This document shows, piece after piece, positions 1-64,000 of a stretch of 64,000 nucleotides of DNA; position 1 is the first letter of the stretch; the number at the start of each line of letters is the position of its first letter. Location of the stretch: the IMG/VR virus record IMGVR_UViG_3300029922_000001, positions 248,001-312,000 of that record. One strand, 5' to 3'. Both the position numbers and the translations under genes were made by a program. The notes beneath the pieces are model-generated. The model was given only the letters and a program-made list of their open reading frames with translations. It had not been told where the DNA came from and made no database searches.

Positions 1-215
1 TCTGTTTCTATAAACGGCATATGTATTTCTGATCTACAATCCCCTTCTTCGCCACAAAACACAAACGTCGTGAATAAATTAGGACCTCCTGGGAATTGAC
101 GATTTGGATTGATATCTATTGTGTCAATATAAAAACATTGTTTAGCGCCTTCTCTATCCGTATTTTCCGCACCAACTACTCTATATGTTTTTGTTTTAAC
201 TTCACGATCAATCAT
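1..215 (-). CDS. hypothetical protein, partial (runs off window start)
   Basis: Manual translation MIDREVKTKTYRVVG... is open to position 1 and co-oriented with its neighbours. Confidence 0.5.
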   Translation of the reverse strand, partial: MIDREVKTKTYRVVGAENTDREGAKQCFYIDTIDINPNRQFPGGPNLFTTFVFCGEEGDCRSEIHMPFIET

Positions 216-220
216 TTTAT

Positions 221-496
221 TCATCCTTCAACCTCAATAACTTTATTATATTGAATTTGTTCAGATAGCGTGTACTCTACAATTTCTACGGAATTTAAAT
301 ATTCTTTATTAGAAACATTTCTTTGAGGATCATAATAAGAAATGTTTCTAAACTGAGTTAAATGCGCTTTAATATGATTTAACTGTTTCCATATTTTACC
401 TTTTTTGTTAAATAACGGATCTAATCCACCTGTAGAAAATAATCCAGTTTCTTTATTTCTTAATTTATATACTTTCATTGTAAAACTCGAATACAT
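221..496 (-). CDS. hypothetical phage protein
   Basis: ORF track; in a co-oriented run; KVYKLRNKETGLFSTGG motif. Confidence 0.75.
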   Translation of the reverse strand: MYSSFTMKVYKLRNKETGLFSTGGLDPLFNKKGKIWKQLNHIKAHLTQFRNISYYDPQRNVSNKEYLNSVEIVEYTLSEQIQYNKVIEVEG

Positions 497-513
497 TATT
501 AGTATATAATGTA

Positions 514-801
514 TTATTTAATTAATGATTTAGCAGAAACTTCAACTAATTCCACTAAAGATTTTTCACTCAAATATCCACTATTAAATAATTTAACAGA
601 TTGAGCAAGAAATTCAGATTCTTCCAATACCATTTTTTCTGTTAATGGCACAGAATTTCGTAATTTTTCAGCAAGTAAAATTATGGTTTTTCGCAATTCT
701 ACATCTAAATGTTTTCCGTTTTCTAATTTAAATTTAAGTAAATTTAAAGTTTCATTCAATTCGTAATTAATTTCTTCTAGGGTTTCAACAGTGTGTTTCA
801 T
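514..801 (-). CDS. hypothetical protein
   Basis: ORF track; co-oriented run. Confidence 0.7.
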   Translation of the reverse strand: MKHTVETLEEINYELNETLNLLKFKLENGKHLDVELRKTIILLAEKLRNSVPLTEKMVLEESEFLAQSVKLFNSGYLSEKSLVELVEVSAKSLIK

Positions 802-940
802 ATCAAATAATAATTTAATAATTTATATATTCTATACCTTCGGTTTGTTAATGAGTTTTGTCTGCAAATCATATTATATTTAAAATACTAGTAATTTTAC
901 TTGTTTATGGTATATAAATAAAATTATTCTTATCACAATC

Positions 941-1429
941 CTAAGTACTATCTTTAGTTGGATTAACACTAAATAATTCTTTTCTTATTTCCATCCACAA
1001 TTTTCCTAATTGATTTTGTCCATCTTTATTAGGTCCCCATCCCCAAAAATTATCACGCCAACTACACTCTACGATTGCATTATCACCACTAGCTTTAAGT
1101 TTTTTCATAACATACGGATGTTGATTTGCTTTTTCTTTTAAAATTTCTTTCATAATATCAAGTTTAACTTCATCCCAATCAACACGTCTTATATTTTTAT
1201 TTTCCTCAGCCCATTTGAAACAAGCATGTGCTGAAGGCATTTTTCTAATCATATTTTTGATTTTTGGATCGTCAAATTTCTCAGAATGATAAGCGTGTTC
1301 TGATGTTGGATAAATCTTACCCTTCCAATATAGTTGAAATGCAGAAAAATTAGAGAAAATATAATAATCACGTTCATAACAATCAAGGATTGGTAAGTCG
1401 TAATTCGCTAAATCGTGATATTCAATCAT
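941..1429 (-). CDS. NADAR (YbiA-like) family hydrolase
   Basis: FSNFSA...YPTSEHAYHSEKF...LKASGDNAIVECSWRDNFWGWGPNKDGQNQLGKLWMEIR; start moved to the ATG 6 nt after TATAAT. Confidence 0.9.
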   Translation of the reverse strand: MIEYHDLANYDLPILDCYERDYYIFSNFSAFQLYWKGKIYPTSEHAYHSEKFDDPKIKNMIRKMPSAHACFKWAEENKNIRRVDWDEVKLDIMKEILKEKANQHPYVMKKLKASGDNAIVECSWRDNFWGWGPNKDGQNQLGKLWMEIRKELFSVNPTKDST

Positions 1430-1436
1430 GCTATTA

Positions 1437-1697
1437 TTATAAGTAATCTTCATGATATTCTACTACTGGAGTGTTTGATTTAGCTTTAGACTCTTCTTCA
1501 GCTAACATGCCCTTTTGATAAGCCTCATTAAGCAATCTTAAATGTCTAGCTTCATGATCAGTAATCTCTCCATCCATTTGTGAAATTGAATTTATATCTT
1601 GTTCAACATACATCATCTTAGGAGATTCGTTAACGTCCTGAAATAATTTAAGATCGTGTGTTTTGGTTGTATTTTCGTTTATGATATTTGGTTTCAT
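1437..1697 (-). CDS. hypothetical protein
   Basis: ORF track; CATAAT-AAAGC-ATG leaderless start. Confidence 0.7.
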   Translation of the reverse strand: MKPNIINENTTKTHDLKLFQDVNESPKMMYVEQDINSISQMDGEITDHEARHLRLLNEAYQKGMLAEEESKAKSNTPVVEYHEDYL

Positions 1698-1753
1698 GCT
1701 TTATTATGAGCAATAATCACGTAAGAATACCTGTTTTTGGGACTTTTAGAAAT

Positions 1754-2014
1754 TTAATGATGTAAATAAATAATCCTGATAATGCCAAAAACAGCAAAAG
1801 TAGCGACAATTATATTGATGATTGCAGATTGATAAATTTTCTTATGATAAGTTAGAATGAATGCGCCAGTAGCACCCATTAAAACAATAATGTAATAAAT
1901 TACTTGATTGGAATTAATGACATTAAAACTAGATAATGCATAAGAAAGTATTACAAAAAATACACCTATCCAACCAATAAATTCAATGATTTTGTTTTTC
2001 AACTTTGACTTCAT
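1754..2014 (-). CDS. small three-helix membrane protein
   Basis: Three hydrophobic segments; GAGGTATACT-6nt-ATG start. Confidence 0.75.
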   Translation of the reverse strand: MKSKLKNKIIEFIGWIGVFFVILSYALSSFNVINSNQVIYYIIVLMGATGAFILTYHKKIYQSAIINIIVATFAVFGIIRIIYLHH

Positions 2015-2035
2015 TGAATTAGTATACCTCACTCG

Positions 2036-2058
2036 TGGAGGGCTATGTGAGAATCAAA
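2036..2058 (-). pseudogene. 3' remnant of a tRNA gene
   Basis: TTTGATT-CTCAC-ATAGCCC-T-CCA followed by the array trailer CGAG; no recognisable 5' half. Confidence 0.55.
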
Positions 2059-2108
2059 GGAATTTATATTCTTATTTAGAACTTCAATGTATGGAACCTT
2101 TCATATTA

Positions 2109-2207
2109 TTAAATACACCAGATCATCTTAGGAGATTCGTGAACGTCCTGAAATAATTTAAGATCGTGTGTTTTGGCTGGATTTTCGTTTATGACATTTG
2201 TCTTCAT
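2109..2207 (-). pseudogene. 32-aa truncated copy of the 1437-1697 gene start
   Basis: MKTNVINENPAKTHDLKLFQDVHESPKMIWCI* versus MKPNIINENTTKTHDLKLFQDVNESPKMM. Confidence 0.6.
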
Positions 2208-2234
2208 GCTTTATTATGAGTAAAAATACCAGTT

Positions 2235-2585
2235 TTATACGCAGGTTTTAAGTTTGTTATTAAGGCGTTTAAACAATAAATAAACATCATTCTTGTCAGA
2301 ATCGCTAATTTCCATACCCCAATAACAATTATATCCTGCTCTATGAGAACAGCCGCAGAATAAAATCTTTTGGTCGCGTTTAACGCATACATCAAAACTA
2401 CCCTCCCTGGTATTATAACCGTAATTTAAAGTTAACCCCATTTTAGAAACATCTTCAAAATCAACATTATGTGAATTAAGATCGCTTATTGTCTTAACAA
2501 AATTATGCAACATTACATTTTCGGGATTATAATTTTCCTCAAAATATGGGCTTGTTGTTTCTTGGAAATCTTCAAAAGTTCTCAT
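2235..2585 (-). CDS. hypothetical protein
   Basis: ORF track. Confidence 0.7.
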   Translation of the reverse strand: MRTFEDFQETTSPYFEENYNPENVMLHNFVKTISDLNSHNVDFEDVSKMGLTLNYGYNTREGSFDVCVKRDQKILFCGCSHRAGYNCYWGMEISDSDKNDVYLLFKRLNNKLKTCV

Positions 2586-2598
2586 AATTTATTATAAA

Positions 2599-3261
2599 TC
2601 AATCTTTTAGTTCCCAGCCCAATTTTATTAATTTCTTGCATAAATCTTTCCAGTGGGCTGCACCGTAATGGATATACATATTGCCTTCTTGCTCTTTAAT
2701 GTGTTTAATTAAAATATCATTTCTTTCGTAAAGAACCATTTTGTATGTTATTATAAATAAAATTGTATCAATCAATTCCATTAAAAAACATTTCATAAAA
2801 TCAGGTAGCATTTTAAATAATTTTTTAATATTTTTGTAGTTTGCAAATAATAACCAGTAAATAATTTTATGTTTTACAATTATAGCTATGCTTTTTTCTG
2901 CATGTTCCTGAAAACTCATATCCGCTAAAATATATTTATTGTCTTTGAAACGTTGAATTGTGTTGCCTTCTCCAAAGTCTAGATATTCAAAAGTTTGGTT
3001 TTGGAATTTAAGTTTGTTGGAAAACCTGCGTGAGTTACTGATGTTTTTAAATCTATCGTAAATGCAAAAAATTCTTTCATCTAAAGTTTTGTATCTTAAA
3101 TTACCATCACCATAATATAGACCCTCAAATAGAAAAATGTAATTTTGATTGGTGTAAAACTCTATATCTTTTTGTATTTTTTGATATTTTTCTTTAGTGT
3201 CAAAATGCGTCATGCCTTGAAAAACTATAGTTTGATTATTTTTGTGAAGAATTTTTTTCAT
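2599..3261 (-). CDS. hypothetical protein, possibly TraB/GumN-like
   Basis: GMTH, LFEG, ERND and YGAAH motifs resemble the TraB family (weak). Confidence 0.5.
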   Translation of the reverse strand: MKKILHKNNQTIVFQGMTHFDTKEKYQKIQKDIEFYTNQNYIFLFEGLYYGDGNLRYKTLDERIFCIYDRFKNISNSRRFSNKLKFQNQTFEYLDFGEGNTIQRFKDNKYILADMSFQEHAEKSIAIIVKHKIIYWLLFANYKNIKKLFKMLPDFMKCFLMELIDTILFIITYKMVLYERNDILIKHIKEQEGNMYIHYGAAHWKDLCKKLIKLGWELKD

Positions 3262-3424
3262 TGCGAATTGGGATTTCTATGGTGAATTTTGCGCCTGAGT
3301 TTATTAATTCAGTATTTGAGACGATTAATTTTAAAATATGATCAAATTCTTCTTTATTAATATCTTTATTTATTAATAAAAAACCAGCTTTCATCGCCAT
3401 ATCATATGCTTTGTTGTTGTTCAT
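3236..3424 (-). CDS. hypothetical protein
   Basis: Start moved out of the overlapping tRNA to MNNNKAYDM. Confidence 0.6.
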   Translation of the reverse strand: MNNNKAYDMAMKAGFLLINKDINKEEFDHILKLIVSNTELINSGAKFTIEIPIRNEKNSSQK

Positions 3425-3434
3425 AAGTACTCGG

Positions 3435-3524
3435 AGGGGCATACTAGAATCAAACTAGTTCATAACGCATTTGCTAGATCATTAACCTAGCAGTGCGTCG
3501 CGATTCTCATTTCGCCAATGCCCC
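3435..3524 (-). tRNA. tRNA-Cys(GCA)-like gene with a 17-nt hairpin insertion in the anticodon loop
   Basis: GGGGCAT/ATGCCCC acceptor, U73, stem ACGCA/TGCGT around the 24-nt loop CTGCTAGGTTAATGATCTAGCAAA. Confidence 0.8.
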
Positions 3525-3534
3525 AAACTCTCGG

Positions 3535-3610
3535 AGCGCGGAGGGAGAATCGAACTCAACCGAATAATGGTTTTGCAGACCATTCCAATTAACCACTCTG
3601 GTACCCGCGC
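3535..3610 (-). tRNA. tRNA-Cys(GCA)
   Basis: GCGCGGG acceptor, ATGGT-CTGCAAA-ACCAT arm, TTCGATT loop; T-stem has mismatches. Confidence 0.85.
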
Positions 3611-3632
3611 ATATTTATCTCGCTGAGGTTCT

Positions 3633-4313
3633 TTATACCTCATATTGCTTCATTAATTCTGGATCACTTTGAGCCGCTATCCATTTATCATATTCTTCAA
3701 TTTGCTCTTTAATTTGTTCAGCACTATCTGCTGTTTTAGATTGGCAACTTTTAATGTCGTTTAATTTACTAAATAATGATTCCACAAGAGGATGTTTTGG
3801 TAAATAACATATTCCCTTAGAAGCATAATAATCAATTAATTCTTTTTGTTTAAGTTTTGATTCTAATTTATTTTCTTCTGAACATGAACACTTTGGATGA
3901 AATGCGTTATACATTCTCATATCTTCAATTCTATTTTCTTCAGTGTAAGCACTACAATTAAACAAAATTTCATCATCTTTATCATCCAACTCTAACAGAT
4001 TAATTAATTCTTTAATTTTATAAGTTGGTCGATTTTGCTTGTACCAATCCGATTTTTCGTTCTCTTGATTATTTATTAATAAATTCTGTTTTAATGATGG
4101 TATTAATTTTTCAAAAACCTCATGTAGTGTACTTCCTTTAATTTGCACTCTACCAGCAGGTTGAAAATTTAAATTAAATTTAATATTGCCTTTTTTGGAC
4201 ATTGTTAAAGTCATATGATTCGTTCCACCCATGTTACTTAATCCATCTGGACAATTTTGTAAAAACTCTTTTAATATTTTTAATGTTTTATCTATATTCA
4301 TTTCCTTTACCAA
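3633..4313 (-). CDS. hypothetical protein
   Basis: ORF track; lies between tRNA blocks. Confidence 0.75.
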   Translation of the reverse strand: MVKEMNIDKTLKILKEFLQNCPDGLSNMGGTNHMTLTMSKKGNIKFNLNFQPAGRVQIKGSTLHEVFEKLIPSLKQNLLINNQENEKSDWYKQNRPTYKIKELINLLELDDKDDEILFNCSAYTEENRIEDMRMYNAFHPKCSCSEENKLESKLKQKELIDYYASKGICYLPKHPLVESLFSKLNDIKSCQSKTADSAEQIKEQIEEYDKWIAAQSDPELMKQYEV

Positions 4314-4648
4314 GATATTGTTAACTGATAACTTTCATAACTTTCATATCCTTCGTATTCACGATCCTTTACAAGAACAACACCATATTCTTCGTCTTCA
4401 AAAAACTTTTTAACATTACAGGCAATTTGATAATTATATAATGTCTCCGTATGACATTCATACTCACCCCTTTTGGCATGTTTTTCAATTAATTTTTTAC
4501 ATTCATCAATGGTAGTTATTTCTAACTGTTGAAGTCGTAGTTTTTCAGATTGAGCGAATTGTCTTTCTTCTTCTTCAAGAGCAAGTCTTCTTGCTTCAAT
4601 TTGTTCTTTAGCTTCTTGAGTTAATCTTCTTGCTTCTTGGATGTTCAT
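4307..4648 (-). CDS. hypothetical coiled-coil protein
   Basis: ORF track; AGGTATAAT-7nt-ATG. Confidence 0.75.
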   Translation of the reverse strand: MNIQEARRLTQEAKEQIEARRLALEEEERQFAQSEKLRLQQLEITTIDECKKLIEKHAKRGEYECHTETLYNYQIACNVKKFFEDEEYGVVLVKDREYEGYESYESYQLTISW

Positions 4649-4656
4649 TGTAACTA

Positions 4657-4803
4657 TTATACCTTACGACGAATTCGTATGAGAGTATTATCTACTTCTT
4701 TTCTTGTGATACCTAAAAAAGCAGCAATTGCACGATAAGATTTATTTAAACCATAAGCAATATAAACCTTGGTTTCATTTTGAGTTAATTCTAAATTATT
4801 CAT
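4657..4803 (-). CDS. 48-aa stand-alone sigma-70 region 4-like HTH protein (not in ORF track)
   Basis: MNNLELTQNETKVYIAYGLNKSYRAIAAFLGITRKEVDNTLIRIRRKV; TGCTATAAT-7nt-ATG; resembles the SigH C-terminus. Confidence 0.7.
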   Translation of the reverse strand: MNNLELTQNETKVYIAYGLNKSYRAIAAFLGITRKEVDNTLIRIRRKV

Positions 4804-4828
4804 AAGTGTATTATAGCATATTTTCTCG

Positions 4829-4917
4829 CGGGAGCTTAGAGATTCGAACTCTAAAGGCGCTTTTTACACGCCTAGCTGTTTTCAAGACAGTTTACCGTCA
4901 CCAATGGCAGAACTCCC
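4829..4917 (-). tRNA. tRNA-Ser(TGA)
   Basis: Cloverleaf with CT-TGA-AA loop, long V-arm, G73. Confidence 0.9.
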
Positions 4918-4926
4918 GTATTATTT

Positions 4927-5013
4927 CGCGGTAAGTAAAATATTCGAATTCGATTCAAAGAATATGAAGACAAACTTTGTTTAATTATTGATTCTATTTT
5001 AGGTAGACTTAAC
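4927..5013 (-). pseudogene. possible decayed tRNA
   Basis: tRNA-sized spacer with GTTAAGT/ACTTACC ends, TTCGAAT and a G-CGAAA trailer; internal arms do not fold. Confidence 0.35.
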
Positions 5014-5025
5014 AATTAAACATCT

Positions 5026-5113
5026 CGAAGACACCAGAATCGAACTGGACTCGCTTTTTACACGAGCGAACAACTTTCCAGGTTGCCGTCATCACCATCA
5101 GACATTATCTTCC
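5026..5113 (-). tRNA. tRNA-Ser(GGA), 3' acceptor end imperfect
   Basis: GCAAC-CTGGAAA-GTTGT arm, long V-arm; the 3' end runs directly into CGAGA. Confidence 0.75.
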
Positions 5114-5125
5114 ATATTATCTCGG

Positions 5126-5198
5126 AGCGCCAAATTGGAATCGAACCAATTTCCTATTGCTTACCAAGCAATCGTTCACCCACATGAACTTTAAGCGC
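5126..5198 (-). tRNA. tRNA-Thr(GGT)
   Basis: ATTGC-TTGGTAA-GCAAT arm; complete cloverleaf. Confidence 0.9.
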
Positions 5199-5208
5199 AT
5201 ATATCTCG

Positions 5209-5282
5209 TGGAGGCTCAATAGAGAATCAAACTCTACTCTGCGGTTTACAAAACCGCTGCATCGTCACAATGCTTTAAAGCC
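5209..5282 (-). tRNA. tRNA-Thr(TGT), CCA encoded
   Basis: GCGGT-TTTGTAA-ACCGC arm; complete cloverleaf. Confidence 0.9.
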
Positions 5283-5295
5283 ATATTATCTCGTA

Positions 5296-5394
5296 AGCCT
5301 AGTATCTGATTCGAACAGATGATGTTTGTATTCTTACTTGTTCTATTTTTTAACACAACAAGGTAAGTGCAATCGACCGCTATGCAAACTAGGC
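5296..5394 (-). tRNA. tRNA-Thr(TGT)-like gene with an 18-nt insertion in the anticodon loop
   Basis: GCCTAGT/ACTAGGC acceptor, U73, CTTAC/GTAAG stem around the 25-nt loop CTTGT[TGTGTTAAAAAATAGAAC]AA. Confidence 0.7.
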
Positions 5395-5405
5395 ATTTTA
5401 TCTCG

Positions 5406-5494
5406 TGGAGGAAGGCAGCGGGATCGAACCGCAGACGTATTTCAGTCCGTATAGTTTAGCAAACTATCCTAATCGCCGTTTTAGATTACCTTCC
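5406..5494 (-). tRNA. tRNA-Ser(GCT), CCA encoded
   Basis: ATAGT-TTGCTAA-ACTAT arm, long V-arm. Confidence 0.9.
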
Positions 5495-5502
5495 ATTATC
5501 TC

Positions 5503-5586
5503 GGCTAACGGGGAGATTCAAACTCCCGAAGGTTTTCACCGATGCATTACGAGTGCATTCCAATTGATCAACTATGGGACGTTAGC
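5503..5586 (-). tRNA. tRNA-Thr(CGT) with an atypical long variable arm
   Basis: GCTAACG/CGTTAGC acceptor, ATGCA-CTCGTAA-TGCAT arm, V-arm GGT-GAAA-ACC. Confidence 0.8.
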
Positions 5587-5910
5587 ATTTAACATTTCTA
5601 CATATCTAACTAAAACCTGACCGTGACACCTTTCTTGTTCGCCCCAACCAGTTTTAGGTCTACAAAAGCATACCAATTTTTTATTATGTAAGGATTTTAC
5701 CTTATCTTTGAATATTAAATCAGTTTCTAATCTATTTTTTAGATATTTTTCATATTCTGGTAAAGTAGAACTAGGAACTTGACCTGGAGATAATACTATT
5801 GGATTGCCAAAATATCCACTCTGTCCTTTCCCTGCTCTACCTATGTAGACATATTCAGAATCTTGTTCCCAACCCTTGTTGAGATGATATAAATTTACTA
5901 CTTCAGTCAT
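5572..5910 (-). CDS. DUF4326-type protein
   Basis: VYIGR...FGNP...LHNKKLVCFCRP...CHGQVL. Confidence 0.8.
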   Translation of the reverse strand: MTEVVNLYHLNKGWEQDSEYVYIGRAGKGQSGYFGNPIVLSPGQVPSSTLPEYEKYLKNRLETDLIFKDKVKSLHNKKLVCFCRPKTGWGEQERCHGQVLVRYVEMLNANVP

Positions 5911-6463
5911 TGACTTCCTCTATATATGCTGGTGGCACATATTCTGTTAACCATACACCATTTTCAGAACGATAAAAAACAAATCTATTCAAATCCATTT
6001 GCTTTGAATCCACCTTCAATAGTGCATACTTTCCTCTTCTAGAACCAACATTAATTGCTGTTTCTATGTTTTCAGAAAGATGAACCGCATGACGATACAT
6101 CTTCTTAATTCCTTCCTCTAAAATCATTGGTACAGCATCATATGTTGTACCATGATAAAGAATGGCAGGAGGATTCAATGGAACTAACTGAAGATCAACT
6201 TCACAAGAATGACCTTGATTGGCTCTAATTCTTGCTCCTGATTCATCATAAGAATATCTTTGCTTATTATTTTCCGTCACTAACTGATCTAAATCAGCCT
6301 TTGTGATGTTAATATTAAACTTTTTCAAACCGTCTAATAGTTGTGTTACGAATACATAACCTCCAAGATCAAGCTTTTCAACTCCAATCTTTTGTGGCTC
6401 ATGTCGCAATATTAACGAAATAAACTTTCCTATTCTTTTAAATTCACGTTCATCCTTAATCAT
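5903..6463 (-). CDS. kptA: RNA 2'-phosphotransferase (Tpt1/KptA)
   Basis: ISLILRHEP, NNKQRY, RIRANQGHS, LYHGT, RHAVHLS, SENGVWLTEYVPP. Confidence 0.95.
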   Translation of the reverse strand: MIKDEREFKRIGKFISLILRHEPQKIGVEKLDLGGYVFVTQLLDGLKKFNINITKADLDQLVTENNKQRYSYDESGARIRANQGHSCEVDLQLVPLNPPAILYHGTTYDAVPMILEEGIKKMYRHAVHLSENIETAINVGSRRGKYALLKVDSKQMDLNRFVFYRSENGVWLTEYVPPAYIEEVND

Positions 6464-6485
6464 GTTCTTTTCCCTAACAATGCCC

Positions 6486-7016
6486 TTACTTTTTAGGTAA
6501 GAGCATTACTGTCATTTGTTTCCCTTGTAAGAGAATTTCCCTATCTACAGTTACAATATCATTTAGTTTTTCCAAACAATATTCCAACTTTTGCTTTCCA
6601 ATATGAGGGTGAGCGAGTTCTTTTGTTTTGAACTTGCAAACCAACTGCACTTTGTCATGCTTCCCAATAAATTCAACCGCTTTACGAATTGACGTATCCA
6701 AGTCATGTACAGCCGTATTAGGGCTAATACAAAGTGTTTTAAGTTCTTGAGGCTTTTTACGGTTGTCTTTTGCACGTTTTGCCTCTTCATACTTATATTT
6801 GCCATAGCTTACGATTTTGCAGATAGGTGGTTGTACCTTATCAGATACGCACAACAAATCTAAACCAGCATCATATGCTATTTGGATTGCATCCTTCGTG
6901 GGCATTACACCAATATTTTTGTTATTAGCGTCAATGACCGTTACTTCGGTAAATTGCTTAATGAGTCTTTCATTAAGGGGTGGGAATTCTCTGCGATTAC
7001 TTTTTTTCATCATCAT
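6486..7016 (-). CDS. infC: translation initiation factor IF-3
   Basis: LNERL...AGLDLLCVS...PPICKIVSYGKYKYEE...HDL...DKVQL...GKQMTVMLLP. Confidence 0.93.
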   Translation of the reverse strand: MMMKKSNRREFPPLNERLIKQFTEVTVIDANNKNIGVMPTKDAIQIAYDAGLDLLCVSDKVQPPICKIVSYGKYKYEEAKRAKDNRKKPQELKTLCISPNTAVHDLDTSIRKAVEFIGKHDKVQLVCKFKTKELAHPHIGKQKLEYCLEKLNDIVTVDREILLQGKQMTVMLLPKK

Positions 7017-7105
7017 AATAGATTGACCTATTATACCAGGGTATTCTTCTTCATTACAATCTTTCTCTATTCAATTTTCAATGTGCTTGAGTTTTAATTC
7101 TCGGT

Positions 7106-7150
7106 AAATAAAAAACAGGAAGTCCGACTTAGGTCTGTCGGACTTCCTGT
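7106..7150 (-). terminator. intrinsic terminator of the Thr/Ser/Cys leader (attenuator 3:4)
   Basis: 14-bp perfect stem ACAGGAAGTCCGAC/GTCGGACTTCCTGT followed by TTTTTATTT. Confidence 0.9.
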
Positions 7151-7173
7151 TGAATCTTTCTATTTGGTTTTCT

Positions 7174-7263
7174 TTATGCTTGCCCGACAACAGCATTTCT
7201 ACAGCTTCCACAACTTGTGGAACTGGTAGTACTTGATGTTGATGTTGACGTGACTAATTTCAT
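7174..7263 (-). CDS. 29-aa Thr/Ser/Cys-rich leader peptide (putative attenuator; not in ORF track)
   Basis: MKLVTSTSTSSTTSSTSCGSCRNAVVGQA*; GGTATAAT promoter upstream; terminator 23 nt after the stop. Confidence 0.85.
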   Translation of the reverse strand: MKLVTSTSTSSTTSSTSCGSCRNAVVGQA

Positions 7264-7303
7264 TTTAACCTGCTACGTTTATTATACCCAATGTTTTGAT
7301 TGT

Positions 7304-7837
7304 TTACCATGTTTTTTTGCTTTTACCATCAAAACCTGTTTCTTTTAAGATTCTATCCCAAATTTCTTCTTTTGGAGTGTTCCCTAAATATGGATCTTTT
7401 GCCCAATTCAAGTTGGTAATTTCTAGTATAACAGGAAATGGTGGAGTATAGGCTTCAGCTTCTTCTAAAGAAGAAAATTCCATTTCCATACTAAGCAAAT
7501 AATGTCTATGGATCATATATTCATTAATTTCTTCACCGCTAGATAAAAAAGTTCTTCGTTTTTCAACTCTTTTCATTTTTGGTATTAAATTGTAATTATA
7601 AAACCAATTAAAAAGAAAAATTGGGATTTTAATATTGTATTCTTTTCTGACCAAAGGATCTGAGGTTTTTAATTTAAAAGTTAATTCGCATTTATTTGAA
7701 ACTGAATATGTTTTACGAATGCGACAACTTTTAAAAAATGGAAAATATCCTTGTGAAATGTATACGTTGTGTGTTTGAGTATCCCAAGGAATATCATTTT
7801 GATTTACTATAAACTTGCGTTCAATTTCATTAGCCAT
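7304..7837 (-). CDS. CYTH / triphosphate tunnel metalloenzyme
   Basis: EIERKFIV, ISQGY, RIRK, ELTFK, RKEYNIKI, EMEF. Confidence 0.85.
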   Translation of the reverse strand: MANEIERKFIVNQNDIPWDTQTHNVYISQGYFPFFKSCRIRKTYSVSNKCELTFKLKTSDPLVRKEYNIKIPIFLFNWFYNYNLIPKMKRVEKRRTFLSSGEEINEYMIHRHYLLSMEMEFSSLEEAEAYTPPFPVILEITNLNWAKDPYLGNTPKEEIWDRILKETGFDGKSKKTW

Positions 7838-7850
7838 GCTTTAGTATACT

Positions 7851-8397
7851 TCATTTACCAGGACCCCACTCAAGACCAGGGAATTTATTTAAATTTTCCT
7901 CAATTTCTTTCCAGGGTGTGATTGATAGATATGGCTCTTTCGCCCAAGGCACATGTGTAATCTCTGTAACGTACTTGAAATCAGGAATATAAGCTTGTGC
8001 ATCTTCCAGAGAATCAAATTCCATTTCTACGATTACATAATACTGACCAGGATATTCATTAATTTGTTCTCCTGTTGGAATAATGTGTCGTGTTTTTTTA
8101 GTTTTAGTCATCCAAGGTGTAAGATACCAAAGCGGGAAAAAGACAAATTTAGGGATTTTAAAGTTATATTCCTTCCTGTCCTAAATTGGTCTGTTTATTC
8201 TTGTTTTTCTTGAATGTCAATTCGTATGTGCGGTCTTCATCTGAATATAATTCTTCATAGGTAATGATAGACTCACGAATTCTGAGATTTTTAATTAAAG
8301 GGAAATATCCTTGGGAAATGTCATGCCATTCTATAACATTTTCCCAAGGAATTTGGGTTGGTCGCACTATAAACTTGCGTTCAATTTCATTAGCCAT
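7851..8397 (-). pseudogene. second CYTH paralog, split by a +1 frameshift near 8180
   Basis: The N-half MANEIERKFIV (from 8397) and the C-half RKEYNFKIP...VEMEF are in different frames; 32 identical nt shared with the first copy's start. Confidence 0.75.
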
Positions 8398-8404
8398 ATG
8401 GCTA

Positions 8405-9382
8405 TTATACTTGAGCAAGTTCGGCTTGTAGCTCTTTAATGCGCTTTTGGAGTTCAAGTTTCTTTTTAAGTGTCGCTTCTTCTCTAAGCAAAGCTTGGAA
8501 TTCAGCATCAACTTCTTCCACTGCAACAGTCTCTAAAGCAACATGCTTCTTTATGGCTTTAGCTGCTTTAGGCATTTCTGTAGCCAAGATTGGTACATAT
8601 CCTCTTAGTATAAGAGTAAGACTTGTTGCATGATCTTCAATATCAATCCATTCTTTTTGACCAAAGGTTTGATTGGATCTGCTACCTTCAACAGTGCAAA
8701 CATCTTGTTCTCTTGATTCATTTAAAGATTTTGGCATAGCATTCGCAAATGAGTCTAAAGAATCCATTGACATGCTTGAAGCGGAATATGTTGGAGAACC
8801 AAAGCTTAATGAATTCAGTGAATTTACTGAATCTGAGCATAATCCTCTTACATTGCTTTTCATGGAAGATTGACCAATTAAAGCATTATTACTACCACAC
8901 CAGACTTCATCATGTCGTCTAGGGTAATGCTTGTAAGGGTATGAATAATCACGATACCAAGGATATGAATAATCATGATAATGATGATGATCTACTACGA
9001 TTGGAATGTAGACTGGTTGTGGTTTTTCTTTTTCTAACCAGAAGAAGGCTTCAACAACACCTTTGGAGCGGTCTTCATTAGAACCATTTTTTCCAAAATC
9101 AATAGCGTCATTACTGTCTAAAGCAGCTAATTTAAAGCATTTGTTGGTTTCATAGAAGCGTTCAAGATCAATTGCGCTGTTAGCGTTAATAATATATCCA
9201 TCACCGGATACATTTTCCCCGTCAATATGAATTTTGACCAAGGCTCTACGATTGTTTTTGTTTCTGAGGCGTAAACTATATTCTGATCCGAATGGAACTA
9301 GTACAGAATGATCGTTTCTCTCTGGGAGAAAGTCGTTTTGATTTTTGAGCTTGATAGCAAGCACGAAGTTTTTGTTATACAT
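8405..9382 (-). CDS. conserved hypothetical large-phage protein with C-terminal coiled coil
   Basis: MYNKNFVLAIK...PFGSEYSLRLRNKN...IHIDGENV; start corrected using the TATAAT box. Confidence 0.75.
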   Translation of the reverse strand: MYNKNFVLAIKLKNQNDFLPERNDHSVLVPFGSEYSLRLRNKNNRRALVKIHIDGENVSGDGYIINANSAIDLERFYETNKCFKLAALDSNDAIDFGKNGSNEDRSKGVVEAFFWLEKEKPQPVYIPIVVDHHHYHDYSYPWYRDYSYPYKHYPRRHDEVWCGSNNALIGQSSMKSNVRGLCSDSVNSLNSLSFGSPTYSASSMSMDSLDSFANAMPKSLNESREQDVCTVEGSRSNQTFGQKEWIDIEDHATSLTLILRGYVPILATEMPKAAKAIKKHVALETVAVEEVDAEFQALLREEATLKKKLELQKRIKELQAELAQV

Positions 9383-9592
9383 ATTTTTAACCATTATAAT
9401 CCTAACTCTTGTCCTCATGAGAGCGTGATTCGGCACCTTAATGGCGAGTGCCAAGGACAATTCTATTATACACCCGTTTTGAGGTTTTTTACCTTCGGAT
9501 TAAAAAACAGTCCAAACACAATAAAATTAATTATAATAAATTACCTTGTGAATAGGCTTGACAGTCTGAGGAATAGGAGGTATTATAACAAC

Positions 9593-10891
9593 ATGAGTAG
9601 CATTCTCGCTAGTAAGAAATACATTTATACGGATATCCAGGCGAATAACAATAAGTTCTGGAATATTGACCGCTATGACGATCATACAGTAATTACACGT
9701 TGGGGACGTGTTGGCGACAAAGAACAAAGCAAATCTTTCCCACATGGATCTGAAACTTCCGCAATTGCTTTTTTTAATCAAAAGTGTAGTGAAAAATCCA
9801 AGAAGGGTTATACCGAACAACGAACCATTGAATCCAATACTACCGTAAAGCAAACAACCGTTGCTTCATCCAATCTTGAAAGTATTGCTAAAAGACAGAT
9901 TCAAACTAATTCACCTGAACTAGATGCTTTGATTTCAAGGCTTACCAAAGCTAACATTCATAGCATTGTCGCAAACAGTAATATTAGCTATAACGATACA
10001 ACTGGTTTGTTTTCAACGCCATTAGGAATTATTGATGAAGATGCGATTTTGGAAGCTAGAGAACTTCTAGTGTCCATTAATTCTATTGTTCTCAATAGAG
10101 ACTTTGGAAATAAGGATTTTGCTGGAATCACCAATAAGTATTTTAGAATCGTTCCTACAGTTATCGGTAGATATCGTCAAGAACCTCAAGACCTATTCCC
10201 TAATAAGGAAACCGTTGTAAAGCAAAATGATCTTTTGGACTCACTTGAAGTCAGCTTGCAAACTGCTAAGGCAACCCCTGTAACTGCTACAACATCTGTT
10301 GAACCTGAAAAGAACATCTTTAATGTTAAGCTTCATGTGGTTGATGATCTTCCTGTTATTCAACGAATTACAGCCAAATATCAATCAACAATGAATCGTG
10401 GTCATCAGTGTTCCCATCTTGGTGTTAAGCGTGTTTATGAATTAGAAATTGGTGCTATGAAGACTGCTTTCGAAAATAAGGGTAAGCAAATTGGTGGTAT
10501 TCAAGAGTTGTGGCACGGTTCAAGAGTTGCCAATATTCTTTCTATTCTCTATAAGGGAATGATTATCCCACCTTCTAATTCTAGTTTTGTGGCTGGTCGT
10601 TTGTTTGGAGACGGTTTGTATTTTGCCAACCAAAGCACAAAGTCTCTTAATTATTCTTATGGATATTGGGATGCTAAAGGCAAGGACGAAAATTGCTTTA
10701 TGTTCCTTTGTGATGTAGCTATGGGCAAGCACTATACTCCTAAGTATTTACAATCCAATATTCCTGCTGGATATGATAGTTTCTGGGCTAAGGCTGGTAT
10801 TTCTGGCGTACAGAATGATGAAATCATCGTTCCACGTCTTTATCAAGCCAATCCTAGATATTTGATCGAATTCTCACCAGGTGGTAGATAA
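9593..10891 (+). CDS. WGR-domain PARP-like ADP-ribosyltransferase
   Basis: NNNKFW...RWGRVG (WGR); STPLG...TNKYFRIVP (regulatory domain); LWHGS, GDGLYFA and NDEIIV (H-Y-E triad); TTGACA-17-TATTAT promoter sets the start at 9593. Confidence 0.93.
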   Translation: MSSILASKKYIYTDIQANNNKFWNIDRYDDHTVITRWGRVGDKEQSKSFPHGSETSAIAFFNQKCSEKSKKGYTEQRTIESNTTVKQTTVASSNLESIAKRQIQTNSPELDALISRLTKANIHSIVANSNISYNDTTGLFSTPLGIIDEDAILEARELLVSINSIVLNRDFGNKDFAGITNKYFRIVPTVIGRYRQEPQDLFPNKETVVKQNDLLDSLEVSLQTAKATPVTATTSVEPEKNIFNVKLHVVDDLPVIQRITAKYQSTMNRGHQCSHLGVKRVYELEIGAMKTAFENKGKQIGGIQELWHGSRVANILSILYKGMIIPPSNSSFVAGRLFGDGLYFANQSTKSLNYSYGYWDAKGKDENCFMFLCDVAMGKHYTPKYLQSNIPAGYDSFWAKAGISGVQNDEIIVPRLYQANPRYLIEFSPGGR

Positions 10892-10925
10892 GATCAAGCC
10901 TGTTCTTGAGGTATAATAAATCATT

Positions 10926-11354
10926 ATGGTACTTCAAGAACAGGCTGAAACCCGCGCAATGCGGAAACGAGCTAGAAAACTCAAAGAACGCAAACCAAAG
11001 AAAACACCTTGGGAATTGCGTCGTGAGCGTTATGAACGTGAAAATCCACCCGCCCCACGAGTTTGGTGGCATGTCATTCGTGTTTCTGACTATTTTTATG
11101 AAGCCAACGAACATCGTAGTGCTTGTCGTAATGTTACTTTTTCAATTGGTGGATGTTATGAATCTAAAAATCAAGCCGCAAAAGCTAGAAACCAAGAAAC
11201 AAATTCACATGAACATGATGAAGATCATAATAGGTTTTGTGTGCGGAAAAGATACGCTGGAGAATCTGTGTTTCAACTTAAACAACGTATGGAAATGGAA
11301 CTTTATGGAAAAGTTATCTCCAAATATGAATATTTAGAAAGACAGAATCACTAA
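10926..11354 (+). CDS. hypothetical protein
   Basis: ORF track; GAGGTATAAT upstream. Confidence 0.7.
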   Translation: MVLQEQAETRAMRKRARKLKERKPKKTPWELRRERYERENPPAPRVWWHVIRVSDYFYEANEHRSACRNVTFSIGGCYESKNQAAKARNQETNSHEHDEDHNRFCVRKRYAGESVFQLKQRMEMELYGKVISKYEYLERQNH

Positions 11355-11362
11355 AATAAAGT

Positions 11363-11836
11363 ATGGAAGAACAAATTGAACAAAGACCTGATCTTGAACA
11401 CGCATTAAGTAATTTAATCAATAGCTATAGTCAAGAAAATCTTAGTAATACACCAGATTTTATTTTAGCTCAGTACCTTTTAGATGCTCTTAATGCCTTT
11501 AATAAGGCGACTAATAGCCGTAATAAGTGGTACGGTCACGATAAAACTGAGTGGTCAAGTGATCGAATCAACACCATAGAAGAAGTTTTACCCTTACAAG
11601 AAGAAATAGCTTTTTATGAAGAAAATCTAGAGGAATGGTTGGAACATTATTATGGATTAATTGTATTGGTTAAAGGACGTAAATTAATTAATATTTTCAA
11701 GAACCATGACGAAGCACTTATGAGTGCAGCTAAACAATTCGGTAGAGGTCCTTACTTAATTCGTCAAGTTCTTAAAGAACAGCCTGTTGTAAGTATACCT
11801 ACTGTGTTTCTAGGGTCAAATGTTATTAAAAGTTAG
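11363..11836 (+). CDS. hypothetical two-domain protein
   Basis: LINSYSQENLSNTPDFILAQYL N-terminal motif. Confidence 0.75.
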   Translation: MEEQIEQRPDLEHALSNLINSYSQENLSNTPDFILAQYLLDALNAFNKATNSRNKWYGHDKTEWSSDRINTIEEVLPLQEEIAFYEENLEEWLEHYYGLIVLVKGRKLINIFKNHDEALMSAAKQFGRGPYLIRQVLKEQPVVSIPTVFLGSNVIKS

Positions 11837-11843
11837 AACAAAA

Positions 11844-12065
11844 ATGTTAGGGTTTCCTCCGTATAATTCAACGTATAATTCAACGTATTGGATACGTAAA
11901 GATCATTGGGACACCAAAAGCTATGATCAAATAGTTTTGTGTAATAAAGCTGGAAAAGCATATCATTATGCGGAAAATGGGAATATTACAGTCAGACCTA
12001 AAGGCAGGAATGGAAGTGATATTATTTCCATTCCTCGTGATAAGGTCATATTCGTTGAGGTATAA
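11844..12065 (+). CDS. hypothetical protein
   Basis: ORF track, start uncertain. Confidence 0.5.
   Translation: MLGFPPYNSTYNSTYWIRKDHWDTKSYDQIVLCNKAGKAYHYAENGNITVRPKGRNGSDIISIPRDKVIFVEV
11860..11888 (+). repeat. 12-bp tandem repeat CGTATAATTCAA (about 2.4 copies) containing a -10 box
   Basis: Read directly from the sequence. Confidence 0.85.
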
Positions 12066-12072
12066 TCAAGAT

Positions 12073-12291
12073 ATGAAAATGCAAGACTTGATTGATAAAA
12101 TGATTAGAGAGTATTCTGAAGAAGATAGAAAGCGATTAGAAGTCGTAATTTGCGATTATGATGAAACCGCTTCTTATGGAGACGGATATACAAATTATCC
12201 TGTGCAATATATCACTTTGGAAAAGGGTGATTACGAAGAAGTGGATGGTCCTGGTTACGTAAAAGATACTGAATATGTGGTGATATCATGA
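12073..12291 (+). CDS. hypothetical protein
   Basis: GAGGTATAAT-6nt-ATG; MKMQDLIDKM. Confidence 0.7.
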   Translation: MKMQDLIDKMIREYSEEDRKRLEVVICDYDETASYGDGYTNYPVQYITLEKGDYEEVDGPGYVKDTEYVVIS

Positions 12292-12396
12292 TGGTAAAAT
12301 AATTGTATGTTACTAAGAGTAACATACAAGCACTACAGCAAAAATCTATAATAATATTAAATATAGAAATTTAAAATTATATACACGAGTATAAAT

Positions 12397-12909
12397 ATGA
12401 AAAATTTTATTATAGACGTAGAAGCTAATGGACCCTGCCCCGGTCTTTATAGTATGGTGAGTTTTGGGGCTGTTTTAGTAGACGGTAAAAATCAAGTAAC
12501 ATTCAAAGGTGAAGTTAGACCAATTACTGAATTATACGATCAAGGTGCTTATGATGCTATTGGTGTAACCTATGCAGAACACTTAACGTATGATGATCCT
12601 GAAAAGGTTATGCTTGCTTTTAATAAGTGGGTTAATAATACCACAGGAAATGATAGGGCTACTTTATGGAGCGATAATAACCAATTTGATGGACAATATA
12701 TGAATTATTATTTCCATAGATATGTGGGAAGTAATCCATTTGGATTTTCTTCAAGACGTATTGGTGATTTGTATTCTGGATATGTTAAAGATATTAGTAC
12801 AGCCACTAAATGGAAGAATTTAAGAGATACAAAACACAATCATGAGGCTTTAACAGACGCTATAGGCAATGCCGAAGCCTTATGGAAAATAATGCAATGG
12901 ATGAAATAA
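12397..12909 (+). CDS. DEDDh 3'-5' exonuclease (Rv2179c-like)
   Basis: IIDVEANGP...SDNNQFD...HNHEALTDA. Confidence 0.88.
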   Translation: MKNFIIDVEANGPCPGLYSMVSFGAVLVDGKNQVTFKGEVRPITELYDQGAYDAIGVTYAEHLTYDDPEKVMLAFNKWVNNTTGNDRATLWSDNNQFDGQYMNYYFHRYVGSNPFGFSSRRIGDLYSGYVKDISTATKWKNLRDTKHNHEALTDAIGNAEALWKIMQWMK

Positions 12910-13052
12910 ACAATTCCCTAATTTATAGGGATAATGCCCTATTATCCTTACAAAAGATGCTGACAGTATGTGCATAGTTTTGTGATCTTGCGCTTTATTT
13001 GTATTTTTTAAATAAAGCAGGAAAAAATACCTGCATATCGTCAAAATACATT

Positions 13053-13745
13053 ATGGGGCTAAGTAAAGTATTCATAAACTTATTCATTGTTCTATTATGT
13101 TGCCAGGTGTTTGCACAAACTCCAAACAACAAACAGATAATCAATGATACTAAAGACGCTATTGTTTTAATCTCTGTAAAACACAGAGAAAATGGAGAAT
13201 TTTTTCCCGCTGGTACTGGGTGGCTTTATAAAGATGGCAATCATATAGCTACAGCGGCACATGTCGTAAGTGAAACTAAAGATCATAAACTTGTCGTAAG
13301 TTATGCTGTTAAAGTTACTTTTACAGATGGTGAAGAAGAAAGTGCTGAGACTATATTATCAAAATTTACAGATGTTGCAGTTCTAACTATTAAAGCTAAA
13401 AAAGAAAGGAACCCCTTAGTTTTAGCTAATAAAAATCCAGAGTTATGTGATTTTCTTATTGGTTCAGGTTATGCTTTAGGAAAATCAACAATTACTGTAT
13501 TTGTTGGTATTGTTTCAGGCGAATCAGAAAATTTTGGATATGATGGATTTCCTTATTTGGTAGACGCAATGCAAACAAATGCTATCATCTGCCCAGGTCA
13601 TTCAGGCAGTGCTGCGCTAAATAATAAAGGTGAAGTCATTGGTCTAATTGTGGCAAACTCTTATCAGTGTCCTTCTAGAAATTATTTTATACCTAAAGAT
13701 ATTGTAGAGAAAGAATTAAAGCTATTATTGTCTGACGAGACTTGA
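13053..13745 (+). CDS. secreted trypsin-like (S1) serine protease
   Basis: Signal peptide; triad in TAAHVV, TDVAVL and GHSGS. Confidence 0.9.
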   Translation: MGLSKVFINLFIVLLCCQVFAQTPNNKQIINDTKDAIVLISVKHRENGEFFPAGTGWLYKDGNHIATAAHVVSETKDHKLVVSYAVKVTFTDGEEESAETILSKFTDVAVLTIKAKKERNPLVLANKNPELCDFLIGSGYALGKSTITVFVGIVSGESENFGYDGFPYLVDAMQTNAIICPGHSGSAALNNKGEVIGLIVANSYQCPSRNYFIPKDIVEKELKLLLSDET

Positions 13746-13776
13746 CTTTTATATAGTCCATGTCAGTATAATACGT

Positions 13777-14013
13777 TTGATGAAAAATGATGCATTGAAA
13801 AAGTTGTTCAGTGGTGTTATGCTTATAGCATACGCTCTGTTTATGGCACTCTACACTCCTGTTAGTCAAACAGCTAATTCTTTGGCTCAAGCACATAATG
13901 CTTTACCTACCACAGATACAACTTTAGTATTTTTGCATAGCTGGGGATTGGTAGCAGTTCTCATTGTGTTGTTTGTGATTTGGCTCCCAAATATCCTAAA
14001 AGGTACAAAATAA
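13777..14013 (+). CDS. two-helix membrane protein
   Basis: Two hydrophobic segments; abuts the SPFH gene. Confidence 0.75.
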   Translation: MMKNDALKKLFSGVMLIAYALFMALYTPVSQTANSLAQAHNALPTTDTTLVFLHSWGLVAVLIVLFVIWLPNILKGTK

Positions 14014-15012
14014 ATGAAAATTAAAAAAATTATTTCGTTAATGTTTCTCGCTGTTGTAGCTATGTATGCTACTGGTTGCAAGCCTTATATGCAACCTAAA
14101 TTCGAAGACGTTGGTCCTTCCGAAACAGCTTTCGTTATCCCTCTTGAGGGTGATGCGACTACTCAAACTAAGATGCAATCTGAAGATATGTTGCGACAAC
14201 ATATGGTTTCAGCAAAGCGTATTCAAGTTTCACAACGTGAAGTTTCCGTTGGACGTGGTTGGTGGGCTGTGCAATATCTTCCAACTGTGCGTGTTATCAA
14301 GGTTGACCGTGCTACTGTTACTCGTGAATGGACAGAAGATGACAAGTCTGGAACATCAGAACGAAATCAGGCTATTGGTGCGAACACCAAGAATGGTCAA
14401 GGTTTTATTGCCAGAATGAACATTGCGGCTCAAATTCAAGAAGATGACGCTCCTAAGTTCCTCTATTACTACGCTTCTCGTAAGCTAGAACAGGTTATGG
14501 ATGCTGAAATCTATAGTCGTATCAGTGCTAGATTCGTAAATGAATCAGAACAGTACACTACTGATGAATTGATGTCCTCAAAGGGCAAGATCATGGACAA
14601 GGTTAGTGCCGATGTACTACCTTACTTCAAAGAGCGTGGTGTAACTATTACAGTATTGGGTCTAAAGGGTGAACTCAAGTTCACAACTCCAGAAGTCCAA
14701 GCCACAATGGATAAGAGTTTTATTACCGCTAAAGAAGCGTTGAATCAAGATTCCATTAACTCCAAGAAAGAGAAGGAAGCAAAAGCTATGGCTTTGTACG
14801 GTAAGACCTTGCTAAGTCCAGAAGGTCAGGCTGCTACCAATCTTCAACTCAAGCAAAAAGAGCTAGAGAACCAAACAGCACTTATTGCGGCATACACAGA
14901 ATATGTTAAGACTTGGAACGGTGTCGGTCCAGTTGTTACAAGTTCTGGAAGCAGTATGTTGAACTTCCCATCTGAACTCCTAGAATCTTCTAAGCCAAAA
15001 GCTAAGAAGTAA
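14014..15012 (+). CDS. SPFH/band 7 domain lipoprotein-like protein
   Basis: Lipobox-like ATGC; LEQVMDAEIYSR...LPYFKERGVTITVLG; C-terminal YVKTWNG. Confidence 0.75.
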   Translation: MKIKKIISLMFLAVVAMYATGCKPYMQPKFEDVGPSETAFVIPLEGDATTQTKMQSEDMLRQHMVSAKRIQVSQREVSVGRGWWAVQYLPTVRVIKVDRATVTREWTEDDKSGTSERNQAIGANTKNGQGFIARMNIAAQIQEDDAPKFLYYYASRKLEQVMDAEIYSRISARFVNESEQYTTDELMSSKGKIMDKVSADVLPYFKERGVTITVLGLKGELKFTTPEVQATMDKSFITAKEALNQDSINSKKEKEAKAMALYGKTLLSPEGQAATNLQLKQKELENQTALIAAYTEYVKTWNGVGPVVTSSGSSMLNFPSELLESSKPKAKK

Positions 15013-15039
15013 TAACTATCATCCCGAAAGGGATTCGCG

Positions 15040-15321
15040 ATGAATTATATATCCACTTTTATTTTTGTTATAGTAATGTTGGCATTATATGGGTTTTTCT
15101 GGTGTGTGATTAATTATCAATTATTATGGTTTTGGTATTTGAGAGCAACCGCTAAATCATATCGTAAAGTTGGTGGATCTATTATTGACCATTCCACACC
15201 GGACAGCATAACCCTTAGAAATCACGAAGGTTTAACCACATATTCTTGGCAAGAAGTTTTTTCTAAATTTCCTGAAGAAAAAGAAAATTTAGTTGTTCAA
15301 CATGAGCTAAATTATTTATAA
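15040..15321 (+). CDS. hypothetical membrane protein
   Basis: N-terminal TM segment. Confidence 0.65.
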   Translation: MNYISTFIFVIVMLALYGFFWCVINYQLLWFWYLRATAKSYRKVGGSIIDHSTPDSITLRNHEGLTTYSWQEVFSKFPEEKENLVVQHELNYL

Positions 15322-15384
15322 TAGTTTAAGAGATAATAGCCGTAATGGTTGACAATGCTCTGTAAATGAGGTAATATGTGTAAC

Positions 15385-16041
15385 ATGAATCCAACTCAAC
15401 AAAACTTAATGGAATTGATTCTTCAATCCAAACTCGCAAACAACGAACTCTTCACCGCTTTTGACATTACTTTGGCTATTAGAGCTAGTGGTGTTCCAGT
15501 TTTTCACAATGAAGTTCGTGAAGCTATTCATGATGCTTATCTAAATGGTGGTATGGGCAATCTTTATATTAAGACCTACCATAAGCTAGGCAATGGAGAA
15601 TCAGCGTTTGTTTTCCATCCTCACACTATCGGCGTTTATAACTACCAGATTCAACCTGTAACAGTTAATCAGCCTACTAACAAGAATTCACAACCAGCTA
15701 ACGTTGTTCCAGCTAAGATTACACCAACTTTGGTTAAGACTAAGCGTAATAGCGATCCTTCTAGCTTGACACCTGATGCATGGCAACGAATTCGTATTCC
15801 TGCTCAGCTTACAAGACAAATTGGTTTGAAGCCTTACGATTATGCTGACATCAGTTTTGATTCTAAGACCGGCACCATTCAAGTTGGTAAGGTTGGTTCA
15901 AATCCTAGCGCACTTCAATCTAATACAGTTGACCAATATGGCAACATCAGAATTGGTTTGAAACAGCACAATATTAACGCAACTCAATTTAAGACCATTC
16001 CGCTTCCTAGTAAGGGTCTTTTGCAAATCATTGCTGATTAA
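15385..16041 (+). CDS. hypothetical protein with AbrB-like C-terminal segment
   Basis: QRIRIPAQLTRQIGLKPYD resembles a swapped-hairpin DNA-binding motif. Confidence 0.6.
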   Translation: MNPTQQNLMELILQSKLANNELFTAFDITLAIRASGVPVFHNEVREAIHDAYLNGGMGNLYIKTYHKLGNGESAFVFHPHTIGVYNYQIQPVTVNQPTNKNSQPANVVPAKITPTLVKTKRNSDPSSLTPDAWQRIRIPAQLTRQIGLKPYDYADISFDSKTGTIQVGKVGSNPSALQSNTVDQYGNIRIGLKQHNINATQFKTIPLPSKGLLQIIAD

Positions 16042-16051
16042 TTTCAGACAT

Positions 16052-16086
16052 AATTTAGCCCAATCTTTTTAGGATTGGGCTAAATT
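16052..16086. terminator. bidirectional terminator hairpin between convergent genes
   Basis: AATTTAGCCCAATC / GATTGGGCTAAATT inverted repeat. Confidence 0.85.
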
Positions 16087-16088
16087 GT

Positions 16089-16781
16089 TTATTTCTTGTC
16101 AGATAAGTCTTTAGCTTCTTCTTCTGCATAAAGTAGACGATCTTCATCCTTGAAGAATGATGCATCTGACATACAAGCTGCTCCAGCTAAAGCCATACGA
16201 GAGGTTGCTTGTCCAACAGTGCTATACATAGCTCTTGTTGCACCCTTCCTATAATTAAATGAATTAGCTTGTGTTCCACCTAGCTGTTGAGCAACACCCC
16301 AAGCGTTCATGTCTGCACCCAGATAAGTGAATGTCCATTGTCCAGTAGCTTCTAATTCTGAAATCAAAGTTTTAAGCTTAGTAGTATCTTTATATTCTTT
16401 AGAAGAATTTTCATGACCATCAGTGTTAACCACTACAACAGATTTATATTCGCCTGATAGTTCATTCTTAGCTCTATAAACCGTAATACCAATACCATCC
16501 CATAATGCAGTCATGCCATTTGGAGCGTACGTATTGGTTGTTAATGGTTCTACTTCACTAAGAGGCTTATTTGCATAAACTGTAGTTACTTGATTACTGA
16601 ATTTAACGAGAGTGACATAATAAACTACATCAACGTCTTTCTTGAGGGTGTCGATATACTCATTGATACCTTCAATGAGTTCAAGTCTGACGTTTTCCAT
16701 TGAACTGGATTCGTCAAGGATCAAATATACATAAACTGGAATATTTGATGGAATCTGGGCTGTTACATTTGCTTCTACCAT
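16089..16781 (-). CDS. von Willebrand factor A domain protein
   Basis: MIDAS motif ILDESSSM; GMTALWDGI; TDGHENSSKEY. Confidence 0.92.
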   Translation of the reverse strand: MVEANVTAQIPSNIPVYVYLILDESSSMENVRLELIEGINEYIDTLKKDVDVVYYVTLVKFSNQVTTVYANKPLSEVEPLTTNTYAPNGMTALWDGIGITVYRAKNELSGEYKSVVVVNTDGHENSSKEYKDTTKLKTLISELEATGQWTFTYLGADMNAWGVAQQLGGTQANSFNYRKGATRAMYSTVGQATSRMALAGAACMSDASFFKDEDRLLYAEEEAKDLSDKK

Positions 16782-16841
16782 GCTTTATTATAAGGAAATA
16801 TTGATGGCTTTTACATGAATCAGTTATGGTATACTAACTCC

Positions 16842-18290
16842 ATGTTTGACACAGATCGTTTAATTCATTTAGAAAAGCTACAAGAAGCTGGTTTAAATCC
16901 ATTTGATAATTATGGATTTAAGATGACTTCACCAATTGGGTTATATCTTGATACTTTTAATGTATTGATTAATGCTGTTTGTTTTGATAATACACATAGT
17001 TTATGTGGTCGCATTATTTCTATGCGTATTATGGGTAATATGGCTTTTGTTGATATTTCCGATGGTTCTCACAAGGTCCAGGCTGTTTTCCGTAAGAACC
17101 TAATGGATGCTGACACTTATAAGGCATTAAGATACCTAGATGAAGGTGATCATATTGGCGTGACTGGCAATCCATTTCTTACCCAAGCTGGTGAGAAGTC
17201 AATTCTTGTTACAGAAATTAAGGTTCTAAGTAAGTGTCTTATCCCTTTACCAATTGGTAAGAGGAAGGATGGGGAAGTCTTTGATGCAGTTGTAGATCCA
17301 GATATTAGGCTTAGGCATCGTCATATTGACCTTGTAGCCAATCCAGATAATAGGGCGATGTTAATTGCACGTTCAAAGATGGTAAGCTGTATTAGGCGAT
17401 TTTTAGATCAAGAAGATTTTCTTGAAGTTGAAACACCTTTACTAACTGAGGTTGCTGGTGGAGCAAGTGCTAAGACATTTGATACTCATTATAATGCTTA
17501 TGATTTAGATATGCATCTTCGTATTTCTTTGGAAATTCCTTTGAAGAAGTTGATTTGTGGTGATATTCCTGCCGTTTATGAAATTGGTAAGGTTTTCCGC
17601 AATGAAGGTGCTGACGCAACTCATAATCCAGAATTTACACTTTTGGAATGGTATCGTGCGTATTCAACACCAGAAGAGGAAATGCAAAGGGTTCAAGATT
17701 TAGTTTCATATTTGATGCAAAAGTGGGATGCTGATCCTGCATGGGATGTAATTACTGTGCGTGATGCTATTTTAACCTATGTGCCTGATGTTTCCTGGTA
17801 TGATCTTGATGTTATTGAGAAAATGAGAGAACATGCTCGTAGAAATGGAATCCATGTAACAGATCAAGATACTATGGGGAAGATTGAAGAAAAGCTAGTC
17901 GCTAAGTTCGTTGAGCCTAATCTGTTATATCCCACATTCTTAACAGAACATCATATCAGTAATTCACCTTTAGCTAGAACAGCACCAGGGAAGCCTGATC
18001 GTGCTTATAGATTTGAAGCATATATTAATGGTTATGAAATCGCTAATGGTTATTCTGAGTTAAACAATGCAGTTGAACAAAAGGAACGATTAGAGGATCA
18101 AGTAGCTCAAAGAAATGGTGGAGACGCTGAAGCACAACCTTATGATCAAGATTTTATTTATGCTCTTGCCTCCGGTTGCCCTGCCGTAACGGGCGTGGGA
18201 ATCGGTCTAGATAGATTGGCAATGGTATTATATGGAGCAACACAAATTAGGCAAGTAATATTTTTCCCAACAATGAAGCATAGGAGTTAA
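16842..18290 (+). CDS. lysS: lysyl-tRNA synthetase (class II)
   Basis: OB-fold GRII..R..G..AFVD; EVETPLL; motif 2 FRNEGADATHNPEF; motif 3 GVGIGLDRL. Confidence 0.97.
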   Translation: MFDTDRLIHLEKLQEAGLNPFDNYGFKMTSPIGLYLDTFNVLINAVCFDNTHSLCGRIISMRIMGNMAFVDISDGSHKVQAVFRKNLMDADTYKALRYLDEGDHIGVTGNPFLTQAGEKSILVTEIKVLSKCLIPLPIGKRKDGEVFDAVVDPDIRLRHRHIDLVANPDNRAMLIARSKMVSCIRRFLDQEDFLEVETPLLTEVAGGASAKTFDTHYNAYDLDMHLRISLEIPLKKLICGDIPAVYEIGKVFRNEGADATHNPEFTLLEWYRAYSTPEEEMQRVQDLVSYLMQKWDADPAWDVITVRDAILTYVPDVSWYDLDVIEKMREHARRNGIHVTDQDTMGKIEEKLVAKFVEPNLLYPTFLTEHHISNSPLARTAPGKPDRAYRFEAYINGYEIANGYSELNNAVEQKERLEDQVAQRNGGDAEAQPYDQDFIYALASGCPAVTGVGIGLDRLAMVLYGATQIRQVIFFPTMKHRS

Positions 18291-18291
18291 A

Positions 18292-18864
18292 ATGGTAAGT
18301 CACGATTATTTAAAAGCATCAATTAAAGGTTATCTTGTTAAGGCACAAGATTACACTTGGACTTTACAGGGATTTGGAATGTTAAGACTTCATCTAACAG
18401 ATGAATTCCGACTCAATGTTTGGGATTCTAACTTTAGAGTCCCAAATGTAACACTTACTCATACCCATCCTTGGGATTTTGAAAGTGTGATTATTGCAGG
18501 TATGGTTGATAATGTCATTATGGAAGAAACTGATGAAGAAGAAATGTCTTGTCCTTATCTTCGCGCCTCTATTAAACCAGGAATTGGTGGAGGTATTGAT
18601 GTAAATACAATTAAACCTGTAAATTTACGTGATGCAAGTATTAAGAGGTATACTGAAGGACAGGTTTATAGCCAAACAGCAAATATGATTCATGTTAGTA
18701 ATCCTTTGGATGGCTCTATTACATTTAATCGTCGTCATCGTGTTGGCGAAGATAAAGCACTTGTATATTGGGCTAGTAAAGAATTTATTACAGCAGAACC
18801 AAGAATTGCTACGTCAGAAGAAGTTTCTACTATAACAAAACGATCACTTAATTTGTGGTTTTAA
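18292..18864 (+). CDS. cupin-like hypothetical protein
   Basis: LRLNVW...HTHPWDFESVIIAG. Confidence 0.6.
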   Translation: MVSHDYLKASIKGYLVKAQDYTWTLQGFGMLRLHLTDEFRLNVWDSNFRVPNVTLTHTHPWDFESVIIAGMVDNVIMEETDEEEMSCPYLRASIKPGIGGGIDVNTIKPVNLRDASIKRYTEGQVYSQTANMIHVSNPLDGSITFNRRHRVGEDKALVYWASKEFITAEPRIATSEEVSTITKRSLNLWF

Positions 18865-18892
18865 TCAAGAATGATTGTGGTATACTGAAATC

Positions 18893-20011
18893 ATGGGTTG
18901 TTTTAATGTAGCTTGTAATTTATCAAGCGTATCAATGTATTCGGATGAAGCTTTGTGGATTCCACTGATCTGTAGTGACGCATCAGGCAAATTGCCAATG
19001 GGAGATAATCTTTATATTTACTCTTCCTGTCAATTTACCCCTGTAGCATGTCCAGTATTTGGAAATGTAGATTCTTATGGGCGACTAGAAAATATCGTCA
19101 GAAACGCCAACGTAGAAGCAATTGAGAAGCTTTTTGGTGCCTCTATTGAAGATATCATAGATGAACCAGGTAATTTTTCTGTACCAGGTTTGCCTAACTC
19201 TAAACTCTCTGGCACTTTTGTCAATAAAGAAGCTTTTGAATTAACCAAAAAAACACTTTATGGAGATTATCAAGATAATCTCGCATGTATTACTTCTTAT
19301 GATATGAAGGATGACATTCTCAATATTTGTAATTTCTTTTTCGTTAAAGAAGACAAAACCAAAGGTAGATATAATCGCCTATATACTTGTGAACGATATC
19401 CAGGCGTGGAATGGTGGAGCGATGGGACTTGGGGTAGGTTGTATGTAAACGACACATGTCACGAAAGTATTTTTAATCCTATTCAATTTTTCAATAAATT
19501 GGAAAAAGTTACTGGTATTCTAACGGATGAAAATGTTATTAACATTCTGGAAAACACTTGGAGTGCTAAATTCAAAATTGACTCTATTGTGAATCGACTT
19601 AAAGTAGATGAAAAAGAAGATGAACAATTTGATCATCTAGACATTCCAGAACTTGCGGAAATCAAAGCATTGCTTAAAAAGCCTTCAATGAGTTCTATTA
19701 ATATGGATTTGTTTTCTTTCTCTCAATTTGAAAGTTCCAGATGGGAAATTAGAGAAGTCTTTGAGAAAATGTATAGTCATAATCTTGAACTTTACGCTGA
19801 AGATATAGCAAATCTTGAACATCTTAGTATGGCAATGTTCCTATCTAACAGATTTTGGAGTCCTCAAGCCAATGGTTGCCAACACGGTAGTAAGCGACAA
19901 GAAATAGCACTAGCTGAGTTTGTTATTCAAAGAGCTAGTAGAATGCTGAAAGAATACAATGATGAAAATGCTGCGTTTTATGCTCAACTTGAAGCAGAAG
20001 GTGAAAAATAA
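18893..20011 (+). CDS. hypothetical phage protein
   Basis: MGCFNVACNLS...YDSYGRLENI...NGCQHG. Confidence 0.8.
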   Translation: MGCFNVACNLSSVSMYSDEALWIPLICSDASGKLPMGDNLYIYSSCQFTPVACPVFGNVDSYGRLENIVRNANVEAIEKLFGASIEDIIDEPGNFSVPGLPNSKLSGTFVNKEAFELTKKTLYGDYQDNLACITSYDMKDDILNICNFFFVKEDKTKGRYNRLYTCERYPGVEWWSDGTWGRLYVNDTCHESIFNPIQFFNKLEKVTGILTDENVINILENTWSAKFKIDSIVNRLKVDEKEDEQFDHLDIPELAEIKALLKKPSMSSINMDLFSFSQFESSRWEIREVFEKMYSHNLELYAEDIANLEHLSMAMFLSNRFWSPQANGCQHGSKRQEIALAEFVIQRASRMLKEYNDENAAFYAQLEAEGEK

Positions 20012-20598
20012 TGTTTTGGAATAAAAAGAAGACTGAACAAGAAGTTCAACAAGAAGTTGAAGCTAAGCGTGATATTTCTGAAATTGACGGATGGACAGCA
20101 AGTGATATTCAAGATTTCATATTATGCGGTAAAAGTTTTTTTCCTGTGCATAATTTAGCGCACGACATTATCCATAGTGAGGGAAATAACAAACCAGTTG
20201 ACGAATGGGCGAAAGTAGCAAGTTTAATTTTGAATTTTTTTCAAGAATATGCTCAATGGATGCATCTTATACGTAGAAGCGGTCAAGATCATAGATTAGC
20301 CTATAGATGTTTAAATTCATTGCACCACAATTGGCAAATTATTATTGAAGAGGCTGTTAAGTATGAAACAGATCATGATGTTGATCTTGTGCGACAAGTA
20401 TTGAAATTTAATCGTGATTTGTTGTTCTACATTAATTTATGTGAGAAGTATCAAGAATATCTAAATGAACACTACAAAGATAATCCTAGAGATTCTTACA
20501 TGTTAAAACCCTTAGATAAGCGAATTGAACTTTCGGCACCTAAATATCAAAACAAAGAAATAAGAAATTATGCACCAGAGGAAAACAATGGAAACTAA
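20011..20598 (+). CDS. hypothetical protein
   Basis: ORF track; stop/start overlap. Confidence 0.75.
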   Translation: MFWNKKKTEQEVQQEVEAKRDISEIDGWTASDIQDFILCGKSFFPVHNLAHDIIHSEGNNKPVDEWAKVASLILNFFQEYAQWMHLIRRSGQDHRLAYRCLNSLHHNWQIIIEEAVKYETDHDVDLVRQVLKFNRDLLFYINLCEKYQEYLNEHYKDNPRDSYMLKPLDKRIELSAPKYQNKEIRNYAPEENNGN

Positions 20599-20797
20599 AA
20601 CAGCAATAGAAATGTCAATATAAGAAATTAATATATTCTTAGCCACTAAAGTATTTGGTTGGACTAACGTTAAAAAGAAACGCCCTTAATTTATGTAAGG
20701 CTTCTGTTAGAACCTTGATTCTGTTTTCTTTTTTAGCAATATCGTCTGCTACTTTTTGTTTAAATATGATATTATCTAAGCAATTATTCATAGCCTA

Positions 20798-21694
20798 TTA
20801 TAAGAGAACTACTCTGTCCTCAATAATACTCTTTACAAAACCACCAACGTATGTGGTGAACTCTGGATTCCAATGCTTAGGCATAAATTGAGGATTCATA
20901 CACTCCACAAAGTGATTTCGCCAAAGCTTAATCATTCCTTCTGGTGTGTATTTAGCTACAATTAAGTTCCAAGTATTCTGTTCCTTATATCGCTTCTTTA
21001 ATACATACTTGCTTAGGTTTTGGTTCTTCTTTTTAATGCTTTCTTTTAGTTCTGGAGACATGCTCTTTCGAATTTCTTCTCTAGCATCATATTCTTCCTT
21101 AGCATATTTGTAAACCAAATCAAGATCCAATGGCGCACCAATCTGCTTTTCAAGCTTATTCCATAGTGCTACCCATTCATAGCTATTCATTGAAGTTTCT
21201 GAATAAACTAAATGGAAACACTGTTTCTTAAATGTGCCTCTCATAACCAAACTAGTATGTTCAACTTCACTCTTTAGCTTTGCCTTCAAAGGATTAGCAA
21301 ACTTTTGTTCATATAGTTCATGACATTCACGACAAGTTAACACTAAATCGTGTGCTTCAGCAAACTTCTTATACTTTACAGGAAAGAAATTACGTACACA
21401 TTTAGGAATAACGTGATGCCTGTCTAAATTATCTGGTCTACCGCAAACAACACACATAGTTTGTCTAGGTGTTTTGTAGATTGGGTGAGTCAAATTTAAA
21501 ATTTCGTCACTTGGTTTCTTATTGAGTTGTAATACGCAAGGTTGCTGCGATACGATTTGTCCTTTTTCGTATCTCAATAAGAGATTAGCAATACTTCTAC
21601 CTGTGTAAAAGACTACTTCATTATTTGGGTCAACGACCTTCACATTTTGATAAAATGGATTTTCGTCTGACCACCGATTTCCTTTTGAAGCCAT
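20798..21694 (-). CDS. HNH-type protein resembling the C-terminal domain of EXD2
   Basis: YQNVKVVDPNNEVVFYT; CVVCG...RHHVIPKCVRNFFP...HDLVLTCRECH. Confidence 0.7.
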   Translation of the reverse strand: MASKGNRWSDENPFYQNVKVVDPNNEVVFYTGRSIANLLLRYEKGQIVSQQPCVLQLNKKPSDEILNLTHPIYKTPRQTMCVVCGRPDNLDRHHVIPKCVRNFFPVKYKKFAEAHDLVLTCRECHELYEQKFANPLKAKLKSEVEHTSLVMRGTFKKQCFHLVYSETSMNSYEWVALWNKLEKQIGAPLDLDLVYKYAKEEYDAREEIRKSMSPELKESIKKKNQNLSKYVLKKRYKEQNTWNLIVAKYTPEGMIKLWRNHFVECMNPQFMPKHWNPEFTTYVGGFVKSIIEDRVVLL

Positions 21695-21715
21695 ATAAGC
21701 TATTGTAGCATATTT

Positions 21716-22162
21716 CTATGGTGATTTCGCCCAATAGTTTTTATAATGTTTAACTTCAGCATCTAAATCAAAAGGTAATCCTTTAACATGGTTGAAGTAA
21801 GCTTTAGATATAATGCCAGTCATATCATCCGCATGAAGTACTCCTAAATTTTTAAACCACTTAGCTAATACGGAGTCATGCCACAATCCCCAGGTATTGC
21901 GCATATAAGTACCATAGCCATGATGTGGCATCATTTCATAAGTGGATTTAGCATCATTTTTGATGAAATCTATATATTCAGGAGTTGCCACTGAATCAAA
22001 ATAAGCGATAACTTCATCTAGATTATTTGGGATATTGGTTGCACTAATAGCGGGTAAGATTTTTACAACCTTAACTAGCCTATTAAAATATTCATTATTA
22101 TCGAAAGCGTCTTGAATTGATTTGTCTGTGACTTTTTCCATGCGTACTTCATCATTGTTCAT
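21716..22162 (-). CDS. DUF6794-like protein
   Basis: HHGYGTYMRNTWGLW...GVLHADDMTGII. Confidence 0.6.
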   Translation of the reverse strand: MNNDEVRMEKVTDKSIQDAFDNNEYFNRLVKVVKILPAISATNIPNNLDEVIAYFDSVATPEYIDFIKNDAKSTYEMMPHHGYGTYMRNTWGLWHDSVLAKWFKNLGVLHADDMTGIISKAYFNHVKGLPFDLDAEVKHYKNYWAKSP

Positions 22163-22680
22163 AGTTTATTATACTTAATCAGATTCTCTTCTTGTGTGAT
22201 TTTATCCCAAGGTGCTTTAGATTGAAGAACTTTTTCAACAGTTGGATCATAATCCCAACGTTTAATCATATTTTGAATACTTTTAAGAGGTACACTATGT
22301 TGATTTCTTTTAGCTAATTCTTGTGCATCGAATTTCCAAGGTGTTTCAGGTTCATGAAAACTAACTTTATAATCATATTTTTGAGCAAGTTTTACGTACT
22401 CTCGAAATTCATAAAAAGAACAATTTGTATTGTCACAAATAATAGGAGTAATACCTTGTTGCATTGCCACTTCAGTTCTTCTTTCATTTTCTTTATGATT
22501 TTCAGTTAGTTTATTAACATCAAATTTATATTCACCATTAACCATAAATAGATCATCAGTAGAATGAATAACTCCACCTTTTCCTAATTGCTTAGAAAGA
22601 AAACTTTTGCCAGAACCGGGAAGTCCGCGAATTATTCTTAACTCTTTTTCTTGTTGTGCTTTTCTATACCAAGTAGACAT
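22159..22680 (-). CDS. AAA_33 / N4BP2-like polynucleotide kinase
   Basis: RGLPGSGKS, STDD, ICDNTN, LAKRNQHSVP. Confidence 0.88.
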   Translation of the reverse strand: MSTWYRKAQQEKELRIIRGLPGSGKSFLSKQLGKGGVIHSTDDLFMVNGEYKFDVNKLTENHKENERRTEVAMQQGITPIICDNTNCSFYEFREYVKLAQKYDYKVSFHEPETPWKFDAQELAKRNQHSVPLKSIQNMIKRWDYDPTVEKVLQSKAPWDKITQEENLIKYNKL

Positions 22681-22687
22681 AATTCGA

Positions 22688-23395
22688 TTATACCATTTTT
22701 CTATCAATAATTTCTCTAGTAATATATCCAGTAAACTTCTGCCAAGATTTCCGCGTCATTTGTTTTCTTACTCTTTTATATAAAGAATGTTTCTTAATTG
22801 CTTTAGTTATTGCTTTACCATTGAGCTTAATAGAGTCAACATCAATGCACGACATAAAGCTTTTTGCTAAAGCTTGAACTTCTAGGGGATTGTTAAAATA
22901 CGCATACTCTCCCATGTCATAGATGTTGATATATGTTTTGTCTTTACGTTTTTCTGTATACTCATTTTGAAAATTAGTAATATACAAATCATAATCAGCA
23001 TGAAAATCTGGCACACATCCTGCTTGTAAACAGTGAACCAACTCATGTCCCAATCTATCAACATAATCTGCGAGACAATGACATTCACATATATCAAGAT
23101 ATATGTAATAGTACATATATCTTTCACCAAAACCGCTGGAATCATCATCTAAAAGAAATATTCTAATAGGATATTTAAACATTTTTAGTGAGTTTAACCA
23201 ATTTTCTATTTCTAATAGTTTTCTTCTAAATTTATTACCATTAATGGAACTTTCTAATATACCAATACTTTCCTCAATACAAGGATGACGTTGTTTAACT
23301 GTTTTTGTTTTTATTTCACTTAATTTCCAATTAACTTCAATTAATCGTTTAGCTAATTCAACTTCAATTCCATGTGTATCGGGGATTTTAGGCAT
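22688..23395 (-). CDS. HExxH metallopeptidase-like protein
   Basis: GHELVHCLQ...YFNNPLEVQA; paralogous to 60393-61091. Confidence 0.6.
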   Translation of the reverse strand: MPKIPDTHGIEVELAKRLIEVNWKLSEIKTKTVKQRHPCIEESIGILESSINGNKFRRKLLEIENWLNSLKMFKYPIRIFLLDDDSSGFGERYMYYYIYLDICECHCLADYVDRLGHELVHCLQAGCVPDFHADYDLYITNFQNEYTEKRKDKTYINIYDMGEYAYFNNPLEVQALAKSFMSCIDVDSIKLNGKAITKAIKKHSLYKRVRKQMTRKSWQKFTGYITREIIDRKMV

Positions 23396-23445
23396 AAACT
23401 CTTAAACTCTCTAACTCGTAAGCACCTTGTGGTGCTTTATTATAC

Positions 23446-23730
23446 TTATCGGTAAATATGAATGTGAGCAAAGGTTGGTTTATTGGTTAATGCTACTTCG
23501 TATTTCAAAACACAAGAATCTTCACCATCTTTCATGTGTTTGGCAGATATAATTTCTTTATCAATACCATCTTTTCCAGCAAGACGAATACCTGTTTGTT
23601 TAAGAGCGGCAGATTTGATAGCGTGTTGGAAAAATATATCAGCGTGTTGTGAATATCCTTCACGATCTAATCTAGCACTCATTTCTAAAATTAAATCTTG
23701 ATTCATATAACCAATATACGCAATCCACAA
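23446..23730 (-). CDS. hypothetical protein
   Basis: ORF track. Confidence 0.6.
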   Translation of the reverse strand: MWIAYIGYMNQDLILEMSARLDREGYSQHADIFFQHAIKSAALKQTGIRLAGKDGIDKEIISAKHMKDGEDSCVLKYEVALTNKPTFAHIHIYR

Positions 23731-23918
23731 TTAAAAACCTTTACAATAAAATATGGTTTCTAAGCGTAAAATACTCAAAGTAATAAATAGAGAAATTAGA
23801 ATAGTCAACTCTAATATACAAAGATGTAGTTCAAAAAGTAGCTATTTGAGACTTATGACACGTAAAATTCTCTTAATTAATTATCAACACAAATTACAAT
23901 AATTCTTATAATACAATT

Positions 23919-24311
23919 ATGGAAAATACAAATAAAATCCCTAAAGAAATTAAGATCGTAAAAGTTGGTAGTGACGATTATCCTGCATCTGAAGCAGATT
24001 TAGAAGCAGTTCAAGAAGAATTAGCCGCATTAGCTAACGATCCCACATTGCCTAAAACTAATAAATATAAAACTCAAACCATTAAACCTTCCGGTAAAGG
24101 TGAAAAACAAATTTTATTTGTTAAACTTGGTAATAGACATCGTTATGCCAGTGAGTCAGACCTGGATTCAGTAAGGGAAGAAATACTTAAATCATTAAAA
24201 GATTTAAAAAATGATAATCTACTCACCTGGGTCGTACCTCATGATTTTAACATCAAAATTCTCAATGTTGATTCACAAGATGATATTGAAGTAAAAGTTG
24301 AACGCGGATAA
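23919..24311 (+). CDS. protein made of two copies of a portal-clip-like motif
   Basis: IVKVGSDDYPASEADLEAVQEE and FVKLGNRHRYASESDLDSVREE internal repeat. Confidence 0.65.
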   Translation: MENTNKIPKEIKIVKVGSDDYPASEADLEAVQEELAALANDPTLPKTNKYKTQTIKPSGKGEKQILFVKLGNRHRYASESDLDSVREEILKSLKDLKNDNLLTWVVPHDFNIKILNVDSQDDIEVKVERG

Positions 24312-24662
24312 TTACCAAATAAGAGTTGCATAAGTTATGTCATCTTCAGTCCAATAATGGACTTCGTAGCCCATAATAGCCATTTCTGCGGCAAATAAAC
24401 TACCATCATCATGAGTTGCGTAAGTTGGTTGACTGATTGTTATTTTCCGTTTACCAGCTTGTGCTGCTCCACTAATTCGCTTAAAAACCGATGCAAAACG
24501 TTGTTCGATTTGTTCCTGACGTTGTTTCTTTTCTATTACAGGAATTGCTGTCACTTTTGGCATTAATCCTCTAGCTTCTTTGGCTTTCATATCATTATTG
24601 TACTTATAATAGAGATATGAAGCCATTATGGACAGATAGAGATCGTAGCCCAAGTGAACCAA
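24312..24662 (-). CDS. hypothetical protein
   Basis: ORF track. Confidence 0.6.
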   Translation of the reverse strand: MVHLGYDLYLSIMASYLYYKYNNDMKAKEARGLMPKVTAIPVIEKKQRQEQIEQRFASVFKRISGAAQAGKRKITISQPTYATHDDGSLFAAEMAIMGYEVHYWTEDDITYATLIW

Positions 24663-24967
24663 ATTTCACAGATTATACCTATGTGTATTTTCAAGGTCAT
24701 AAAATTGGAGAAATTAAAGATTGCATAAGTTATTCTTTAACTCCATATTTAAATGAAGCTGAAATTGATGACATTGATCATATTTGCACTTTTACTATTA
24801 TAAATCAATATAAAGAATATGATCAAAAGTGTATAGAAATTGTAGATGAATGCGGAAGATATTACAACATGCATAATGAAATAATACAACTTGGATTAAA
24901 GGCTAAAATTCAACAGTTAGGTGAATTGTATGCAAATGAAACTAAAAAGATGGCTACTGTTGTATAA
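24617..24967 (+). CDS. hypothetical protein
   Basis: ORF track. Confidence 0.6.
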   Translation: MKPLWTDRDRSPSEPNFTDYTYVYFQGHKIGEIKDCISYSLTPYLNEAEIDDIDHICTFTIINQYKEYDQKCIEIVDECGRYYNMHNEIIQLGLKAKIQQLGELYANETKKMATVV

Positions 24968-24975
24968 ACAGTAGC

Positions 24976-25149
24976 ATGGATATTTTAGATAGATACAGTA
25001 AAGATACTATAGATTATGTGCTATTAACTGACGTATGCAAATCCGCAATACTCGACACCATTTTTCAGATGGTAGATAGAGGGGCACCAGATGAAGAGAT
25101 TCTTGATGATATCAGGCAATTAAGAGAAAGATATCTAAGTATTCGTTAA
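24976..25149 (+). CDS. 57-aa hypothetical protein (not in ORF track)
   Basis: Manual translation MDILDRYSKDTIDYVLL...RYLSIR*. Confidence 0.5.
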   Translation: MDILDRYSKDTIDYVLLTDVCKSAILDTIFQMVDRGAPDEEILDDIRQLRERYLSIR

Positions 25150-25275
25150 ATTATGTAACAAATTAGGATTGCGGAATCCTAGTTAATATGGAACAAAATC
25201 TATTAACCATTCATATCAATCGTCTTCAAAAACTTATTCAAATGAACGCACCTGATTTTATCATAGAACAAGAGG

Positions 25276-25950
25276 TTAAATTATTACTCTCACTTTGGGT
25301 TTAACCCAAAGTGACTCAATAGTAAAATAAACAACAATACCTAAAGCTGGATTAATTTCATATTCATGCTCTCCATCTTCATTTATAACAGGTTGATCAT
25401 TATCATCATATAAATAAATATGCCCACGAACATCATCGGCAGGTAAACATTTAATTTTACTAACTTGTAAATCACCATAAACTTGTATATTTTTACATAC
25501 GGCTTCACGGTGAGCATCCTCAAACATGTTTAAGCCATCATCAAATAGTAATTCTTGGCGATTGTAACCAGCCTGATTAAGTGTTTGATAAATATAAACA
25601 TCTAATTGTCTAGATAAGCTTCTAATGGCTTTATTTGCACTAGACTCACTAAATAAAGCACCCATTCTTTCATCCCAAGGCAAATCACACTTTGGATCAC
25701 GCATTCTTACTGCTAATGAACATGCTATTTCAATAGGTTTAATACTGTCTAAGTCTATTGTTTTAATTTGTTGTGGTATATGAAAGCGACTATTAGATAA
25801 TGCCACAACGTCCATATTAATATATGAAGAATCTATGACTGTTAAAATACTTTTCCAAGTGTTGGTAATACCATCAAATTTTTCTTGAATAACTAATTCC
25901 TGTTGTTTAGTTGCTTCAATCCTATCATTTACATTTTTAAAGTAATTCAT
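25276..25950 (-). CDS. truncated, divergent capsid-protein-like paralog
   Basis: SLSRQLDVYIYQTLNQA aligns with RQIDT...INAA of the 41080 and 42459 proteins; LPADD...LGIVVY. Confidence 0.5.
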   Translation of the reverse strand: MNYFKNVNDRIEATKQQELVIQEKFDGITNTWKSILTVIDSSYINMDVVALSNSRFHIPQQIKTIDLDSIKPIEIACSLAVRMRDPKCDLPWDERMGALFSESSANKAIRSLSRQLDVYIYQTLNQAGYNRQELLFDDGLNMFEDAHREAVCKNIQVYGDLQVSKIKCLPADDVRGHIYLYDDNDQPVINEDGEHEYEINPALGIVVYFTIESLWVKPKVRVII

Positions 25951-26813
25951 ATATTATTATAAGTCATTTTATAATCATAATCATAAGCCTTAAACCACTT
26001 CCTGATAGCATTATCACTAACTCCATATTTCTTACCAATCTTAACCATTGATAAAGTTTTGTAATCTTCAATTAATTGTTCTAATGATGGTCTTTCTGCT
26101 TTTCGTGTATTTAATGCACGATCTTGTGAGTTTGGTAATACAATATTAAAGTATTTACATATTCTTATAATTTTACTTTCAGAACATTTAAATTGTTTGC
26201 CAATTAATTTTAATCCATTTTTATTAATCAATTGTTGGAGTTCTTCTTTGGTTAAATTATTATCATCTACCCAAATTTTATAATCTTTTTTTTGTCTTTC
26301 TTTAACCTCTTTTATTGATAAATGTTTTGCCCATAATTTGTTTTTAGATCCAAAATTATCAGTTTGACTATGACAGTTAGGACATAAAAATCTTAAATTA
26401 TCTTGTGTATTATGAGTGTAGTTTCCATCAACATGATCAACGTGTAATGTTATTTTCTTTCCTAACCAATCTTTATTGACAAAACATTCACTACCTTCAC
26501 ACTCATAAGGTCTTCCAGTTTCAATAAGAGCCCTAGTTAATAATTTAGATGATACTCTGTTATTTCCAAATTTTATATTTACTAAAATATCTTCGGCAGT
26601 TTTACGATTTACACTTTTCTTGCCTCTCATCCAGTTTTCACTATTGAAATGGTCTGTATTAATATTAAAATAATTAACTCTACGTTTAATGTGTGTTTGG
26701 CTACCACCAGCTTGTACAATATTTAGATTTCTTAAAACCCCTGCATAGGAAAAACTTTTATTTACCGCTTCTTCTAATATGTCTTTTGTGTATTTTTCTT
26801 TATATTTTCTCAT
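25947..26813 (-). CDS. HNH homing endonuclease with HTH tail
   Basis: LHVDHVDGNYTHN...LRFLCPNCHSQT; IGKKYGVSDNAIRKW. Confidence 0.92.
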   Translation of the reverse strand: MRKYKEKYTKDILEEAVNKSFSYAGVLRNLNIVQAGGSQTHIKRRVNYFNINTDHFNSENWMRGKKSVNRKTAEDILVNIKFGNNRVSSKLLTRALIETGRPYECEGSECFVNKDWLGKKITLHVDHVDGNYTHNTQDNLRFLCPNCHSQTDNFGSKNKLWAKHLSIKEVKERQKKDYKIWVDDNNLTKEELQQLINKNGLKLIGKQFKCSESKIIRICKYFNIVLPNSQDRALNTRKAERPSLEQLIEDYKTLSMVKIGKKYGVSDNAIRKWFKAYDYDYKMTYNNI

Positions 26814-26892
26814 ACTATTAATATACTGGAAGATACACTAAATTACCTTTAATTAAAGGTATAGGTTCAAATTTATAATAAAATTTATCTCG

Positions 26893-26973
26893 TACTAGGA
26901 AAGGGACTCGAACCCTCAAGGATCATTCGTTCTTAACGAAGTGGGTCTGCCATTTCCCATTATCCACCCTAGC
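26893..26973 (-). tRNA. tRNA-Leu(AAG)-like gene with a non-canonical core
   Basis: Extra GGATAA between acceptor and D-arm, complementary to ATCC in the short variable region; loop TT-AAG-AA; A73. Confidence 0.7.
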
Positions 26974-26986
26974 ATATTAATCTCGG

Positions 26987-27068
26987 TACTAGAGAAGGGA
27001 TTCGAACCCTCAAGGATTTTTGTTTCTAAAACAAAACGGTCTACCGATTCCACGTTATCCACCCTAGC
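26987..27068 (-). tRNA. tRNA-Leu(TAG)-like gene with the same non-canonical core
   Basis: GCTAGGGTGGATAA...ATCCTTGAGGGTTCGA shared with its neighbour; loop TT-TAG-AA; A73. Confidence 0.7.
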
Positions 27069-27078
27069 ATTTATCTCG

Positions 27079-27162
27079 TCCCGGCGAGTGGACTCGAACC
27101 ACCACGCCCTTTCAGGCAACAGATTTTGAGTCTGCCGCATCTACCAATTACACCACACCGGG
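27079..27162 (-). tRNA. tRNA-Leu(CAA)
   Basis: Canonical type II cloverleaf, CT-CAA-AA. Confidence 0.92.
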
Positions 27163-27181
27163 ATATTTCTCGTATAAGAAA

Positions 27182-27361
27182 TTAATTCTTATTTTGTGAA
27201 TCAAGTTGTCTTACTCTACTAAATAAAGCATCTCTCATTTCTTTGTTTTCACTTACTTCTTTAGCGTATGCACCCATCATATTTCTAAACATTTTTTGAC
27301 CTTCTTCAGTATTCATTGCTGATTCAATTATTTTCATTTTTTCAGGACTTGTTATAATCAT
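27182..27361 (-). CDS. 59-aa hypothetical protein inside the Leu array (not in ORF track)
   Basis: GGAG SD; MIITSPEKMKIIESAMNTEEGQKMFRN...DSQNKN*. Confidence 0.7.
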   Translation of the reverse strand: MIITSPEKMKIIESAMNTEEGQKMFRNMMGAYAKEVSENKEMRDALFSRVRQLDSQNKN

Positions 27362-27382
27362 ATTAATTCTCCAATATCTCGG

Positions 27383-27484
27383 TGAGCAAACAGGGACTTG
27401 AACCCTGATGACATTTTACTGTCGATGGGTTAGCAAAATTCTGATCTTGCTAAGCCCATTGCGTCTACATTTCGCCATTCGCCC
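27383..27484 (-). tRNA. tRNA-Leu(TAG)-like gene with an 18-nt hairpin insertion in the anticodon loop
   Basis: ATGGG/CCCAT stem around CTTAG[CAAGATCAGAATTTTGCT]AA; long V-arm; A73. Confidence 0.8.
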
Positions 27485-27493
27485 ATATTCTCG

Positions 27494-27579
27494 TGCGGAG
27501 TAAAAGATTTGAACTTTCACCTGTTGATAAGACAGAATGGGACCTTAGCCCATCGCGGCTACCATTACGCCAACCCCGC
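27494..27579 (-). tRNA. tRNA-Leu(AAG)
   Basis: ATGGG-CTAAGGT-CCCAT arm, long V-arm, A73. Confidence 0.85.
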
Positions 27580-27588
27580 ATATTCTCG

Positions 27589-27670
27589 TCCGGGCGAGAG
27601 GGTTTGAACCTCCATGTCTTGCGACGGCAGGTTTTAAACCTGCTGCGGCTACCAATTTCGCCACACCCGG
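27589..27670 (-). tRNA. tRNA-Leu(TAA)
   Basis: GCAGG-TTTAAAA-CCTGC arm, long V-arm. Confidence 0.92.
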
Positions 27671-27697
27671 ATATGTAACAACAATACTTAAAACAAC

Positions 27698-27736
27698 AAA
27701 AAAAAGCCTGATTAGGATCAGATCCCAACCAGGCTT
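27698..27736 (-). terminator. intrinsic terminator of the Leu leader (attenuator 3:4)
   Basis: AAGCCTGGTTGGGAT/ATCCTAATCAGGCTT stem plus T-tract, 27 nt before tRNA-Leu(TAA). Confidence 0.9.
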
Positions 27737-27757
27737 AACAAGTAAAATACAGTACTC

Positions 27758-27832
27758 TTATGCAGCTAGTTGGGTTCCTCCTAATAGTAGGAGGCTTGTT
27801 AAACCTTGTAGTTGCAAAGAATTCTTGTTCAC
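27758..27832 (-). CDS. 24-aa Leu-rich leader peptide (putative attenuator; not in ORF track)
   Basis: GTG start 6 nt after TGCTATAAT; MNKNSLQLQGLTSLLLLGGTQLAA*; 8 Leu codons. Confidence 0.88.
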   Translation of the reverse strand: MNKNSLQLQGLTSLLLLGGTQLAA

Positions 27833-27928
27833 GTATATATTATAGCATGATCCGAATGAAATTAACCATAATTTCTATAAATTATTTGAAAGAAGGAATT
27901 ATTCATATAGACATTGTAGATATTTAGT

Positions 27929-29275
27929 GTGAAACAAATTATTACAGCTAAATTAAAATTAGAAACAAATAAAGAACAATTTAAAGAATTAACTAATCTT
28001 AGTTTAGCTTATTGTGGCGCTTTGAATTTTGGCTCTAATAAAGCCTTTGAATTAGACAAAACTACTAATGCTAACTTATTGCACAAAAGTATATATCGAG
28101 AATGTCGTGATAAATTTGGATTACCATCACAATTAGCTTGTAGCGTTTCTAGATATGTTACTGCTTCTTATAAAACATTGTGGACAATTACCAATAAAAA
28201 TATTAAAGCAAGAAAAAACAAAGAAACTAAGAGAGTTTATAAAGGACTGAATAAAGCTCCAAAATATATATCAAGAACGACTATGTTTCAATATGGTAGA
28301 GATTTTACATTCAAGAAGGATCAACAAATTAGTATTATTACTCTTAATGGAAGAATTCTTCTAGATTATAAAGGATGGAATAAACATCTTAATTTAATTA
28401 AAGATGAAAATACCAAAATTGGTGGAGCTAAACTTTATTATGATAAAGCTAAGAAAACTTTCTATCTCTTAGTTAGTTTAGAAATAGAAACACAAGAAGA
28501 AAAACAAATTAACACAATAGGTATTGATTTGGGTCAAAGATATTTGGCTGTGGTAACTGATACACAAGATAATACATTGTTTATTCCTGGTAAGGAATGT
28601 ATTAATCAAGTTGGAAAATATCAACGAGTTCGTAGTAGTCTTCAAAAAAAGATTAAAACGAATAAGAAAAATGGTAAAGGCACTCGTTCTATAACTAGAA
28701 AATTAATCCAAGTTAAAGGACAAGAGAGACGGTATAGATTATCATTAAATCATCAAACAGCAAGTTCGATATTACAAAGATTTCCTAATTCAAATATAGG
28801 ATTAGAAAATCTTAAAGATATTAGAACAAGAACAGAAAGACATAGCAGTAAAAAAGATAGCAAAAAAAGAAAAGAAGCTAATCGTAATAAAGCTTCTTGG
28901 TCTTTTAATGAGTTACAACAATTAATAGAATATAAAGCTAATTTATATGGTAGTAAAATATTTAAAGTAGATGCCCATTATACATCTCAAATGTGTACTA
29001 AATGTGGTTATACTTCTAAAGAAAACAGACCTAAAAGTGGCTTGAATTTTATTTGTTGTAATTGTAATTTTAAATTACATGCTGATTTGATTGGAGCTAG
29101 AAATATAGCTATGAGAACATTGTTATCTAGACAAGATTTAGATAATAAGGGGCATTTATCAATTGTCCCAGTAAGCGGCAAAGCCGCTTTAGATACCTCG
29201 AACAGTGAAGTTAAAGCGGAATCCTTGAAAAAGTATTCTGAATTGAGATGGAGTTCGGAGGCAAACTTAACTTAA
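27929..29275 (+). CDS. tnpB: TnpB RNA-guided endonuclease (IS200/IS605 family)
   Basis: RuvC motifs GIDLG, GLENLK and HADLIGARNI; zinc finger YTSQMCTKCG...CCNC. Confidence 0.93.
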   Translation: MKQIITAKLKLETNKEQFKELTNLSLAYCGALNFGSNKAFELDKTTNANLLHKSIYRECRDKFGLPSQLACSVSRYVTASYKTLWTITNKNIKARKNKETKRVYKGLNKAPKYISRTTMFQYGRDFTFKKDQQISIITLNGRILLDYKGWNKHLNLIKDENTKIGGAKLYYDKAKKTFYLLVSLEIETQEEKQINTIGIDLGQRYLAVVTDTQDNTLFIPGKECINQVGKYQRVRSSLQKKIKTNKKNGKGTRSITRKLIQVKGQERRYRLSLNHQTASSILQRFPNSNIGLENLKDIRTRTERHSSKKDSKKRKEANRNKASWSFNELQQLIEYKANLYGSKIFKVDAHYTSQMCTKCGYTSKENRPKSGLNFICCNCNFKLHADLIGARNIAMRTLLSRQDLDNKGHLSIVPVSGKAALDTSNSEVKAESLKKYSELRWSSEANLT

Positions 29276-29341
29276 TTGCTAAGCATTTTGATAACGATCT
29301 TATTATACTCTTGTTTCTTCCTTTTTGCTATCTTTTCTAGA

Positions 29342-29602
29342 TTATTTTTGACTTATTTTATAATTCATATATTCTATAACTGGATCATCTAATAACTCCA
29401 TAATAACATTAAATTTTGTATTTATACCACCTGAAGCCTCAGCGAGTAGACCTTCAAATTGTGGATCAAATTGAAATAATTTACAAGGAGTCATAAGGTT
29501 CGATTTATTTTTTAATATAAATCTCACTTGCTCTTGTATCGTGTAGCCAATAATTATATTCATATATCCATTAGCTAAAATTTGTTTAGACTTTATAAGC
29601 AT
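29342..29602 (-). CDS. hypothetical protein
   Basis: ORF track. Confidence 0.6.
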   Translation of the reverse strand: MLIKSKQILANGYMNIIIGYTIQEQVRFILKNKSNLMTPCKLFQFDPQFEGLLAEASGGINTKFNVIMELLDDPVIEYMNYKISQK

Positions 29603-29619
29603 ATTACTCTAATACTAGA

Positions 29620-29928
29620 CTAAAGCCTTGATGACCTAACCTTACCACTCTTTTCTGGATTATTTCTATCAACAACATAAAATCTTCTTTGACGAAATGT
29701 TTCCTTGTGATGTTGCTTTCTAGTAACTTTCTCTTCATCGGAAATATCTACATCTAGAAAAACCTGATTCCACATATCGTAAATAGTTTTCTTTTCGTAG
29801 TCATACCATATACCTGTTTCAATACTCCATAGTCCACTTGTTTTAAGTTTAATAGTGGGAATATTTATTGATGCTAAATTTTCTGAAGTAATAGAATTTA
29901 TTTTATCGTTTAGTTGTGTGCCATTCAT
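29620..29928 (-). CDS. hypothetical protein
   Basis: ORF track. Confidence 0.65.
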   Translation of the reverse strand: MNGTQLNDKINSITSENLASINIPTIKLKTSGLWSIETGIWYDYEKKTIYDMWNQVFLDVDISDEEKVTRKQHHKETFRQRRFYVVDRNNPEKSGKVRSSRL

Positions 29929-29934
29929 ACTTTA

Positions 29935-30492
29935 TTATACGTTTGGTTTTCTATTGACAACACCTACAACAGATTGATCTTTATTTGTATACCAATCACC
30001 ACTTTCTACCCCTGCTGGTTCATCTCTAAATAATGGATTATCGTAATCAGCCATTGGACTATAGTGATATTTAACTTGTTGACCATCATGAAGTTCAACA
30101 GAACCATTACCTAATGATTTTTGAATGCTAGGATGTTTTCTAACAAATATAGCTTGATTATATGGATTTTTAGCCCACGAAGGACCATCGCTAAAAAATG
30201 TTAATTCGGGACCATCACCATGTTCGTCTTGTACATTTTGCCAATGTTCTGTACTTTTAAGAAAATCACCAGCGGAAGGATAAATACCATATTTAAAATC
30301 AGTATTATCAGGTTTTCTAGCGTGAACTAATAATTTACCTTGTTCTAATCCGCGTTGTAATTCATCATGAGACTGGTATTTGTCATCATACTCGTCATCA
30401 TCAGGAAATAATTGTAAATCATGATGATGTTCAAAGGGGTTCCAACTGTCGTCAGTATCAAATATAGCTGTTTTAATACGTCTATACCACAT
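29935..30492 (-). CDS. hypothetical acidic protein with N-terminal MWYR..KTA motif
   Basis: ORF track. Confidence 0.75.
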   Translation of the reverse strand: MWYRRIKTAIFDTDDSWNPFEHHHDLQLFPDDDEYDDKYQSHDELQRGLEQGKLLVHARKPDNTDFKYGIYPSAGDFLKSTEHWQNVQDEHGDGPELTFFSDGPSWAKNPYNQAIFVRKHPSIQKSLGNGSVELHDGQQVKYHYSPMADYDNPLFRDEPAGVESGDWYTNKDQSVVGVVNRKPNV

Positions 30493-30500
30493 ATTGATAT

Positions 30501-30887
30501 TTACGTAATTGCTTTATCTTCAACCTCTAGCTTATCTTGAATTTGTTTGATTAGGTTTTCTGGCATATTCTGAAATGGAAATGTTAGTGTACGAATATGA
30601 GGGTATATTTCTAAAACCCATTCACACGTGTCATTTAGTGTTAAACGCATTCCATAACCATTCCCAGAAGTTGTTACATTAAAACAATTATTCCTAACAC
30701 AATCATGTAGTGTTGTCATTAAATCAATATATAAATTAGTAATCATTGATTGAGTATTAATGTTTGTATTATTACGTTGATTCAATAAAGGTTGACTTGC
30801 CTCTACGACAGAGGCAATATACATTTGAATTAAATCTCTATTTTTTAGTATAAAATTTTCTATTATTTCTTCTTCATATTCTTGCAT
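30501..30887 (-). CDS. hypothetical protein
   Basis: ORF track. Confidence 0.7.
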   Translation of the reverse strand: MQEYEEEIIENFILKNRDLIQMYIASVVEASQPLLNQRNNTNINTQSMITNLYIDLMTTLHDCVRNNCFNVTTSGNGYGMRLTLNDTCEWVLEIYPHIRTLTFPFQNMPENLIKQIQDKLEVEDKAIT

Positions 30888-32069
30888 TTATGCCGCCTTC
30901 TTTTCTGATATTTTATCAATAAATTTTCCATCACCCCTTAAATCCACAAAACGACAAGGGTTTTCATAAACTTTCCAAGTTGGCATATTTTCATTCACTT
31001 CTAATCGAAGTTTTTTAGGTTCTTCGGCTGGAATGATAATGATATCGTTTTTACTTGCCTTAACAGGTGGTTCCCACTTTGTTGCACCAATACAACCACA
31101 ATATTCAACATGATCACCAACTACAACCATGCCATGCACAGGTTCTAGAATAACAGTGCCATCTTCTTGTTCTAGCTTATTAGAACCAATAACACCAGCA
31201 AAGATTTTATAATCCGTATCTGTAGTTAAGTTTTTATAATTTACAGTGGCGATACCATGAGGGAAATTCTTACCCATCAAATCTTCATCTAACTCACAAA
31301 TGAACTTAGTAATCCAACCAGAAACATAGAAGTCACTACCAGAACCACACTTTTCACCAATGTACATATTAGACCAAAAATCTTGATCTTCTAAATTCAT
31401 CAGTAATTTATCACTTAAAAACATGAGTAGATTCCATGCCCATTCACCATTATCTTTTAGTTGAGGAAATTCTTCAGCAACGTCAAGCATCATATTAGCA
31501 ACGCTATACCAAGCTTTATATAACTTTTCCCAATCTTCTCTATCGCCCTTAACTGTAATAGAAGGAAAACCACAACAAAACATACGGTAATTATAATATT
31601 GACTAACACATTCAAGGGTTAAAGCACAACTAGCTAAATAGCTGAAACCGGTTGATGTAGTAAATTCAGGAGTAATCCTTGAAACATCAAAAGGTGACTT
31701 TTCTTTAACCCCTGCAATAAGAGAAGTTATAAATGCTCCAATAGGAAGCGGACCCATCACTATAATATCCTGTTTTTCTTGTGAGGTCGTGAAATACTTT
31801 CTAAACTCTTCTGGGTGTGCGACAACAATCTTTACAAATTCAGAAAATGCTAATTGCCAAAGTAAATCAGGAGTAATAACCAATCCACCATGATCGCCCC
31901 AACACTGTTCAAAATACCCACCAATGCCTTGAGAATAAAAATCTGCTATCGTGGTTGAATATAATTCTGTAGAGACTTTTTCAGGAATAAAACTTTTAAT
32001 AGTAGCTGGAGTTTCATAAGGTGAACCCCAAAACTTCTTTTTCGCATCTAATATGTACGTATTTGTCAT
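30888..32069 (-). CDS. DUF4419-like protein
   Basis: HGGLVITPDLLW, EFTTS, CCGFPSITVKGDREDWEKL, VSGWITKF. Confidence 0.8.
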   Translation of the reverse strand: MTNTYILDAKKKFWGSPYETPATIKSFIPEKVSTELYSTTIADFYSQGIGGYFEQCWGDHGGLVITPDLLWQLAFSEFVKIVVAHPEEFRKYFTTSQEKQDIIVMGPLPIGAFITSLIAGVKEKSPFDVSRITPEFTTSTGFSYLASCALTLECVSQYYNYRMFCCGFPSITVKGDREDWEKLYKAWYSVANMMLDVAEEFPQLKDNGEWAWNLLMFLSDKLLMNLEDQDFWSNMYIGEKCGSGSDFYVSGWITKFICELDEDLMGKNFPHGIATVNYKNLTTDTDYKIFAGVIGSNKLEQEDGTVILEPVHGMVVVGDHVEYCGCIGATKWEPPVKASKNDIIIIPAEEPKKLRLEVNENMPTWKVYENPCRFVDLRGDGKFIDKISEKKAA

Positions 32070-32075
32070 GCTTTA

Positions 32076-32327
32076 TTATACTCCAATAATTTCCGGTTGA
32101 GAATTGAACATTGCATCAACTTGCTCTTGGGTGATTCTTTTGCCCTTATAATAATACTCTGGAGTATCTAATCTGTACACTTTACCATTTTCATCCACTC
32201 CGACACCAATACAACAAATACCCTCTTCTTCATATATGTGAGGTAAATTTGATTTCCAATCTTCATTAGGATTAGAAAAATCACGAGGGGGAATTTTAAT
32301 TACATTCATGTTTTCATTATAGCTCAT
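32076..32327 (-). CDS. hypothetical protein
   Basis: ORF track; duplicated promoter/start unit. Confidence 0.65.
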   Translation of the reverse strand: MSYNENMNVIKIPPRDFSNPNEDWKSNLPHIYEEEGICCIGVGVDENGKVYRLDTPEYYYKGKRITQEQVDAMFNSQPEIIGV

Positions 32328-32341
32328 GTTTTCATTATAGC
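32307..32341 (-). repeat. 18-bp tandem duplication of a -10 box plus ATG unit (GCTATAATGAAAACATG)
   Basis: catgttttcattatagc appears twice in tandem. Confidence 0.9.
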
Positions 32342-32365
32342 GTTTAGCAGTATAATAAGAACATC

Positions 32366-33058
32366 ATGGGAAAACAAAGTCGCCTAAGAAAAGAAAGAAA
32401 AGAGCGTCAAGAGAAAATCGCAATTGAGCAACCACAGTCTAGCTATTTACTAGAACCAGAACGTGCTGATTTAAGAACCGACTTAGGTGAAATTGCTGAT
32501 TTTGCAGAGACAATGCAACTAGATCAACTCAATAAGAAATTAAAGAAAATGATTGATTGGTTTAGAGGACATTTTGATGGCATCTGCACTACTATTAATG
32601 AAAATATTGTAGATATTGAAAATATTGGTATTTACAATGTTGACACAAACGAAGTAGAACCTTTGAAAGCGGCAAACATTGCTAAAGGACTATTAACACT
32701 TCCACCTTCAAGATTTCCTGTTGCACTAAAAGAACCTATCACAGAATCATTTGTTTCAGAAGATATAGATGCTATTGTTGACGAAACCAAAAACAACAAG
32801 ATTCTAGATGAAATTACTATTGCTATTTTGAAGCTTGCTGAATGTAATAAAATTATGGCAGCAGCACAACAATTAGTTATGATGAATGATCTGCCATTAA
32901 ATTTGGTTCACGAAAAACTTGGCGACATCCGACTAGAGAAAGGTGACATGACTTATCCTTGCTATGAAATTACAGCAATTATGGCTGGTTTAATTGTTCT
33001 CGCTTCTGTTGGCAGTACCAGTTCATTTAATCCAAAGAATTTCCAATTTGTTCTATAA
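32366..33058 (+). CDS. hypothetical protein
   Basis: ORF track; MGKQSRLRKER start. Confidence 0.75.
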   Translation: MGKQSRLRKERKERQEKIAIEQPQSSYLLEPERADLRTDLGEIADFAETMQLDQLNKKLKKMIDWFRGHFDGICTTINENIVDIENIGIYNVDTNEVEPLKAANIAKGLLTLPPSRFPVALKEPITESFVSEDIDAIVDETKNNKILDEITIAILKLAECNKIMAAAQQLVMMNDLPLNLVHEKLGDIRLEKGDMTYPCYEITAIMAGLIVLASVGSTSSFNPKNFQFVL

Positions 33059-33086
33059 ACTTCATAACCTATTGTATAAATAGAAT

Positions 33087-33713
33087 ATGAAGTTTATCAA
33101 GAATTGGCTTGTAAAATTATTTAAACCTATTATTGATGAATTAGTACGTCAAAACATACAGTCCATTATTGACGATCTACATATTTATGTAGATCACGCG
33201 AAAAACGACATCAAAAGTACATTAACTCATGATTTAAATGATTTTTCAGAACAAATAAGTGCAACAGAAAAACTAATACAACAAAAATCTAATACTATAG
33301 ATAGTAAGTTAAGTGATTATGATTCAAAAATCAAACTTATAGATACCCATGTTATAGATTTTACTAATAGGTTTTCAAACACCACAGAACAAATTAAAGA
33401 AACACACAATCAAGCCATAGATAAAATTAATACAGAGCTAGGTTTGGCAATTCAAAAATCTTCAAGTAAAAACACTACAGATATGCTCAATGAGATTGAC
33501 AGTTTACGTGAATCTCTTAAAATGACTTATCGTGCTGTTGATGATGAACTTAACCGTGTTCATTTTAGAATCAAAGGTGTGGAAGTAATCACAGAAGCTG
33601 AACTAAAAGATATAGAAACAAAAACCAAGAACGAAGTAATTGGTCTTCTTGAATATATTGATAATAACTGTGTTTTGAGAGAAGGTGATTATATAAATAA
33701 TCTAGAACATTAA
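33087..33713 (+). CDS. hypothetical coiled-coil protein
   Basis: ORF track. Confidence 0.7.
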   Translation: MKFIKNWLVKLFKPIIDELVRQNIQSIIDDLHIYVDHAKNDIKSTLTHDLNDFSEQISATEKLIQQKSNTIDSKLSDYDSKIKLIDTHVIDFTNRFSNTTEQIKETHNQAIDKINTELGLAIQKSSSKNTTDMLNEIDSLRESLKMTYRAVDDELNRVHFRIKGVEVITEAELKDIETKTKNEVIGLLEYIDNNCVLREGDYINNLEH

Positions 33714-33716
33714 ATT

Positions 33717-34529
33717 ATGAATATAAAAGTTAGTGGAATATATAGAATTATAAACAAAATAAACAATAAATCATATGTAGGAAGTTCTACAGATATACAA
33801 GATAGATGGTGGAAACATAGAAAAATGTTAAAAAATAATAATCATTCTAATCCTCATTTACAGGCATCATATAATAAATATTCAAGTGTTGTTTTTGATT
33901 TTGAAATATTGCAATCTATGCCAGGGGCAACCACTAAAGAACTCCAAGAAAAAGAATTATCATGGATGTTATTTTTAAATGTACATAATAATAAAAATGG
34001 GTATAACATTAACGGAGTTGAAGGTTATAAAATAGGTTTTAAGCACACTGAAGAAACTAAAAAGAAAATAAGTGAATCTGTAAAAAACAGAACATACACA
34101 GAAGAACAATTGGAAAATTTAAGAAACAATTTAAGTAAAATAATTAACAATCCAGAAACGAAAAGGAAAATTTCAGAATCTAAAAAAGGAAAATTATTAA
34201 CAAAAGAACATAAAAGGAAAATTTCAGAATCTAAAAAAGGAAAATTATTAACAGAAGAACATAAAAGAAAAGTTGGTGATGGTAATCGCGGTAAAATAAT
34301 AAGCGAAGACACAAGAGAAAAACAAAAAATATCTATTTTAAACAATAAGGAATTTATGAACAAATTAATTAAAAAATGGATAATAATAAATCCTGATGGG
34401 GAAGAATATAAAATAGAAAATTTATCTCAATTTTGTAGAGATAATCAATTAAGAGATGGATGTATGTCTTTAGTTGCGCAAGGTAAAAGAAAATCACATA
34501 AAGGATGGAGTTGTTATGAAATTAAATAA
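33717..34529 (+). CDS. GIY-YIG homing endonuclease with NUMOD3 repeats
   Basis: [19 protein letters not shown]...RWWKH; [11 protein letters not shown] repeats. Confidence 0.93.
34161..34262 (+). repeat. 51-bp tandem duplication ([17 protein letters not shown] twice)
   Basis: Read directly from the sequence. Confidence 0.9.
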
Positions 34530-35064
34530 TATTAACATTTTTTATACTGCGATCAAATTCACATTAAGTTTTGAGGGGTCATATAGTTTAAATAAAGATG
34601 ATCCAGGTGGGGCTACAAACTATGGAATTATTCAATCTGAATATAATATCTATAGAAAATCTAAAAAACTACCAGAACAATCTGTTAAGTTAATTACAAT
34701 AGTTGAAGTTAAAGATATCTATAAAAACAGTTATTGGTTGTCTGCCAAATGTGATAAATATCAAACAAAATTAGCTATTGTAATGTTTGATACCGCTGTT
34801 AATTTTGGGACCGGTAGAGCCGCAAAATGGCTTCAAAAATCACTAGATGTTGCACAAGATGGTGCTATTGATCCAGCTACTTTAGCAAAATTAGCAAAAA
34901 CAGATCAAGGATTATTAGCCAATAGAATTTGTGAGTATAGAATTGCATTCAGATATGCAAGAGTAGCATCTGCGCCTAGTCAAAAAGTCTTTTTAAATGG
35001 TTGGCTTAATAGAGACAATGCACTTAAAAAACTAATTGGTGGGACTATCACTTTGGTTAGTTAA
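34516..35064 (+). CDS. glycoside hydrolase 108 family endolysin-like protein
   Basis: [36 protein letters not shown]. Confidence 0.9.
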
Positions 35065-35180
35065 TTCTAATAAAAACATATCTATTTCTCTAGCAAAAGA
35101 AGTAAATAAAATCTTTTTATTAGCTGGAGTTTCATTATTAATATACGCCATTAATGAAGCTGCTAATATAGAAGCCTCTT

Positions 35181-36421
35181 GTCAATTACCCACAGCTAAA
35201 GCAGTGGGCTTGTTACAACCGCGCTTTGCGCGGGAACAATAGGGATATTGACTAATCCCCTACATTGAATATTTAAGGAAGCATTATAATCAGCATTAGC
35301 AGCGAAGCTGCAAGATAAACATTTAAATTCACTCTGATTCTTCCTATTTTTCTTATTACAATATCCACAATGAGAACACGTCTGGGACGTGTATGCTGGA
35401 TTAACAAGAAAAACAGGAACACCTTGTTCCTTGGCTTTATATTCAATAAACGATCTAAGTTGAGCGAAGCTCCAACTTAATCTTTCATTACGATTAGCTT
35501 TTCTGACCGTTACTCTTTTATTGATTCCTTTTAACTCTTCTAGAGCTATACCAAATTGAGTGCCTTTAGCTTTATTAACTATTTCTTTGGAAATACAATG
35601 ATTAACATCTTTTCTAAATCTTGATTCTTTATTTCCAATAGTTTTAATTCTTTTCTTTGCAGAGCGTGTCCCACGCTTCTGTAATCTCGTTCTGTGATCA
35701 TGATATTTCTTTCTCTTATTTTCTATTTTATCAGAACTATAGATAGTATTATCAGAAGTAGTAGCAATATTTTTAACACCTAAATCGACTCCAATAATTC
35801 CTTTAGTATTATATTTTTCTTCAGTTGGAGTTGGAATATCAAGAGTACATAATAAGTAAAATTTATTATTTTGAAGTACTAGATCAACTTGACCTTTTCT
35901 AAATTTAAATAATTCATTATTCCATATTTGGATTGGAATATTCATTCTTCCTTCAATAGTCCAAATATTAACTATTTTATTATTTTTAAAAGTAATAACT
36001 CTGTCGTCATAGACGACAGCAGAAGTTTTCTTAAATGAATTAGGATATTTTCTATGTTTACTTATTTTATAAGAACAAGATACAACGTCAATAGCTCTAA
36101 TGGTTAATTGAGAAGAAAATTCTTTATATTTTTCTCTTGAAGGATGATAAACAATTTTTTGCAATTGATTTTTATGAAATTGCCCAACTTTAAAAGCTTC
36201 TTCAGAAAATTCATTACAAATTTGATTAAAGACATTCATCGTGCCCAAGAGGGCACGATATTGATTATCATCTGTATTTAGCTTAATCTTCAATATTTTC
36301 TTCACTATTAGTGTTATACATATTAATTAATGATATTCCTTCTTTTTGGTAAATATTTATTGAAAATATTTGGTTCGATTCCTCCCACGGCTGAAGACCG
36401 TGGGCTTCCTCTCACATTATC
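35181..36421 (-). mobile_element. IS200/IS605-family tnpB-only element (IS1341-like)
   Basis: Left-end hairpin GAAGCCCACGG-TCTTCAG-CCGTGGGAGG; right end CAAGCCCACTGCTTTAGCTGTGGGTAATTGAC; inserted after TTCAC. Confidence 0.85.
35196..36305 (-). CDS. tnpB: TnpB RNA-guided endonuclease
   Basis: GVDLGVKNIA, ALEEL, YTSQTCSHCG, CLSC...NADYNASLNI. Confidence 0.95.
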   Translation of the reverse strand: MKKILKIKLNTDDNQYRALLGTMNVFNQICNEFSEEAFKVGQFHKNQLQKIVYHPSREKYKEFSSQLTIRAIDVVSCSYKISKHRKYPNSFKKTSAVVYDDRVITFKNNKIVNIWTIEGRMNIPIQIWNNELFKFRKGQVDLVLQNNKFYLLCTLDIPTPTEEKYNTKGIIGVDLGVKNIATTSDNTIYSSDKIENKRKKYHDHRTRLQKRGTRSAKKRIKTIGNKESRFRKDVNHCISKEIVNKAKGTQFGIALEELKGINKRVTVRKANRNERLSWSFAQLRSFIEYKAKEQGVPVFLVNPAYTSQTCSHCGYCNKKNRKNQSEFKCLSCSFAANADYNASLNIQCRGLVNIPIVPAQSAVVTSPLL

Positions 36422-36472
36422 GTGAAGGTACTTCAATAGAGTTAGTTTTATTCCAGTAACAAGGATACCTAA

Positions 36473-37093
36473 TCATTTTTTCTGTCCATATCTATCAAAA
36501 ACCTCAAGAGTATCTTCATAGTTCTTACGATCTACTTCTTCTTGTTTGTAAGTTAATACCATTTTAACAATCTGATCTACTGTGTCTTCGCCTTCCATTT
36601 TTACAGAATGATAGGTAATGCTATTTCTATCTAATACGTTTTTGATATCAGCATCTGCTTCTAGTGCCTTAGTTAAATCTTGATAACGACCTGATTCATC
36701 ATAAGCTACCAAATCTAAGTTTCTTTCGATTAACACGTTGAAGTTATTAAACTCATTGAAAATTTCCACAATGTATGGTTCAAACAAAGAAGTACAACCA
36801 AACCCTTTATAGATAGTTCCCATTAAGATAGAAGTATCAGTGACGGCAATATCGACTTTACCAATAACTGGAATCATTTGACGCATATATTGTTTCACAG
36901 TAACGTATAACTGATTTTTTATTTTATTATCTTCAGTCCAATATAAGTCTTTTGCGTATTCTGGAATATACTCAACATTAACCCCTTTTACCTTTAATTT
37001 ATAAAATACACCAGCAGCAACTGTTGATTTACCAATTCCAGGTCCGCCAAAAATGTTTATTATGATTGTATCTTTAATGTTGTGTGGCATCAT
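36473..37093 (-). CDS. P-loop NTPase (AAA_28/NadR-like)
   Basis: IINIFGGPGIGKST, EYIPEYAKD, YDESGRYQ. Confidence 0.85.
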   Translation of the reverse strand: MMPHNIKDTIIINIFGGPGIGKSTVAAGVFYKLKVKGVNVEYIPEYAKDLYWTEDNKIKNQLYVTVKQYMRQMIPVIGKVDIAVTDTSILMGTIYKGFGCTSLFEPYIVEIFNEFNNFNVLIERNLDLVAYDESGRYQDLTKALEADADIKNVLDRNSITYHSVKMEGEDTVDQIVKMVLTYKQEEVDRKNYEDTLEVFDRYGQKK

Positions 37094-37318
37094 GATAACT
37101 TATTATACGTTCACGATTTCTTTCGTTTCAGTCTGATATCATTCTCTTTTTTGGCATACATAATAAGGCATATAATAAATTAAGCTAGATATAAATATAA
37201 GAGGAATTTATTTTTTGAAATTTTCAAAAAACCTGTAATTTCATTAAGTAATGAAGTATATTAATATTTTGGGTTATAACGATTAAACAAACTATTTACG
37301 CTTAGGTGTATAATAGTA

Positions 37319-37756
37319 GTGATGGTAGTACAAGACTTTTTTGAGATAATTGAAGATTTGTGTAGTAAATCTTTATCCTTTGTTATAGGAAATTCACATA
37401 ATAAGAGCTATAAAGCGATTTTAATGATCAATGATTTTGGAGAAGTGATTTATATAGCGGGTAAAGGGTTACTGCCAGTCACTAGAGAACACATAATTAA
37501 ACGTATAGATGATATCACCGAAACAATTTCCAGTATTATTATTACATCAGTTTTATCAGATGGTAGTAAAGAAATTTATGGTTTTTATCTAGAACGATGC
37601 GTTGACGGCTTTGTTTATAAAACAATCAATGCTTCCCATCTTTTTGCAATGTACAATACAAATATGGATAAGTCAATGGATTTACCTAAGATGAATGTGG
37701 TATATTGTGATATCAACGGAGATAGATACGCACCATTTGAACTAATAAGGAAATAA
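37319..37756 (+). CDS. hypothetical protein
   Basis: ORF track. Confidence 0.6.
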   Translation: MMVVQDFFEIIEDLCSKSLSFVIGNSHNKSYKAILMINDFGEVIYIAGKGLLPVTREHIIKRIDDITETISSIIITSVLSDGSKEIYGFYLERCVDGFVYKTINASHLFAMYNTNMDKSMDLPKMNVVYCDINGDRYAPFELIRK

Positions 37757-37757
37757 C

Positions 37758-38207
37758 TTGAGAATACTATTTTTAGATGACATGCCTGAACGCTATGACT
37801 ACTTCATGGGTTTGTTGAACCGTCCAGATATTGAAGTTGATTGGGCTAAAAATGCTGATGAATTTTATCCGATGCTTGAAAATCCAAGATATGACATTTT
37901 CTTTTTGGATCATGATTTAAGTGCAGAACATTACACTAAATTAAACACCCTAGATCAAGCAGATCATACAAAAATAGAATGTAAAGAAGAAACTGGATAT
38001 GATATTACTAAACGATTAATCCACTTACAAAAAGACAAACATCCTGATTATATTGTTGTTCATACACTGAATTCTCAAGGTGGTAAAAATATGATGTCTT
38101 GTTTAAGAGAAATGGATTCAACTCTTATTCGCGCATATTTCGCATTTCCTGATTTTCAGAATGTGGTTTATCAACTCGCCCACCAAAAAATTAGTAAAAC
38201 TAATTAG
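37758..38207 (+). CDS. cyclic-phosphate-processing receiver-domain protein
   Basis: ILFLDD, FFLDHDL, TGYDI, VVHTLNSQGGKNM. Confidence 0.8.
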   Translation: MRILFLDDMPERYDYFMGLLNRPDIEVDWAKNADEFYPMLENPRYDIFFLDHDLSAEHYTKLNTLDQADHTKIECKEETGYDITKRLIHLQKDKHPDYIVVHTLNSQGGKNMMSCLREMDSTLIRAYFAFPDFQNVVYQLAHQKISKTN

Positions 38208-38401
38208 CCTACATGAAATTCGGTGATACATTTATGTTCATCAATGTGGATTTGAAGTCGATCATTTCTGTACTGTTCAGCATATAGAAAGCCAGGTTTT
38301 CTAATTTCTGTTAGTAATCCACAATTCTTTTTGATTTCATCAATGACATCATCAAGTTTTTTGCCTATAAAATGTTCGTAACGAGTAGTCATGGTAATCA
38401 T
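38204..38401 (-). CDS. peptidase inhibitor I78-like small protein
   Basis: FIGKKL...IRKPG...QYRNDRLQIHIDEH..ITEFHVG. Confidence 0.65.
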   Translation of the reverse strand: MITMTTRYEHFIGKKLDDVIDEIKKNCGLLTEIRKPGFLYAEQYRNDRLQIHIDEHKCITEFHVG

Positions 38402-38619
38402 ATAACCTCTGTGTTTTCTAAATCTTCTGGAACCTCTTCAATGGTATCTTGGTTTTCATTTTCCAATTCTTTCTTAATCATAGCAACAATTGATTTAGTT
38501 TGTTGATTAAACATATAGTGACCTACTACATAGTCAGGAAAATATCCAAAATAACTAAAATATCTATTTTGGACTTCCTTACTTTCTGTAGACTTCTTTT
38601 TAATTTGATAATCTAGCAT
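38398..38619 (-). CDS. hypothetical protein
   Basis: Start corrected to MLDYQIK after TATAAT. Confidence 0.6.
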   Translation of the reverse strand: MLDYQIKKKSTESKEVQNRYFSYFGYFPDYVVGHYMFNQQTKSIVAMIKKELENENQDTIEEVPEDLENTEVI

Positions 38620-38626
38620 ACGTATA

Positions 38627-39283
38627 TTATACCGCAGGTTGCCAGAATGAAACAAGAGATTTAGCTTGATCAACATCAACATCTAATCCAACAACTGTTT
38701 CTGATTGACCTTGTAGAACGTCCCAATCAGTATATGTTTTAGAATCTTCCCAACCAGGAGATTGAGCCATCCAGCCATAATGAGCCAAACCTTTACTCTT
38801 TAATACTCTACACACTTCACCAGAACCATAAACACCAACTAGGTAACCAGCAGCTTTAATAATTGGGTGAGCAATAGTGAAATATTCTGCTACAGCACCT
38901 TCAGCGGGAAGGTCAACATCAATAGCTAAATAAATAGCGATTTTAGGGTTATTAACGTCACCAGGAACACCTAGTGCTTTTAAAACAGCTACAGATTGTT
39001 CTGCGTGTGATTTAGCATTTGAAGCAGTAAATGTACTTGCTGTATTACCCTCTTCCCAAACAAATCCACAAGAGATTTTCATGGTGTGTAATCCTGCGAT
39101 TTCATTACTTTCAACTCTTTTATTCTTGAAATTAGCTGAATCTGGTGAAATGTAACGAATAACAAAATTGTATTTATCTGCATCAATTGTATGAGCTTTA
39201 TTGTATACAGAATAAGGAGTGTCAAAACCCTTATACATAACACTTGATTCTGAAAGAAATTCTTCTGATTGTTTGCTTAACAT
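38627..39283 (-). CDS. DUF1906 (GH25-like) peptidoglycan hydrolase
   Basis: GFDTP, FVIRYI, IYLAIDVD, VGVYGSG, GWMAQS, LDVDVD. Confidence 0.85.
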   Translation of the reverse strand: MLSKQSEEFLSESSVMYKGFDTPYSVYNKAHTIDADKYNFVIRYISPDSANFKNKRVESNEIAGLHTMKISCGFVWEEGNTASTFTASNAKSHAEQSVAVLKALGVPGDVNNPKIAIYLAIDVDLPAEGAVAEYFTIAHPIIKAAGYLVGVYGSGEVCRVLKSKGLAHYGWMAQSPGWEDSKTYTDWDVLQGQSETVVGLDVDVDQAKSLVSFWQPAV

Positions 39284-39369
39284 AGTATTGTTATTTTAAA
39301 TTTGCAATTATTAATATCCTTTTTTATTTATTATCCATTTTTGATGATCGTTTGATGTATACTAGAATT

Positions 39370-39843
39370 ATGGAAAATGAAGATAATGATCTTGCTGCAA
39401 TTCTAGATGAAATTGATGCAATTCCTTCTGAAAAAGAACTTAATCAGAGAGTTGAGGAAATCCTCAAGGAAGCTGGTGGTGTTAGAAAAATTAAAGATAA
39501 AACACTATATACATTTGATGAAGCGGTAGCTGAGTGTGAACGTATGAATGCATATTCTAAAGAGTTTTGGCTTGAAAATAAATATAATGTTTGGGATTGT
39601 GAACATTATATGAATATTCGTGCAGCTAATCCAAAAGCCCCATCAGATGGATATGCAATTCATTGGGGTTTAGATTATGCTTATAGACAAGCTGAAACCG
39701 GTAAAGTTCACGTTTCCGCGTCAAACGTCTTGGCTGGTGATGGTAGGGCATATAATAAAGACGGTTCACTATATGAAATCCCAGAAGATATTTTAAGTAG
39801 AAAAGAATTTAGCGTTGATGAATTAGATTATATTTTCTGGTAA
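39370..39843 (+). CDS. hypothetical protein
   Basis: TGTATACT-6nt-ATG. Confidence 0.7.
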   Translation: MENEDNDLAAILDEIDAIPSEKELNQRVEEILKEAGGVRKIKDKTLYTFDEAVAECERMNAYSKEFWLENKYNVWDCEHYMNIRAANPKAPSDGYAIHWGLDYAYRQAETGKVHVSASNVLAGDGRAYNKDGSLYEIPEDILSRKEFSVDELDYIFW

Positions 39844-39882
39844 ATATAGCATTATCATACGTTTGCTTGGTATAATCAATGT

Positions 39883-40761
39883 ATGATGAAATCAAAATCT
39901 CAAGAGGTGTGGATGCTACGCGGCGTCCCCGGCAGTGGAAAAAGCACTTGGGCAAAGGAATTTATTAAAAATAATCCTGGTTATGTTCGCACTAATAACG
40001 ATGAAATTAGACTTGAAATGTTTAATCGCGTTTTTGATAAGAATGATACTAAGGCTGTTGATGCTGAGCGAAACAGAGTTATTAAGGAAACCCTTGATAA
40101 TGGTCTTAGTATTGTTATTGATAACACTAATTTGTCACCTAAGCGTGAAGACGAATACAAGACGTTGGCGAAGAAGTATGGTGCTGAATTTAAGATTCAG
40201 TGTTTTATGCATGTACCTTTACGTGATTGTTTGGCAAACAACTATAAGCGACCTAATCCGGTTGGTGAGAAGATTATCAAGGATATGTACAGACAGTTTG
40301 TAGAGCCTTTGTTGAAGCCAACTCCTGTTGAATATGTAGAGGGTTTAGAGGACGTGTACGTGTGCGATATGGATCAAACATTATCTTTAATGAAAGGAAT
40401 TCGTGGACCTTTCGAATGGCATAAGGTTAATTTAGATTTACCAAATATTCCGGTAGTTAAATTAATTCAAAAACTTGCTAAGACAAATAAAATCATTATT
40501 ATGTCTGGTAGGGATGGTTGTTGCCGTGATTTAACTATTGAATGGCTTAATCAACATGAAGTTCCGTTTTTTGAATTGCATATGAGGGCGATGAATGACT
40601 CTAGAAAGGATAGTACTGTGAAGGAAGAACTTTATAAATCAAAATTACAATATCGTTTTAATATTCTAGGTTGGTTCGACGACCGCGAAGCGGTTTGTGA
40701 ACTAGTTTATTCATTAGGATTACCACTGTTCCGTGTGGGGGACCCTCATAGTTCGTTTTGA
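39883..40761 (+). CDS. pseT: polynucleotide 5'-kinase / 3'-phosphatase (T4 PseT-like)
   Basis: GVPGSGKST kinase; HAD motif CDMDQTL; MSGRD; DSTVKEE; FDDREAV. Confidence 0.93.
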   Translation: MMKSKSQEVWMLRGVPGSGKSTWAKEFIKNNPGYVRTNNDEIRLEMFNRVFDKNDTKAVDAERNRVIKETLDNGLSIVIDNTNLSPKREDEYKTLAKKYGAEFKIQCFMHVPLRDCLANNYKRPNPVGEKIIKDMYRQFVEPLLKPTPVEYVEGLEDVYVCDMDQTLSLMKGIRGPFEWHKVNLDLPNIPVVKLIQKLAKTNKIIIMSGRDGCCRDLTIEWLNQHEVPFFELHMRAMNDSRKDSTVKEELYKSKLQYRFNILGWFDDREAVCELVYSLGLPLFRVGDPHSSF

Positions 40762-40805
40762 TTAAAGGTTTAAATATAGCTTATTTATAACATAAAAATG
40801 AAGTC

Positions 40806-41087
40806 ATGTTTAAATTCCTTAGAAATATATTTAGCAAAGAAGCTGAAGCTTCATGGGTACACTGTGGTACCTATTTAGACACCAATCATTATTACGCAGC
40901 AGATGATTGCTATTGTGTGAACTGTTTACCTGATAGCCCAGCTTACTCTCTGGTTAAGGTGTTTAAAAAACACACTAGAGATAATAAATGGCAGATGAAG
41001 GAAACTATATTCGCATTATCTCTCGAAGAGTATCAAGGATATTCAAAGAAAATCCCTAACACTCTGATGCCACCACCTATTAGTTGA
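40806..41087 (+). CDS. hypothetical protein
   Basis: ORF track. Confidence 0.6.
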   Translation: MFKFLRNIFSKEAEASWVHCGTYLDTNHYYAADDCYCVNCLPDSPAYSLVKVFKKHTRDNKWQMKETIFALSLEEYQGYSKKIPNTLMPPPIS

Positions 41088-42300
41088 GTGGTAATGGTGT
41101 TTCTTGTTTGTAAATGCTTTGGTCAGCGCATGAGCCAAGTGATTTATTTTTATCTCTTTCTTGTCTAAGGGTAATATTAATTGCGTCATTTCGTTGTTTT
41201 TGTCTTTTTAGTTCATGTTCTATTTTTTCTTTTTCTATCAATAATTTTTGATAATCTTTTTTAAGTGTTTTGAGATTTAAGCATTTATTTTCTGTATGAA
41301 CTAATATCTTAACTATGCCATAATCATTCATAATGCCAACTCCCATGTCAGCCAATACAGTCCAAGATGCTTCAATTTCATTAATATTTATATTTTTTTC
41401 AGAATTAAAAATTGGATAAAAACCTGTTTCATTGGCGTAAGCCAGTGTGTCTATTAACTCTATAGGTCTTTTACCTTCGATATATTTATTTTCATATACT
41501 TTAATATCCTGTAATACATTAATTACTCCAATATATTCTTTTTTACTTAGTATATAAACAGCATTTTTAGGACATATAGTACAAACTAAAATTGGAATAT
41601 TTTTATAATAAGCCCAAATAGGTGCTACTCCAACTTCGTGATTTTCAACATCGTAATTAGTTTTAATAAGTTCTTCGTGATCCCAACTTTCAACATGGCT
41701 CCACAAACAAGGGGACATTAAAATTGCTCCACGAGGTAGTCCATGTTGATCAATTAATGACAAAGCGAAATTTATGTTTTCTGGCTCCAATTTATCAATT
41801 ACAGTTATTGAATGGTCAGCTTCTACTGCTGCATTAACAACATTTAATACTAATGTATCTATTTGTCTCATTAAAGCATCTTTTGATCTTTCTAAAATAT
41901 GTTTATGAGCAAGCTCTTTACTTTTAAAATGTTTATATAGCTCTCTGGATTCTTTTTTTGTTAATAATGGATAACTAGCCATAGTAACAGTGGGTATGGA
42001 TAAAGCCTCTGGTTTTATATTGACAACTGGCACTGTTCCGCACGGATCACCACCAATTATATAAGCTTTAGAAGCTATGTCTCTCATATGATAAATACGA
42101 ATATAATTATCTCTAAGATTATCATAGTATTCTTTAAGTTCTTCGTTTGTAAGTGTAAGATGAACATTATTATGTTTATGTTGATCTTGTTTTATTTTAT
42201 GATGTTCTTTAATTTCCGCTTCTGTGAAATCATCACGTTGTAAAATATGAAATGCCACCGGATTATAGGGTGCGCTAACAGGTATAGTACGTATATTCAT
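41080..42300 (-). CDS. divergent HK97-fold capsid-like paralog with C-terminal coiled coil
   Basis: Clear paralog of 42459-43556 (PVAFHILQRDD, RQIDT, PRGAI, CPKNAVYILSKKEYIG); fold assignment is inferred. Confidence 0.6.
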   Translation of the reverse strand: MNIRTIPVSAPYNPVAFHILQRDDFTEAEIKEHHKIKQDQHKHNNVHLTLTNEELKEYYDNLRDNYIRIYHMRDIASKAYIIGGDPCGTVPVVNIKPEALSIPTVTMASYPLLTKKESRELYKHFKSKELAHKHILERSKDALMRQIDTLVLNVVNAAVEADHSITVIDKLEPENINFALSLIDQHGLPRGAILMSPCLWSHVESWDHEELIKTNYDVENHEVGVAPIWAYYKNIPILVCTICPKNAVYILSKKEYIGVINVLQDIKVYENKYIEGKRPIELIDTLAYANETGFYPIFNSEKNININEIEASWTVLADMGVGIMNDYGIVKILVHTENKCLNLKTLKKDYQKLLIEKEKIEHELKRQKQRNDAINITLRQERDKNKSLGSCADQSIYKQETPLPLN

Positions 42301-42405
42301 TTGTATAACTCCTTGACTATTTACAAAATAATAACATACTAGCTATTTCCATGCAATCTTAGCTACTGGATGTTTCACTGTTTTATTGCGATGGGCTATT
42401 AAGAT

Positions 42406-42452
42406 AAAATATGTAATGTCAATGTATTTATACACTGACATTACATATTTTA
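42406..42452. terminator. AT-rich inverted repeat between the two capsid-like paralogs
   Basis: AAAATATGTAATGTCA...TGACATTACATATTTT. Confidence 0.6.
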
Positions 42453-42458
42453 TTATTC

Positions 42459-43556
42459 CTACTCTATTTCATCGTCAAATATTTTAGTTTCAAGTTTTTG
42501 TATTGTACGCTTTAAATTTCTAATCTCATGTTTTAGTTCCCAATTTTCTTCTTCTAATTGTTTAAGATCAGATTCTTCCTTAGTGGAATAGTTAACTAAA
42601 ATTCTAGCAATAGTCCAGTCATTCATAACATGAACACCAACTCTGGCTGATACAATCCAAGATTTTTCTAAAGTGTCAGCTAATTCCTGAGTGCATTCAA
42701 GTTGATAACCATTAGATGATTTAGACAATTTTGTGTTATGCCATCGTAATGGGTTTATATCACTTTCATTAGTTCGTACTGTGGATATAAATTCAACTGG
42801 AGCAACTTCAATATCTTGTTCAACTGGAATTGTACCAATATACTCTTTTTTGCTTAATATATAAATGGCGTTTTTAGGGCACATATTTGATACATAAATA
42901 GGAACATTTTTATAATGTCCCCAAATGGGTGGTGTATCAATATTTGGATCTTCAATATCGTAATTAGTGTAAGTTAGAGGAACAATTTCTTCGTCGGTGC
43001 CAACTCCCCAATCTTCAATATCACGCCATCTAGCACTGTGCATTACAATTGCTCCACGAGGTTGTTCGTGAGAGTCTAGTAAATATAAAGCTAAGTTAAG
43101 ATTGCATGGTTGTAATGTTCCAACAACAGATATACAGTGTTCACCTGGAACTGCTGCATTAATTGTCATAAATAATTCAGTGTCTATTTGTCGTCTGACA
43201 CTATCTTTAAAACGTTCAATAATTTGTTTTTCTACATTCTCTAGACTTCCATAAGCTTTAACTAAATTTGGAACTTCTTTTTTTTGCAGAATAGGATTTG
43301 AGGCAATAGTGCGACACTGTACAAAAAGTTGTTCAGTTTCTATAGGTTGAGGTCGTAATTCATTATTTCCAATACTATTGGGAATATTGTTGAGAACATA
43401 GGATTTAGCAGAAATGTCTGTTGAATAAAAACAGTTTTGAGGGTTGGCGATTTCTTCAATGGTACGATCATCACGTTGAAGTAGATGAAAGGCTACTGGG
43501 TGATACCAGACAGCGTTACGAATAACACGTTGTTTCATAATAGATACCTTTGACAA
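42459..43556 (-). CDS. divergent HK97-fold capsid-like paralog with C-terminal coiled coil
   Basis: TIASNPIL, RQIDTELFMTINAA, WGHYKNVPIYVS, EQDIEVAP, SWIVSARVGVHVMNDWTIARI. Confidence 0.6.
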   Translation of the reverse strand: MSKVSIMKQRVIRNAVWYHPVAFHLLQRDDRTIEEIANPQNCFYSTDISAKSYVLNNIPNSIGNNELRPQPIETEQLFVQCRTIASNPILQKKEVPNLVKAYGSLENVEKQIIERFKDSVRRQIDTELFMTINAAVPGEHCISVVGTLQPCNLNLALYLLDSHEQPRGAIVMHSARWRDIEDWGVGTDEEIVPLTYTNYDIEDPNIDTPPIWGHYKNVPIYVSNMCPKNAIYILSKKEYIGTIPVEQDIEVAPVEFISTVRTNESDINPLRWHNTKLSKSSNGYQLECTQELADTLEKSWIVSARVGVHVMNDWTIARILVNYSTKEESDLKQLEEENWELKHEIRNLKRTIQKLETKIFDDEIE

Positions 43557-43662
43557 TTCACATAATCTGTCATACTAGTATTCCAGTGTAATCTTAACGA
43601 TTGATATATTCGCTTTTATATTACTAAAGGCTATTAAGGCATATTTTGCAATGTCAATATAT

Positions 43663-44022
43663 TTATACACCCAATTCTGCTTTGAGTTGTTCAAGCATCT
43701 TTTGCTTCTTTTCTAACTCTTTTTGCTGTCGCTTCTTTTCTGCTTCAGTTTTCTTGAGTTCTCTAGCAATTCGACTTCTTTCTTCATCATCTTTTTGCTT
43801 TTGAACGAAAACCTTGATAGATTTTATTTTTTCTTGTATGAATGGTTGTGATGTTACATCATCATAGAGCATATAGTCATAGTTGTGCTGTGCCCACTTT
43901 TTCAACCATTCATAATCTTCTTCACTAACTTCTTCCCAGTCGCTAAAATCATCTGAGGGACTCTTATGATCGCAATCATAACATCTTTCACCATAGACAC
44001 GAATTATCTTTACTTTTCTCAT
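43663..44022 (-). CDS. hypothetical protein
   Basis: DWEEVSEEDY motif with a coiled-coil tail. Confidence 0.75.
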   Translation of the reverse strand: MRKVKIIRVYGERCYDCDHKSPSDDFSDWEEVSEEDYEWLKKWAQHNYDYMLYDDVTSQPFIQEKIKSIKVFVQKQKDDEERSRIARELKKTEAEKKRQQKELEKKQKMLEQLKAELGV

Positions 44023-44588
44023 ACCTTATTATACGTATAAGGGTTTGTATATTGTATAGCAGTTGTCTTTCTTACTCCAGCATCAAAACGCTTTTGAGCT
44101 AATGCAATTGAAGCCGCTACTGTATCTGATAATGTGTTATAGATAGGAAGTTCGTCATATCCCTGATCCTCTGCATCAACCTTATTCATGATATCAGGAT
44201 AAGACATGCGATAGGCGTCATCAGGTCTACCGTAGACAACCTTCTCATGATTACGTCCCATCCAATATCCTAGCTCATAATTAGTGGTTAAACCAATTAG
44301 CTCTCTTGTTCTAGGAATCCAGAACAAGATGGCATCAGCATTAACAAGACCAGTAAACTCCCATCGTGGAATCCAGCCCTTGCCAAGATCACTCTCAGTA
44401 CGAACAGTAAATTCTGGAGATACGAGAATGCCCTCAAATCCTTGCTTAGTAAACTCTTCAACGCACTCAATGCGCCAAGAAGTCAAGTGCGGTTGATTTC
44501 CGCGAACGGTGTTTCCAGCGAGGAAAATTATAGGAACCTTCTCATTATAAAGATTGTCTAAAGAAGTCTCATATCTAAATAGTTTCAT
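44019..44588 (-). CDS. nucleoside 2-deoxyribosyltransferase-like protein
   Basis: IFLAG, WEFTGLVNADAILFWIPR, TTNYELG, VVYGRP. Confidence 0.85.
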   Translation of the reverse strand: MKLFRYETSLDNLYNEKVPIIFLAGNTVRGNQPHLTSWRIECVEEFTKQGFEGILVSPEFTVRTESDLGKGWIPRWEFTGLVNADAILFWIPRTRELIGLTTNYELGYWMGRNHEKVVYGRPDDAYRMSYPDIMNKVDAEDQGYDELPIYNTLSDTVAASIALAQKRFDAGVRKTTAIQYTNPYTYNKV

Positions 44589-44595
44589 ACTTCAA

Positions 44596-45186
44596 TTATA
44601 CCTCATATGGAGGTTCTGGAGTGCGAATAGTGTAATCATCATCGTGTTTACCGTTAAAATCTTCTTGGCGCATAAATTGTTTTACATATTCGGCATTAGC
44701 TTCAATCTTGTATTGTAGGGCGGCAGAAGTGGCTTGTATTGCTGTACATTTTGCTAATTTATAATCATCAAAATCAAGCATTTTTTCTTCAAGGATTTTC
44801 TCAACTTGAATATTTGCTAATTTAGTTGCCTTCTTAGTTGCAACATCTGCAAGGTCTTTCTGCTTTTTAATTTCAATATCAGCTAAACCTTGAACCCTGT
44901 TAATTTCAATGATAGCGGCATTAGCTTTTGCTTTATTGATTTTTTCTAGAAGGTCTAATTCTGTTTGTAGTGGCAACGCTAAACGGGTTCTTTCTAGTTC
45001 AATTTCTTGTCTTAATAGACTAACACTTTCTTTTTCTCTTTCGAGTCGTTCTTTTTCTTCTAGAATAATTTGACGATCTATAATCATATTTGCTTTATTG
45101 TGCAAATAGCTGTTAAAAATTCTTTGCTTACTTTGAATAAGATAAACAATGTATAGAAGGACGAGACATGCTAAAGTAAACCACAT
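44596..45186 (-). CDS. membrane-anchored coiled-coil protein
   Basis: N-terminal TM plus heptad repeats. Confidence 0.7.
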   Translation of the reverse strand: MWFTLACLVLLYIVYLIQSKQRIFNSYLHNKANMIIDRQIILEEKERLEREKESVSLLRQEIELERTRLALPLQTELDLLEKINKAKANAAIIEINRVQGLADIEIKKQKDLADVATKKATKLANIQVEKILEEKMLDFDDYKLAKCTAIQATSAALQYKIEANAEYVKQFMRQEDFNGKHDDDYTIRTPEPPYEV

Positions 45187-45212
45187 AACTCTATTATACT
45201 CTATAATAGACT

Positions 45213-45521
45213 ATGGAAAAAGTAATTCCCCAAAGAAAGGGTTCTTTAAAAGAGTTGGAACAATGTTTGAATCTATATAAAGAAAATCTGTATTACATTC
45301 AAAAGATTTTTGAATGCTATCTAGATATAACACATAATACCTATTGGCTGGATAGTAGCAGCATGGGTGTTCAACACGGTCTTGTAATAGCAAGAAATTC
45401 CTACCACCCAAGAGATAAATACTTTATGCCCATTAAATATATTTTGATGGAAGATCCTATTACATATATGAATGAGCATAAAGAACAAATTAAGAAAGAA
45501 TATGATGAAAAACGTTGGTAA
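45213..45521 (+). CDS. hypothetical protein
   Basis: ORF track. Confidence 0.6.
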   Translation: MEKVIPQRKGSLKELEQCLNLYKENLYYIQKIFECYLDITHNTYWLDSSSMGVQHGLVIARNSYHPRDKYFMPIKYILMEDPITYMNEHKEQIKKEYDEKRW

Positions 45522-45573
45522 GGGTTGACTAATTCTGTGAAGATGGTGGTATAATAGATACGTGATAACAAGT

Positions 45574-45927
45574 GGGCTCGTAAGGGAATCGACATGTTGC
45601 ATATATTGATGAACTTGAGTGAGAGATTACCCTTGGCTCTCTAAAAATGGGTAGAAAACATAAACGGCAAATCATATGCTTATGTAGGTTAATTCCTACC
45701 GCAAAAAATAAAGGTTAGTTGAGGACACTTTATTGAGCGTTGAAAAAATTCAACTACGCTATTAGGGTTGGTGGACCTTGGACCTGAAATAGTTAAATTA
45801 ATCAAGTATCCGGTTGCAGCGGTTTGATTTATACCAACATGCTTCCTATTAAATAAATCTACGCTCATAAAAAATAATTATTGGTATATCAGTAATGGAA
45901 ACGGCTTCGAGTGCCGTCGGGTCCACC
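45574..45927 (+). ncRNA. ssrA: tmRNA
   Basis: 5' GGGCTCG...ATCGAC; 3' ACGGC-TTCGAGT-GCCGT-CGGGTCC-A-CC with G3:U70; tag frame GGC AAA TCA TAT GCT TAT GTA GGT TAA at 45666-45692; TGGTATAAT promoter. Confidence 0.9.
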
Positions 45928-45934
45928 CGCGAAA

Positions 45935-45960
45935 CATCCACCTTAATTAAGGTGGATGTT
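45935..45960. terminator. hairpin after the tmRNA
   Basis: ACATCCACCTT-AATT-AAGGTGGATGT. Confidence 0.75.
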
Positions 45961-46012
45961 ATTCTTTATGGCTTGACAAAATTCTATTAATTGTTCTTGG
46001 TTAAAATTACAT

Positions 46013-47233
46013 TTAGCTAAATTTATCATAACACTCACAAATTGAATGTTGTTTTGCGTATATCCCTTCAGCGGTAATAACGTCCACATTTAATGTTTCA
46101 ATATCTTCATGTTCTAGTGTGTCTTGAATATGTGTACTCAAATTAATAGGCGGTACAGGTTGTGCCCCACCAATATGAAAATGATTTTCAATTAAACTAG
46201 CCACATGTTTTCTGCGTTCTTCCCTGGCTTTTAGAATAGCATTTACTAAATTCATTTGATTACTTTGCATAGCTTCAGCCAGTGCCTGTGAATTAATATC
46301 TTTAGGTATAATCACTCCTGATGCATACAGTAATTCAATATCAAAACTTACAAATGACTCTTGTGGTAATTGACTTATAATTCTTTGGTAGTACCTTTCA
46401 ACATCTTCTAGATGTATGATAATGTCTTTAATTTCATCATTAGTAAAACCATCTTTTTTGTAAAACAATAAATTGTTATTTTTTTTATTGAAAAACATTG
46501 ATATAATTGAAATTACATCAATTTCTCTTTTTAAAGATTCTGTTGCGCTAGGTCCATATGCTGGCTCATTGGTACAAATTGTATTAGGTGGTAAACCTTT
46601 TTTAAAACTAATTACGCATTCAGGGTTACTGGTGAAAATAATTTCATTTACACTTGATCCACCAGGCATTTTATCAAATATCATTTTAAAAGAAGTGCGG
46701 CTACTACCAATAAACAAATCTTTTATGCTGTAATAAACATTATATCTAGATGTTAATGTTTTATTAGCTTCAATAAAGTTTTCCATCCATGTTGGTTTTC
46801 TATCTTTTTTAAGAGGCACTAGTTCGTAGCTCAATGTGGTTTTAACAAGATTATCCCATGAATATTTATGTAAAGAACCGTTATATATTTTAGTAAAATC
46901 TAATGTGTTTTCAGATGCTTTAGCAATTCTACTAGTTGCATAACACTCAATGCCAGTCATGTCGTCACCTGGTATGTTGAAGATTAAAGTGTAATTGTTT
47001 CGTTGTGTAGCAATAATATACTGAAGGTGAACTTGTAAATTTTCAGTATCCTCAATTGAGCAACATTGGTTTTTGTTTTGTAATAGAACTTTGGATTGAA
47101 AATTACCTTTTCCTACTAATTCTTTAATCCATTCATCTTCTATGATTTTAATCCATTCATCTACAATGAATTGTGTGGTTTGTTTGTGATAGTGTATCGT
47201 CTGATCCACTGATTCAGTTTTTTCTTTATTCAT
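46013..47233 (-). CDS. hypothetical protein
   Basis: 406-aa ORF. Confidence 0.75.
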   Translation of the reverse strand: MNKEKTESVDQTIHYHKQTTQFIVDEWIKIIEDEWIKELVGKGNFQSKVLLQNKNQCCSIEDTENLQVHLQYIIATQRNNYTLIFNIPGDDMTGIECYATSRIAKASENTLDFTKIYNGSLHKYSWDNLVKTTLSYELVPLKKDRKPTWMENFIEANKTLTSRYNVYYSIKDLFIGSSRTSFKMIFDKMPGGSSVNEIIFTSNPECVISFKKGLPPNTICTNEPAYGPSATESLKREIDVISIISMFFNKKNNNLLFYKKDGFTNDEIKDIIIHLEDVERYYQRIISQLPQESFVSFDIELLYASGVIIPKDINSQALAEAMQSNQMNLVNAILKAREERRKHVASLIENHFHIGGAQPVPPINLSTHIQDTLEHEDIETLNVDVITAEGIYAKQHSICECYDKFS

Positions 47234-47291
47234 TTTTATCCTTATTGATAGTACATTCTTGTCCTACCAATAAGGATATTATACAAATTTA

Positions 47292-47618
47292 TTAAAGATA
47301 ATAGCTTAGAAATTTAATTGTGATATCGCAATTAAAAGTTTTTTTAATTTTATTAATTTCTTCAGGAAAAGCTTGTTCTAAATTTTTAATTGATATTTTA
47401 TTTAAATTTAATTCTAACACTTGTTCTTCACTATTTTCATGATCTTTTATGTAATAATCGCCGTTATAGTTAGGCAGTAAATATAAATGATTATTTTTAG
47501 GAGAAAACACCCATAATTTTTGAAGCAATACCGTTTCTGCAAATGCAGCAAGTTCTCCATAACTTGAATTAAATACTTGAATTACTGGTCCTAAATAAAC
47601 ATTTTTCTTCATAGACAT
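47292..47618 (-). CDS. hypothetical protein
   Basis: ORF track. Confidence 0.65.
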   Translation of the reverse strand: MSMKKNVYLGPVIQVFNSSYGELAAFAETVLLQKLWVFSPKNNHLYLLPNYNGDYYIKDHENSEEQVLELNLNKISIKNLEQAFPEEINKIKKTFNCDITIKFLSYYL

Positions 47619-47633
47619 AATTAGTATTATAAT

Positions 47634-48344
47634 TTATTTGAGTGCTTTACTGTTTTTGGGGACATCAATATAGGTTGTATATCCACCATTCTTAAAGTTT
47701 GCTGAACCACCATTACAATTGATGGTTCCCATATGTCTACTGTGCGCTTTACTCATTTTAACTAGAGGATACTTAATGGTGTATTTGTAACCGTTGATCC
47801 AGTATTTTTCTTGTTCTACTTTTTCAGGATCTGGGTTTTCTTTAGCCAATTCCTCTGCCAAATCCTCTTCTGCTCTTTTAAGAGAAGCCTTGGCTTGTTC
47901 AAGAGCTTCTTCAATTTTTCTACGATCTTTAGGAGTGAGATTTCCTTTGATAGCCAATCCTTTTGCACTACCAACTTTTTTAACCACTTCTACAAATTCT
48001 TCAGTAAAGTACTCATCCCAGCAACTACCAAAATGAATTCTGCCTGAAGGCTTAACTTCGTAAACATCCCAGTCGCCTTCAAAAGCTTCTTTCCAGATTG
48101 TGTAATGTGGCGCTTCTTGCCCAGTCATATAAATAACTTCCCCGCAGTGATAGAAGTTCTTTTTGTTATGAAAAGGATTGATTCTATCTCCAGGTTTGTA
48201 TTTAGTAGGCGAAGCGTGATAGAGTTTTTGGGAGTATTTATCCTTTTCTCTCTTTTCAGCACGTTTTTCCGCTTTGATCATAGTAAAAATTATACCACAT
48301 TGGAAGCTTGAAAAGTGTCGGACTTTGTAAATAACTTCCGACAT
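47634..48344 (-). CDS. possible Arr-like ADP-ribosyltransferase-fold protein
   Basis: LYHASP...PGDRINP...IYMT...VYEVKPSG resembles Arr motifs (weak). Confidence 0.4.
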   Translation of the reverse strand: MSEVIYKVRHFSSFQCGIIFTMIKAEKRAEKREKDKYSQKLYHASPTKYKPGDRINPFHNKKNFYHCGEVIYMTGQEAPHYTIWKEAFEGDWDVYEVKPSGRIHFGSCWDEYFTEEFVEVVKKVGSAKGLAIKGNLTPKDRRKIEEALEQAKASLKRAEEDLAEELAKENPDPEKVEQEKYWINGYKYTIKYPLVKMSKAHSRHMGTINCNGGSANFKNGGYTTYIDVPKNSKALK

Positions 48345-48370
48345 TTTTCAAGTTGTGGTATACTAAGTTA

Positions 48371-48634
48371 ATGGAACGCAGGAAGATAGAAAAATGCCCA
48401 AGTTGTGATTCACCAAATATTGATCCTGGTGAGTATTGGTTTAAATACCACACTGATAGATATTTACTGTGTCATTCTTGTGGAGAAACATATGATAACG
48501 CCACTAGTGCTGAGCTAGATAGAGATATTGAACTGCGTAAACAGCGTTATCGGGAAATTGACGCTGCCCAAGAAGAAAAAGATTATCAATTGTATTTGAA
48601 ACTAAAAACTAGATTTAAGGGTAGAGATGTTTGA
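48371..48634 (+). CDS. small zinc-ribbon protein
   Basis: CPSC...CHSC; GTGGTATACT-6nt-ATG. Confidence 0.7.
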   Translation: MERRKIEKCPSCDSPNIDPGEYWFKYHTDRYLLCHSCGETYDNATSAELDRDIELRKQRYREIDAAQEEKDYQLYLKLKTRFKGRDV

Positions 48635-48926
48635 AAATATTAAAAAATGGTGGAGTCTTGAAATAAACAAAATTACATGTCCTCATGAATATGAAATTGA
48701 TTATTTCTATAGTAACGGAGTTTGCAGAGAACCTTATTATTGGTGTCCTGATTGTAAAAGGGGTATAGAACCTGAAGGTATTGAGTTTGCTCCTGGTGAA
48801 TGGCGTAATCGCACTCCAGATGATGACATCATTATTGTTCATTGGAATCCAGATGCGCCCATTTCTAAAGAATGTCTCAAAATGAGAGAAGAATTTGAAG
48901 CAACACAATATAAATGCAAGATATAA
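48627..48926 (+). CDS. small Cys-containing protein
   Basis: CPH...WCPDC. Confidence 0.65.
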   Translation: MFENIKKWWSLEINKITCPHEYEIDYFYSNGVCREPYYWCPDCKRGIEPEGIEFAPGEWRNRTPDDDIIIVHWNPDAPISKECLKMREEFEATQYKCKI

Positions 48927-48932
48927 TGAACT

Positions 48933-49202
48933 ATGGAAAAAATTCGATCAGAATATAAGATAGGTAAATTTAGTGATTTTGACAACGTTGTATTTGATTT
49001 GCAACTTGTTGAAATCGAAGGACCAGAAGGTAGTTCAAATAATGTAGTTCAAATAATGCCAAGAATTGATGGCGCTTTTCTTCAGAGAACTATTTTGTTT
49101 ATGCCAAGTCCAGAAGGTCTTCGTCGCTTAGGCAATGCATTTCTTGATTTAGCAAATGATGTAACAAATCTTGAGTCAGAGCAACTAAATTCGCAAAGTT
49201 AG
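48933..49202 (+). CDS. hypothetical protein
   Basis: ORF track. Confidence 0.65.
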   Translation: MEKIRSEYKIGKFSDFDNVVFDLQLVEIEGPEGSSNNVVQIMPRIDGAFLQRTILFMPSPEGLRRLGNAFLDLANDVTNLESEQLNSQS

Positions 49203-49217
49203 GGGTATAATACGAAT

Positions 49218-49310
49218 ATGAGACTATAGGTAACATCAAAAATATCGGTTTCCAGAGTAAGGAGGGCATTTAACATGTTGTAGAACATTATTAAATCACG
49301 TCCTCCTTAA
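49218..49310 (+). promoter_or_regulatory. leader ORF with two in-frame amber codons and RBS-sequestering hairpins
   Basis: GGGGTATAAT-7nt-ATG; M R L TAG V T S K I S V S R V R R A F N M L TAG N I I K S R P P TAA; hairpin 49312-49367 covers the next RBS. Confidence 0.65.
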
Positions 49311-49368
49311 ATTGTTTATTTCATTCGCAATTCGTCATTCTCGTGTGAATTCAAAGGAAATAAACAAA

Positions 49369-49758
49369 ATGGAACTATTAAAACAATTAAATAAAACTCA
49401 AACAGAACAATTTTTCATCAACACTAATTATAAAACTATGGTCGTTAATTGGAAACAGGCTTGTAAAGATGGCGTAGAATTAACCGTAGCTGATAATTTA
49501 TTATATACTATCATGAGAGGCAAAAGTTTGTTCAAAGCTTTTCGCCCATTATCTTCAACTAAAGCTTTATTAAGAGGTTGTGGTGAATATCAATCATACA
49601 CCAATGCTTATTATATGATTGTATATGGCAAATATAATAAGCATATTTTTGGTGATGTTAATATTAAGTCAATTCAAGCTTGTGTACCATCTGGTGGAGA
49701 TATTGATGATCAAAATGCTTTATATTATATTATAGGATGGAATAATGCATCAAAATAA
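49369..49758 (+). CDS. hypothetical protein coupled to the Pth2-like gene
   Basis: AAAGGA SD; NLLYTIMRGKS..KAFRP motif; overlaps the next gene. Confidence 0.75.
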   Translation: MELLKQLNKTQTEQFFINTNYKTMVVNWKQACKDGVELTVADNLLYTIMRGKSLFKAFRPLSSTKALLRGCGEYQSYTNAYYMIVYGKYNKHIFGDVNIKSIQACVPSGGDIDDQNALYYIIGWNNASK

Positions 49759-50068
49759 ACCACCTTATATTTACATATTTGTCCGGCAAGATATTCCTCT
49801 TGCCGATCAAATAGTCCAAACAGGTCATTCCTGTCAAGAATCAGGTGCAAAATTTGGATGTCCTGAAAATTGTCATTTGGTCTTACTAAGCTGTAAGAAT
49901 GAGCACGATCTTTTGTAGGTAGCTCAAAGATTAGAAATGAATCAAATTAAATTTATTAATTTTTTTGAGCCTGACGATCAAATGGGTTACACAGCTATTT
50001 GTACTGAACCATTAATAGATCGTCGTAATCTCTTTAGAAAATACAAACTCTGGAAATATGAGGTATAA
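49745..50068 (+). CDS. Pth2-like peptidyl-tRNA hydrolase with an in-frame TAG at codon 58 (readthrough or pseudogene; not in ORF track)
   Basis: YIYIFVRQDIPLADQIVQTGH...LVLLSCKNEHDLL*VAQRL...FFEPD..GYTAICTEP...FRKYKLW. Confidence 0.75.
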
Positions 50069-50075
50069 TTCAAAC

Positions 50076-50402
50076 ATGAAAAGAGAGTATAACTGGGAAT
50101 TAAAGGATGCTAGTCGTGGATATTGGGATGTAATTGCCACCGAACGTGGAAAATCTAATCCCAATCCCGAAAATCATTATGATCCAGGTTTCTATGAAAC
50201 CTATTGGGATGTCACAATTAAGACGCAATCTTATCAACCTAAATATGCTATTAGCTTCCAAGCTAAAAGTGATTACGATGAACCGTTGCGTATTTATCAA
50301 ATAGCGCACTATGTTCATGAACATATCATGTTGTTTTATGATGCTTGTATTCTAGAAAGTCATTCACCAACAACAAGAGTGATTTATAAGGACGTAGAAT
50401 AA
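50076..50402 (+). CDS. hypothetical protein
   Basis: GAGGTATAAT-6nt-ATG. Confidence 0.7.
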   Translation: MKREYNWELKDASRGYWDVIATERGKSNPNPENHYDPGFYETYWDVTIKTQSYQPKYAISFQAKSDYDEPLRIYQIAHYVHEHIMLFYDACILESHSPTTRVIYKDVE

Positions 50403-50405
50403 GAT

Positions 50406-50858
50406 ATGTCTGAACGTGAATTTACTCTTTTTATTACTGGACTAATTACAATAGTTATCACAATTATTGTAATTATTGGCATCATTCAAAACACCCCCAA
50501 ACGAAAAGAGGAAGAGGCAAAAAGGAAAGCATTTTTGGATGAATTTCTAAATAGCGAATATGTAAATGATAATTTCCCTGCACCATTATATATTTATCAA
50601 GTGAATCAAAGTGGTAGTAATATGATTTATCAAGCTGGTCATTGGGAGTTTATGGCTGAAGGTTATAGATACAATAATCATATGAATGAATTTTATACAG
50701 ATGGTCAAATTGTGCATTCTTTTCCTTATAACCTTGTGATTAATAGGTGTGGTGGACCATATCGAAATATGAGAGACTTTTATTTTGATCCCAAAGTTCA
50801 TAGATTTGTGACTCAAGAAAAAATGCTTAGTATGTATCAGAATAGTAAACAGGTATAA
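50406..50858 (+). CDS. N-terminally anchored membrane protein
   Basis: TM plus EFL.S...PLYI...GGPY; paralog of the next gene. Confidence 0.75.
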   Translation: MSEREFTLFITGLITIVITIIVIIGIIQNTPKRKEEEAKRKAFLDEFLNSEYVNDNFPAPLYIYQVNQSGSNMIYQAGHWEFMAEGYRYNNHMNEFYTDGQIVHSFPYNLVINRCGGPYRNMRDFYFDPKVHRFVTQEKMLSMYQNSKQV

Positions 50859-50865
50859 TAAGACT

Positions 50866-51315
50866 ATGACGGATGCTCAATTTGGAATTGAATTATGGAT
50901 TTGCGGTATTATTTGTGCGTTAGTGGTTATATCTGGTGTTTGTTCATTCATAAAAGATATAAAAAATGCTGTTGCTACTCAAAGATTAAAAGCGGAATTT
51001 TTATCTAGTGATTTCTTGCATAGAGAACTATCAAAGCCTCTTTATATTTTTCGTGTTCTGAATTCACAACGAAAAGACGCAAGCTACACTTATCTTTTAG
51101 CAAATAGTTATGAGGAAAATATAGCTGGTGGAATTAATTTTATTTTTGATGAACCCAATGATGAATATAGTACTTTGAGTTTCCCAAAGGGTTCAATTAT
51201 CTGTGAAAAAGGTGGACCATATAAAACAGCATATGAAGCTTGCGAAGACAAAACTATTACATTTTTAACTAAAGATTTATTGCTAGAAGCCTATAAAAAA
51301 CAGTATAAACCATAA
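50866..51315 (+). CDS. N-terminally anchored membrane protein (tandem paralog)
   Basis: Shares EFLSS...PLYIF...GGPY with 50406-50858. Confidence 0.75.
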   Translation: MTDAQFGIELWICGIICALVVISGVCSFIKDIKNAVATQRLKAEFLSSDFLHRELSKPLYIFRVLNSQRKDASYTYLLANSYEENIAGGINFIFDEPNDEYSTLSFPKGSIICEKGGPYKTAYEACEDKTITFLTKDLLLEAYKKQYKP

Positions 51316-51316
51316 A

Positions 51317-51565
51317 ATGGACACCGAAAAATTACCTATAAAATGGAGTGCTGTAATAATGTCTTATTACAATGCTTCAATGCAATATTATCAAAAACGG
51401 AAAGAACCTTATAACACGCTACCAACTCCAGAGCATAATTTTATTTGGATTTGGTATAGCGAACTCAATCGTTTGGATGGTCATTGTGGATGGTTAGAAG
51501 TGAATTTACATGCTGAAAAATATGGTAGATATTTTCTACAAAAGAGATATAACAACGCTAAGTGA
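51317..51565 (+). CDS. hypothetical protein
   Basis: ORF track. Confidence 0.55.
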   Translation: MDTEKLPIKWSAVIMSYYNASMQYYQKRKEPYNTLPTPEHNFIWIWYSELNRLDGHCGWLEVNLHAEKYGRYFLQKRYNNAK

Positions 51566-51579
51566 GGTATACTTATCGT

Positions 51580-51954
51580 ATGAATTTTAAGAAATTTACC
51601 ATTTTCTATTTTGATAATTTGGATGACTCTTATCAGAGTGATGAATACCTTGAAGATTTCAACAATCTTGATGAAGAAGAATATAAAGAACAGCCTCAAT
51701 CCAAACGAATCGAATGGGTTTTGAATAAGATTGAAGAAGCACAAAAGCAAGATTTGATTACAATTATTACAACTAATGATTATTGGTTTATTCGCTTAAT
51801 TGAACTTAGTGTTGAACCCGATCAATTTTGCATTTACAATGCAGGTCAAAATTGTATTGTGGATTCATTTGTAGAATTAAAACCAAATCCAACATTAGAC
51901 ATTGGTGAATACATTTTTAGAAAATCGGTAGTTAGAGCATTAAAGGGTGGTTAA
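51580..51954 (+). CDS. hypothetical protein
   Basis: GAGGTATACT-6nt-ATG. Confidence 0.65.
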   Translation: MNFKKFTIFYFDNLDDSYQSDEYLEDFNNLDEEEYKEQPQSKRIEWVLNKIEEAQKQDLITIITTNDYWFIRLIELSVEPDQFCIYNAGQNCIVDSFVELKPNPTLDIGEYIFRKSVVRALKGG

Positions 51955-52213
51955 ATGAGTAAAAAGATTTTGTTAACTGCTCATGATGCGACGATCCTTT
52001 CACTCGTAGTCCGCTCGGCGGGCGTAAAGTTAGAACTTAGGGAACGGCTTCTCAGCCGGGGATCTGAGCAGATCCAACGGATCGGTCGTTACTATATTTC
52101 CAATCAAGAGCCTTTAACTGAGGCTGAAAAAAACCGGGCGGAAGAGCTGAAAAAAGTTCTGCTACGCTAAATTAAAGGGTGGTTAAATGAATAAAAAGAT
52201 TTTGTTAACTGCT
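51939..52213 (+). repeat. 43-bp direct repeat (51939-51981, 52171-52213; 1 mismatch) flanking a GC-richer insert
   Basis: ATTAAAGGGTGGTTAAATGARTAAAAAGATTTTGTTAACTGCT appears twice. Confidence 0.95.
51955..52170 (+). CDS. 71-aa chimeric ORF (duplicated gene start plus foreign sequence)
   Basis: MSKKILLTA matches MNKKILLTA of the next gene; the rest is unrelated. Confidence 0.6.
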   Translation: MSKKILLTAHDATILSLVVRSAGVKLELRERLLSRGSEQIQRIGRYYISNQEPLTEAEKNRAEELKKVLLR

Positions 52214-53317
52214 GGTCCAATTCCAGCAAGATTAGATTCGGTAAAATATATTACTAATCGTTTTAAGGGCGGTTTAGCAATGACTTTAGCCAAAGATTTA
52301 GTTCAATATGGACACGATGTTACCGTTGTAGCATGGAAGCATTCAGGAATTGCCTTTGACGGTTTGCATAGCCCAAGTAACTTCTTGTACGTTGATGATG
52401 TTTATGACTACTATAATAAGGTTTTGAATTTTAAAGCAGATGCTTACATTTTGGCAGCGGCTGTAGCTAATCTTGGACCATTAAATCCAATAGAAGGTAA
52501 ATTCCCTTCTCATAAATATAAAGAGGGCGATGTATTCTCTATTGATTTTACGATTATGCCTAGAGTTATTGATGCAATCAAATCGAAGTATCCAACATCT
52601 ACATTGATTGCCTATAAGCTATTTGATGGCACCGAAGAAGAATTAATTGAAGCCGCAAGACATACTCTTTACGATAGCAAAGCTAATGTGGTGTTTGCAA
52701 ACAGTCCTATTACAGCTAAAAATCAAAAGATTGTAGTTACGCCTGATGGTTCAACATTCAAGGTTGACTTTAAACAACATGTTGAGTTAATTCAAGAAAT
52801 GTTAAACCTAAAACATTATGGTACTAGAATCTTAGATGAATTTTGGTATACAACCAATCAAGATGATAAATACATTATTGATAATTATCCAAGAACCAAG
52901 ATTATGGATATGACATTTGGCACGTTTGCTATTCGCAATCGGGAAGATGATGGTTTTATTACAACAACTAGAGGAAAGAAAACTGGTGAACATGACACTG
53001 CTTATGTTCAAAAAGTAGATCATGATACATTAACTGTGTATGCCAGTCAAAAGGCAACATTAAATGCGCCACTTCTTGACATGGCTTTCAGATTGAATCC
53101 TAATATCAAGTATTTGATTCATGATCATAAATTTTATGCAGATGCAAATTATCAATATAATGATTACGCATTCCCAGGTACAACACAAGATAACCAGGTC
53201 GCTCATAAAGTAGATGCTGATCATTTTATGTGGATTTTGCCGCATCATGGGTATCTTGCTGGTTTTGAAGATTATAGGGATTGTGTTGATTTTATTGGTA
53301 ATGTTAGGAAAATATGA
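52187..53317 (+). CDS. CoaB-like (DFP C-terminal) ligase fused to a class II aldolase-like domain
   Basis: LLTAGP...DSVKYITNRFKGG...YILAAAVAN...LIAYKL...VVFAN; C-terminal FITTTRGK...ATLNAPLL...LIHDH. Confidence 0.7.
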   Translation: MNKKILLTAGPIPARLDSVKYITNRFKGGLAMTLAKDLVQYGHDVTVVAWKHSGIAFDGLHSPSNFLYVDDVYDYYNKVLNFKADAYILAAAVANLGPLNPIEGKFPSHKYKEGDVFSIDFTIMPRVIDAIKSKYPTSTLIAYKLFDGTEEELIEAARHTLYDSKANVVFANSPITAKNQKIVVTPDGSTFKVDFKQHVELIQEMLNLKHYGTRILDEFWYTTNQDDKYIIDNYPRTKIMDMTFGTFAIRNREDDGFITTTRGKKTGEHDTAYVQKVDHDTLTVYASQKATLNAPLLDMAFRLNPNIKYLIHDHKFYADANYQYNDYAFPGTTQDNQVAHKVDADHFMWILPHHGYLAGFEDYRDCVDFIGNVRKI

Positions 53318-53943
53318 TAAATATGTGGAGTAATTATCGTGATACTTTCCCAACACGTTACATTGAAGAAGGGTATTTTGACAAGTGGTTATCAGAAGAA
53401 ATTGAGGATTGGTATATTAACACTGCTTTAGATATTGGCGGTGGCACCGAAGGCACTCAGGTTCTAAATCAACCTAATTTAAAAGTTTCTTTGCTTGATC
53501 CATTTGTTGATAAAAAACCTGATTGGATGTATGATAAGGTTGATTGGGATACGACCAATAAATATGATTTAATTGTATGTCGTGGTAGTGTAAACTATCT
53601 TACTATTGAGCAATTAAAGAAAATTAAAACAATGTTAAATGTGGGTGGTGAATTCATCTTTAATACCTTTGTTAATCCTCCACCTGTCACATGGACAGAA
53701 AGACCATATAAAACTCTAGATGGTGTTAAAGGTACTGAAAGAAGTAAATTTAATCCTGATGATGACACCATACAACATGAGTTAATATCAGAAAATGGGG
53801 ATAAAACAGAACATATTATTTTGTATTATGCTCCAATATTATTTAAAGAAATTTTCCATACTATTCAATTATTGGAATATAGGAAAAATTCTATGATTGG
53901 ATGCTACATTAATGTCCCACCTAAGAAGACGCATGAGGTATAA
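53314..53943 (+). CDS. class I SAM-dependent methyltransferase
   Basis: ALDIGGGT, YDLIVCRGSVNY, LNVGGEFIFN. Confidence 0.85.
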   Translation: MINMWSNYRDTFPTRYIEEGYFDKWLSEEIEDWYINTALDIGGGTEGTQVLNQPNLKVSLLDPFVDKKPDWMYDKVDWDTTNKYDLIVCRGSVNYLTIEQLKKIKTMLNVGGEFIFNTFVNPPPVTWTERPYKTLDGVKGTERSKFNPDDDTIQHELISENGDKTEHIILYYAPILFKEIFHTIQLLEYRKNSMIGCYINVPPKKTHEV

Positions 53944-53951
53944 TAGACGCA

Positions 53952-54524
53952 ATGAGTAAAGTAAAGTTGGTACAAGGTAGTGTTTTGGAACAGGATTGTC
54001 AAGTCCTCGTGAATGCAGCAAATATACATATGCGCGGAGGTGGCGGTTTAGACGCAGTTTTTCATAAAACTGCTGGTCCTAATCTTTTAGTTGAACTTAA
54101 AAAAGCCGCGCCCTATAAGGTGAAGACTGGAGAGTGTATTGTTACTACCGCCTGTGATTTGCTAAGTGATGTTACTAAGTTGATTCTTCACGTAGCTGGT
54201 CCAGTTTATGACAGTAAGGTAACTGACGACATTGAGTTGCTTTCCGCTTATTACAACGTCTTTCGATGCGCTTATCAAATGAACGTGACATCCATCGCTG
54301 TTCCTGGTATCTCTGTTGGCATCTTTGGATTCCCTATTGAAAGAGCGTCTAAGCTTGCAGTAATGGGAATGCTTTTGGCGGCACAAAACTTTGCAGATAA
54401 ATGTACATTGCTTGACGAAATTCGCTTTGTTATGTTTAAAGATGAAGAATATGATGCATTTTATGCTGCTTTGGAATCTGTTCAAGGTGAAGAACTCTAT
54501 GGCTTAGAAGTGGAGCTAGATTAA
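53952..54524 (+). CDS. macrodomain ADP-ribosylhydrolase
   Basis: LVNAAN..MRGGGGLD, LHVAGP, SIAVPGISVGIFGFP. Confidence 0.95.
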   Translation: MSKVKLVQGSVLEQDCQVLVNAANIHMRGGGGLDAVFHKTAGPNLLVELKKAAPYKVKTGECIVTTACDLLSDVTKLILHVAGPVYDSKVTDDIELLSAYYNVFRCAYQMNVTSIAVPGISVGIFGFPIERASKLAVMGMLLAAQNFADKCTLLDEIRFVMFKDEEYDAFYAALESVQGEELYGLEVELD

Positions 54525-54931
54525 TGAATTTAATAGATCGTCGTGTTAATGATGAAAACACTCATTGGATTGCTTATGTAGTTGAGGATAATGGGTGTGA
54601 TTACACCTTGGCTTGTGGACATATTGCTTATGCTCTCAAATCGGTGACGCAAGAAGAAGCGTGGGAAGAAATTTATTCCATTCTTTATCATGACCATAAT
54701 GATGAAAATGATGAAGGGGAAGGTTTGGATGAATCAAGGGAACGGAAGCTTTCTCATGTTATTCTTTTAGAGGTAACGAAGATTAAGCGCGTCCTAGAGG
54801 AAATGCGTGATATCCATAAAGAAAAGCAAGAAGCTATTCGTAAGGGTAAAGCTATTTTAGATGAAATCAATAAGCAACAAAATGAAATTGCTGAATTAGC
54901 TAGATTAAAAGCTAAGTATGAAGGAAAATAA
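54524..54931 (+). CDS. hypothetical protein
   Basis: DNGCDYTLACG motif. Confidence 0.7.
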   Translation: MNLIDRRVNDENTHWIAYVVEDNGCDYTLACGHIAYALKSVTQEEAWEEIYSILYHDHNDENDEGEGLDESRERKLSHVILLEVTKIKRVLEEMRDIHKEKQEAIRKGKAILDEINKQQNEIAELARLKAKYEGK

Positions 54932-55383
54932 TGATTATTCCAAGTGATGATGGTATCACACATATCAATGTGTATTCAAAGGGTAAAACTGAACTAGGAA
55001 GGTTTCTTAGTAATTTTTACCCTGTTTACATTGAAACGGAAGATGGTTGTTTTGAATCAATAGAAGGATATTGGTATTGGCTTGGAACAGATCATCCTGA
55101 TAGAGATAAATTACGTTTAATGTCAGGCTACGAAGCAAAAAGCGTTGGTAAAAATTTCCGTGTTACAGATCGTCTTTACATGGATAGTGAAGAATTTAAA
55201 CGTAAAATACGCGATGCAATGACTTGGAAAATGAATAATAATCCAGAAATGCTTCGTATGCTTCAACAAAACATTTTACCTCTACAACATTATTATGTTT
55301 TTTATGGTAAAGTCATAACACCTAAAGATAATTTATGGGTATTGGAACATATTAGGGATTTAGCTTATGGGGATTTATTTTAA
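54931..55383 (+). CDS. T4 gp30.3-like protein (NADAR superfamily)
   Basis: DDGITHINVYSKGKTELGRFLSNF...FESIEGYWYWL. Confidence 0.8.
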   Translation: MIIPSDDGITHINVYSKGKTELGRFLSNFYPVYIETEDGCFESIEGYWYWLGTDHPDRDKLRLMSGYEAKSVGKNFRVTDRLYMDSEEFKRKIRDAMTWKMNNNPEMLRMLQQNILPLQHYYVFYGKVITPKDNLWVLEHIRDLAYGDLF

Positions 55384-55441
55384 GACACTTAAAATTTAAA
55401 TAATCAAAGGAACTAGACTCAATTTTCATAATTAAACACTT

Positions 55442-55915
55442 ATGAAAATAATAAAATACCCAGCAAGTAAATTAGTGAACTTCATTAGTGTCCACAATGA
55501 AAAAATAGCAGTTTGGGCTGTTCGTTGTTTTGGGTCAATGTGGATGTTCTGGTTATTTTTTGTGTATGGTCTTTTGCCTTCAGTGCCAGCCATTGCTCCA
55601 TATCGTGATACATTTTTGTACTACTCTAATTTTGTACAGCTTATTGCATTACCACTTCTTCTTGTTGGAACTCTATTAACTGGAAGATGGTCCGAAGTTC
55701 GCGCTCAGCAAGATCATGAAATGATTGTTCAAGAACTTAATTTAATGAATGAACTTATTATAGATGTTGCTGAAGTTATTACAAACGTTGCTGAAGTTAC
55801 AAAAGAAGAACATGATTTAGGAGTTCAAAATTCCATGCTTAATGAAAAGTTAGACAAACAACAAAAAACATTAGATGAACTTATGGAAAAATTAAGATAT
55901 AACTTCCCTGGTTAA
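55442..55915 (+). CDS. DUF1003-like membrane protein
   Basis: KIA...FGSMW.F...SNFVQLIALPLLLVG...EVRAQQDHE. Confidence 0.7.
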   Translation: MKIIKYPASKLVNFISVHNEKIAVWAVRCFGSMWMFWLFFVYGLLPSVPAIAPYRDTFLYYSNFVQLIALPLLLVGTLLTGRWSEVRAQQDHEMIVQELNLMNELIIDVAEVITNVAEVTKEEHDLGVQNSMLNEKLDKQQKTLDELMEKLRYNFPG

Positions 55916-55958
55916 CCTGTATAACCTTTATAGGCTATAATAGCCAAAGAGGTTAAAA

Positions 55959-56339
55959 ATGACGATAGATAATGTAAAAGTGAGTGCGGCTGTTGAGGCA
56001 ATTAGTGGATTGTCAGCTAGTGAATTAAAGACACTAAAAGATGATTTGTATGCAAGGTTTAACATCAAAGAATATGAAGCTATGCCTGTATTTACACCTG
56101 TAACAAAGGTTGAAGAGGTTGAAGAACAGACAGAGTTTGATGTAATTCTAACTAGTGCTGGTGATTCTAAGTTGAATGTCATTAAGGTAGTTCGTGAACT
56201 TACTAGCTTGGGTCTTAAAGAATCCAAAGATTTAGTTGATAACGTGCCTAGAGCTATTAAGGAAGCGGTGTCCATTGAAACAGCAAATAAGATTAAAGAA
56301 TCAATTGTTGCAGTTGGTGGAGTCGTTCTTATTAAGTAA
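55959..56339 (+). CDS. rplL: ribosomal protein bL12 (L7/L12), full length
   Basis: [38 protein letters not shown]. Confidence 0.97.
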
Positions 56340-56540
56340 ATGTTTAGTGAGAACGAAGTCGTTTTAACCCTTATTAGCGGTAAGCTAGTTGATGCTTTAA
56401 TTGTTGAAAAGAAGCATACCTATGTAGAGATGTTCGGTCAGGTAGTTTTAGATAAAAATTTCTATAAACTCCAGACCGATGTCTATAATTTCTTAATTAT
56501 GCGCAAGGAAGAAGAAATTATTAAAAAACCAAAGGAATAA
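56340..56540 (+). CDS. hypothetical protein
   Basis: ORF track; abuts rplL. Confidence 0.55.
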   Translation: MFSENEVVLTLISGKLVDALIVEKKHTYVEMFGQVVLDKNFYKLQTDVYNFLIMRKEEEIIKKPKE

Positions 56541-56565
56541 TTTTGTTTTTAATTAAACGAAATAT

Positions 56566-57387
56566 ATGGGGCTACTAAGAACTCTCTGTATATTAACAAC
56601 GATGTTATATGCGCAATTGGCATATTCTGATTATCTCTTTTTGAATACGCCAGAAAGCGTTAGAAAACCTGGTTATCATGTGTTCTCTACTCTGGAAAAA
56701 GATAAGTCTACACGTATTTTCTTTCACTATTGCAATAAAACACACGCGGGTATGTATTTTATTGCAATAGTTGATATGTATGATGCCAAATTTGGTTATG
56801 CAGTTGATTATGATCCTGGTGTAGCTGGAGCTAAAGCTGTTAATGGTTTTAACAACAGTATACAAACCGCACTTAAAGACATTAAGATATATTTACCTAA
56901 AGGTGATACTTTGTCTGGTATTATTGAAGGCAAGTCTAGGAAGACAGATTGGGTTAATTATTTCAATTATATAGATCCTAAAGTTGTTGGTTATGGTTTA
57001 AACATTACTAGTGTTAATGGATTTGCAATTAATGATCCTATAGTTACTCATGTTTTCAATATGGACACTAAAAAGGTTTATTTCGAATTTGGTAATGAAA
57101 AAATGAATTTATTCAACGGTTCTTATGGAATCACACATAGATTTGATATCCATAATGTGAGTGATAAATCTAAAAAATATATTATAAAATTATCTCCAAG
57201 AGGCGGTAATTTGATTTTTGCATATAAAACCGTATCACAAAATGTCTTAACGCCTATTCTTTTAGCTAGACGCTGGTATGATCTAGAAACAATCACATTA
57301 AAACCTGGTGAAAATTGGTGGCTAGAAGATATCATTACAGGTGGTTTCAATTATCCTGTAGCTATTGCTGTGGTTCCTGTGCTATGA
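56566..57387 (+). CDS. secreted hypothetical protein
   Basis: Signal peptide; NTPES, FFHYCN, GSYGI, SPRGG. Confidence 0.7.
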   Translation: MGLLRTLCILTTMLYAQLAYSDYLFLNTPESVRKPGYHVFSTLEKDKSTRIFFHYCNKTHAGMYFIAIVDMYDAKFGYAVDYDPGVAGAKAVNGFNNSIQTALKDIKIYLPKGDTLSGIIEGKSRKTDWVNYFNYIDPKVVGYGLNITSVNGFAINDPIVTHVFNMDTKKVYFEFGNEKMNLFNGSYGITHRFDIHNVSDKSKKYIIKLSPRGGNLIFAYKTVSQNVLTPILLARRWYDLETITLKPGENWWLEDIITGGFNYPVAIAVVPVL

Positions 57388-57424
57388 GAAGGATTGTTGT
57401 GTTTAAACTTATAATTTTATAATC

Positions 57425-57940
57425 ATGAATGAAAAATTAGCTTTAAAATGTTTGTTGTATGCCGCTAACGAGTTAGATGGTCCCCAATTTAAAAAAGAAG
57501 TTGACGCTATTACTAATATTATGCAGAGAGTTGCGGCACGACCAACTCAACAAAAATTACAACAGACAAATAATGCTAAATACGGTCCAAGATTACAACA
57601 AGCAGTTAAGGATTTTTGGCGTAAATATAAAACGCATTACCCAGCAGAAGCAGACGCTTTACAAAATGAATGTTTTATGGTGTTGCCAGTTGCATTACTT
57701 GATGTAGGAAGACAAGCTCTAAAAGATTCTGGTGCGGATTTTAAATTCTCAGCGACAGATAAGGGTTATGAAAACTTTTTAGATCAATATTTTATTGATT
57801 ATTTTAAGTTTTTTTTGAAACAGGCTGGTTTTTATAAAAATGAAAGCCAAGAAGAAGATTTTGACACTTGGCATCAAAATAATATAAACAAAACAAAAGA
57901 CATTGTGCCTGGTAATTTAGATTATTCTATAGACAAGTGA
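57425..57940 (+). CDS. hypothetical protein
   Basis: ORF track. Confidence 0.7.
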   Translation: MNEKLALKCLLYAANELDGPQFKKEVDAITNIMQRVAARPTQQKLQQTNNAKYGPRLQQAVKDFWRKYKTHYPAEADALQNECFMVLPVALLDVGRQALKDSGADFKFSATDKGYENFLDQYFIDYFKFFLKQAGFYKNESQEEDFDTWHQNNINKTKDIVPGNLDYSIDK

Positions 57941-57966
57941 TCTAATATATATGCTATAATTAATTC

Positions 57967-58284
57967 ATGAGAAATCCTTGGAGGCAAGCCATTGATGAAG
58001 TCAGATCATTATCTGACGAAGAAGCTTTACAAAGGGCTTCAGTTAATGGTAGAATCCGTGGAGTAATCAACAGTGCAGAACAAGCACGTAGTATCTTAAT
58101 TAAGATGTATGGTCATGACAACATCAACTATCAGAAGAAGTTGATTAATGGTGAAGTCGAACAAATACATTATAAAATTGATCAACCTATGTTGTTTTCA
58201 TCAGAAGAATTAAAAGAACCAGATTTGACTTTTGAAGAAAAGATTCAACGATGGAATTTGAATACTCAACAAGCAATAAGGTGA
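57967..58284 (+). CDS. hypothetical protein
   Basis: TGCTATAAT-6nt-ATG. Confidence 0.7.
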   Translation: MRNPWRQAIDEVRSLSDEEALQRASVNGRIRGVINSAEQARSILIKMYGHDNINYQKKLINGEVEQIHYKIDQPMLFSSEELKEPDLTFEEKIQRWNLNTQQAIR

Positions 58285-58285
58285 T

Positions 58286-59314
58286 ATGATGAAACTAGAT
58301 AGACAAGCCTTTAATGAAGCGGTAAGGAAGCGTGACAAAGATCAATGTGTCATGTGTAAATCACCAGCAAGCGAAGTTCATCACATTATCGAACGCAAAC
58401 TTTTTGTGGATGGTGGCTATGTTATGGATAATGGTGCCACATTATGTGGTGACTGCCATCTGAAAGCTGAACAAACAATTATCAGTGCGAAACAAATTAG
58501 ACTGGCTGCTGGTATTACGAATGTGGTGCTTCCTGAAGGTGTTGGTGACGATACAGATTTTGATAAATGGCTCAATCCAGTATTAACAAACAATAGAAGA
58601 TTAAAAGGTCCACTGTTTGAGACTGAACAAGTTCAAAAGGTTTTAAAGGATGCAAATCTATTGGATCTTTTTGATGATTATCTCAAATATCCAAAAACAC
58701 CGCATTTGTGGTATTCTAATACTTCTAGTGATGATAAATATATTGAATCAATGAGAATTATTGAAAATGAAGAAATTGTAGTTACTGAAAAAATGGACGG
58801 AGAATCACTAACTTGGTATTCAGATGGCTATTATCATGCACGTAGTTTAAGCGGTCGGGGAGGGGAAGATAGAAGCCTTGCCGCTGCGATAGCGAATCAA
58901 ACACAGTACGATTTACCCAAAGGTTGGCGTGTTTGCGCTGAAAACGTTGTGCGACAACATTCTATTGTTTATAAAAATTTAAACAGCTTTATATATGTTT
59001 ATTCTATTTGGGATGAAAATAATAATGCTCTTTCTTGGAAAGAAACAGAAGAATGGTGTGAACTATTAGGTCTAACTACTGTTCCTGTTTTATATAAAGG
59101 TAAATATAATAAAGAATTCATTCATTCATTATACTCTCCAGTAAAAGAAAATGGAGATGAAATGGAAGGTTATGTTATTCGCGTGGCTAGATCATTTCAT
59201 TTTAGTGAGTTTAGTCAGTGTATCGTAAAATGGGTTAGAAAAAATCATGTTAATAAAGACAGTAAACACTGGAGATATTCGGCAATTAAGAATAATTCAT
59301 TAAGTTTTATTTAA
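58286..59314 (+). CDS. HNH-domain / ATP-dependent RNA ligase fusion
   Basis: CVMC..ASEVHHI...NGATLCGDCH; KYPKTPHL, motif I TEKMDG, AEN, EGYV, KWVRKNHV. Confidence 0.88.
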   Translation: MMKLDRQAFNEAVRKRDKDQCVMCKSPASEVHHIIERKLFVDGGYVMDNGATLCGDCHLKAEQTIISAKQIRLAAGITNVVLPEGVGDDTDFDKWLNPVLTNNRRLKGPLFETEQVQKVLKDANLLDLFDDYLKYPKTPHLWYSNTSSDDKYIESMRIIENEEIVVTEKMDGESLTWYSDGYYHARSLSGRGGEDRSLAAAIANQTQYDLPKGWRVCAENVVRQHSIVYKNLNSFIYVYSIWDENNNALSWKETEEWCELLGLTTVPVLYKGKYNKEFIHSLYSPVKENGDEMEGYVIRVARSFHFSEFSQCIVKWVRKNHVNKDSKHWRYSAIKNNSLSFI

Positions 59315-59425
59315 TAATTTCCAATCTTTTTCCCAGATGGTTATCAATTTATAACCCATATTTTTAATTTTTTGTTCTCTTGATAATGTTCTTTTATAAA
59401 CATCTTCAAATGTACCTTTTAACAT
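59300..59425 (-). pseudogene. C-terminal remnant of a Vsr/DUF559-like endonuclease
   Basis: MLKGTFEDVYKRTLSREQKIKNMGYKLITIWEKDWK; an upstream in-frame stop cuts off the N-terminus. Confidence 0.5.
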
Positions 59426-59528
59426 CGGATGTTTTTATGAATTATTGTCAATCACAAAACACCGATAATGATCCTAATGATAAGCTTAAAATTCTTGCGT
59501 GGTGGACTTTTTAAGGTATACTATAGTT

Positions 59529-60050
59529 ATGACTCAGAACGATAAACTCAGTAAAGAAATTGAACAAATAGAACTTGAACTCAAAACCAAAAAAGATCAA
59601 CTAGAAACAATGAAGTTGCAGCTTCAATATGCCCCCTGGAGTTTATTGGTTGATTTTCTGATTTCAAATGGATTTATACACGAAGAACAATGGGATGTAT
59701 ATTCTAAAAATTTTTCAGATCCTATTCAGTATTGTGTAGGTATTGATACAGAAGAAATGGCAGTAAGAGGTTTCTTTTACAACCTAGAAGAAGATGAAGA
59801 CTTCTCTAATTCAAATGTGTATTCCGTTGAAGAACAACAGGAATTCATTGACTATCTTTGCAAACTCCAAGTGCCAGCTTCTTATGTGGTTCACATTAAT
59901 TGCGATATTCTATTTTACGCAATTAATGATAATACAGACGACATATTGCATGATATTAATGATAAACTGAAATATGGAGACGATAATCTTAGCAACACTA
60001 TTTCAAAATCAATTACTCTTGAAAAAATGCCTCAATGTTGTATAATTTAA
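59529..60050 (+). CDS. hypothetical protein
   Basis: AGGTATACT-6nt-ATG. Confidence 0.7.
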   Translation: MTQNDKLSKEIEQIELELKTKKDQLETMKLQLQYAPWSLLVDFLISNGFIHEEQWDVYSKNFSDPIQYCVGIDTEEMAVRGFFYNLEEDEDFSNSNVYSVEEQQEFIDYLCKLQVPASYVVHINCDILFYAINDNTDDILHDINDKLKYGDDNLSNTISKSITLEKMPQCCII

Positions 60051-60052
60051 GC

Positions 60053-60409
60053 ATGATGACGCAAGAAGATATTGATAATATTCCCGATAAAAAGTTAGGG
60101 CAATATACTAAGTATGCCCTAACTCAATGGCTTAAAGATCACGATTTAAGCAAAACAGATCCTGGTACCGCTACTCATTTTTATGCAGGATTAATCTGGT
60201 TTGGCTGGCTTATGAAAGATGCCGGTTCTACTGAGTTTATTGCTAATGTTAAGGGTCTAACGTATAAAGATGTAAAACAGGGTGATTTTGAAGTTATTAT
60301 AAGAAAAGCAGATTATGAGCCTATTGAAATTACTTTATGGGGTAAAATAGTTTCCCCATTCAGGCAGCTTCTCGGTAAGAAGCCAAGACAATTTAAGTTT
60401 TGGTATTAA
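60053..60409 (+). CDS. hypothetical protein
   Basis: TGTATAAT-6nt-ATG. Confidence 0.7.
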   Translation: MMTQEDIDNIPDKKLGQYTKYALTQWLKDHDLSKTDPGTATHFYAGLIWFGWLMKDAGSTEFIANVKGLTYKDVKQGDFEVIIRKADYEPIEITLWGKIVSPFRQLLGKKPRQFKFWY

Positions 60410-61091
60410 TTACACTTTCTGTAAAGTGTTTAAAAAGTGCTTTTTTAATTTTAATTTTATTTTCAGGATATAAATATTTATCTATTGCTTGCCAATGGTT
60501 ATTTATAGAAAGAGCTTTATTTAAATCTTGATATGAAACAATTTTTACATTAGGCGGAAAATCATTAATTATATTTACAAGTTGAGCCTGTCTTTCTTGT
60601 GGATCGTTGTAATATATTGCATCATGATAATTAGATTGATTATTTTTATTCATTGATTTAAGAGCCTTATTTATGTTTTGGACTTTTGGTAATCTATCTA
60701 TGTGATTATATTGATCTTGCATCGCATGAGATAATTCATGCGCCAAATCGGTTTTAAATAAATTGTAATTACTATTTTTTAGTATATCCATTGCCATATA
60801 AATTGTATTTGTTTCTTGATCATATTCTCCACCAACTGTGCCATTAGATATAGAGAATAATAATATTATATTTGGTGGATTTTTAAACACATTACTTTGT
60901 GTTATTATTTTATTTATTTCTGGTGTCATTATTTCAATTAATGTTTTTAATGGTTTATCATTATCGTACCAATATTCTTGTAAAACTGCTTTTAAAATAT
61001 CACTACGATAATTACTTTCCATGTAATTTACAATTGAAACTGATAAGGAATTTACATTTTTTATTAGATTTTGAGCATGTCTATACCACAT
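60393..61091 (-). CDS. HExxH metallopeptidase-like protein
   Basis: GGEYD, LAHELSHAMQ, YYNDPQERQA. Confidence 0.65.
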   Translation of the reverse strand: MWYRHAQNLIKNVNSLSVSIVNYMESNYRSDILKAVLQEYWYDNDKPLKTLIEIMTPEINKIITQSNVFKNPPNIILLFSISNGTVGGEYDQETNTIYMAMDILKNSNYNLFKTDLAHELSHAMQDQYNHIDRLPKVQNINKALKSMNKNNQSNYHDAIYYNDPQERQAQLVNIINDFPPNVKIVSYQDLNKALSINNHWQAIDKYLYPENKIKIKKALFKHFTESVINTKT

Positions 61092-61096
61092 TATAG

Positions 61097-62350
61097 TTAA
61101 TATTCAGAATCTCTAAACCCAGTCCTGCGTCTTGAATTCTTACCTTTCATTTCTTTAGTGATTGAATCAACATCTTTCATCGTTTGGTTAATCATAATGT
61201 CTAATGCGTATTTGAAACATTCAACCATATCAGGTATTTCATAGTGCTTATAAGATGCCACTGTGAATATTTCTTTTAGAGAAGCATAAGACACGTTCTT
61301 TTCTGAAAGCTTATTGATTAATACTATAATTTTCTCTGCATCTTCAAAGTCAACATTAATTTTGTAAAGATAATACTTGAAATACTTTTCAATATCGTCT
61401 TGTGTTGGTAATCCAAAAATAAATTTTCTATCGAACCTACTAGGTCGATAAAGTAAAGCTTCGTCTATATCTTCAGGATGGTTTGTGGTACCAATAAAAT
61501 AAGTATTATTGATTTCTTGTTGACCGTCTAACATGTTTAAAAAATCAGACAAGTTTGCCTCTTGTAATAAAACGTCTAAATCCTCAAAAACAACAACGCA
61601 ATGTGGTGGGTTTTTGAATGTATCAAAAATATCTGGTAGTTCAGAAGGTCCGAGTCTTCCAGTTATATATCTAAATTGATACTTACCAGTTGATGCTAAG
61701 CCTTTAAGAATGCTAGATTTACCACAACCCGGCGATCCTATCAATAGACTGCCTCTCTTGTGTGGAATTCCTAGTTTCTCTGCAACTTCTTTACCATTTG
61801 TAAAAAAGTTATCAATGTCTTCTAAGAATGCATCTTTAATTTCGGCAGGTAATAAAACCTCATTCAAATCCACAAAGGGAATATTATGTGGTGCCCATGA
61901 TCCTTGTTCATATTTTAAGTGCAAATTGGTTTCATTTAAAACCTGTGCTTTGCTGAAGTAGTTGTAAATGTATTTAAGATCGTCTCTACTTTGGCAGAAT
62001 ACATATGCGCCCCCAGCAGTTTCTAAATTAATAGATACAAAATAATAGACTCTGTTATCAAATGACATTTTAAATACACCTTCATGAAAGAAATCGTACA
62101 TTCCAAAAATTGTAAATTCAGGGTGTAATACTTCAATTTTCTCTGAAAGTAAAGATGTTAACAAATCAACTTTACCATAACCTATAGAAAGGCAAAGGTT
62201 GTGTTCTGGTGGGATTATATTGCCATGTGCAATTAACTCTCTAAGAGCCAATCCATGTTTCGTGTTTAATCCAATCAATCCGATGTCGTTTGTTTCAATT
62301 TTGATGTCATTTGGAAAGTCATCAACATGGTTATAGCTTCGGTAGAACAT
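61097..62350 (-). CDS. AAA+ ATPase (BCS1-like)
   Basis: HKRGSLLIGSPGCGKS, VVFEDLD, FLNMLDG, GTTNHPEDIDEALLYRPSRFD. Confidence 0.92.
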   Translation of the reverse strand: MFYRSYNHVDDFPNDIKIETNDIGLIGLNTKHGLALRELIAHGNIIPPEHNLCLSIGYGKVDLLTSLLSEKIEVLHPEFTIFGMYDFFHEGVFKMSFDNRVYYFVSINLETAGGAYVFCQSRDDLKYIYNYFSKAQVLNETNLHLKYEQGSWAPHNIPFVDLNEVLLPAEIKDAFLEDIDNFFTNGKEVAEKLGIPHKRGSLLIGSPGCGKSSILKGLASTGKYQFRYITGRLGPSELPDIFDTFKNPPHCVVVFEDLDVLLQEANLSDFLNMLDGQQEINNTYFIGTTNHPEDIDEALLYRPSRFDRKFIFGLPTQDDIEKYFKYYLYKINVDFEDAEKIIVLINKLSEKNVSYASLKEIFTVASYKHYEIPDMVECFKYALDIMINQTMKDVDSITKEMKGKNSRRRTGFRDSEY

Positions 62351-62395
62351 AATTTTATTATACATTTCGTGAACTCAATGTGGTATGCTGTTTTT

Positions 62396-62740
62396 ATGAT
62401 CTTAACTGATATCGAAATTTATAGTTGTTGTATTTTTGGACAAAATTATACATTTATTGAACACTCCAAAAAGAATATTAAATTATGGAAACAACTTCTC
62501 GTTGCTTTATCTGAAAGAAATATTCGTTTTGAAATTAATTCATCTGAAGGTAATGATAAATACAATGATGACTGTTATTGTTTTCTTAATGATTATAAAA
62601 CTACAATTTATGTGTTAGATAATTACAGTATTTGCTATCCTTTGATGGATGGAGAATCATGTGATTGGGAAATCGGATCATTTAAGAAATTAATGAATTT
62701 TATTGATAATTTTAAAGATCATCCAGCTAGAAAGATTTGA
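62396..62740 (+). CDS. hypothetical protein
   Basis: TGTGGTATGCT upstream. Confidence 0.6.
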   Translation: MILTDIEIYSCCIFGQNYTFIEHSKKNIKLWKQLLVALSERNIRFEINSSEGNDKYNDDCYCFLNDYKTTIYVLDNYSICYPLMDGESCDWEIGSFKKLMNFIDNFKDHPARKI

Positions 62741-62762
62741 TCTAAGGTATACTGTTTTCATT

Positions 62763-63899
62763 ATGAAACGAATCGGAGAATTTCCACAAAAAGAAGAAGT
62801 GCTTAAGCTATTGAGGACGACTGAAAAATCGCTTGTTTGTAAACTTGGTGTCGATCCTACAGCAACTGAGGTTACTTTGGGGTGGGCTGTCGTTTTACGC
62901 GAACTAAAGCGTTTACAAGTGTGTGGTCACAGTATCACATTAATTATTGGCGATTTTACGGCTGGCATTGGTGATCCTACAGGTAAGAGCAAAACTCGTG
63001 TACCATTGACACACCAACAAATTAATGATAATGTCAATGCGTTATTACCACAGATTTTTACTATTTTAGATCCTACAAAGACTTCTGTTAAGTTTAATTC
63101 TGATTGGTTGGCTTGTAAGTCATTTGCTGAAATGATGCGTATTATGGCAAATATTACTGTTCAACAAGCTTTGAATCGTAATGACTTCCAGAATCGTTTA
63201 GAAGACAATGCACCCGTAGGATTACATGAAATTATGTACCCTGTTTGTCAGGCTTTGGATTCGGTACATATTTGGGCAGATATTGAAATTGGTGGAGAAG
63301 ATCAATTATTTAATGTTATGATGGGTAGAGATTTAATGAAGCAAATGGGTATGAAACCTCAGTTGCCGTTACTTTTCCCATTGCTTTTAGGTGTTGACGG
63401 TACGCATAAAATGAGCCAAAGTCTTGGTAATTTTATTAGTATTCGTGATACTCCTGAAGATATGTTTGGTAAAACGATGTCGATTCCAGATAGTGCTATG
63501 CCTAACTGGTTCCATTTGCTTACTGATATTTCTTTTGAGTCTGCACAGAAGGAAAATCCTAGAGATACTAAATTAATTTTGGCTGAAGAGATTGTACGTC
63601 AATTCCACGGATTTGAAGCAGCAACTTTGGCAAAAATTAATTTCATCAATAGGTTTACTCATAAGATTGTAATGCCTACTGAAATTCTGGGTTTTTCTAG
63701 AGAGGATGCAAATGAATCTTGGATGACAATTCTTGAAGAAGCTTTACCAGGAGAAAGCAAGAATAACCTTAAAAGATTGGTTCAACATAAGGGAGTGAGG
63801 TTGAACGGTACACCAATTGAGAGTGTGAAGGATTTCCCAGAGGAAGGGATTTTGACAATTGGGAAACTAAGAGCGTGGAAAGTAGAGAGTTACGATTAA
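62763..63899 (+). CDS. tyrS: tyrosyl-tRNA synthetase (HIGH motif appears as TLGW, KMSKS as KMSQS)
   Basis: KLGVDPTA, IIGDFTAGIGDPTGKSKTR, HEIMYPVCQALDS, EIGGEDQLFN, KMSQSLGN, S4-like tail. Confidence 0.95.
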   Translation: MKRIGEFPQKEEVLKLLRTTEKSLVCKLGVDPTATEVTLGWAVVLRELKRLQVCGHSITLIIGDFTAGIGDPTGKSKTRVPLTHQQINDNVNALLPQIFTILDPTKTSVKFNSDWLACKSFAEMMRIMANITVQQALNRNDFQNRLEDNAPVGLHEIMYPVCQALDSVHIWADIEIGGEDQLFNVMMGRDLMKQMGMKPQLPLLFPLLLGVDGTHKMSQSLGNFISIRDTPEDMFGKTMSIPDSAMPNWFHLLTDISFESAQKENPRDTKLILAEEIVRQFHGFEAATLAKINFINRFTHKIVMPTEILGFSREDANESWMTILEEALPGESKNNLKRLVQHKGVRLNGTPIESVKDFPEEGILTIGKLRAWKVESYD

Positions 63900-63907
63900 C
63901 TCTCTAC

Positions 63908-64000
63908 TTAGCTTCGAATTGAAAGAATGCGTCGTAACTTTCACAATAACCAGGCTTATCATAGGTTACTTTCCAGCCGACTTTATTAAATGCAGGTTCA
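63908..64000 (-). CDS. C-terminus of a hypothetical protein (partial)
   Basis: Open frame ...VGWKVTYDKPGYCESYDAFFQFEAK* entering from the window edge. Confidence 0.4.

Follow-up and report, generated by a model that had tools for sequence, protein, structure and literature searches.

A putative leader-peptide attenuator with serine, threonine and cysteine codons upstream of phage tRNA genes

The window analysed here is a stretch of 64,000 nucleotides from an uncultivated phage (IMG/VR record IMGVR_UViG_3300029922_000001, positions 248,001 to 312,000), and the features described below are on its minus strand. The locus begins with promoter P1, whose -10 element TGGGTATAAT (7281..7290), identified from sequence, includes the core motif GGTATAAT (7288..7281) and gives a predicted start at about 7274-7276. 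The motif GSTATAAT is over-represented, with 24 copies against 7.2 expected and 0 of 100 shuffles reaching that number, and one copy is located immediately 5' of the tmRNA gene. A P1-type motif also heads leader 3, another short ORF in the same genome (locus L168), and the orthologue of the present leader in the related phage L126. Downstream of P1, a short Shine-Dalgarno-like AGG (7269..7271) is found 5 nt 5' of the ATG of an ORF of 29 codons plus TAA (leader 1, 7263..7174). AAGG occupies this position in L126 and in leader 3, and the layout of a promoter closely followed by a short ORF that has plausible signals for initiation is also present in L126 and L168.

Ser, Thr and Cys make up 16 of the 28 codons considered in leader 1 (P of at least 16 of 28 = 2e-8 given the amino-acid usage of the phage). 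The six Thr codons are ACG, ACA (three), ACT and ACC, the eight Ser codons are TCA (three), AGT (three), TCC and AGC, and the two Cys codons are both TGT; the rare codons ACG, ACC and TCC are included and the common TCT is missing. All 16 are located in a putative regulatory run at codons 5-21 (7201..7251), and the 14-residue Ser/Thr/Cys run of leader 1 is the longest among 164,000 six-frame codons (82 kb of the 441-kb contig), the runner-up having 7 residues. Seven anticodons of the downstream phage tRNAs suffice for all 16 codons, and every one of these anticodons is represented. This statistical excess is shown, and the pattern of leader 1 exceeds chance arrangement.

An intrinsic terminator (segments 3 and 4, 7104..7151) starts 22 nt past the leader stop codon and consists of a 15-bp stem (7151..7114) and the U tract TTTTTTATTT. 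At -26.5 kcal/mol it is the strongest among 55 candidates in the window, and a compensatory C-G to A-U change was found in its stem in the near-identical strain L127. The last part of the ORF holds segment 2 (UGUUGUCGGGCA, codons 24-28, 7181..7192), which can pair alternatively with the terminator 5' arm to form the putative antiterminator, with its core TGTCGGGC (7189..7182) complementary to GTCCGACA (7143..7136) in that arm. The energy of this duplex (RNAduplex) is -11.7 kcal/mol, which 2.6% of shuffles equal or better (p = 0.026). In untranslated RNA, segment 2 is predicted to pair with segment 1 (GUC-CG-CAACA, 7243..7254); the MFE fold (z = -5.3) holds a 10-bp interrupted 1:2 helix, for which there are no covariation data, enclosing a perfect 7-bp hairpin within the ORF (TTCCACA/TGTGGAA, 7206..7222) that is unchanged in L126 apart from a loop base. 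When the nascent RNA was folded with a ribosome footprint, the antiterminator was present with the A site at codons 2-22 and absent at codons 23-29 or at the stop. In silico, leader 1 therefore satisfies the criterion that an antiterminator be free when the ribosome is stalled and masked when it is at the stop codon, and the logic predicted by the model is that of a classical attenuator. The shortness of the antiterminator, at -11.7 against -26.5 kcal/mol for the terminator, counts against the model.

The terminator is followed by a CCGAGA motif (7097..7102), conserved in L126, and the same motif flanks every tRNA of the phage; CGAGAWWW has 17 copies, 17 of 17 on the minus strand and 14 of 17 flanking tRNAs. 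Directly 5' of infC is promoter P2 (TTGTAA-18-TATAAT with TG, 7030..7059), which fits the promoter consensus at 10 of 12 positions with TG and has been kept in L126. Genes encoding infC (IF3_N and IF3_C domains, 7016..6486), kptA/Tpt1 (6463..5903) and a DUF4326 ORF (5910..5572), all identified by Pfam, sit between the attenuator and the tRNAs (5572..7016). The tRNA genes are Thr-CGT, Ser-GCT, a tRNA-like gene bearing an insert (5394..5296), Thr-TGT, Thr-GGT, Ser-GGA and Ser-TGA (4828..5586, ARAGORN and Rfam), followed by Cys-GCA (3610..3533, ARAGORN) and a second Cys-GCA with a 17-nt anticodon-loop insert (3524..3433, ARAGORN intron mode only). Several protein ORFs and two GSTATAAT motifs (4817..4810 and 4663..4656) lie between the Ser/Thr and the Cys tRNAs. 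The tRNAs are 1.5-3.7 kb from leader 1, and no minus-strand terminator other than that of leader 1 was found between 8200 and 5400. P2 and the two GSTATAAT motifs could drive downstream genes independently of leader 1, and since P2 is able to drive infC alone, the attenuator can add only a conditional component there. The presence of the parts and their order are shown. The window also encodes Pnkp, RNA ligase, Tpt1, two aaRS, tmRNA and IF3, indicating a heavy investment of this phage in supplying and repairing tRNAs.

A preliminary description made from sequence alone had named the promoter, the 29-aa ORF, its Thr/Ser/Cys counts, the ORF hairpin and the complementarity of segment 2, and all of these held, on the minus strand. 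Its 14-bp terminator held in part, the stem having 15 bp. The infC, kptA and one further ORF that it placed downstream were confirmed, the last being DUF4326, and so was the order of Thr and Ser tRNAs followed by two Cys tRNAs; the protein ORFs, the GSTATAAT motifs and the tRNA-like gene had gone unmentioned. Its caveat that a separate TTGTAA-18-TATAAT promoter (7059..7030) can drive infC was borne out. The suggestion that tRNAs once lay directly behind the terminator is a plausible conjecture, and modules 2 and 3 described below have that order; CGAGA also precedes tRNAs that follow protein ORFs, so the motif reads as a processing motif and not as a relic.

A second module was found in the same genome (27704..27846, minus strand), composed of a promoter motif GCTATAAT (27846..27839), a leaderless GTG ORF of 24 codons (27832..27758) and a 15-bp terminator (27736..27704). 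The arrangement is TATAAT-N6-GTG, and TATAAT-N5-9-start is the common gene layout in this phage. The ORF has eight Leu codons (TTG, CTA four times, TTA twice and CTC), with CTA at 4 of 8 Leu codons versus 13% genome-wide. The terminator 5' arm pairs best with codons 19-24 (-16.4 kcal/mol, shuffle p = 0.03), so the antiterminator criterion is supported for the Leu leader as well. Downstream is an all-Leu cluster of six tRNAs containing a 59-aa ORF (26893..27670; TAA, AAG, an insert-bearing class II tRNA, CAA, then TAG and AAG), in which the last two were read manually from their anticodon loops by eye and the others were called by ARAGORN/Rfam. The weaknesses of this leader are its GTG start without a Shine-Dalgarno sequence and a moderate Leu enrichment (P = 4e-4), and LLLL was seen 27 times in the six-frame set (164,000 codons). 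A 12-bp long-range partner is also present 5' of the Leu run, where a stalled ribosome would cover it.

Leader 3 precedes a His/Tyr/Pro tRNA cluster and is located behind a perfect TTGACA-16-TATAAT promoter; its run YPYHPYPYHP is the longest Tyr/Pro/His run among the 164,000 six-frame codons. Its antiterminator was no better than shuffles (p = 0.3-0.6), and a cross-species tail swap between L168 and the relative L297 gave no specific covariation of this antiterminator, the swaps pairing about equally. The leader 3 peptide, used as query in a protein search, retrieved only itself, and its Asn-rich first half has no matching Asn tRNA in the relative L299. Crude ribosome-mask folds failed to separate the stalled from the released state for the Leu and Tyr/Pro/His leaders; the inferred direction of regulation rests mainly on leader 1. 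In 4 of 4 leaders of this clade the terminator arm pairs best within the last codons. In all canonical tRNA clusters recovered from the genome (3 of 3), the tRNAs come after a promoter, a short ORF rich in codons for the cognate amino acids and a strong terminator; in modules 2 and 3 the tRNAs are directly behind the terminator, unlike in leader 1. The recurring match between leader and tRNA isotypes is shown.

The conservation of the leaders is likewise shown. In L126, whose IF3 is 73% identical, the Ser/Thr/Cys core of leader 1 is kept with Ser/Thr tRNAs downstream. The core (codons 5-21) carries four synonymous changes and one Ser-to-Thr change, while the 11 flanking codons carry 10 changes, nine of them non-synonymous, and the intergenic region is 82% identical overall. 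In L297, whose PTH2 is 61% identical, and in L299, PYHPYPYH is kept with His/Pro/Tyr tRNAs downstream, indicating that in relatives the cognate core stays and the flanks drift. The leader 1 core also keeps its order of residues, which sensing of composition alone would not need. No leader was found before infC in the distant IF3-bearing phages L002-L004, indicating that phage infC does not generally come with such a leader.

Comparable leaders were observed in unrelated phages. L338 has 13 consecutive Leu/Ser/Phe/Tyr residues followed by Ser, Leu, Phe and Tyr tRNAs, L050 has two modules (F/E/H/D/A and P/Q/Y/T/G), and L111 and L045 have leaders for N/A/P/Y/D and L/S/Y/W, respectively. Among 240 clusters sampled without bias, at p < 1e-5, four cases were found upstream in sense against none in antisense and none downstream; in a first sample at p < 1e-6 there were four upstream in sense against 0, 0 and 1 in the controls. 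Of the phage tRNA clusters sampled, only some 2-6% carry the pattern. The terminator arm in other phages sometimes pairs best with sequence outside the ORF, and automated terminator and partner calls for 11 leaders were too sensitive to the choice of stem boundary for a universal segment 2 rule.

A promoter-module scan returned leaders 1 and 3 only, and the 38 other matches, without biased ORF or tRNA link, serve as an informal negative control. Of two tRNA-trailer scans of the sequence collection, the first was too unspecific and the second recovered at least L168 and L240. A metagenome scan with the leader 1 hairpin matched only its own contig, and megablast of the region, L050 and L111 against 50,697 phage records gave no useful cultured relative. 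Rfam Thr_leader, Leu_leader, His_leader and Trp_leader had no match at E <= 1 in the window, nor did the Rfam T-box riboswitch match there. The small ORFs in the tRNA region of phage T5 are not cognate leaders; a 91-aa T5 ORF with a W/E/Y/F-rich stretch before Tyr-Glu-Trp-Phe tRNAs was rejected because a promoter intervenes. An E. coli pheU leader, considered as a candidate, was absent on inspection of that region, a Cys/Tyr-rich ORF in L365 was rejected as a leader, and no leader was found at the TyrRS gene.

Leader 1 is considered, on computational evidence only, to be a probable ribosome-mediated transcription attenuator through which transcription of the tRNA operon follows the availability of cognate tRNAs, and one of a set placed before the isotype-sorted tRNA clusters of this phage. 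This supports the leader-peptide attenuator reading of the preliminary description, since the in-silico hallmarks are present, the 1:2 helix as a predicted fold only, and the isotype match recurs across modules as a rule and not by coincidence; the most telling evidence is from the other modules, the relatives and the unrelated phages, outside the locus first described; its proposed comparison of homologous leaders was also passed, matching tRNAs being linked in L126, L297 and L299. Host RNA polymerase would initiate at the GGTATAAT promoter with a ribosome following closely and translating the 29-codon leader, a translation that is itself inferred. With Ser-, Thr- and Cys-tRNAs plentiful, the ribosome would reach the stop and cover segment 2, the 15-bp terminator would form and transcription would end. 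If any tRNA reading the 16 Ser/Thr/Cys codons were scarce, the ribosome would stall within the run, leaving segment 2 free to pair with the terminator 5' arm, and with this antiterminator formed the polymerase would go on to transcribe infC-kptA-DUF4326 together with the tRNA genes for Thr, Ser and Cys. That stalling leads to readthrough and not the reverse, that the signal is the tRNA level and not the amino-acid level, and that readthrough reaches tRNAs 1.5-3.7 kb away are all inferred, and there are no experimental or transcript data. The net effect would be a demand-driven negative feedback on phage tRNA supply, which may be useful when infection depletes or cuts host tRNAs. Also counting against the model are the independent promoters and the distance to the tRNAs at leader 1, the non-significant antiterminator and unmatched Asn-rich half of leader 3, the partners outside the ORF in other phages, the conserved residue order of the leader 1 core, the low share of clusters with the pattern, and the absence of such leaders from T5 and the distant IF3-bearing phages. 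Moreover, extra tRNA would be no help if the amino acid were limiting instead of the tRNA.

The first alternative is that the leaders are true attenuators that report amino-acid starvation or translation capacity, or that work with reversed logic in which stalling favours termination. The ribosome-mask folds of the Leu and Tyr/Pro/His leaders, which do not separate the states, the 12-bp partner upstream of the Leu run and the non-significant antiterminator of leader 3 speak for it. Against this, leader 1 shows the classical pattern cleanly, reversed logic would give positive feedback on tRNA supply with no obvious use, and a general translation sensor needs no distinct set of cognate amino acids for each module. 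This alternative is regarded as unlikely. A second alternative, confined to leader 1 and also improbable, is that the attenuator governs infC-kptA at most, with the tRNAs transcribed from P2 or internal promoters and the Ser/Thr/Cys match a relic of an earlier layout with the tRNAs immediately behind the terminator. P2 is a good match kept in L126, CCGAGA is right behind the terminator, and the other two modules have their tRNAs directly after the terminator. However, the Ser/Thr/Cys core is under purifying selection in L126, where the infC cassette is also present, and the stretch from leader to tRNAs is without a terminator.

It is very unlikely that the short ORFs are ordinary small phage genes, each with a terminator of its own, for functional peptides, for example the precursor of a Ser/Thr/Cys-rich modified peptide. 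Ser/Thr/Cys-rich cores are typical of modified peptides, and the conserved residue order of the leader 1 core in L126 would fit. However, no modification enzymes are encoded nearby, where IF3, Tpt1, DUF4326 and PARP-like genes were identified, the core begins at residue 5, leaving no recognition leader, and the match of each peptide to its own tRNA set, in five or more unrelated phages, would remain unexplained. Equally remote is the possibility that the promoter-terminator unit is a small non-coding RNA with an incidental ORF, for which the strong structure (z = -5.3) and the 82% identical intergenic region could be cited, because the substitutions are codon-aware (four synonymous and one within-class in the core versus nine non-synonymous in 11 flanking codons), the amino-acid runs are extreme six-frame outliers and no Rfam family matches.

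The proposed attenuator shares with thrL and leuL of E. coli a promoter, an ORF with regulatory codons, four pairing segments, predicted by folding in the phage RNA, mutually exclusive antiterminator and terminator, and a stop codon that masks segment 2. thrL, like the phage leaders, mixes amino acids (two), and leuL relies on rare CUA codons, comparable to the CTA-rich phage Leu leader. In contrast to thrL and leuL, the phage-encoded elements regulate tRNA genes together with infC and kptA instead of biosynthesis genes and combine up to five amino acids mirroring the tRNA set, and there is no sequence or structure homology. The pheST leader (pheM) of E. coli is a leader-peptide attenuator of a component of the translation apparatus; it differs in being cellular and in regulating an aminoacyl-tRNA synthetase in response to a single amino acid. 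The T-box is similar in its isotype-specific tRNA readout choosing between terminator and antiterminator upstream of translation-related genes, but it binds uncharged tRNA via a specifier codon without translation, whereas the phage element has a translatable ORF. In mycobacteria, leaderless polycysteine short ORFs are Cys-responsive attenuators of cysteine-metabolism genes (bioRxiv 10.1101/834739). These are likewise short, leaderless (as is the Leu leader), built on runs of one codon type and based on stalling, and they differ in targeting cysteine metabolism and not phage tRNA genes. To our knowledge, no described leader-peptide attenuator regulates anything beyond amino-acid biosynthesis or aaRS genes, and no description of cognate leader-peptide attenuation of tRNA genes was found in the literature searched. 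The attenuation mechanism itself is known; new here would be the targets, tRNA genes together with infC and kptA.

Why phages carry tRNAs and how these are controlled is an open question, and phage tRNAs are currently explained as compensating for codon usage, as substitutes for host tRNAs that are degraded, or as a means of evading defences that cleave tRNAs. The attenuator model explains the sorting of tRNAs into isotype-themed clusters in these genomes, the leader signature helps to annotate regulatory small ORFs overlooked by gene callers, and the model is testable with short synthetic constructs in E. coli or a cell-free system. A possible use is as compact programmable sensors of individual tRNA pools in synthetic biology. 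In a bolder reading, towards which the evidence leans only slightly, several unrelated phage lineages carry undescribed composite leader-peptide attenuators mirroring the isotype sets of their clusters, and a tRNA cluster would be transcribed only when ribosomes report those tRNAs short, as may happen once host tRNAs have decayed or been attacked by anticodon nucleases. If this holds, the leaders would be built-in, isotype-resolved sensors of the tRNA pool, with a composition that predicts the co-regulated tRNAs. If the attenuator model is true, classical attenuation would extend from biosynthesis and synthetase genes to tRNA genes themselves, and some phages would regulate their tRNA supply by demand, isotype group by isotype group, with the ribosome as sensor.

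For the leader 1 locus, all the features listed in the preliminary description, which had proposed a Thr/Ser/Cys leader-peptide attenuator at 7098-7290, were found where it had placed them on the minus strand. The window covers bases 248,001-312,000 of the phage contig IMGVR_UViG_3300029922_000001, which is 441,498 bp long with about 33% G+C, and no cultured relative was found. The sequence contains a promoter with TGGGTATAAT (7290..7281), an AGG 5 nt upstream of the ATG, a leader ORF of 29 codons with 6 Thr, 8 Ser and 2 Cys (7263..7174), a perfect 7-bp hairpin inside this ORF (7206-7222), a terminator with a 15-bp stem and a U tract (7151..7114), a CCGAGA motif (7102..7097) and a second promoter, P2 (7059..7030). 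Downstream on the same strand, infC, kptA/Tpt1 and a DUF4326 gene are followed by tRNAs Thr-CGT, Ser-GCT, Thr-TGT, Thr-GGT, Ser-GGA, Ser-TGA and Cys-GCA; another Cys-GCA, whose anticodon loop holds a 17-nt insert, was detected only in intron mode. The tRNAs lie 1.5-3.7 kb from the leader and no further terminator was found in between; P2 and two internal promoter motifs are able to feed the genes downstream of the leader. Upstream of leader 1 are three paralogous ORFs (7304-7837, 7851-8111 and 8164-8526, minus strand) without a Pfam match at E <= 0.01, two of which start with an EIERKF-type motif known from CYTH-domain proteins.

The 14-residue S/T/C run was the longest among 164,052 six-frame codons (82 kb of the contig), the runner-up having 7 residues, and with the phage's own amino-acid usage as background the probability of at least 16 S/T/C in 28 residues was 2e-8. 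The terminator ranked strongest among 55 hairpin-plus-U candidates in the window. GSTATAAT was present in 24 copies against 7.2 expected, one of them immediately upstream of the tmRNA gene, indicating that it acts as the -10 element of the phage. The seven phage anticodons suffice to read all 16 S/T/C codons of leader 1. Rare codons occur among these, namely ACC, TCC and ACG, the last making up 6% of Thr codons genome-wide, while TCT, common at 28% of Ser codons, is absent. The anatomy and its statistics are shown, by computational evidence only.

The leader 1 RNA folded far more stably than its shuffles (z = -5.3), and in the minimum-energy fold codons 4-8 (segment 1) were paired with codons 24-28 (segment 2) in a helix surrounding the internal hairpin, with the terminator separate. 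The RNA was then folded after being cut just before the terminator 3' arm, with the ribosome footprint masked. With the A site anywhere in codons 2-22, a range that takes in all S/T/C codons, the terminator 5' arm paired with segment 2, and with the A site at codons 23-29 or the stop this pairing was absent; the model thus predicts the decision of a classical attenuator. The antiterminator helix of leader 1 is modest (-11.7 kcal/mol, equalled by 2.6% of dinucleotide shuffles). That of the Tyr/Pro/His leader (leader 3) did not outperform shuffles, nor did a swap test of the L168 and L297 loci show specific covariation for it. For other phages, the best pairing of the terminator arm sometimes involves sequence outside the ORF. 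The gap from stop codon to terminator was 21-31 nt, counting only leaders measured by hand or resolved cleanly.

Two further modules were found in the same genome. Upstream of the Leu tRNA cluster of the window is GCTATAAT, and a GTG ORF begins 6 nt later, with 8 Leu among 24 codons (TTG, CTA x4, TTA x2 and CTC), followed by a 15-bp terminator, the third strongest in the window. The anticodons of the cluster are TAA, AAG and CAA, plus TAG and AAG again, the last two read by eye. This leader has no Shine-Dalgarno sequence. Many long genes carry TATAAT, in the (G)GTATAAT form, only 5-9 nt upstream of ATG, e.g., at 39869-39885(+), 22680-22694(-) and 44588-44602(-), indicating that leaderless mRNAs are widespread in the phage, and the missing Shine-Dalgarno sequence would be consistent with this. 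Two TnpB/Cas12f-like ORFs (OrfB_IS605 and TNB domain) were also observed at 27929-29275(+) and 35196-36305(-), one of them abutting the Leu leader promoter, together with a weak HEARO RNA match at 35181-35287.

The third module, L168 (5-12 kb of the contig), was recovered by a trailer-motif scan. It has a perfect TTGACA-16-TATAAT promoter, a 41-codon ORF with YPYHPYPYHP, a Y/P/H run unmatched in length across the six-frame set (next 7), a 16-bp terminator, and then His-GTG, Tyr-GTA, Pro-AGG, Tyr-GTA, Pro-TGG and more His-, Pro- and Tyr-like genes. The three clusters have no called isotype in common, and each leader is richest in the residues of its own cluster, with S/T/C, Leu and H/Y/P counts of 16/1/0 in leader 1, 4/8/0 in the Leu leader and 6/1/10 in leader 3. 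The exception is a fourth locus (L240, 388-399 kb of the contig), where no leader peptide was found and a promoter is immediately followed by CGAGA and by long, unusual RNAs that resemble tRNAs and bear large inserts (L240 1-1700).

In relatives, the full leader 1 arrangement was kept on L126, an 11-kb contig with 73% identical IF3, ahead of Ser-GCT, Thr-CGT and Thr-TGT. Its S/T/C core differs by four synonymous changes and one Ser-to-Thr, and in the 11 flanking codons 9 of 10 changes are non-synonymous. A 99% identical strain (L127) carries a compensatory C-G to A-U pair in the terminator. Leader 3 was also present in L299 (a 295-kb contig) and L297 (adjacent PTH2 gene 61% identical), with PYHPYPYH kept, the N-terminal halves diverged, His, Pro and Tyr tRNAs again downstream and, in L297, a wholly different terminator sequence. 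Conservation is shown in this way, and unlinking of homologous leaders from matching tRNAs, which the preliminary description had named as a refutation, was not borne out in L126, L297 or L299. In the first half of leader 3, Asn also recurs at intervals of two or three residues (6-7 Asn; L168 1869-1940, L299 6055-6110), a feature lost in L297; no Asn tRNA was evident in the clusters behind it, including that of L299.

The motif CGAGA(W3) occurred 17 times in the window, all on the minus strand, and 14 of the 17 copies flank tRNAs (e.g., 5496-5503, 27581-27588 and 7096-7103), either trailing them on the 3' side or, after a protein ORF, leading them on the 5' side, which points to a probable processing site. 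It is absent from L297, where tRNAs end in CCA. Since this trailer is restricted to the phage clade of the window, L168, L126 and L299, the other phage loci brought in by unspecific scans form a first sample that is effectively random with respect to leaders.

Several loci of this sample have the same kind of module. An N/A/P/Y/D-rich ORF and terminator precede Pro, Asn, Asn, Asp, Ala, Tyr, Pro and Tyr tRNAs (L111), and an L/S/W/Y-rich ORF precedes Leu, Ser, Leu, Tyr, Trp and Ser tRNAs (L045, 59% G+C). L050 has two paralogous modules with a common promoter and MRT start. In one, FDFAFFAAEADE leads into tRNAs for Phe, Glu, His, Asp and Ala; in the other, a T/G/Y/Q/P/K-rich stretch is followed by tRNAs for Pro, Pro, Gln, Tyr, Thr, Gly and Gly. 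L062 is similar to this second module. A cleaner sample of 118 loci, selected solely by two adjacent canonical T-loops, gave 240 clusters, with p < 1e-5 in 4 upstream-sense, 0 antisense and 0 downstream cases. The clearest match (L338) is a 19-codon ORF containing an uninterrupted run of 13 L/S/F/Y residues; a terminator (-28 kcal/mol) and then Ser x3, Leu x4, Phe x2 and Tyr tRNAs come after it. L360, on a 618-kb contig, is a plausible T/V/D case with an unclear U tract. Recurrence is shown, at a prevalence of only a few percent in the samples, and no such leaders were found in phage T5 and distant IF3-bearing phages. In T5, a W/E/Y/F-rich stretch of T5.072 (91 aa; L256 11618-11893(-)) closely precedes the Tyr-Glu-Trp-Phe tRNA cluster, with an annotated promoter between the two; it may be a coincidence or a degenerate relative of the leader design.

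The thr, leu and pheST leaders share the working principle of the phage element but not homology, and no Rfam leader or T-box family matched at E <= 1. For attenuation by leaderless short ORFs, the nearest parallel is the polycysteine ORFs of mycobacteria (bioRxiv 10.1101/834739). Leader peptides or attenuators before tRNA genes or phage tRNA arrays were not described in the literature searched in full text; prior mention is possible, as much of the subscription literature lay outside the search. E. coli pheU was considered as a precedent and rejected, its sequence showing no leader upstream.

The observation in the preliminary description is confirmed, and its attenuator interpretation is supported and generalised: leader-peptide attenuators probably precede these phage tRNA clusters, although all evidence is computational. 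The mechanism proposed is ribosome-mediated attenuation with classical logic. When the cognate run is decoded fast, the ribosome would occupy segment 2 and the stop codon and the terminator would form; when any tRNA of the set is scarce, slow decoding would leave segment 2 unoccupied. Segment 2 would then sequester the terminator arm, and the tRNA operon would be transcribed. Three points are inferred: that the ORF is translated, which way the switch operates, and that it senses tRNA and not amino acid.

In addition, hairpin inserts of 17-18 nt were found in the anticodon loop of several tRNA genes (loci concerned: window 3433-3524, 5296-5394 and 27381-27484, minus strand; L168 2672-2790(+); L299 7016-7100(+)). 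The L299 orthologue without insert is Tyr-GTA, indicating that the L168 insert lies within the anticodon (GT|A). Genes for translation and RNA repair are also densely represented in the window, encoding two aaRS, one of class II (Asp/Lys/Asn type) and one of Tyr/Trp type, tmRNA, Pnkp and an HNH-domain RNA ligase, as well as the ADP-ribose-acting NADAR and PARP+WGR proteins (16815-18290(+), 62703-63899(+), 45574-45927(+), 39883-40761(+), 58286-59314(+), 941-1453(-) and 9308-10891(+)). The inserts, with Tpt1/KptA, RNA ligase and Pnkp in the same window, hint at phage-run tRNA splicing or repair. The attenuators would provide negative feedback for each isotype group, and Pnkp, RNA ligase, Tpt1, two aminoacyl-tRNA synthetases, tmRNA, IF3 and the neighbouring PTH2 fit a phage that needs to defend its tRNA pool.

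What the first reader, a model, noticed from the sequence alone, without database searches (positions are those of the whole stretch)
26893..27068. Two tRNA-Leu-like genes with an unusual core: an extra helix replaces the variable arm
Both genes have 6-7 extra nt between the acceptor stem and D-arm (T-GGAT-AA) and only a 7-nt variable region containing ATCC instead of the Leu V-arm. GGAT and ATCC are complementary and conserved in both copies, although their D and anticodon arms have diverged. This suggests a helix enclosing both arms. Both also have G1:U72 and A73. The fold does not match the canonical cloverleaf or the allo-tRNA types I know.
Basis: partly seen in the sequence, partly recalled or inferred. 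Interest (0 to 1): 0.65.

Follow-up and report, generated by a model that had tools for sequence, protein, structure and literature searches.

The report
Phage leucine tRNAs with extra core helix
The two genes are real members of a previously undescribed family of phage leucine tRNAs, in which extra bases after U8 pair with the variable region to form a fifth short helix in the tRNA core, so standard tRNA finders miss or misplace them.

Summary
Window 26987-27068 (-) and 26893-26973 (-) encode tRNA-like RNAs of 82 and 81 nt with anticodons UAG and AAG. Both have a 7-bp acceptor stem with G1·U72, A73, a normal T arm and a Leu-type D loop. GGAU sits after U8 and its complement AUCC lies in a 7-nt variable region.

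ARAGORN misses both, and Rfam tRNA scores them below threshold. The record is a 441-kb huge phage from peat.

I found 43 distinct homologues in other phages, including complete huge phages and two cultured phages (Pseudomonas phage PHB09, Synechococcus phage BUCT-ZZ01). All carry Leu anticodons, U8 and A73.

The two strands covary: GGC:GCC, GGA:UCC, GGU:ACC, GAC:GUC, GAG:CUU and others. On a structure-blind alignment 90.8% of cells pair, and no shuffle of 500 reached the observed covariation. On a tree the third pair changes state at least 14 times. A rival large-D-loop pairing shows no covariation.

The nearest known relatives are phage type I tRNA-Leu genes such as those of T5-like phages.

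Most likely these are Leu-accepting elongator tRNAs charged by the host LeuRS. Expression and charging are untested. I found no published description.

The parts
26987..27068 (-). Gene A: 82-nt X-type tRNA-Leu(UAG)
   Evidence: Sequence. Family model R1 scores 68.6 bits. Rfam tRNA scores only 20.5 bits. ARAGORN makes no call.
26893..26973 (-). Gene B: 81-nt X-type tRNA-Leu(AAG)
   Evidence: Sequence. R1 scores 74.4 bits. Rfam tRNA scores 19.4 bits with a forced alignment. ARAGORN makes no call.
27057..27060 (-). Gene A helix X, 5' strand GGAU (tRNA nt 9-12, directly after U8 at 27061)
   Evidence: Read from the sequence. Complementary to 27014-27017. The equivalent columns covary in homologues.
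27014..27017 (-). Gene A helix X, 3' strand AUCC (nt 52-55 of the variable region; UU follows, then the T stem)
   Evidence: Read from the sequence. Covariation in the family.
26962..26965 (-). Gene B helix X, 5' strand GGAU (nt 9-12, after U8 at 26966)
   Evidence: Read from the sequence. Complementary to 26920-26923.
26920..26923 (-). Gene B helix X, 3' strand AUCC (nt 51-54)
   Evidence: Read from the sequence. Covariation in the family.
27026..27028 (-). Gene A anticodon UAG (loop UUUAGAA with U33 and A37)
   Evidence: Sequence. 5-bp stem UUUGU/ACAAA.
26932..26934 (-). Gene B anticodon AAG (loop UUAAGAA)
   Evidence: Sequence. Stem UUCG/CGAA plus a C·U mismatch, or C:G with one bulged U.
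26981..26986 (-). Gene A 3' trailer C-CGAGA
   Evidence: The same trailer follows all 31 tRNA genes of the genome.
26888..26892 (-). Gene B 3' trailer CGAGA
27079..27670 (-). Rest of the Leu tRNA cluster: type II Leu(CAA) 27079-27162; Leu with an 18-nt anticodon-loop insert 27383-27484; Leu(AAG) 27494-27579; Leu(UAA) 27589-27670
   Evidence: ARAGORN and Rfam; fold of the insert-bearing gene.

Best explanation
Genes A and B are functional elongator tRNAs for leucine, reading CUA/CUN and CUU/CUC. They belong to a phage family with a five-helix secondary structure.

Shown:
- The acceptor stem (7 bp), T arm and anticodon arm are standard.
- Three to five bases inserted directly after U8 pair with the first bases of a 6-7-nt variable region. 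This is helix X.
- The tRNA therefore has two three-way junctions (acceptor-X-T and X-D-anticodon) instead of one four-way junction.

Inferred:
- Helix X runs beside a shortened D stem. It takes the place of the single-stranded connectors that normally form base triples in the D-stem groove.
- This keeps the anticodon-to-acceptor distance and the elbow contact between the D-loop GG and the T loop.
- The host LeuRS charges these tRNAs, because the phage has no LeuRS of its own. It would do so through the bacterial Leu identity set, which does not need the long variable arm: A73, U8:A14, A15:U48, and G18G19 at the Leu-type position.
- The RNAs are cut from polycistronic tRNA arrays like the other tRNAs of the phage, and CCA is added where it is not encoded.
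- Their role is to supply decoders for the Leu codons the phage uses. They may also be insensitive to host factors that recognise the normal type II tRNA-Leu shape.
For: Family and architecture:
- 43 distinct homologues, 80-85 nt. Anticodons are UAG 22, UAA 13, CAA 6, GAG 1, AAG 1. U8 is present in 43 of 43, A73 in 42 of 42, and G1·U72 in 29 of 42.
- R1 scores form a separate class. The 43 X-type sequences score 63-98 bits. Phage type I tRNA-Leu score 53-69 bits. Other canonical tRNAs score at most 54 bits, and at most 42 bits in this phage's own genome.

Helix X:
- 90.8% of cells are paired on a MAFFT alignment.
- The third pair is CG 14, AU 4, UA 4, GC 2. The second pair is GC 21, AU 4, GU 3.
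- No shuffle of 500 reached the observed covariation.
- Register-free test of cognate against non-cognate strands: 0 of 2000 as high.
- At least 14 changes of the third pair and at least 8 of the second pair on a tree.
- Paralogues within one phage carry different complementary helices, for example G004 with GAGC:GCUU, GGGG:CCC(U) and GGGA:UCC(U).

Other stems and ends:
- The D, anticodon and acceptor stems also covary.
- The genes sit in tRNA arrays.
- Genes A and B have the same leader and the same CGAGA trailer as every tRNA of the genome.

Identity and function:
- Leu identity elements are present by sequence: an invariant A at the D-loop start, GG, UU before the T stem, and A73. The E. 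coli identity set is given in PMC6614811.
- No G3:U70 pair occurs, so Ala identity is unlikely.
- No LeuRS domain is found in the phage, while the control rings in 14 of 14 genomes.
- CUU makes up 18% and CUA 12% of the phage's Leu codons.
Against: - There are no expression, modification or aminoacylation data. No RNA run holds the locus, and other peat samples gave no coverage of the two genes.
- RNAalifold predicts only the acceptor, anticodon and T stems on the alignment. It predicts neither helix X nor the D stem.
- Single-sequence MFE folds are not the five-helix structure, and their z-scores are unremarkable. By nearest-neighbour energy, helix X adds only about 1 kcal/mol.
- Helix X is only 3 bp in most members. 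Its register differs by one base between the window's copies (4 bp plus a UU linker) and the majority (3 bp plus a YUU linker). Two copies in L397 have a mismatch at the third pair.
- PMC6614811 reports that E. coli LeuRS charges only type II tRNA-Leu. Charging of a short-variable-region tRNA by a given host enzyme therefore cannot be assumed.
- The phage already has a type II tRNA-Leu(AAG), so gene B is redundant by anticodon.
Confidence: 0.75

Rival explanations
1. They are ordinary type I tRNA-Leu genes with an enlarged D region. In this reading the bases after U8 pair with the 3' side of the D arm (GGCU:AGCU in many members) or stay single-stranded, and the complementarity to the variable region is incidental.
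For: In many members GGCU can pair with AGCU or AGUU just before the anticodon stem; 75% of cells pair. RNAalifold does not predict helix X. Phage type I tRNA-Leu genes are close relatives.
Against: The rival pairing is no better than shuffles (439 of 500 as high), and only one cell changes on both sides. Members with GAC, GAG or GAA after U8 break the rival pairing but keep helix X. In genes A and B the rival pairing is not possible, whereas GGAU:AUCC gives four Watson-Crick pairs.
Confidence: 0.07
2. They are tRNA-shaped RNAs that do not work in decoding. Possible roles would be decoys for host tRNA-targeting nucleases or toxins, regulators, or primers.
For: The fold is non-canonical. The anticodon AAG is redundant with a type II gene in the same cluster. 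Phage tRNAs have been proposed to counter tRNA-targeting defences (PMC10264068).
Against: Every member keeps a 7-nt anticodon loop with U33 and a purine at 37, a 7/5 acceptor/T branch, A73 and the elbow bases. Anticodons are confined to five Leu anticodons and vary between paralogues as isoacceptors would. All of this is expected for decoders and is not needed for a decoy.
Confidence: 0.1
3. They are charged with an amino acid other than leucine, so they would recode CUN or UUR codons.
For: The long variable arm is absent, G1·U72 is unusual, and allo-tRNAs with Leu anticodons insert Ser (PMC5389517).
Against: There is no G3:U70 pair for Ala. There is no long arm and no G73 for Ser. A73, the Leu-type D loop and UU before the T stem fit the Leu identity set. 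The phage's ORFs read normally under code 11.
Confidence: 0.05
4. They are decaying pseudogenes of tRNA-Leu.
For: Low scores with general tRNA models.
Against: The architecture is conserved across 43 sequences from unrelated phages with compensatory changes in every stem. The invariant tRNA positions are intact, and the genes share the genome-wide processing trailer.
Confidence: 0.03

Closest known systems
Phage type I tRNA-Leu (74 nt, 5-nt variable loop), for example in T5-like phages, Acinetobacter phage Acibel004 and Vibrio phage 6E35.1a; annotated as tRNA-Leu
   Same: Leu anticodons, A73, frequent G1·U72, the same D-loop motif (AAUUGGNANA), a similar T arm, no long variable arm, and location in phage tRNA arrays. 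They are the next-best matches of the family model at 62-64 bits.
   Different: They have the normal 2-nt connector after the acceptor stem and a 5-nt variable loop. They lack the 5-6 inserted bases and cannot form helix X.
Type I tRNA-Leu of Streptomyces coelicolor (CAA) and of mitochondria
   Same: These are tRNA-Leu without a long variable arm that a LeuRS still leucylates. U8:A14 and the length of the variable loop matter for charging (PMC6614811).
   Different: They have a canonical four-arm cloverleaf, are cellular or organellar, and have no pairing between the two connectors.
Bacterial type II tRNA-Leu
   Same: Leu anticodons, A73, A14/A15 and G18G19 placement in the D loop, and U before the T stem. 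Type II genes sit in the same cluster in the window.
   Different: Type II tRNA-Leu has a variable arm hairpin of more than 10 nt and a 2-nt connector. Here the variable region is 6-7 nt and pairs with bases after U8.
Allo-tRNAs and other non-canonical cloverleaves (8/4, 9/3; tRNA-Sec, tRNA-Pyl)
   Same: They are natural tRNAs that depart from the standard cloverleaf. Some occur in phages and some carry Leu anticodons (PMC5389517 and PMC7609411).
   Different: Those change the acceptor/T split and keep a long variable arm, or shorten the connectors. None of them has a helix between the 8-9 connector and the variable region. Here the acceptor/T branch is 7/5.

Membership tests
Canonical tRNA as modelled by Rfam RF00005 and ARAGORN | Score at or above the Rfam gathering threshold (29 bits), or an ARAGORN call | tested here: not met
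   20.5 and 19.4 bits. ARAGORN makes no call in the window. Other family members are missed or mis-registered.
Canonical tRNA as modelled by Rfam RF00005 and ARAGORN | 7-bp acceptor stem, 5-bp T stem with a UUCRANY loop, and a 5-bp anticodon stem with a 7-nt loop holding U33 and R37 | tested here: met
   Read from the sequence. These stems covary in the family.
Canonical tRNA as modelled by Rfam RF00005 and ARAGORN | Two single-stranded nucleotides (8, 9) between the acceptor stem and the D stem | tested here: not met
   7-8 nt in genes A and B (U, GGAU, AA or AAC). Family members have 25-29 nt before the anticodon stem, against 18-22 in canonical tRNAs with the same T arm.
Bacterial type II tRNA-Leu | Long variable arm (more than 10 nt, forming a hairpin) | tested here: not met
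   The variable region is 7 nt in A and B and 6-7 nt in the family.
Bacterial type II tRNA-Leu | E. coli-type Leu identity set: A73, U8:A14, A15:U48, G18G19 (PMC6614811) | tested here: met
   The bases are present at the matching positions, and A73 and U8 are invariant. The tertiary pairs themselves cannot be tested with these tools.
Bacterial type II tRNA-Leu | Leucylation by LeuRS | not testable with these tools
   This needs an aminoacylation assay. The phage has no LeuRS domain of its own.
Type I tRNA-Leu (phage T5-like, mitochondrial, S. coelicolor) | 4-5-nt unpaired variable loop within a standard four-arm cloverleaf | tested here: not met
   The region is 6-7 nt, and its first 3-5 bases covary with the insert after U8.
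Type I tRNA-Leu (phage T5-like, mitochondrial, S. coelicolor) | Sequence kinship with phage type I tRNA-Leu | tested here: met
   Model R1 scores T5-like, Acibel004 and Vibrio phage type I tRNA-Leu at 62-64 bits, above other tRNAs.
Allo-tRNA (8/4 or 9/3) | Acceptor/T branch of 8/4 or 9/3 together with a long variable arm | tested here: not met
   The branch is 7/5 and there is no long arm.
X-type phage tRNA-Leu (family defined here, model R1) | High R1 score; an insert after U8 complementary to the start of a 6-7-nt variable region; a Leu anticodon; A73 | tested here: met
   74.4 and 68.6 bits, against at most 42 bits for every other tRNA of the genome. GGAU:AUCC gives four Watson-Crick pairs. 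Caveat: both genes were among the 29 sequences used to build the model.

The most novel reading that the evidence does not exclude
X-type tRNA-Leu, together with its type I phage relatives, is a phage counter-defence. It would be a leucine tRNA rebuilt so that host nucleases or toxins that recognise the type II shape (long variable arm and canonical core) cannot bind or cut it, while LeuRS still charges it through A73 and the elbow and core. This would parallel the eukaryotic Schlafen enzymes that cut type II tRNAs. It would make the five-helix core a natural, orthogonal-looking tRNA scaffold.
Probability: 0.2. Interest if true: 0.9.

Novelty: new variant of a known kind. Interest (0 to 1): 0.78.

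Why it matters
- **A change to a very conserved fold.** The tRNA cloverleaf is among the most conserved RNA folds. The known natural exceptions change arm lengths or lose arms. A helix formed between the two core connectors would be a new way to build the core.
- **It is directly testable.** The family occurs in cultured phages of Pseudomonas syringae and Synechococcus elongatus.
- **It bears on LeuRS recognition.** It shows what LeuRS may tolerate when the variable arm is absent.
- **It exposes an annotation gap.** ARAGORN and Rfam miss or misplace these genes, so phage tRNA complements and codon-supply analyses are incomplete.
- **It offers a scaffold.** The fold is a candidate natural scaffold for engineered tRNAs.

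Tried and rejected
- **Exact 14-mer of the 5' end in viral contigs.** 64 hits, all chance, none tRNA-like.
- **blastn of the whole Leu cluster against GenBank phages.** Only the canonical Leu(CAA) matched.
- **Relatives of the phage through its DnaE.** The best match has 29% identity, so there is no close relative to compare synteny with.
- **Giant eukaryotic virus.** I considered this because of the PARP domains, the aaRS and the short tRNA inserts. The NCLDV capsid search found no match, though its control genomes rang nowhere either, so that result shows little. A bacterial Pol III alpha and the phage-type context argue for a huge phage.
- **The Rfam alignment that takes GGAU as the start of the acceptor stem.** Rejected, because the leader and trailer shared by all tRNAs of the genome fix the ends at GCUAGGG and A73.
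- **Extended D stem with a large loop.** Rejected for lack of covariation.
- **RNAalifold and single-sequence folding.** Uninformative for 3-4-bp helices.
- **Sequencing runs.** The phage is in several peat metagenomes, but no RNA run holds it. The contigs of four other samples did not cover the two genes.
- **Cellular genomes.** The pattern that finds the family in phages gave 93 loci in 185,579 species genomes, of which only one is X-type. That one (L486) lies in a tRNA array on a MAG contig of unresolved nature. A model search of 150 further genomes of that phylum found only canonical tRNAs, at 53.7 bits or less.

Full report
**What is in the window**

The window is bases 248001-312000 of a 441,498-bp IMG/VR virus record that CheckV rates as complete. 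It encodes a bacterial-type DNA polymerase III alpha subunit and an intein-bearing ribonucleotide reductase. A search for the NCLDV capsid family found no match, but its control genomes rang nowhere either, so that result shows little. Code 11 gives about 95% coding density. I take it to be a huge bacteriophage. Its DNA occurs in several peat metagenomes.

On the minus strand at 26850-27720 lies a cluster of leucine tRNA genes. ARAGORN and Rfam find type II tRNA-Leu with anticodons CAA, AAG and UAA, and Rfam finds a fourth gene with an 18-nt insert in the anticodon loop. The two genes of the finding lie downstream of these. ARAGORN calls neither, and Rfam tRNA scores them at 20.5 and 19.4 bits against a threshold of 29.

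**Anatomy of the two genes**

Gene A is window 26987-27068 (-), 82 nt. Gene B is 26893-26973 (-), 81 nt. Read from the sequence, both have:
- a 7-bp acceptor stem starting GCUAGGG, with G1·U72
- A73 and U8
- GGAU, then AAC (A) or AA (B)
- a D arm of about 4 bp with a 10-nt loop containing GG
- an anticodon arm with a 7-nt loop (UUUAGAA gives UAG; UUAAGAA gives AAG)
- one base, then AUCC, then UU
- a standard T arm

The D and anticodon stems differ between the copies by compensating changes.

The ends are not in doubt. All 31 tRNA or tRNA-like genes of this genome are followed within 0-3 nt of the discriminator by CGAG(A), then a short A/T-rich spacer, and often the next tRNA. A and B share this leader and trailer. 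This rules out the Rfam alignment that treats GGAU as the start of the acceptor stem.

**Homologues**

Exact-word and blastn searches found nothing close, and the phage has no near relative in IMG/VR. A scan anchored on the T arm, followed by one anchored on the T arm plus a D-loop motif, found many phage genes with the same layout.

Among tRNAs sharing this T arm, the length before the anticodon stem is bimodal:
- 18-22 nt in canonical tRNAs.
- 25-29 nt in a group whose members nearly all carry a Leu anticodon, A73 and a 6-7-nt variable region. Only one gene in that length range did not.

A covariance model (R1) built from 29 of these then found 1-3 copies in each of five complete huge phages of 344-536 kb, including copies with other T-arm sequences. 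It also found one copy in each of two cultured phages: Pseudomonas phage PHB09 (OK040171, about 17054-17133) and Synechococcus phage BUCT-ZZ01 (ON615601).

In all there are 43 distinct sequences of 80-85 nt:
- Anticodons are UAG 22, UAA 13, CAA 6, GAG 1, AAG 1.
- U8 is present in 43 of 43.
- A73 is present in 42 of 42.
- G1·U72 is present in 29 of 42.

R1 scores separate the classes only partly. The 43 X-type sequences score 63-98 bits. Phage type I tRNA-Leu score 53-69 bits, so the two ranges overlap. Other canonical tRNAs score at most 54 bits, and at most 42 bits in this phage's own genome.

**Is the helix real?**

I tested it on the structure-blind MAFFT alignment A1. The three columns after U8 pair with the first three columns of the variable region in 90.8% of cells.

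| Pair | Types seen |
|---|---|
| First | GC 19, GU 7 |
| Second | GC 21, AU 4, GU 3 |
| Third | CG 14, AU 4, UA 4, GC 2, UG 1 |

Most exceptions are rows that MAFFT misaligned, or the window's two copies, which use a register shifted by one base.

- The covariation score is 0.616 against 0.319 ± 0.04 for shuffles, with 0 of 500 as high. Sliding the partner by 1-3 columns gives 0.06-0.33.
- A register-free test scores the best contiguous pairing between each sequence's own two strands against strands taken from other sequences. It gives 3.46 against 2.61 ± 0.09, with 0 of 2000 as high.
- On a maximum-likelihood tree built without these columns, the third pair changes state at least 14 times (5' base 13, 3' base 14) and the second pair at least 8 times. 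The changes are therefore many and independent. The tree rests on about 70 columns and is weakly resolved.
- Paralogues inside one phage carry different complementary helices.
- The obvious rival is a D stem formed by the same 5' bases with the bases just before the anticodon stem, enclosing a large loop. It pairs in 75% of cells but is no better than shuffles (439 of 500 as high), with one double change.

Thermodynamic prediction does not help either way. RNAalifold predicts neither helix X nor the short D stem. Single-sequence MFE folds differ from any cloverleaf.

**What the structure implies (inference)**

Helix X is tied at one end to the acceptor stem (through U8) and to the T stem (through 2-3 U-rich bases). 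At the other end it is tied to the anticodon stem (no linker) and to the D stem (through UAA or AA). The molecule therefore has two three-way junctions.

In a normal tRNA the 8-9 connector and the variable loop run antiparallel beside the D stem and form base triples with it. Here they appear to pair with each other, next to a D stem reduced to two Watson-Crick pairs plus a conserved U·U in most members. Three to four pairs of helix X plus the anticodon stem match the height of the normal D-plus-anticodon stack. An L shape of normal size is therefore plausible.

The window's copies are divergent members. They have 4 bp in helix X, a 4-bp D stem, and the lowest model scores among clearly X-type genes.

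**Identity and function**

The anticodons are exclusively Leu.
- The bases used by E. coli-type LeuRS are all present: A73, A14, A15-U48 and G18G19 (PMC6614811).
- There is no G3:U70 pair, and neither a long arm nor G73 for Ser.
- The phage has no LeuRS domain, so a host enzyme must charge these tRNAs.
- CUU and CUA are the second and fourth most used Leu codons of the phage.

I conclude that these are Leu-accepting elongator tRNAs. This is not shown experimentally. PMC6614811 also reports that E. coli LeuRS does not charge a type I tRNA-Leu of Streptomyces, so charging by any particular host enzyme is an open question.

**Comparison with what is known**

The closest relatives are 74-nt type I tRNA-Leu genes. 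They are common in cultured phages (T5-like phages, Acibel004, Vibrio phage 6E35.1a) and are annotated as tRNA-Leu. They share G1·U72, A73, the D loop and a similar T arm, but lack the insert.

The family is not type II tRNA-Leu because it has no long arm. It is not type I because its variable region is longer and paired and its connector is longer. It is not allo-tRNA because its acceptor/T branch is 7/5.

Searches of 8.4 million papers and preprints, and reading of two reviews and the allo-tRNA paper, found no description of a helix between these two regions. The library lacks most subscription journals, so an earlier report cannot be excluded.

**Distribution**

The same pattern gave 39 loci in viral contigs, most of them holding X-type genes. 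In 185,579 species genomes it gave 93 loci, of which one is X-type. That one lies in a tRNA array on a MAG contig whose nature I could not settle. A model search of 150 other genomes of that phylum found none. The family therefore looks phage-borne, within the limits of a pattern tied to one T arm and one D-loop motif.

**Verdict**

This is a new structural variant of tRNA, found in many phages and testable in cultured ones.

Noticed in passing
Whole genome; in the window for example 26888-26892, 26981-26986, and after each tRNA at 3533-5586 and 27079-27670: All 31 tRNA or tRNA-like genes are followed within 0-3 nt of the discriminator by CGAG(A), in the forms N73-CGAGA, N73-C-CGAGA or N73-CCA-CGAGA. 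An A/T-rich spacer follows. The genome holds only 180 CGAGA on both strands, against about 418 expected from composition. This is probably a 3' processing signal; its reader is unknown.
   Followed up: partly
window 27383-27484 (-); also genome 172713-172808 (+) and 245891-245993 (-), both outside the window: These tRNA genes have inserts of 18 to about 30 nt in the anticodon loop. The window copy is a type II Leu gene that folds as a cloverleaf with a 5+10-bp anticodon arm (z = -4.3), like an anticodon-intron helix. Short introns of this kind are not expected in bacteria or phages.
   Followed up: partly
window 45574-45928 (+): A phage-encoded tmRNA. Rfam RF00023 scores 62.9 bits (threshold 47) with sensitive filters, but the default gathering scan missed it. 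ARAGORN gives the tag GKSYAYVG*.
   Followed up: yes
window 27929-29275 (+) and 25947-26813 (-): A TnpB/IS605 OrfB-like protein (Cas12f1-like TNB domain plus OrfB_IS605) and an HNH endonuclease flank the Leu tRNA cluster. A 59-aa ORF at 27182-27361 (-) sits between the tRNA genes.
   Followed up: no
window 9308-10891 (+) and 16815-18290 (+): A protein with WGR, PARP regulatory and PARP catalytic domains, and a class II aminoacyl-tRNA synthetase of the Asp/Lys/Asn type with its anticodon-binding OB fold, both in a phage.
   Followed up: no
genome 172128-172198 (+) and 353602-353672 (+), outside the window: Two tRNA genes with anticodon CUA (amber-reading), although the standard code already gives about 95% coding density.
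   Followed up: no
L533 (T5-like phage), L531 (Acibel004), L532 (Vibrio phage 6E35.1a), and many IMG/VR loci such as L274, L278, L288: Type I tRNA-Leu (74 nt, 5-nt variable loop, often G1·U72, A73) is widespread in cultured phages whose bacterial hosts normally have type II tRNA-Leu (PMC6614811). Several huge phages carry type I, type II and X-type together.
   Followed up: partly
L437 (PHB09, OK040171) and L436 (BUCT-ZZ01, ON615601): These GenBank records list no tRNA features across arrays where ARAGORN finds 13 and 8 tRNAs. In PHB09 a hypothetical-protein CDS (PHB09_028) is drawn over the X-type gene.
   Followed up: yes
genome 8089-8170 (+) and 389509-389582 (+), outside the window: Two more weak tRNA-like genes (Rfam 24.5 and 18.1 bits), both with the CGAGA trailer. 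One has a Pro anticodon and an odd long variable region. The other has a degenerate D region.
   Followed up: no

Follow-up and report, generated by a model that had tools for sequence, protein, structure and literature searches.

Codon-matched leaders resembling attenuators precede tRNA arrays in a huge phage and its relatives

Why should a tiny reading frame rich in Leu codons, followed by a strong stop signal, stand directly ahead of an array of Leu-type tRNA genes in a phage? The locus lies in a 64,000-nt stretch (hereafter the window) of a 441-kb phage, IMG/VR record IMGVR_UViG_3300029922_000001. An earlier note, made from the sequence alone, had proposed that it is a leader peptide attenuator in which ribosome stalling at Leu codons, for example when host tRNA-Leu is depleted or cleaved by a defence nuclease, lets transcription run into the phage's own tRNA-Leu genes. 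To test this, we first read the features directly and found all of them on the minus strand (Table 1). The leader contains eight Leu codons (TTG, four CTA, two TTA and CTC), four of them in an LLLL run, and CTA and CTC make up only 13% and 5%, respectively, of the Leu codons in the long ORFs of the phage. The observation in the note was thus confirmed, albeit with three qualifications. First, only three of the six array genes are canonical tRNA-Leu genes, while the other three are class-II Leu-type genes detected only by Rfam or relaxed ARAGORN. Second, the -10 box is not native but lies inside a TnpB insertion element. Third, the GTG start is the junction scar of that insertion.

Table 1. Positions of the features in and around the leader and the tRNA array (window coordinates)
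Position	Strand	Feature	Remark
27758..27832	-	Leader ORF, 24 codons plus stop, (G/A)TG AAC AAG ... GCA TAA, encoding MNKNSLQLQGLTSLLLLGGTQLAA	Conserved with an ATG start at L017:9615-9689
27832	-	GTG start	Preceded by ATATAC, the 6 nt after the TGCTATAAT box
27782..27793	-	Control codons CTC CTA CTA TTA (LLLL run)	Four further Leu codons at codons 6, 8, 11 and 22
27777..27794	-	Hairpin CCUCCUA-CUAU-UAGGAGG enclosing the Leu run	Possible RNA polymerase pause hairpin
27802..27822	-	Segment 1, 5' side of the long leader helix	Pairs with segment 2 when no ribosome is present; minimum-energy fold of the 82-95 nt prefix, -22 to -25 kcal/mol
27762..27778	-	Segment 2, GGAACCCAACUAGCUGC, at the 3' end of the ORF just before the stop codon	Pairs with segment 1 or with the terminator 5' arm (antiterminator)
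27766..27774	-	CCCAACTAG	Complementary to CTGGTTGGG
27724..27732	-	CTGGTTGGG	Complementary to CCCAACTAG
27795..27809	-	Second upstream partner of the terminator 5' arm	
27720..27736	-	Segment 3, terminator 5' arm AAGCCUGGUUGGGAUC	
27696..27719	-	Segment 4, terminator 3' arm, plus U8 tract at 27696-27703	In L017 a U-to-C change turns a G-U pair into G-C
27704..27736	-	Terminator stem	15 pairs, loop of 3, followed by T8; -21.7 kcal/mol
26892..27670	-	Array of six class-II Leu-type tRNA genes	First tRNA starts at 27670, about 25 nt after the terminator
27588..27670	-	tRNA gene, UAA	
27493..27579	-	tRNA gene, AAG	
27381..27484	-	tRNA gene with an 18-nt anticodon-loop insertion	
27182..27361	-	59-aa ORF inside the array	
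27078..27162	-	tRNA gene, CAA	
about 26985..27068	-	tRNA gene, UAG-type	Anticodon read by eye; supported by a compensatory anticodon-stem change in the L017 homologue
about 26892..26973	-	tRNA gene, AAG-type	Anticodon read by eye from the loop alone; the L017 counterpart reads CAA
27832..29291	+	IS605-family tnpB-only insertion element, 1,460 bp with a 1-nt ambiguity	Inserted in TTCA|TAACG, inside the leader's ATG
27929..29275	+	tnpB gene, 448 aa	PF07282 at 7e-20, PF01385 at 2e-8; 2213 homologues, the closest at 66% identity
27839..27847	-	Outward-facing TGCTATAAT box at the IS left end	Mimics the phage's own gene-start signal
29292..29310	-	Displaced ancestral upstream sequence GAGTATAATAAGATCGTTA, TATAAT at 29307-29302	In L017 it abuts the leader ATG

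Next, we asked whether such an arrangement exceeds chance. Of 483 ORFs of 20 to 35 codons in all six frames of the window, the leader is the only one with at least one-third Leu and an LLLL run. Furthermore, among 470 other tRNAs in about 1 Mb of fetched loci, none has a run of four or more cognate codons within 250 nt upstream. The region upstream of the terminator pairs with the terminator 5' arm at -18.3 kcal/mol, a value reached by 2.9% of 2000 shuffles, and the whole RNA folds at -47.1 kcal/mol (z = -5.4). The alternative 1:2, 2:3 and 3:4 helices have comparable stabilities of -25, -20.0 and -21.7 kcal/mol, respectively.

Since tnpB starts 97 nt away on the other strand, and since IS200-type elements carry left-end hairpins that block read-in transcription, we first suspected that the hairpin and the ORF were the left end of the TnpB element, as a subterminal hairpin or read-in terminator, and had nothing to do with the tRNAs. 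This was refuted for the leader and the terminator by an empty site in a relative without the element (locus L017), which shows that the IS ends at 27832. In L017, the leader, the terminator and the array are present without any tnpB, the leader starts with ATG, and only the TGCTATAAT box of the window copy is IS-borne. In addition, the nearest TnpB homologues have unrelated upstream DNA. We consider this reading virtually excluded. The inserted element resembles IS200/IS605 tnpB-only elements (IS1341 type) with TnpB-guided homing: its TnpB has RuvC and Cas12f-like TNB domains, it inserted without target duplication 3' of a TTCA-like motif, and its right end (TTGA) resembles the target. However, it is not part of the attenuator but a secondary insertion that split the start codon, replaced the native upstream signal with its own TATAAT box and turned ATG into GTG. 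Since GTG is never used at the motif-linked gene starts of this phage (0 of 5 with GTG against 34 of 39 with ATG), the copy in the window is probably impaired.

The loss of the Leu bias at orthologous loci that keep the array had been named in advance as an outcome that would speak against the attenuator. We observed the opposite. The L017 leader has 9 Leu among 24 codons and stands with its terminator directly before an array of eight Leu tRNA genes, although this array is reshuffled and begins with a different tRNA. The identity between the window and L017 leaders (95%) lies, however, within the range of the flanking blocks (83 to 99%). Independent support came from a sequence-divergent phage (L120). 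Its leader, MKNINNSLLLSLLSLLLRERVRCSVV, has 8 Leu among 26 codons, uses five different Leu codons, and carries Leu codons in a CUCC-UUCG-GGAG hairpin analogous to that of the window. CGAGUGAG inside this ORF pairs with the terminator arm CUCACUCG at -14.4 kcal/mol, a value reached by 0.85% of shuffles, the full RNA has a z of -6.6, and a Leu-only array follows. At least eight further places, among 12 contigs carrying the L120 protein, have leaders identical to that of L120.

Elsewhere in the same phage genome (locus L204), a perfect TTGACA-16-TATAAT promoter is followed by a 41-codon ORF containing YPYHPYPYHP, a 16-bp terminator with its stem at L204:2022-2059, and an array of only His, Tyr, Pro, Tyr and Pro tRNA genes. 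This is the longest run made only of H, Y and P in 3.2 million six-frame residues, and the only 8-of-8 cognate window among 194 arrays. A relative (L233) keeps YPYHPYPYHP exactly, with one synonymous change in a Tyr codon. A 15-nt indel inside the ORF is in frame, while the three 1-nt indels all fall outside it, and the array is reshuffled but still contains only His, Pro and Tyr genes. Thus, the control codons are retained in relatives while other leader sequence drifts. Against the attenuator, the Ser/Thr/Cys array in the window has no leader or terminator, and a Lys example (L224) is weak, with 4 Lys in 12 codons and no clear terminator. A YYHHYYY run at about 37330 on the minus strand looked like another leader, but it is the antisense of a gene start and has no ORF.

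These comparisons bear on the possibility that the ORF encodes, or once encoded, a small hydrophobic or signal-peptide-like protein that is Leu-rich because it is hydrophobic, followed by an ordinary operon-end terminator and an array expressed by leaky readthrough. Indeed, the peptide has a basic N terminus, a hydrophobic core and a QLAA end, the layout of a signal peptide, and coincidence is also favoured by a conservation against L017 that is not above the flanking background and by the lack of a leader at the Ser/Thr/Cys array. However, the L120 peptide shares only the N-terminal KN..NS and the Leu runs, its C terminus being charged and unrelated, and YPYHPYPYHP before a His/Tyr/Pro array cannot be explained by hydrophobicity. 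Moreover, the terminator arm complementarities are unlikely by chance (P about 0.03 in the window and about 0.009 in L120). We regard coincidence as improbable. We also considered a type I toxin-like hydrophobic peptide: no antisense promoter or partner was identified and the peptide is not conserved between the window and L120 beyond the Leu runs, which speaks neither clearly for nor clearly against this identity; its function was not assayed.

Another possibility is an untranslated structured RNA, such as a stable 3'-UTR, a small RNA or a processing element ending the upstream operon, with an open frame incidental to the CCUCC/GGAGG hairpin. The folds are very stable (z = -5.4 to -6.6), the Leu leaders have no Shine-Dalgarno sequence, so that translation must be leaderless or nearly so, the GUG start of the window copy is buried in a helix, and the overlap of the Leu run with a hairpin arm constrains the sequence. 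On the other hand, the match between residues and array identity exists only in one reading frame and holds in five leaders of three unrelated sequences, and the indel pattern in L204 and L233 respects the frame. Furthermore, no Rfam family matches, and the leaders sit behind gene-start signals. In L017 and L120 this is the signal of this phage group, GGTAnAAT followed by 5 to 9 nt and ATG. L204 and L224 carry sigma-70 promoters instead, and the L204 and L233 leaders sit behind perfect sigma-70 promoters with an AAGG Shine-Dalgarno-like site. We consider an untranslated RNA unlikely.

To find out whether the element belongs to a described family, we searched Rfam at gathering and permissive thresholds and detected only tRNAs and tmRNA. 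No leader or T-box family matched at E up to 10 (window positions 26700 to 29700) or at E up to 1 (L120, L204 and L224). A blastn search against 50,697 phage records gave no match, and exact-pattern scans of IMG/VR for the terminator and the hairpin returned only the source contig plus unrelated terminators. TnpB homologues had unrelated flanks, close-relative scans with two flanking proteins found only the source contig, and homologue searches with the proteins just upstream of the leaders found nothing beyond the known lineages. A degenerate D-arm pattern scan of viral and genome collections returned 40 chance hits with no tRNAs. Literature searches, which had been suggested as a check of novelty, found no precedent.

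In the enterobacterial leu operon leader (leuL; Rfam Leu_leader RF00512), a short ORF also has four consecutive Leu codons that include the rare CUA and CUC, the control codons lie in the 5' segment of a 1:2 helix, the stop codon is next to segment 2, and a 2:3 antiterminator competes with a 3:4 intrinsic terminator, as is proposed for the phage leader. Here, in contrast, there is no sequence or covariance-model similarity, the host is a phage, the start is of the leaderless type, the regulated genes are tRNA-Leu genes instead of leucine biosynthesis genes, and the leader uses four or five different Leu codons, matching the isoacceptors in the array. Like the multivalent ilvGMEDA leader (Leu/Val/Ile codons) and thr leader (Thr/Ile codons), the L204/L233 leader carries control codons for several amino acids, but the set is defined by the identities of the downstream tRNA genes and not by a shared biosynthetic pathway. 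The pheST attenuator (pheM leader) and T-box riboswitches are likewise feedback controls in which decoding or charging status sets readthrough into a gene of the translation apparatus. However, their targets are aminoacyl-tRNA synthetase genes, and T-box elements bind uncharged tRNA directly and use no leader peptide.

Folding with the leader masked had been put forward as a way to probe the proposed switch. In ribosome-masked folding, the terminator 5' arm was sequestered more with the ribosome on the control codons than on the stop codon in 4 of 5 leaders. This is a trend only, since equilibrium folding also sequesters the arm with no ribosome present (0.57 to 0.76) and shows no switch in the window copy, in which the second upstream partner of the arm blurs the classical logic. 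The alternative helix is present in the window and L017 and significant in L120, but the antiterminator duplex was no better than shuffles in L204 (P = 0.37), and in L120 the stop codon lies about 15 nt beyond segment 2. Whether a mutually exclusive antiterminator that uses a segment covered by a ribosome at the stop codon operates is therefore left undecided by these data; base-pair covariation was not analyzed because only two or three distinct sequences exist per leader type. The lack of a clean switch leaves room for a leader that is translated and senses the cognate codons but whose stalling changes the processing or stability of the tRNA precursor, or recruits tmRNA or nucleases. In line with this, the phage encodes its own tmRNA and aminoacyl-tRNA synthetases, and conserved CGAGAWAWAT spacers suggest dedicated precursor processing. 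Still, every well-supported case (window, L017, L120, L204 and L233) has a canonical intrinsic terminator with a 15- to 16-bp stem and a U tract 14 to 27 nt before the first tRNA, with no promoter in between, and two have perfect sigma-70 promoters, which points to a terminator-sensitive host polymerase. We consider this alternative output unlikely.

We conclude, with reasonable confidence, that the conserved unit is a ribosome-mediated, leader-peptide transcription attenuator placed in front of a phage tRNA-Leu array. In this model, a short transcript would start at a phage-type TATAAT signal a few nucleotides before the start codon, and its first 24 codons would be translated. When charged tRNA-Leu is plentiful, the ribosome would run to the UAA and sit on segment 2, the terminator would form, and RNA polymerase would stop before the first tRNA gene. 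When decoding of CUC, CUA or UUA is slow, the ribosome would stall over the Leu run and segment 1, segment 2 would be free to pair with the terminator 5' arm, and polymerase would read into the six Leu-type tRNA genes, whose products relieve the stall. This would be negative feedback on tRNA supply, and the same phage would use the same design, with a Tyr/Pro/His leader, for its His/Tyr/Pro array. Our analysis demonstrates the sequence anatomy, the alternative structures, the conservation in relatives and the recurrence with other amino acids, whereas translation of the leader, stalling, termination and readthrough are inferred; the phages are uncultured metagenome contigs, and neither transcripts nor the dependence of readthrough on leader translation and charged tRNA were measured. 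The interpretation given in the note is thus supported in part: its core idea held, but the promoter is not the attenuator's own, the GTG copy is probably impaired, and the proposed trigger, a host defence nuclease, is untested speculation. The literature on tRNA cleavage by Schlafen, PARIS and retron systems gave no Leu-specific bacterial nuclease to link to.

A broader reading, which we consider somewhat more likely than not, is that a lineage of huge phages from peat, bog and soil sorts its tRNA genes into arrays by amino acid and gates each array with a leader peptide whose control codons match its tRNAs: Leu for one, Tyr/Pro/His for another and possibly Lys for a third. The phage would then measure, codon by codon, whether the infected cell can still decode, and switch on its own tRNAs only when it cannot, be it after host tRNA depletion, after cleavage by tRNA-targeting defences, or in a host with a mismatched tRNA pool. 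This would be the first attenuator class whose output is tRNA itself.

Leader-peptide attenuation has been a textbook mechanism for fifty years, but only for amino acid biosynthesis operons and a few synthetase genes. Here, the same logic appears to close a loop directly on tRNA supply, and it does so in a virus. If true, it would explain why some huge phages sort tRNA genes by amino acid, and it would provide compact natural sensors of decoding capacity for specific codons, along with a natural mutant in which a TnpB element sits inside the leader's start codon. It would also give a concrete mechanism for on-demand phage tRNA expression, which bears on the question of whether phage tRNAs serve codon compensation or escape from tRNA-cleaving defences.

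The window belongs to IMGVR_UViG_3300029922_000001, a phage contig of 441,498 bp with about 32% G+C. The elements listed in the earlier note were all found on the minus strand, and its observation therefore holds. In the 24-codon ORF, which encodes MNKNSLQLQGLTSLLLLGGTQLAA, eight codons specify Leu. ARAGORN called three canonical tRNA-Leu genes downstream (UAA, AAG, and CAA), and Rfam and relaxed ARAGORN added three more class-II Leu-type genes, one of them with an 18-nt insertion in the anticodon loop. The note's description of six Leu-type tRNAs is thus fair. Three tRNA genes of the window carry such hairpin-forming insertions of 17 to 18 nt, which are mini-intron-like and far too short for group I introns, and their anticodon assignments are ambiguous. 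The window also encodes a tmRNA (tag GKSYAYVG), two aminoacyl-tRNA synthetases, a PARP-like protein with a WGR domain, and a second, unrelated TnpB element. The coordinates are collected in the table.

Coordinates of the features described in the text (window unless another contig is named)
Feature	Coordinates	Strand	Remarks
TGCTATAAT box	27847-27839	minus	six bases before GTG; IS-borne
GTG start of the leader	27832	minus
Leader ORF, 24 codons	ends at 27758	minus	encodes MNKNSLQLQGLTSLLLLGGTQLAA
Leu run CTC-CTA-CTA-TTA	27793-27782	minus
Hairpin CCTCCTA/TAGGAGG	27794-27777	minus
9-nt complementarity	27774-27766 with 27732-27724	minus
Second upstream partner of the terminator 5' arm	27809-27795
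Terminator, 15 bp	27736-27704	minus	U8 tract
tRNA-Leu(UAA) gene, start	27670	minus
TnpB-only IS605-family element	27832-29291		1,460 bp, one-base ambiguity
tnpB ORF	27929-29275	plus	PF07282 at 7e-20, PF01385
Displaced native TATAAT	29307-29302
86-aa gene next to the IS right end	29342-29602
tRNA genes with anticodon-loop insertions	3433-3524, 5296-5394, 27381-27484	minus	17-18 nt
tRNA genes with CGAGAWAWAT(G) spacers	4800-5600, 26890-27670; L204, L224
Gene starts with the TATAAT motif (examples)	25950, 29928, 32069, 39883, 44588, 45186, 50866, 53952; also L120
HNH endonuclease ORF	25947-26813	minus	directly downstream of the Leu array
GIY-YIG/NUMOD3 ORF	33717-34529	plus	further on
PARP-like protein with WGR domain; class II (Asp/Lys/Asn-type) and class I (Tyr/Trp-type) aminoacyl-tRNA synthetases; tmRNA; second TnpB element	9308-10891, 16815-18290, 62703-63899, 45574-45927, 35196-36305
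First tRNA gene of the L017 Leu array	L017:9767-9841		75 nt, anticodon AAG
Putative Lys leader and array	L224:1437-2399
Spacer between tRNA-Pro and tRNA-Leu, 157 nt	L092:1350-1506, L113, L145, L056, L147		unrelated metagenome contigs

To test whether this arrangement exceeds chance, we examined 483 ORFs of 20 to 35 codons in all six frames of the window. The leader was the only one with at least one-third Leu and an LLLL run. Furthermore, among 470 tRNAs in about 1 Mb of unrelated loci, none had four consecutive cognate codons in an open frame within 250 nt upstream. The RNA from 27835 to 27696 folds at -47.1 kcal/mol (z = -5.4). Prefix folding revealed three competing helices of similar strength: a 5' leader helix (1:2) at about -25 kcal/mol, an antiterminator (2:3) at -20.0 kcal/mol, and the terminator (3:4) at -21.7 kcal/mol. 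The complementarity of the upstream region to the 5' arm of the terminator was reached by 2.9% of dinucleotide shuffles.

Since a tnpB ORF lies next to the leader on the plus strand, we first suspected that the leader was the left end of this IS605-family element. Cluster look-ups then led to two relatives: L016, a 521-kb contig identical to the window in this region, and L017, a 34-kb contig that is syntenic at 83-99% identity but lacks tnpB. In L017, the orthologue of the window's 102-aa gene stops, and 10 nt later the leader begins with ATG. It encodes MNKNSLQLLGLASLLLLGGTQLAA, with nine Leu, and is followed by the same terminator and then by eight Leu-type tRNA genes in a different order. 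The first of these genes is a class-I-shaped tRNA with a Leu anticodon and no long variable arm. Base-by-base comparison placed the insertion in the site TTCA|TAACG, which on the leader's strand is inside the ATG. Thus, the TGCTATAAT box belongs to the IS and the G of the GTG is the terminal base of the IS, while the leader, terminator, and array are native phage sequence. This refutes the IS left end as the origin of the leader, and it also refutes the assumption in the earlier note that the promoter is the attenuator's own. The 86-aa gene next to the right end of the IS is absent from L017, and the DNA downstream of this gene repeats the 3' end of the neighboring 102-aa gene. No gene at the place of the HNH endonuclease ORF appears in the gene calls of the syntenic region of L017, so this ORF is probably a mobile homing endonuclease.

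Next, we analyzed the gene-start signal of the phage. In the window, TATAAT is followed by ATG at a sharply peaked spacing (N5, 11 times; N6, 21 times; N7, 7 times) against a background of 1-3 per offset. Of the 159 TATAAT sites, 39 show this spacing, and 34 of these 39 ATGs open ORFs of at least 50 aa. About 40% of genes start in this way. The consensus is rGGTATAAT-nnAnnY-ATGA, with a pyrimidine at -1, A at +1, and no Shine-Dalgarno sequence, and the same box precedes the tmRNA gene. We take this as favoring, by inference, a -10-only promoter that produces leaderless mRNAs, which suggests that such mRNAs are widespread in this phage group. In L017, the leader has GGGTATAAT-N9-ATG, with the box overlapping the upstream stop codon. 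In L120, a 31-kb Trout Bog contig, it has GGTAAAT-ATAACA-ATG, and other genes of that phage use the same motif. The outward-facing, IS-borne box in the window reproduces the canonical N6 spacing, but with GTG, and none of the five motif-linked GTGs in the window opens a real gene. The window's copy is therefore probably poorly translated.

L120 was found by a tRNA T-arm pattern scan of metagenomes and provides an independent replication for leucine. On its minus strand, MKNINNSLLLSLLSLLLRERVRCSVV follows a gene stop and the start motif. It has eight Leu, encoded by CTA, TTA, CTT, TTG, and CTC, and the last Leu codons sit in a CUCC-UUCG-GGAG hairpin. Inside the ORF, CGAGUGAG is complementary to CUCACUCG in the 5' arm of a different, strong terminator, with a duplex of -14.4 kcal/mol that was reached by 0.85% of shuffles. 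The whole RNA folds at -55.7 kcal/mol (z = -6.6), and in the truncated RNA the minimum-energy fold forms the antiterminator. A Leu-only array begins 14 nt after the terminator (UAG, UAA, a CAA-type gene, GAG, and then UAA after a small ORF). The nucleotide sequence is unrelated to that of the window's leader, yet the architecture is the same. Retention of the Leu bias together with the array in related loci had been set in advance by the earlier note as a test of its reading, and this is the outcome that we observed.

A scan for the tRNA-plus-spacer signature of the phage retrieved two other arrays of the 441-kb contig, L204 and L224. In the window, L204, and L224, tRNA genes lack an encoded CCA and are separated by a conserved spacer, CGAGAWAWAT(G), which may be a precursor-processing signal; the L120 tRNAs instead encode CCA and have a different spacer. 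L204 has a perfect TTGACA-16-TATAAT promoter and an AAGG site nine bases before ATG, and its ORF encodes MKAINTNMNSEMNEVNANVNTTSAYPYHPYPYHPKWRNTLV. A 16-bp terminator with a U tract follows, and the first tRNA-like gene begins about 24 nt later. The array contains His(GUG), Tyr, Pro, Tyr, and Pro, and nothing else. The ten-residue run of the leader contains only Tyr, Pro, and His and is the longest such run in 3.2 million six-frame residues of all DNA retrieved. It is also the only 8-of-8 cognate window among 194 arrays tested. The counterpart in the L017 phage, L233 (a 295-kb scaffold from the same sample), keeps YPYHPYPYHP with one synonymous change. It carries a 15-nt in-frame deletion elsewhere in the ORF, while all three 1-nt indels fall outside the ORF. 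Its array is reshuffled but still holds only His, Pro, and Tyr genes, seven in all.

The evidence for the third array, L224, is weak. A perfect sigma-70 promoter (TTGACA-18-TATAAT) precedes a 12-codon ORF, MKTMDLKLKRKR, and then an array of Lys(UUU), an amber-suppressor-type tRNA(CUA), an extra tRNA, Lys(CUU), and Gln(UUG). It may be a Lys leader, but four Lys codons in an AT-rich genome are not significant, and no clear terminator is present. The Ser/Thr/Cys array in the window has no leader at all. In unrelated metagenome contigs with amino-acid-sorted arrays (Arg, Pro, and Leu), the spacer between tRNA-Pro and tRNA-Leu has an unusual order, with a T-arm and 3' acceptor half first, then a short linker, and then a 5' acceptor half and D-arm, which is the arrangement of a circularly permuted tRNA gene.

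The geometry in the window and L017 fits the classical model. The Leu run starts 19 nt before segment 2, and the stop codon lies 2-6 nt after it. A ribosome at the stop codon would therefore cover segment 2, while one stalled at the first Leu codons of the run would leave it free. Equilibrium folding with a masked 28-nt footprint gave a consistent but modest trend. Sequestration of the terminator's 5' arm with the ribosome on the control codons versus the stop codon was 0.84 versus 0.34 in L017, 0.70-0.78 versus about 0.5 in L204 and L233, and 0.86 versus 0.78 in the window copy, for which a second upstream partner of the arm exists. In L120, it was 0.64 on the control codons, 0.12-0.29 on the codons after the Leu run, and 0.51 on the stop. 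Since sequestration was also high without a ribosome (0.57-0.76), the modeling neither proves nor disproves the switch. The sigma-70 promoters of L204 and L224 imply transcription by the host polymerase, which obeys intrinsic terminators.

In our reading, this is functionally ribosome-mediated attenuation as in leuL, and the Tyr/Pro/His leader is multivalent as in ilvGMEDA or thr. The nearest cases in which the translation apparatus is the target are the pheST attenuator and T-box elements. The element is not a member of any curated RNA family, and full-text literature searches revealed no report of a leader-peptide attenuator controlling tRNA genes, in phages or in bacteria; we are not aware of one. 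It differs from the established mechanism in its target, tRNA genes. We are fairly confident in the attenuator reading, and the interpretation in the earlier note is partly supported. The sequence anatomy, the competing helices, and the recurrence of matched leaders were read from the sequences, whereas translation, stalling, and termination are inferred without direct evidence, and homologues were too few for covariation analysis.

In the window, the attenuator is a natural insertion mutant. The TnpB element split the ATG, displaced the native TATAAT, and left a GTG behind an IS-borne TATAAT box. The sequence flanking the IS right end (TAACGATCTTATTATAC) together with the TTCA flank is what a TnpB guide and target-adjacent motif would recognize in IS-free genomes such as L017; this would be the standard homing logic of these elements, although targeting was not examined here. 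The same allele occurs in several samples, so the phage tolerates it.
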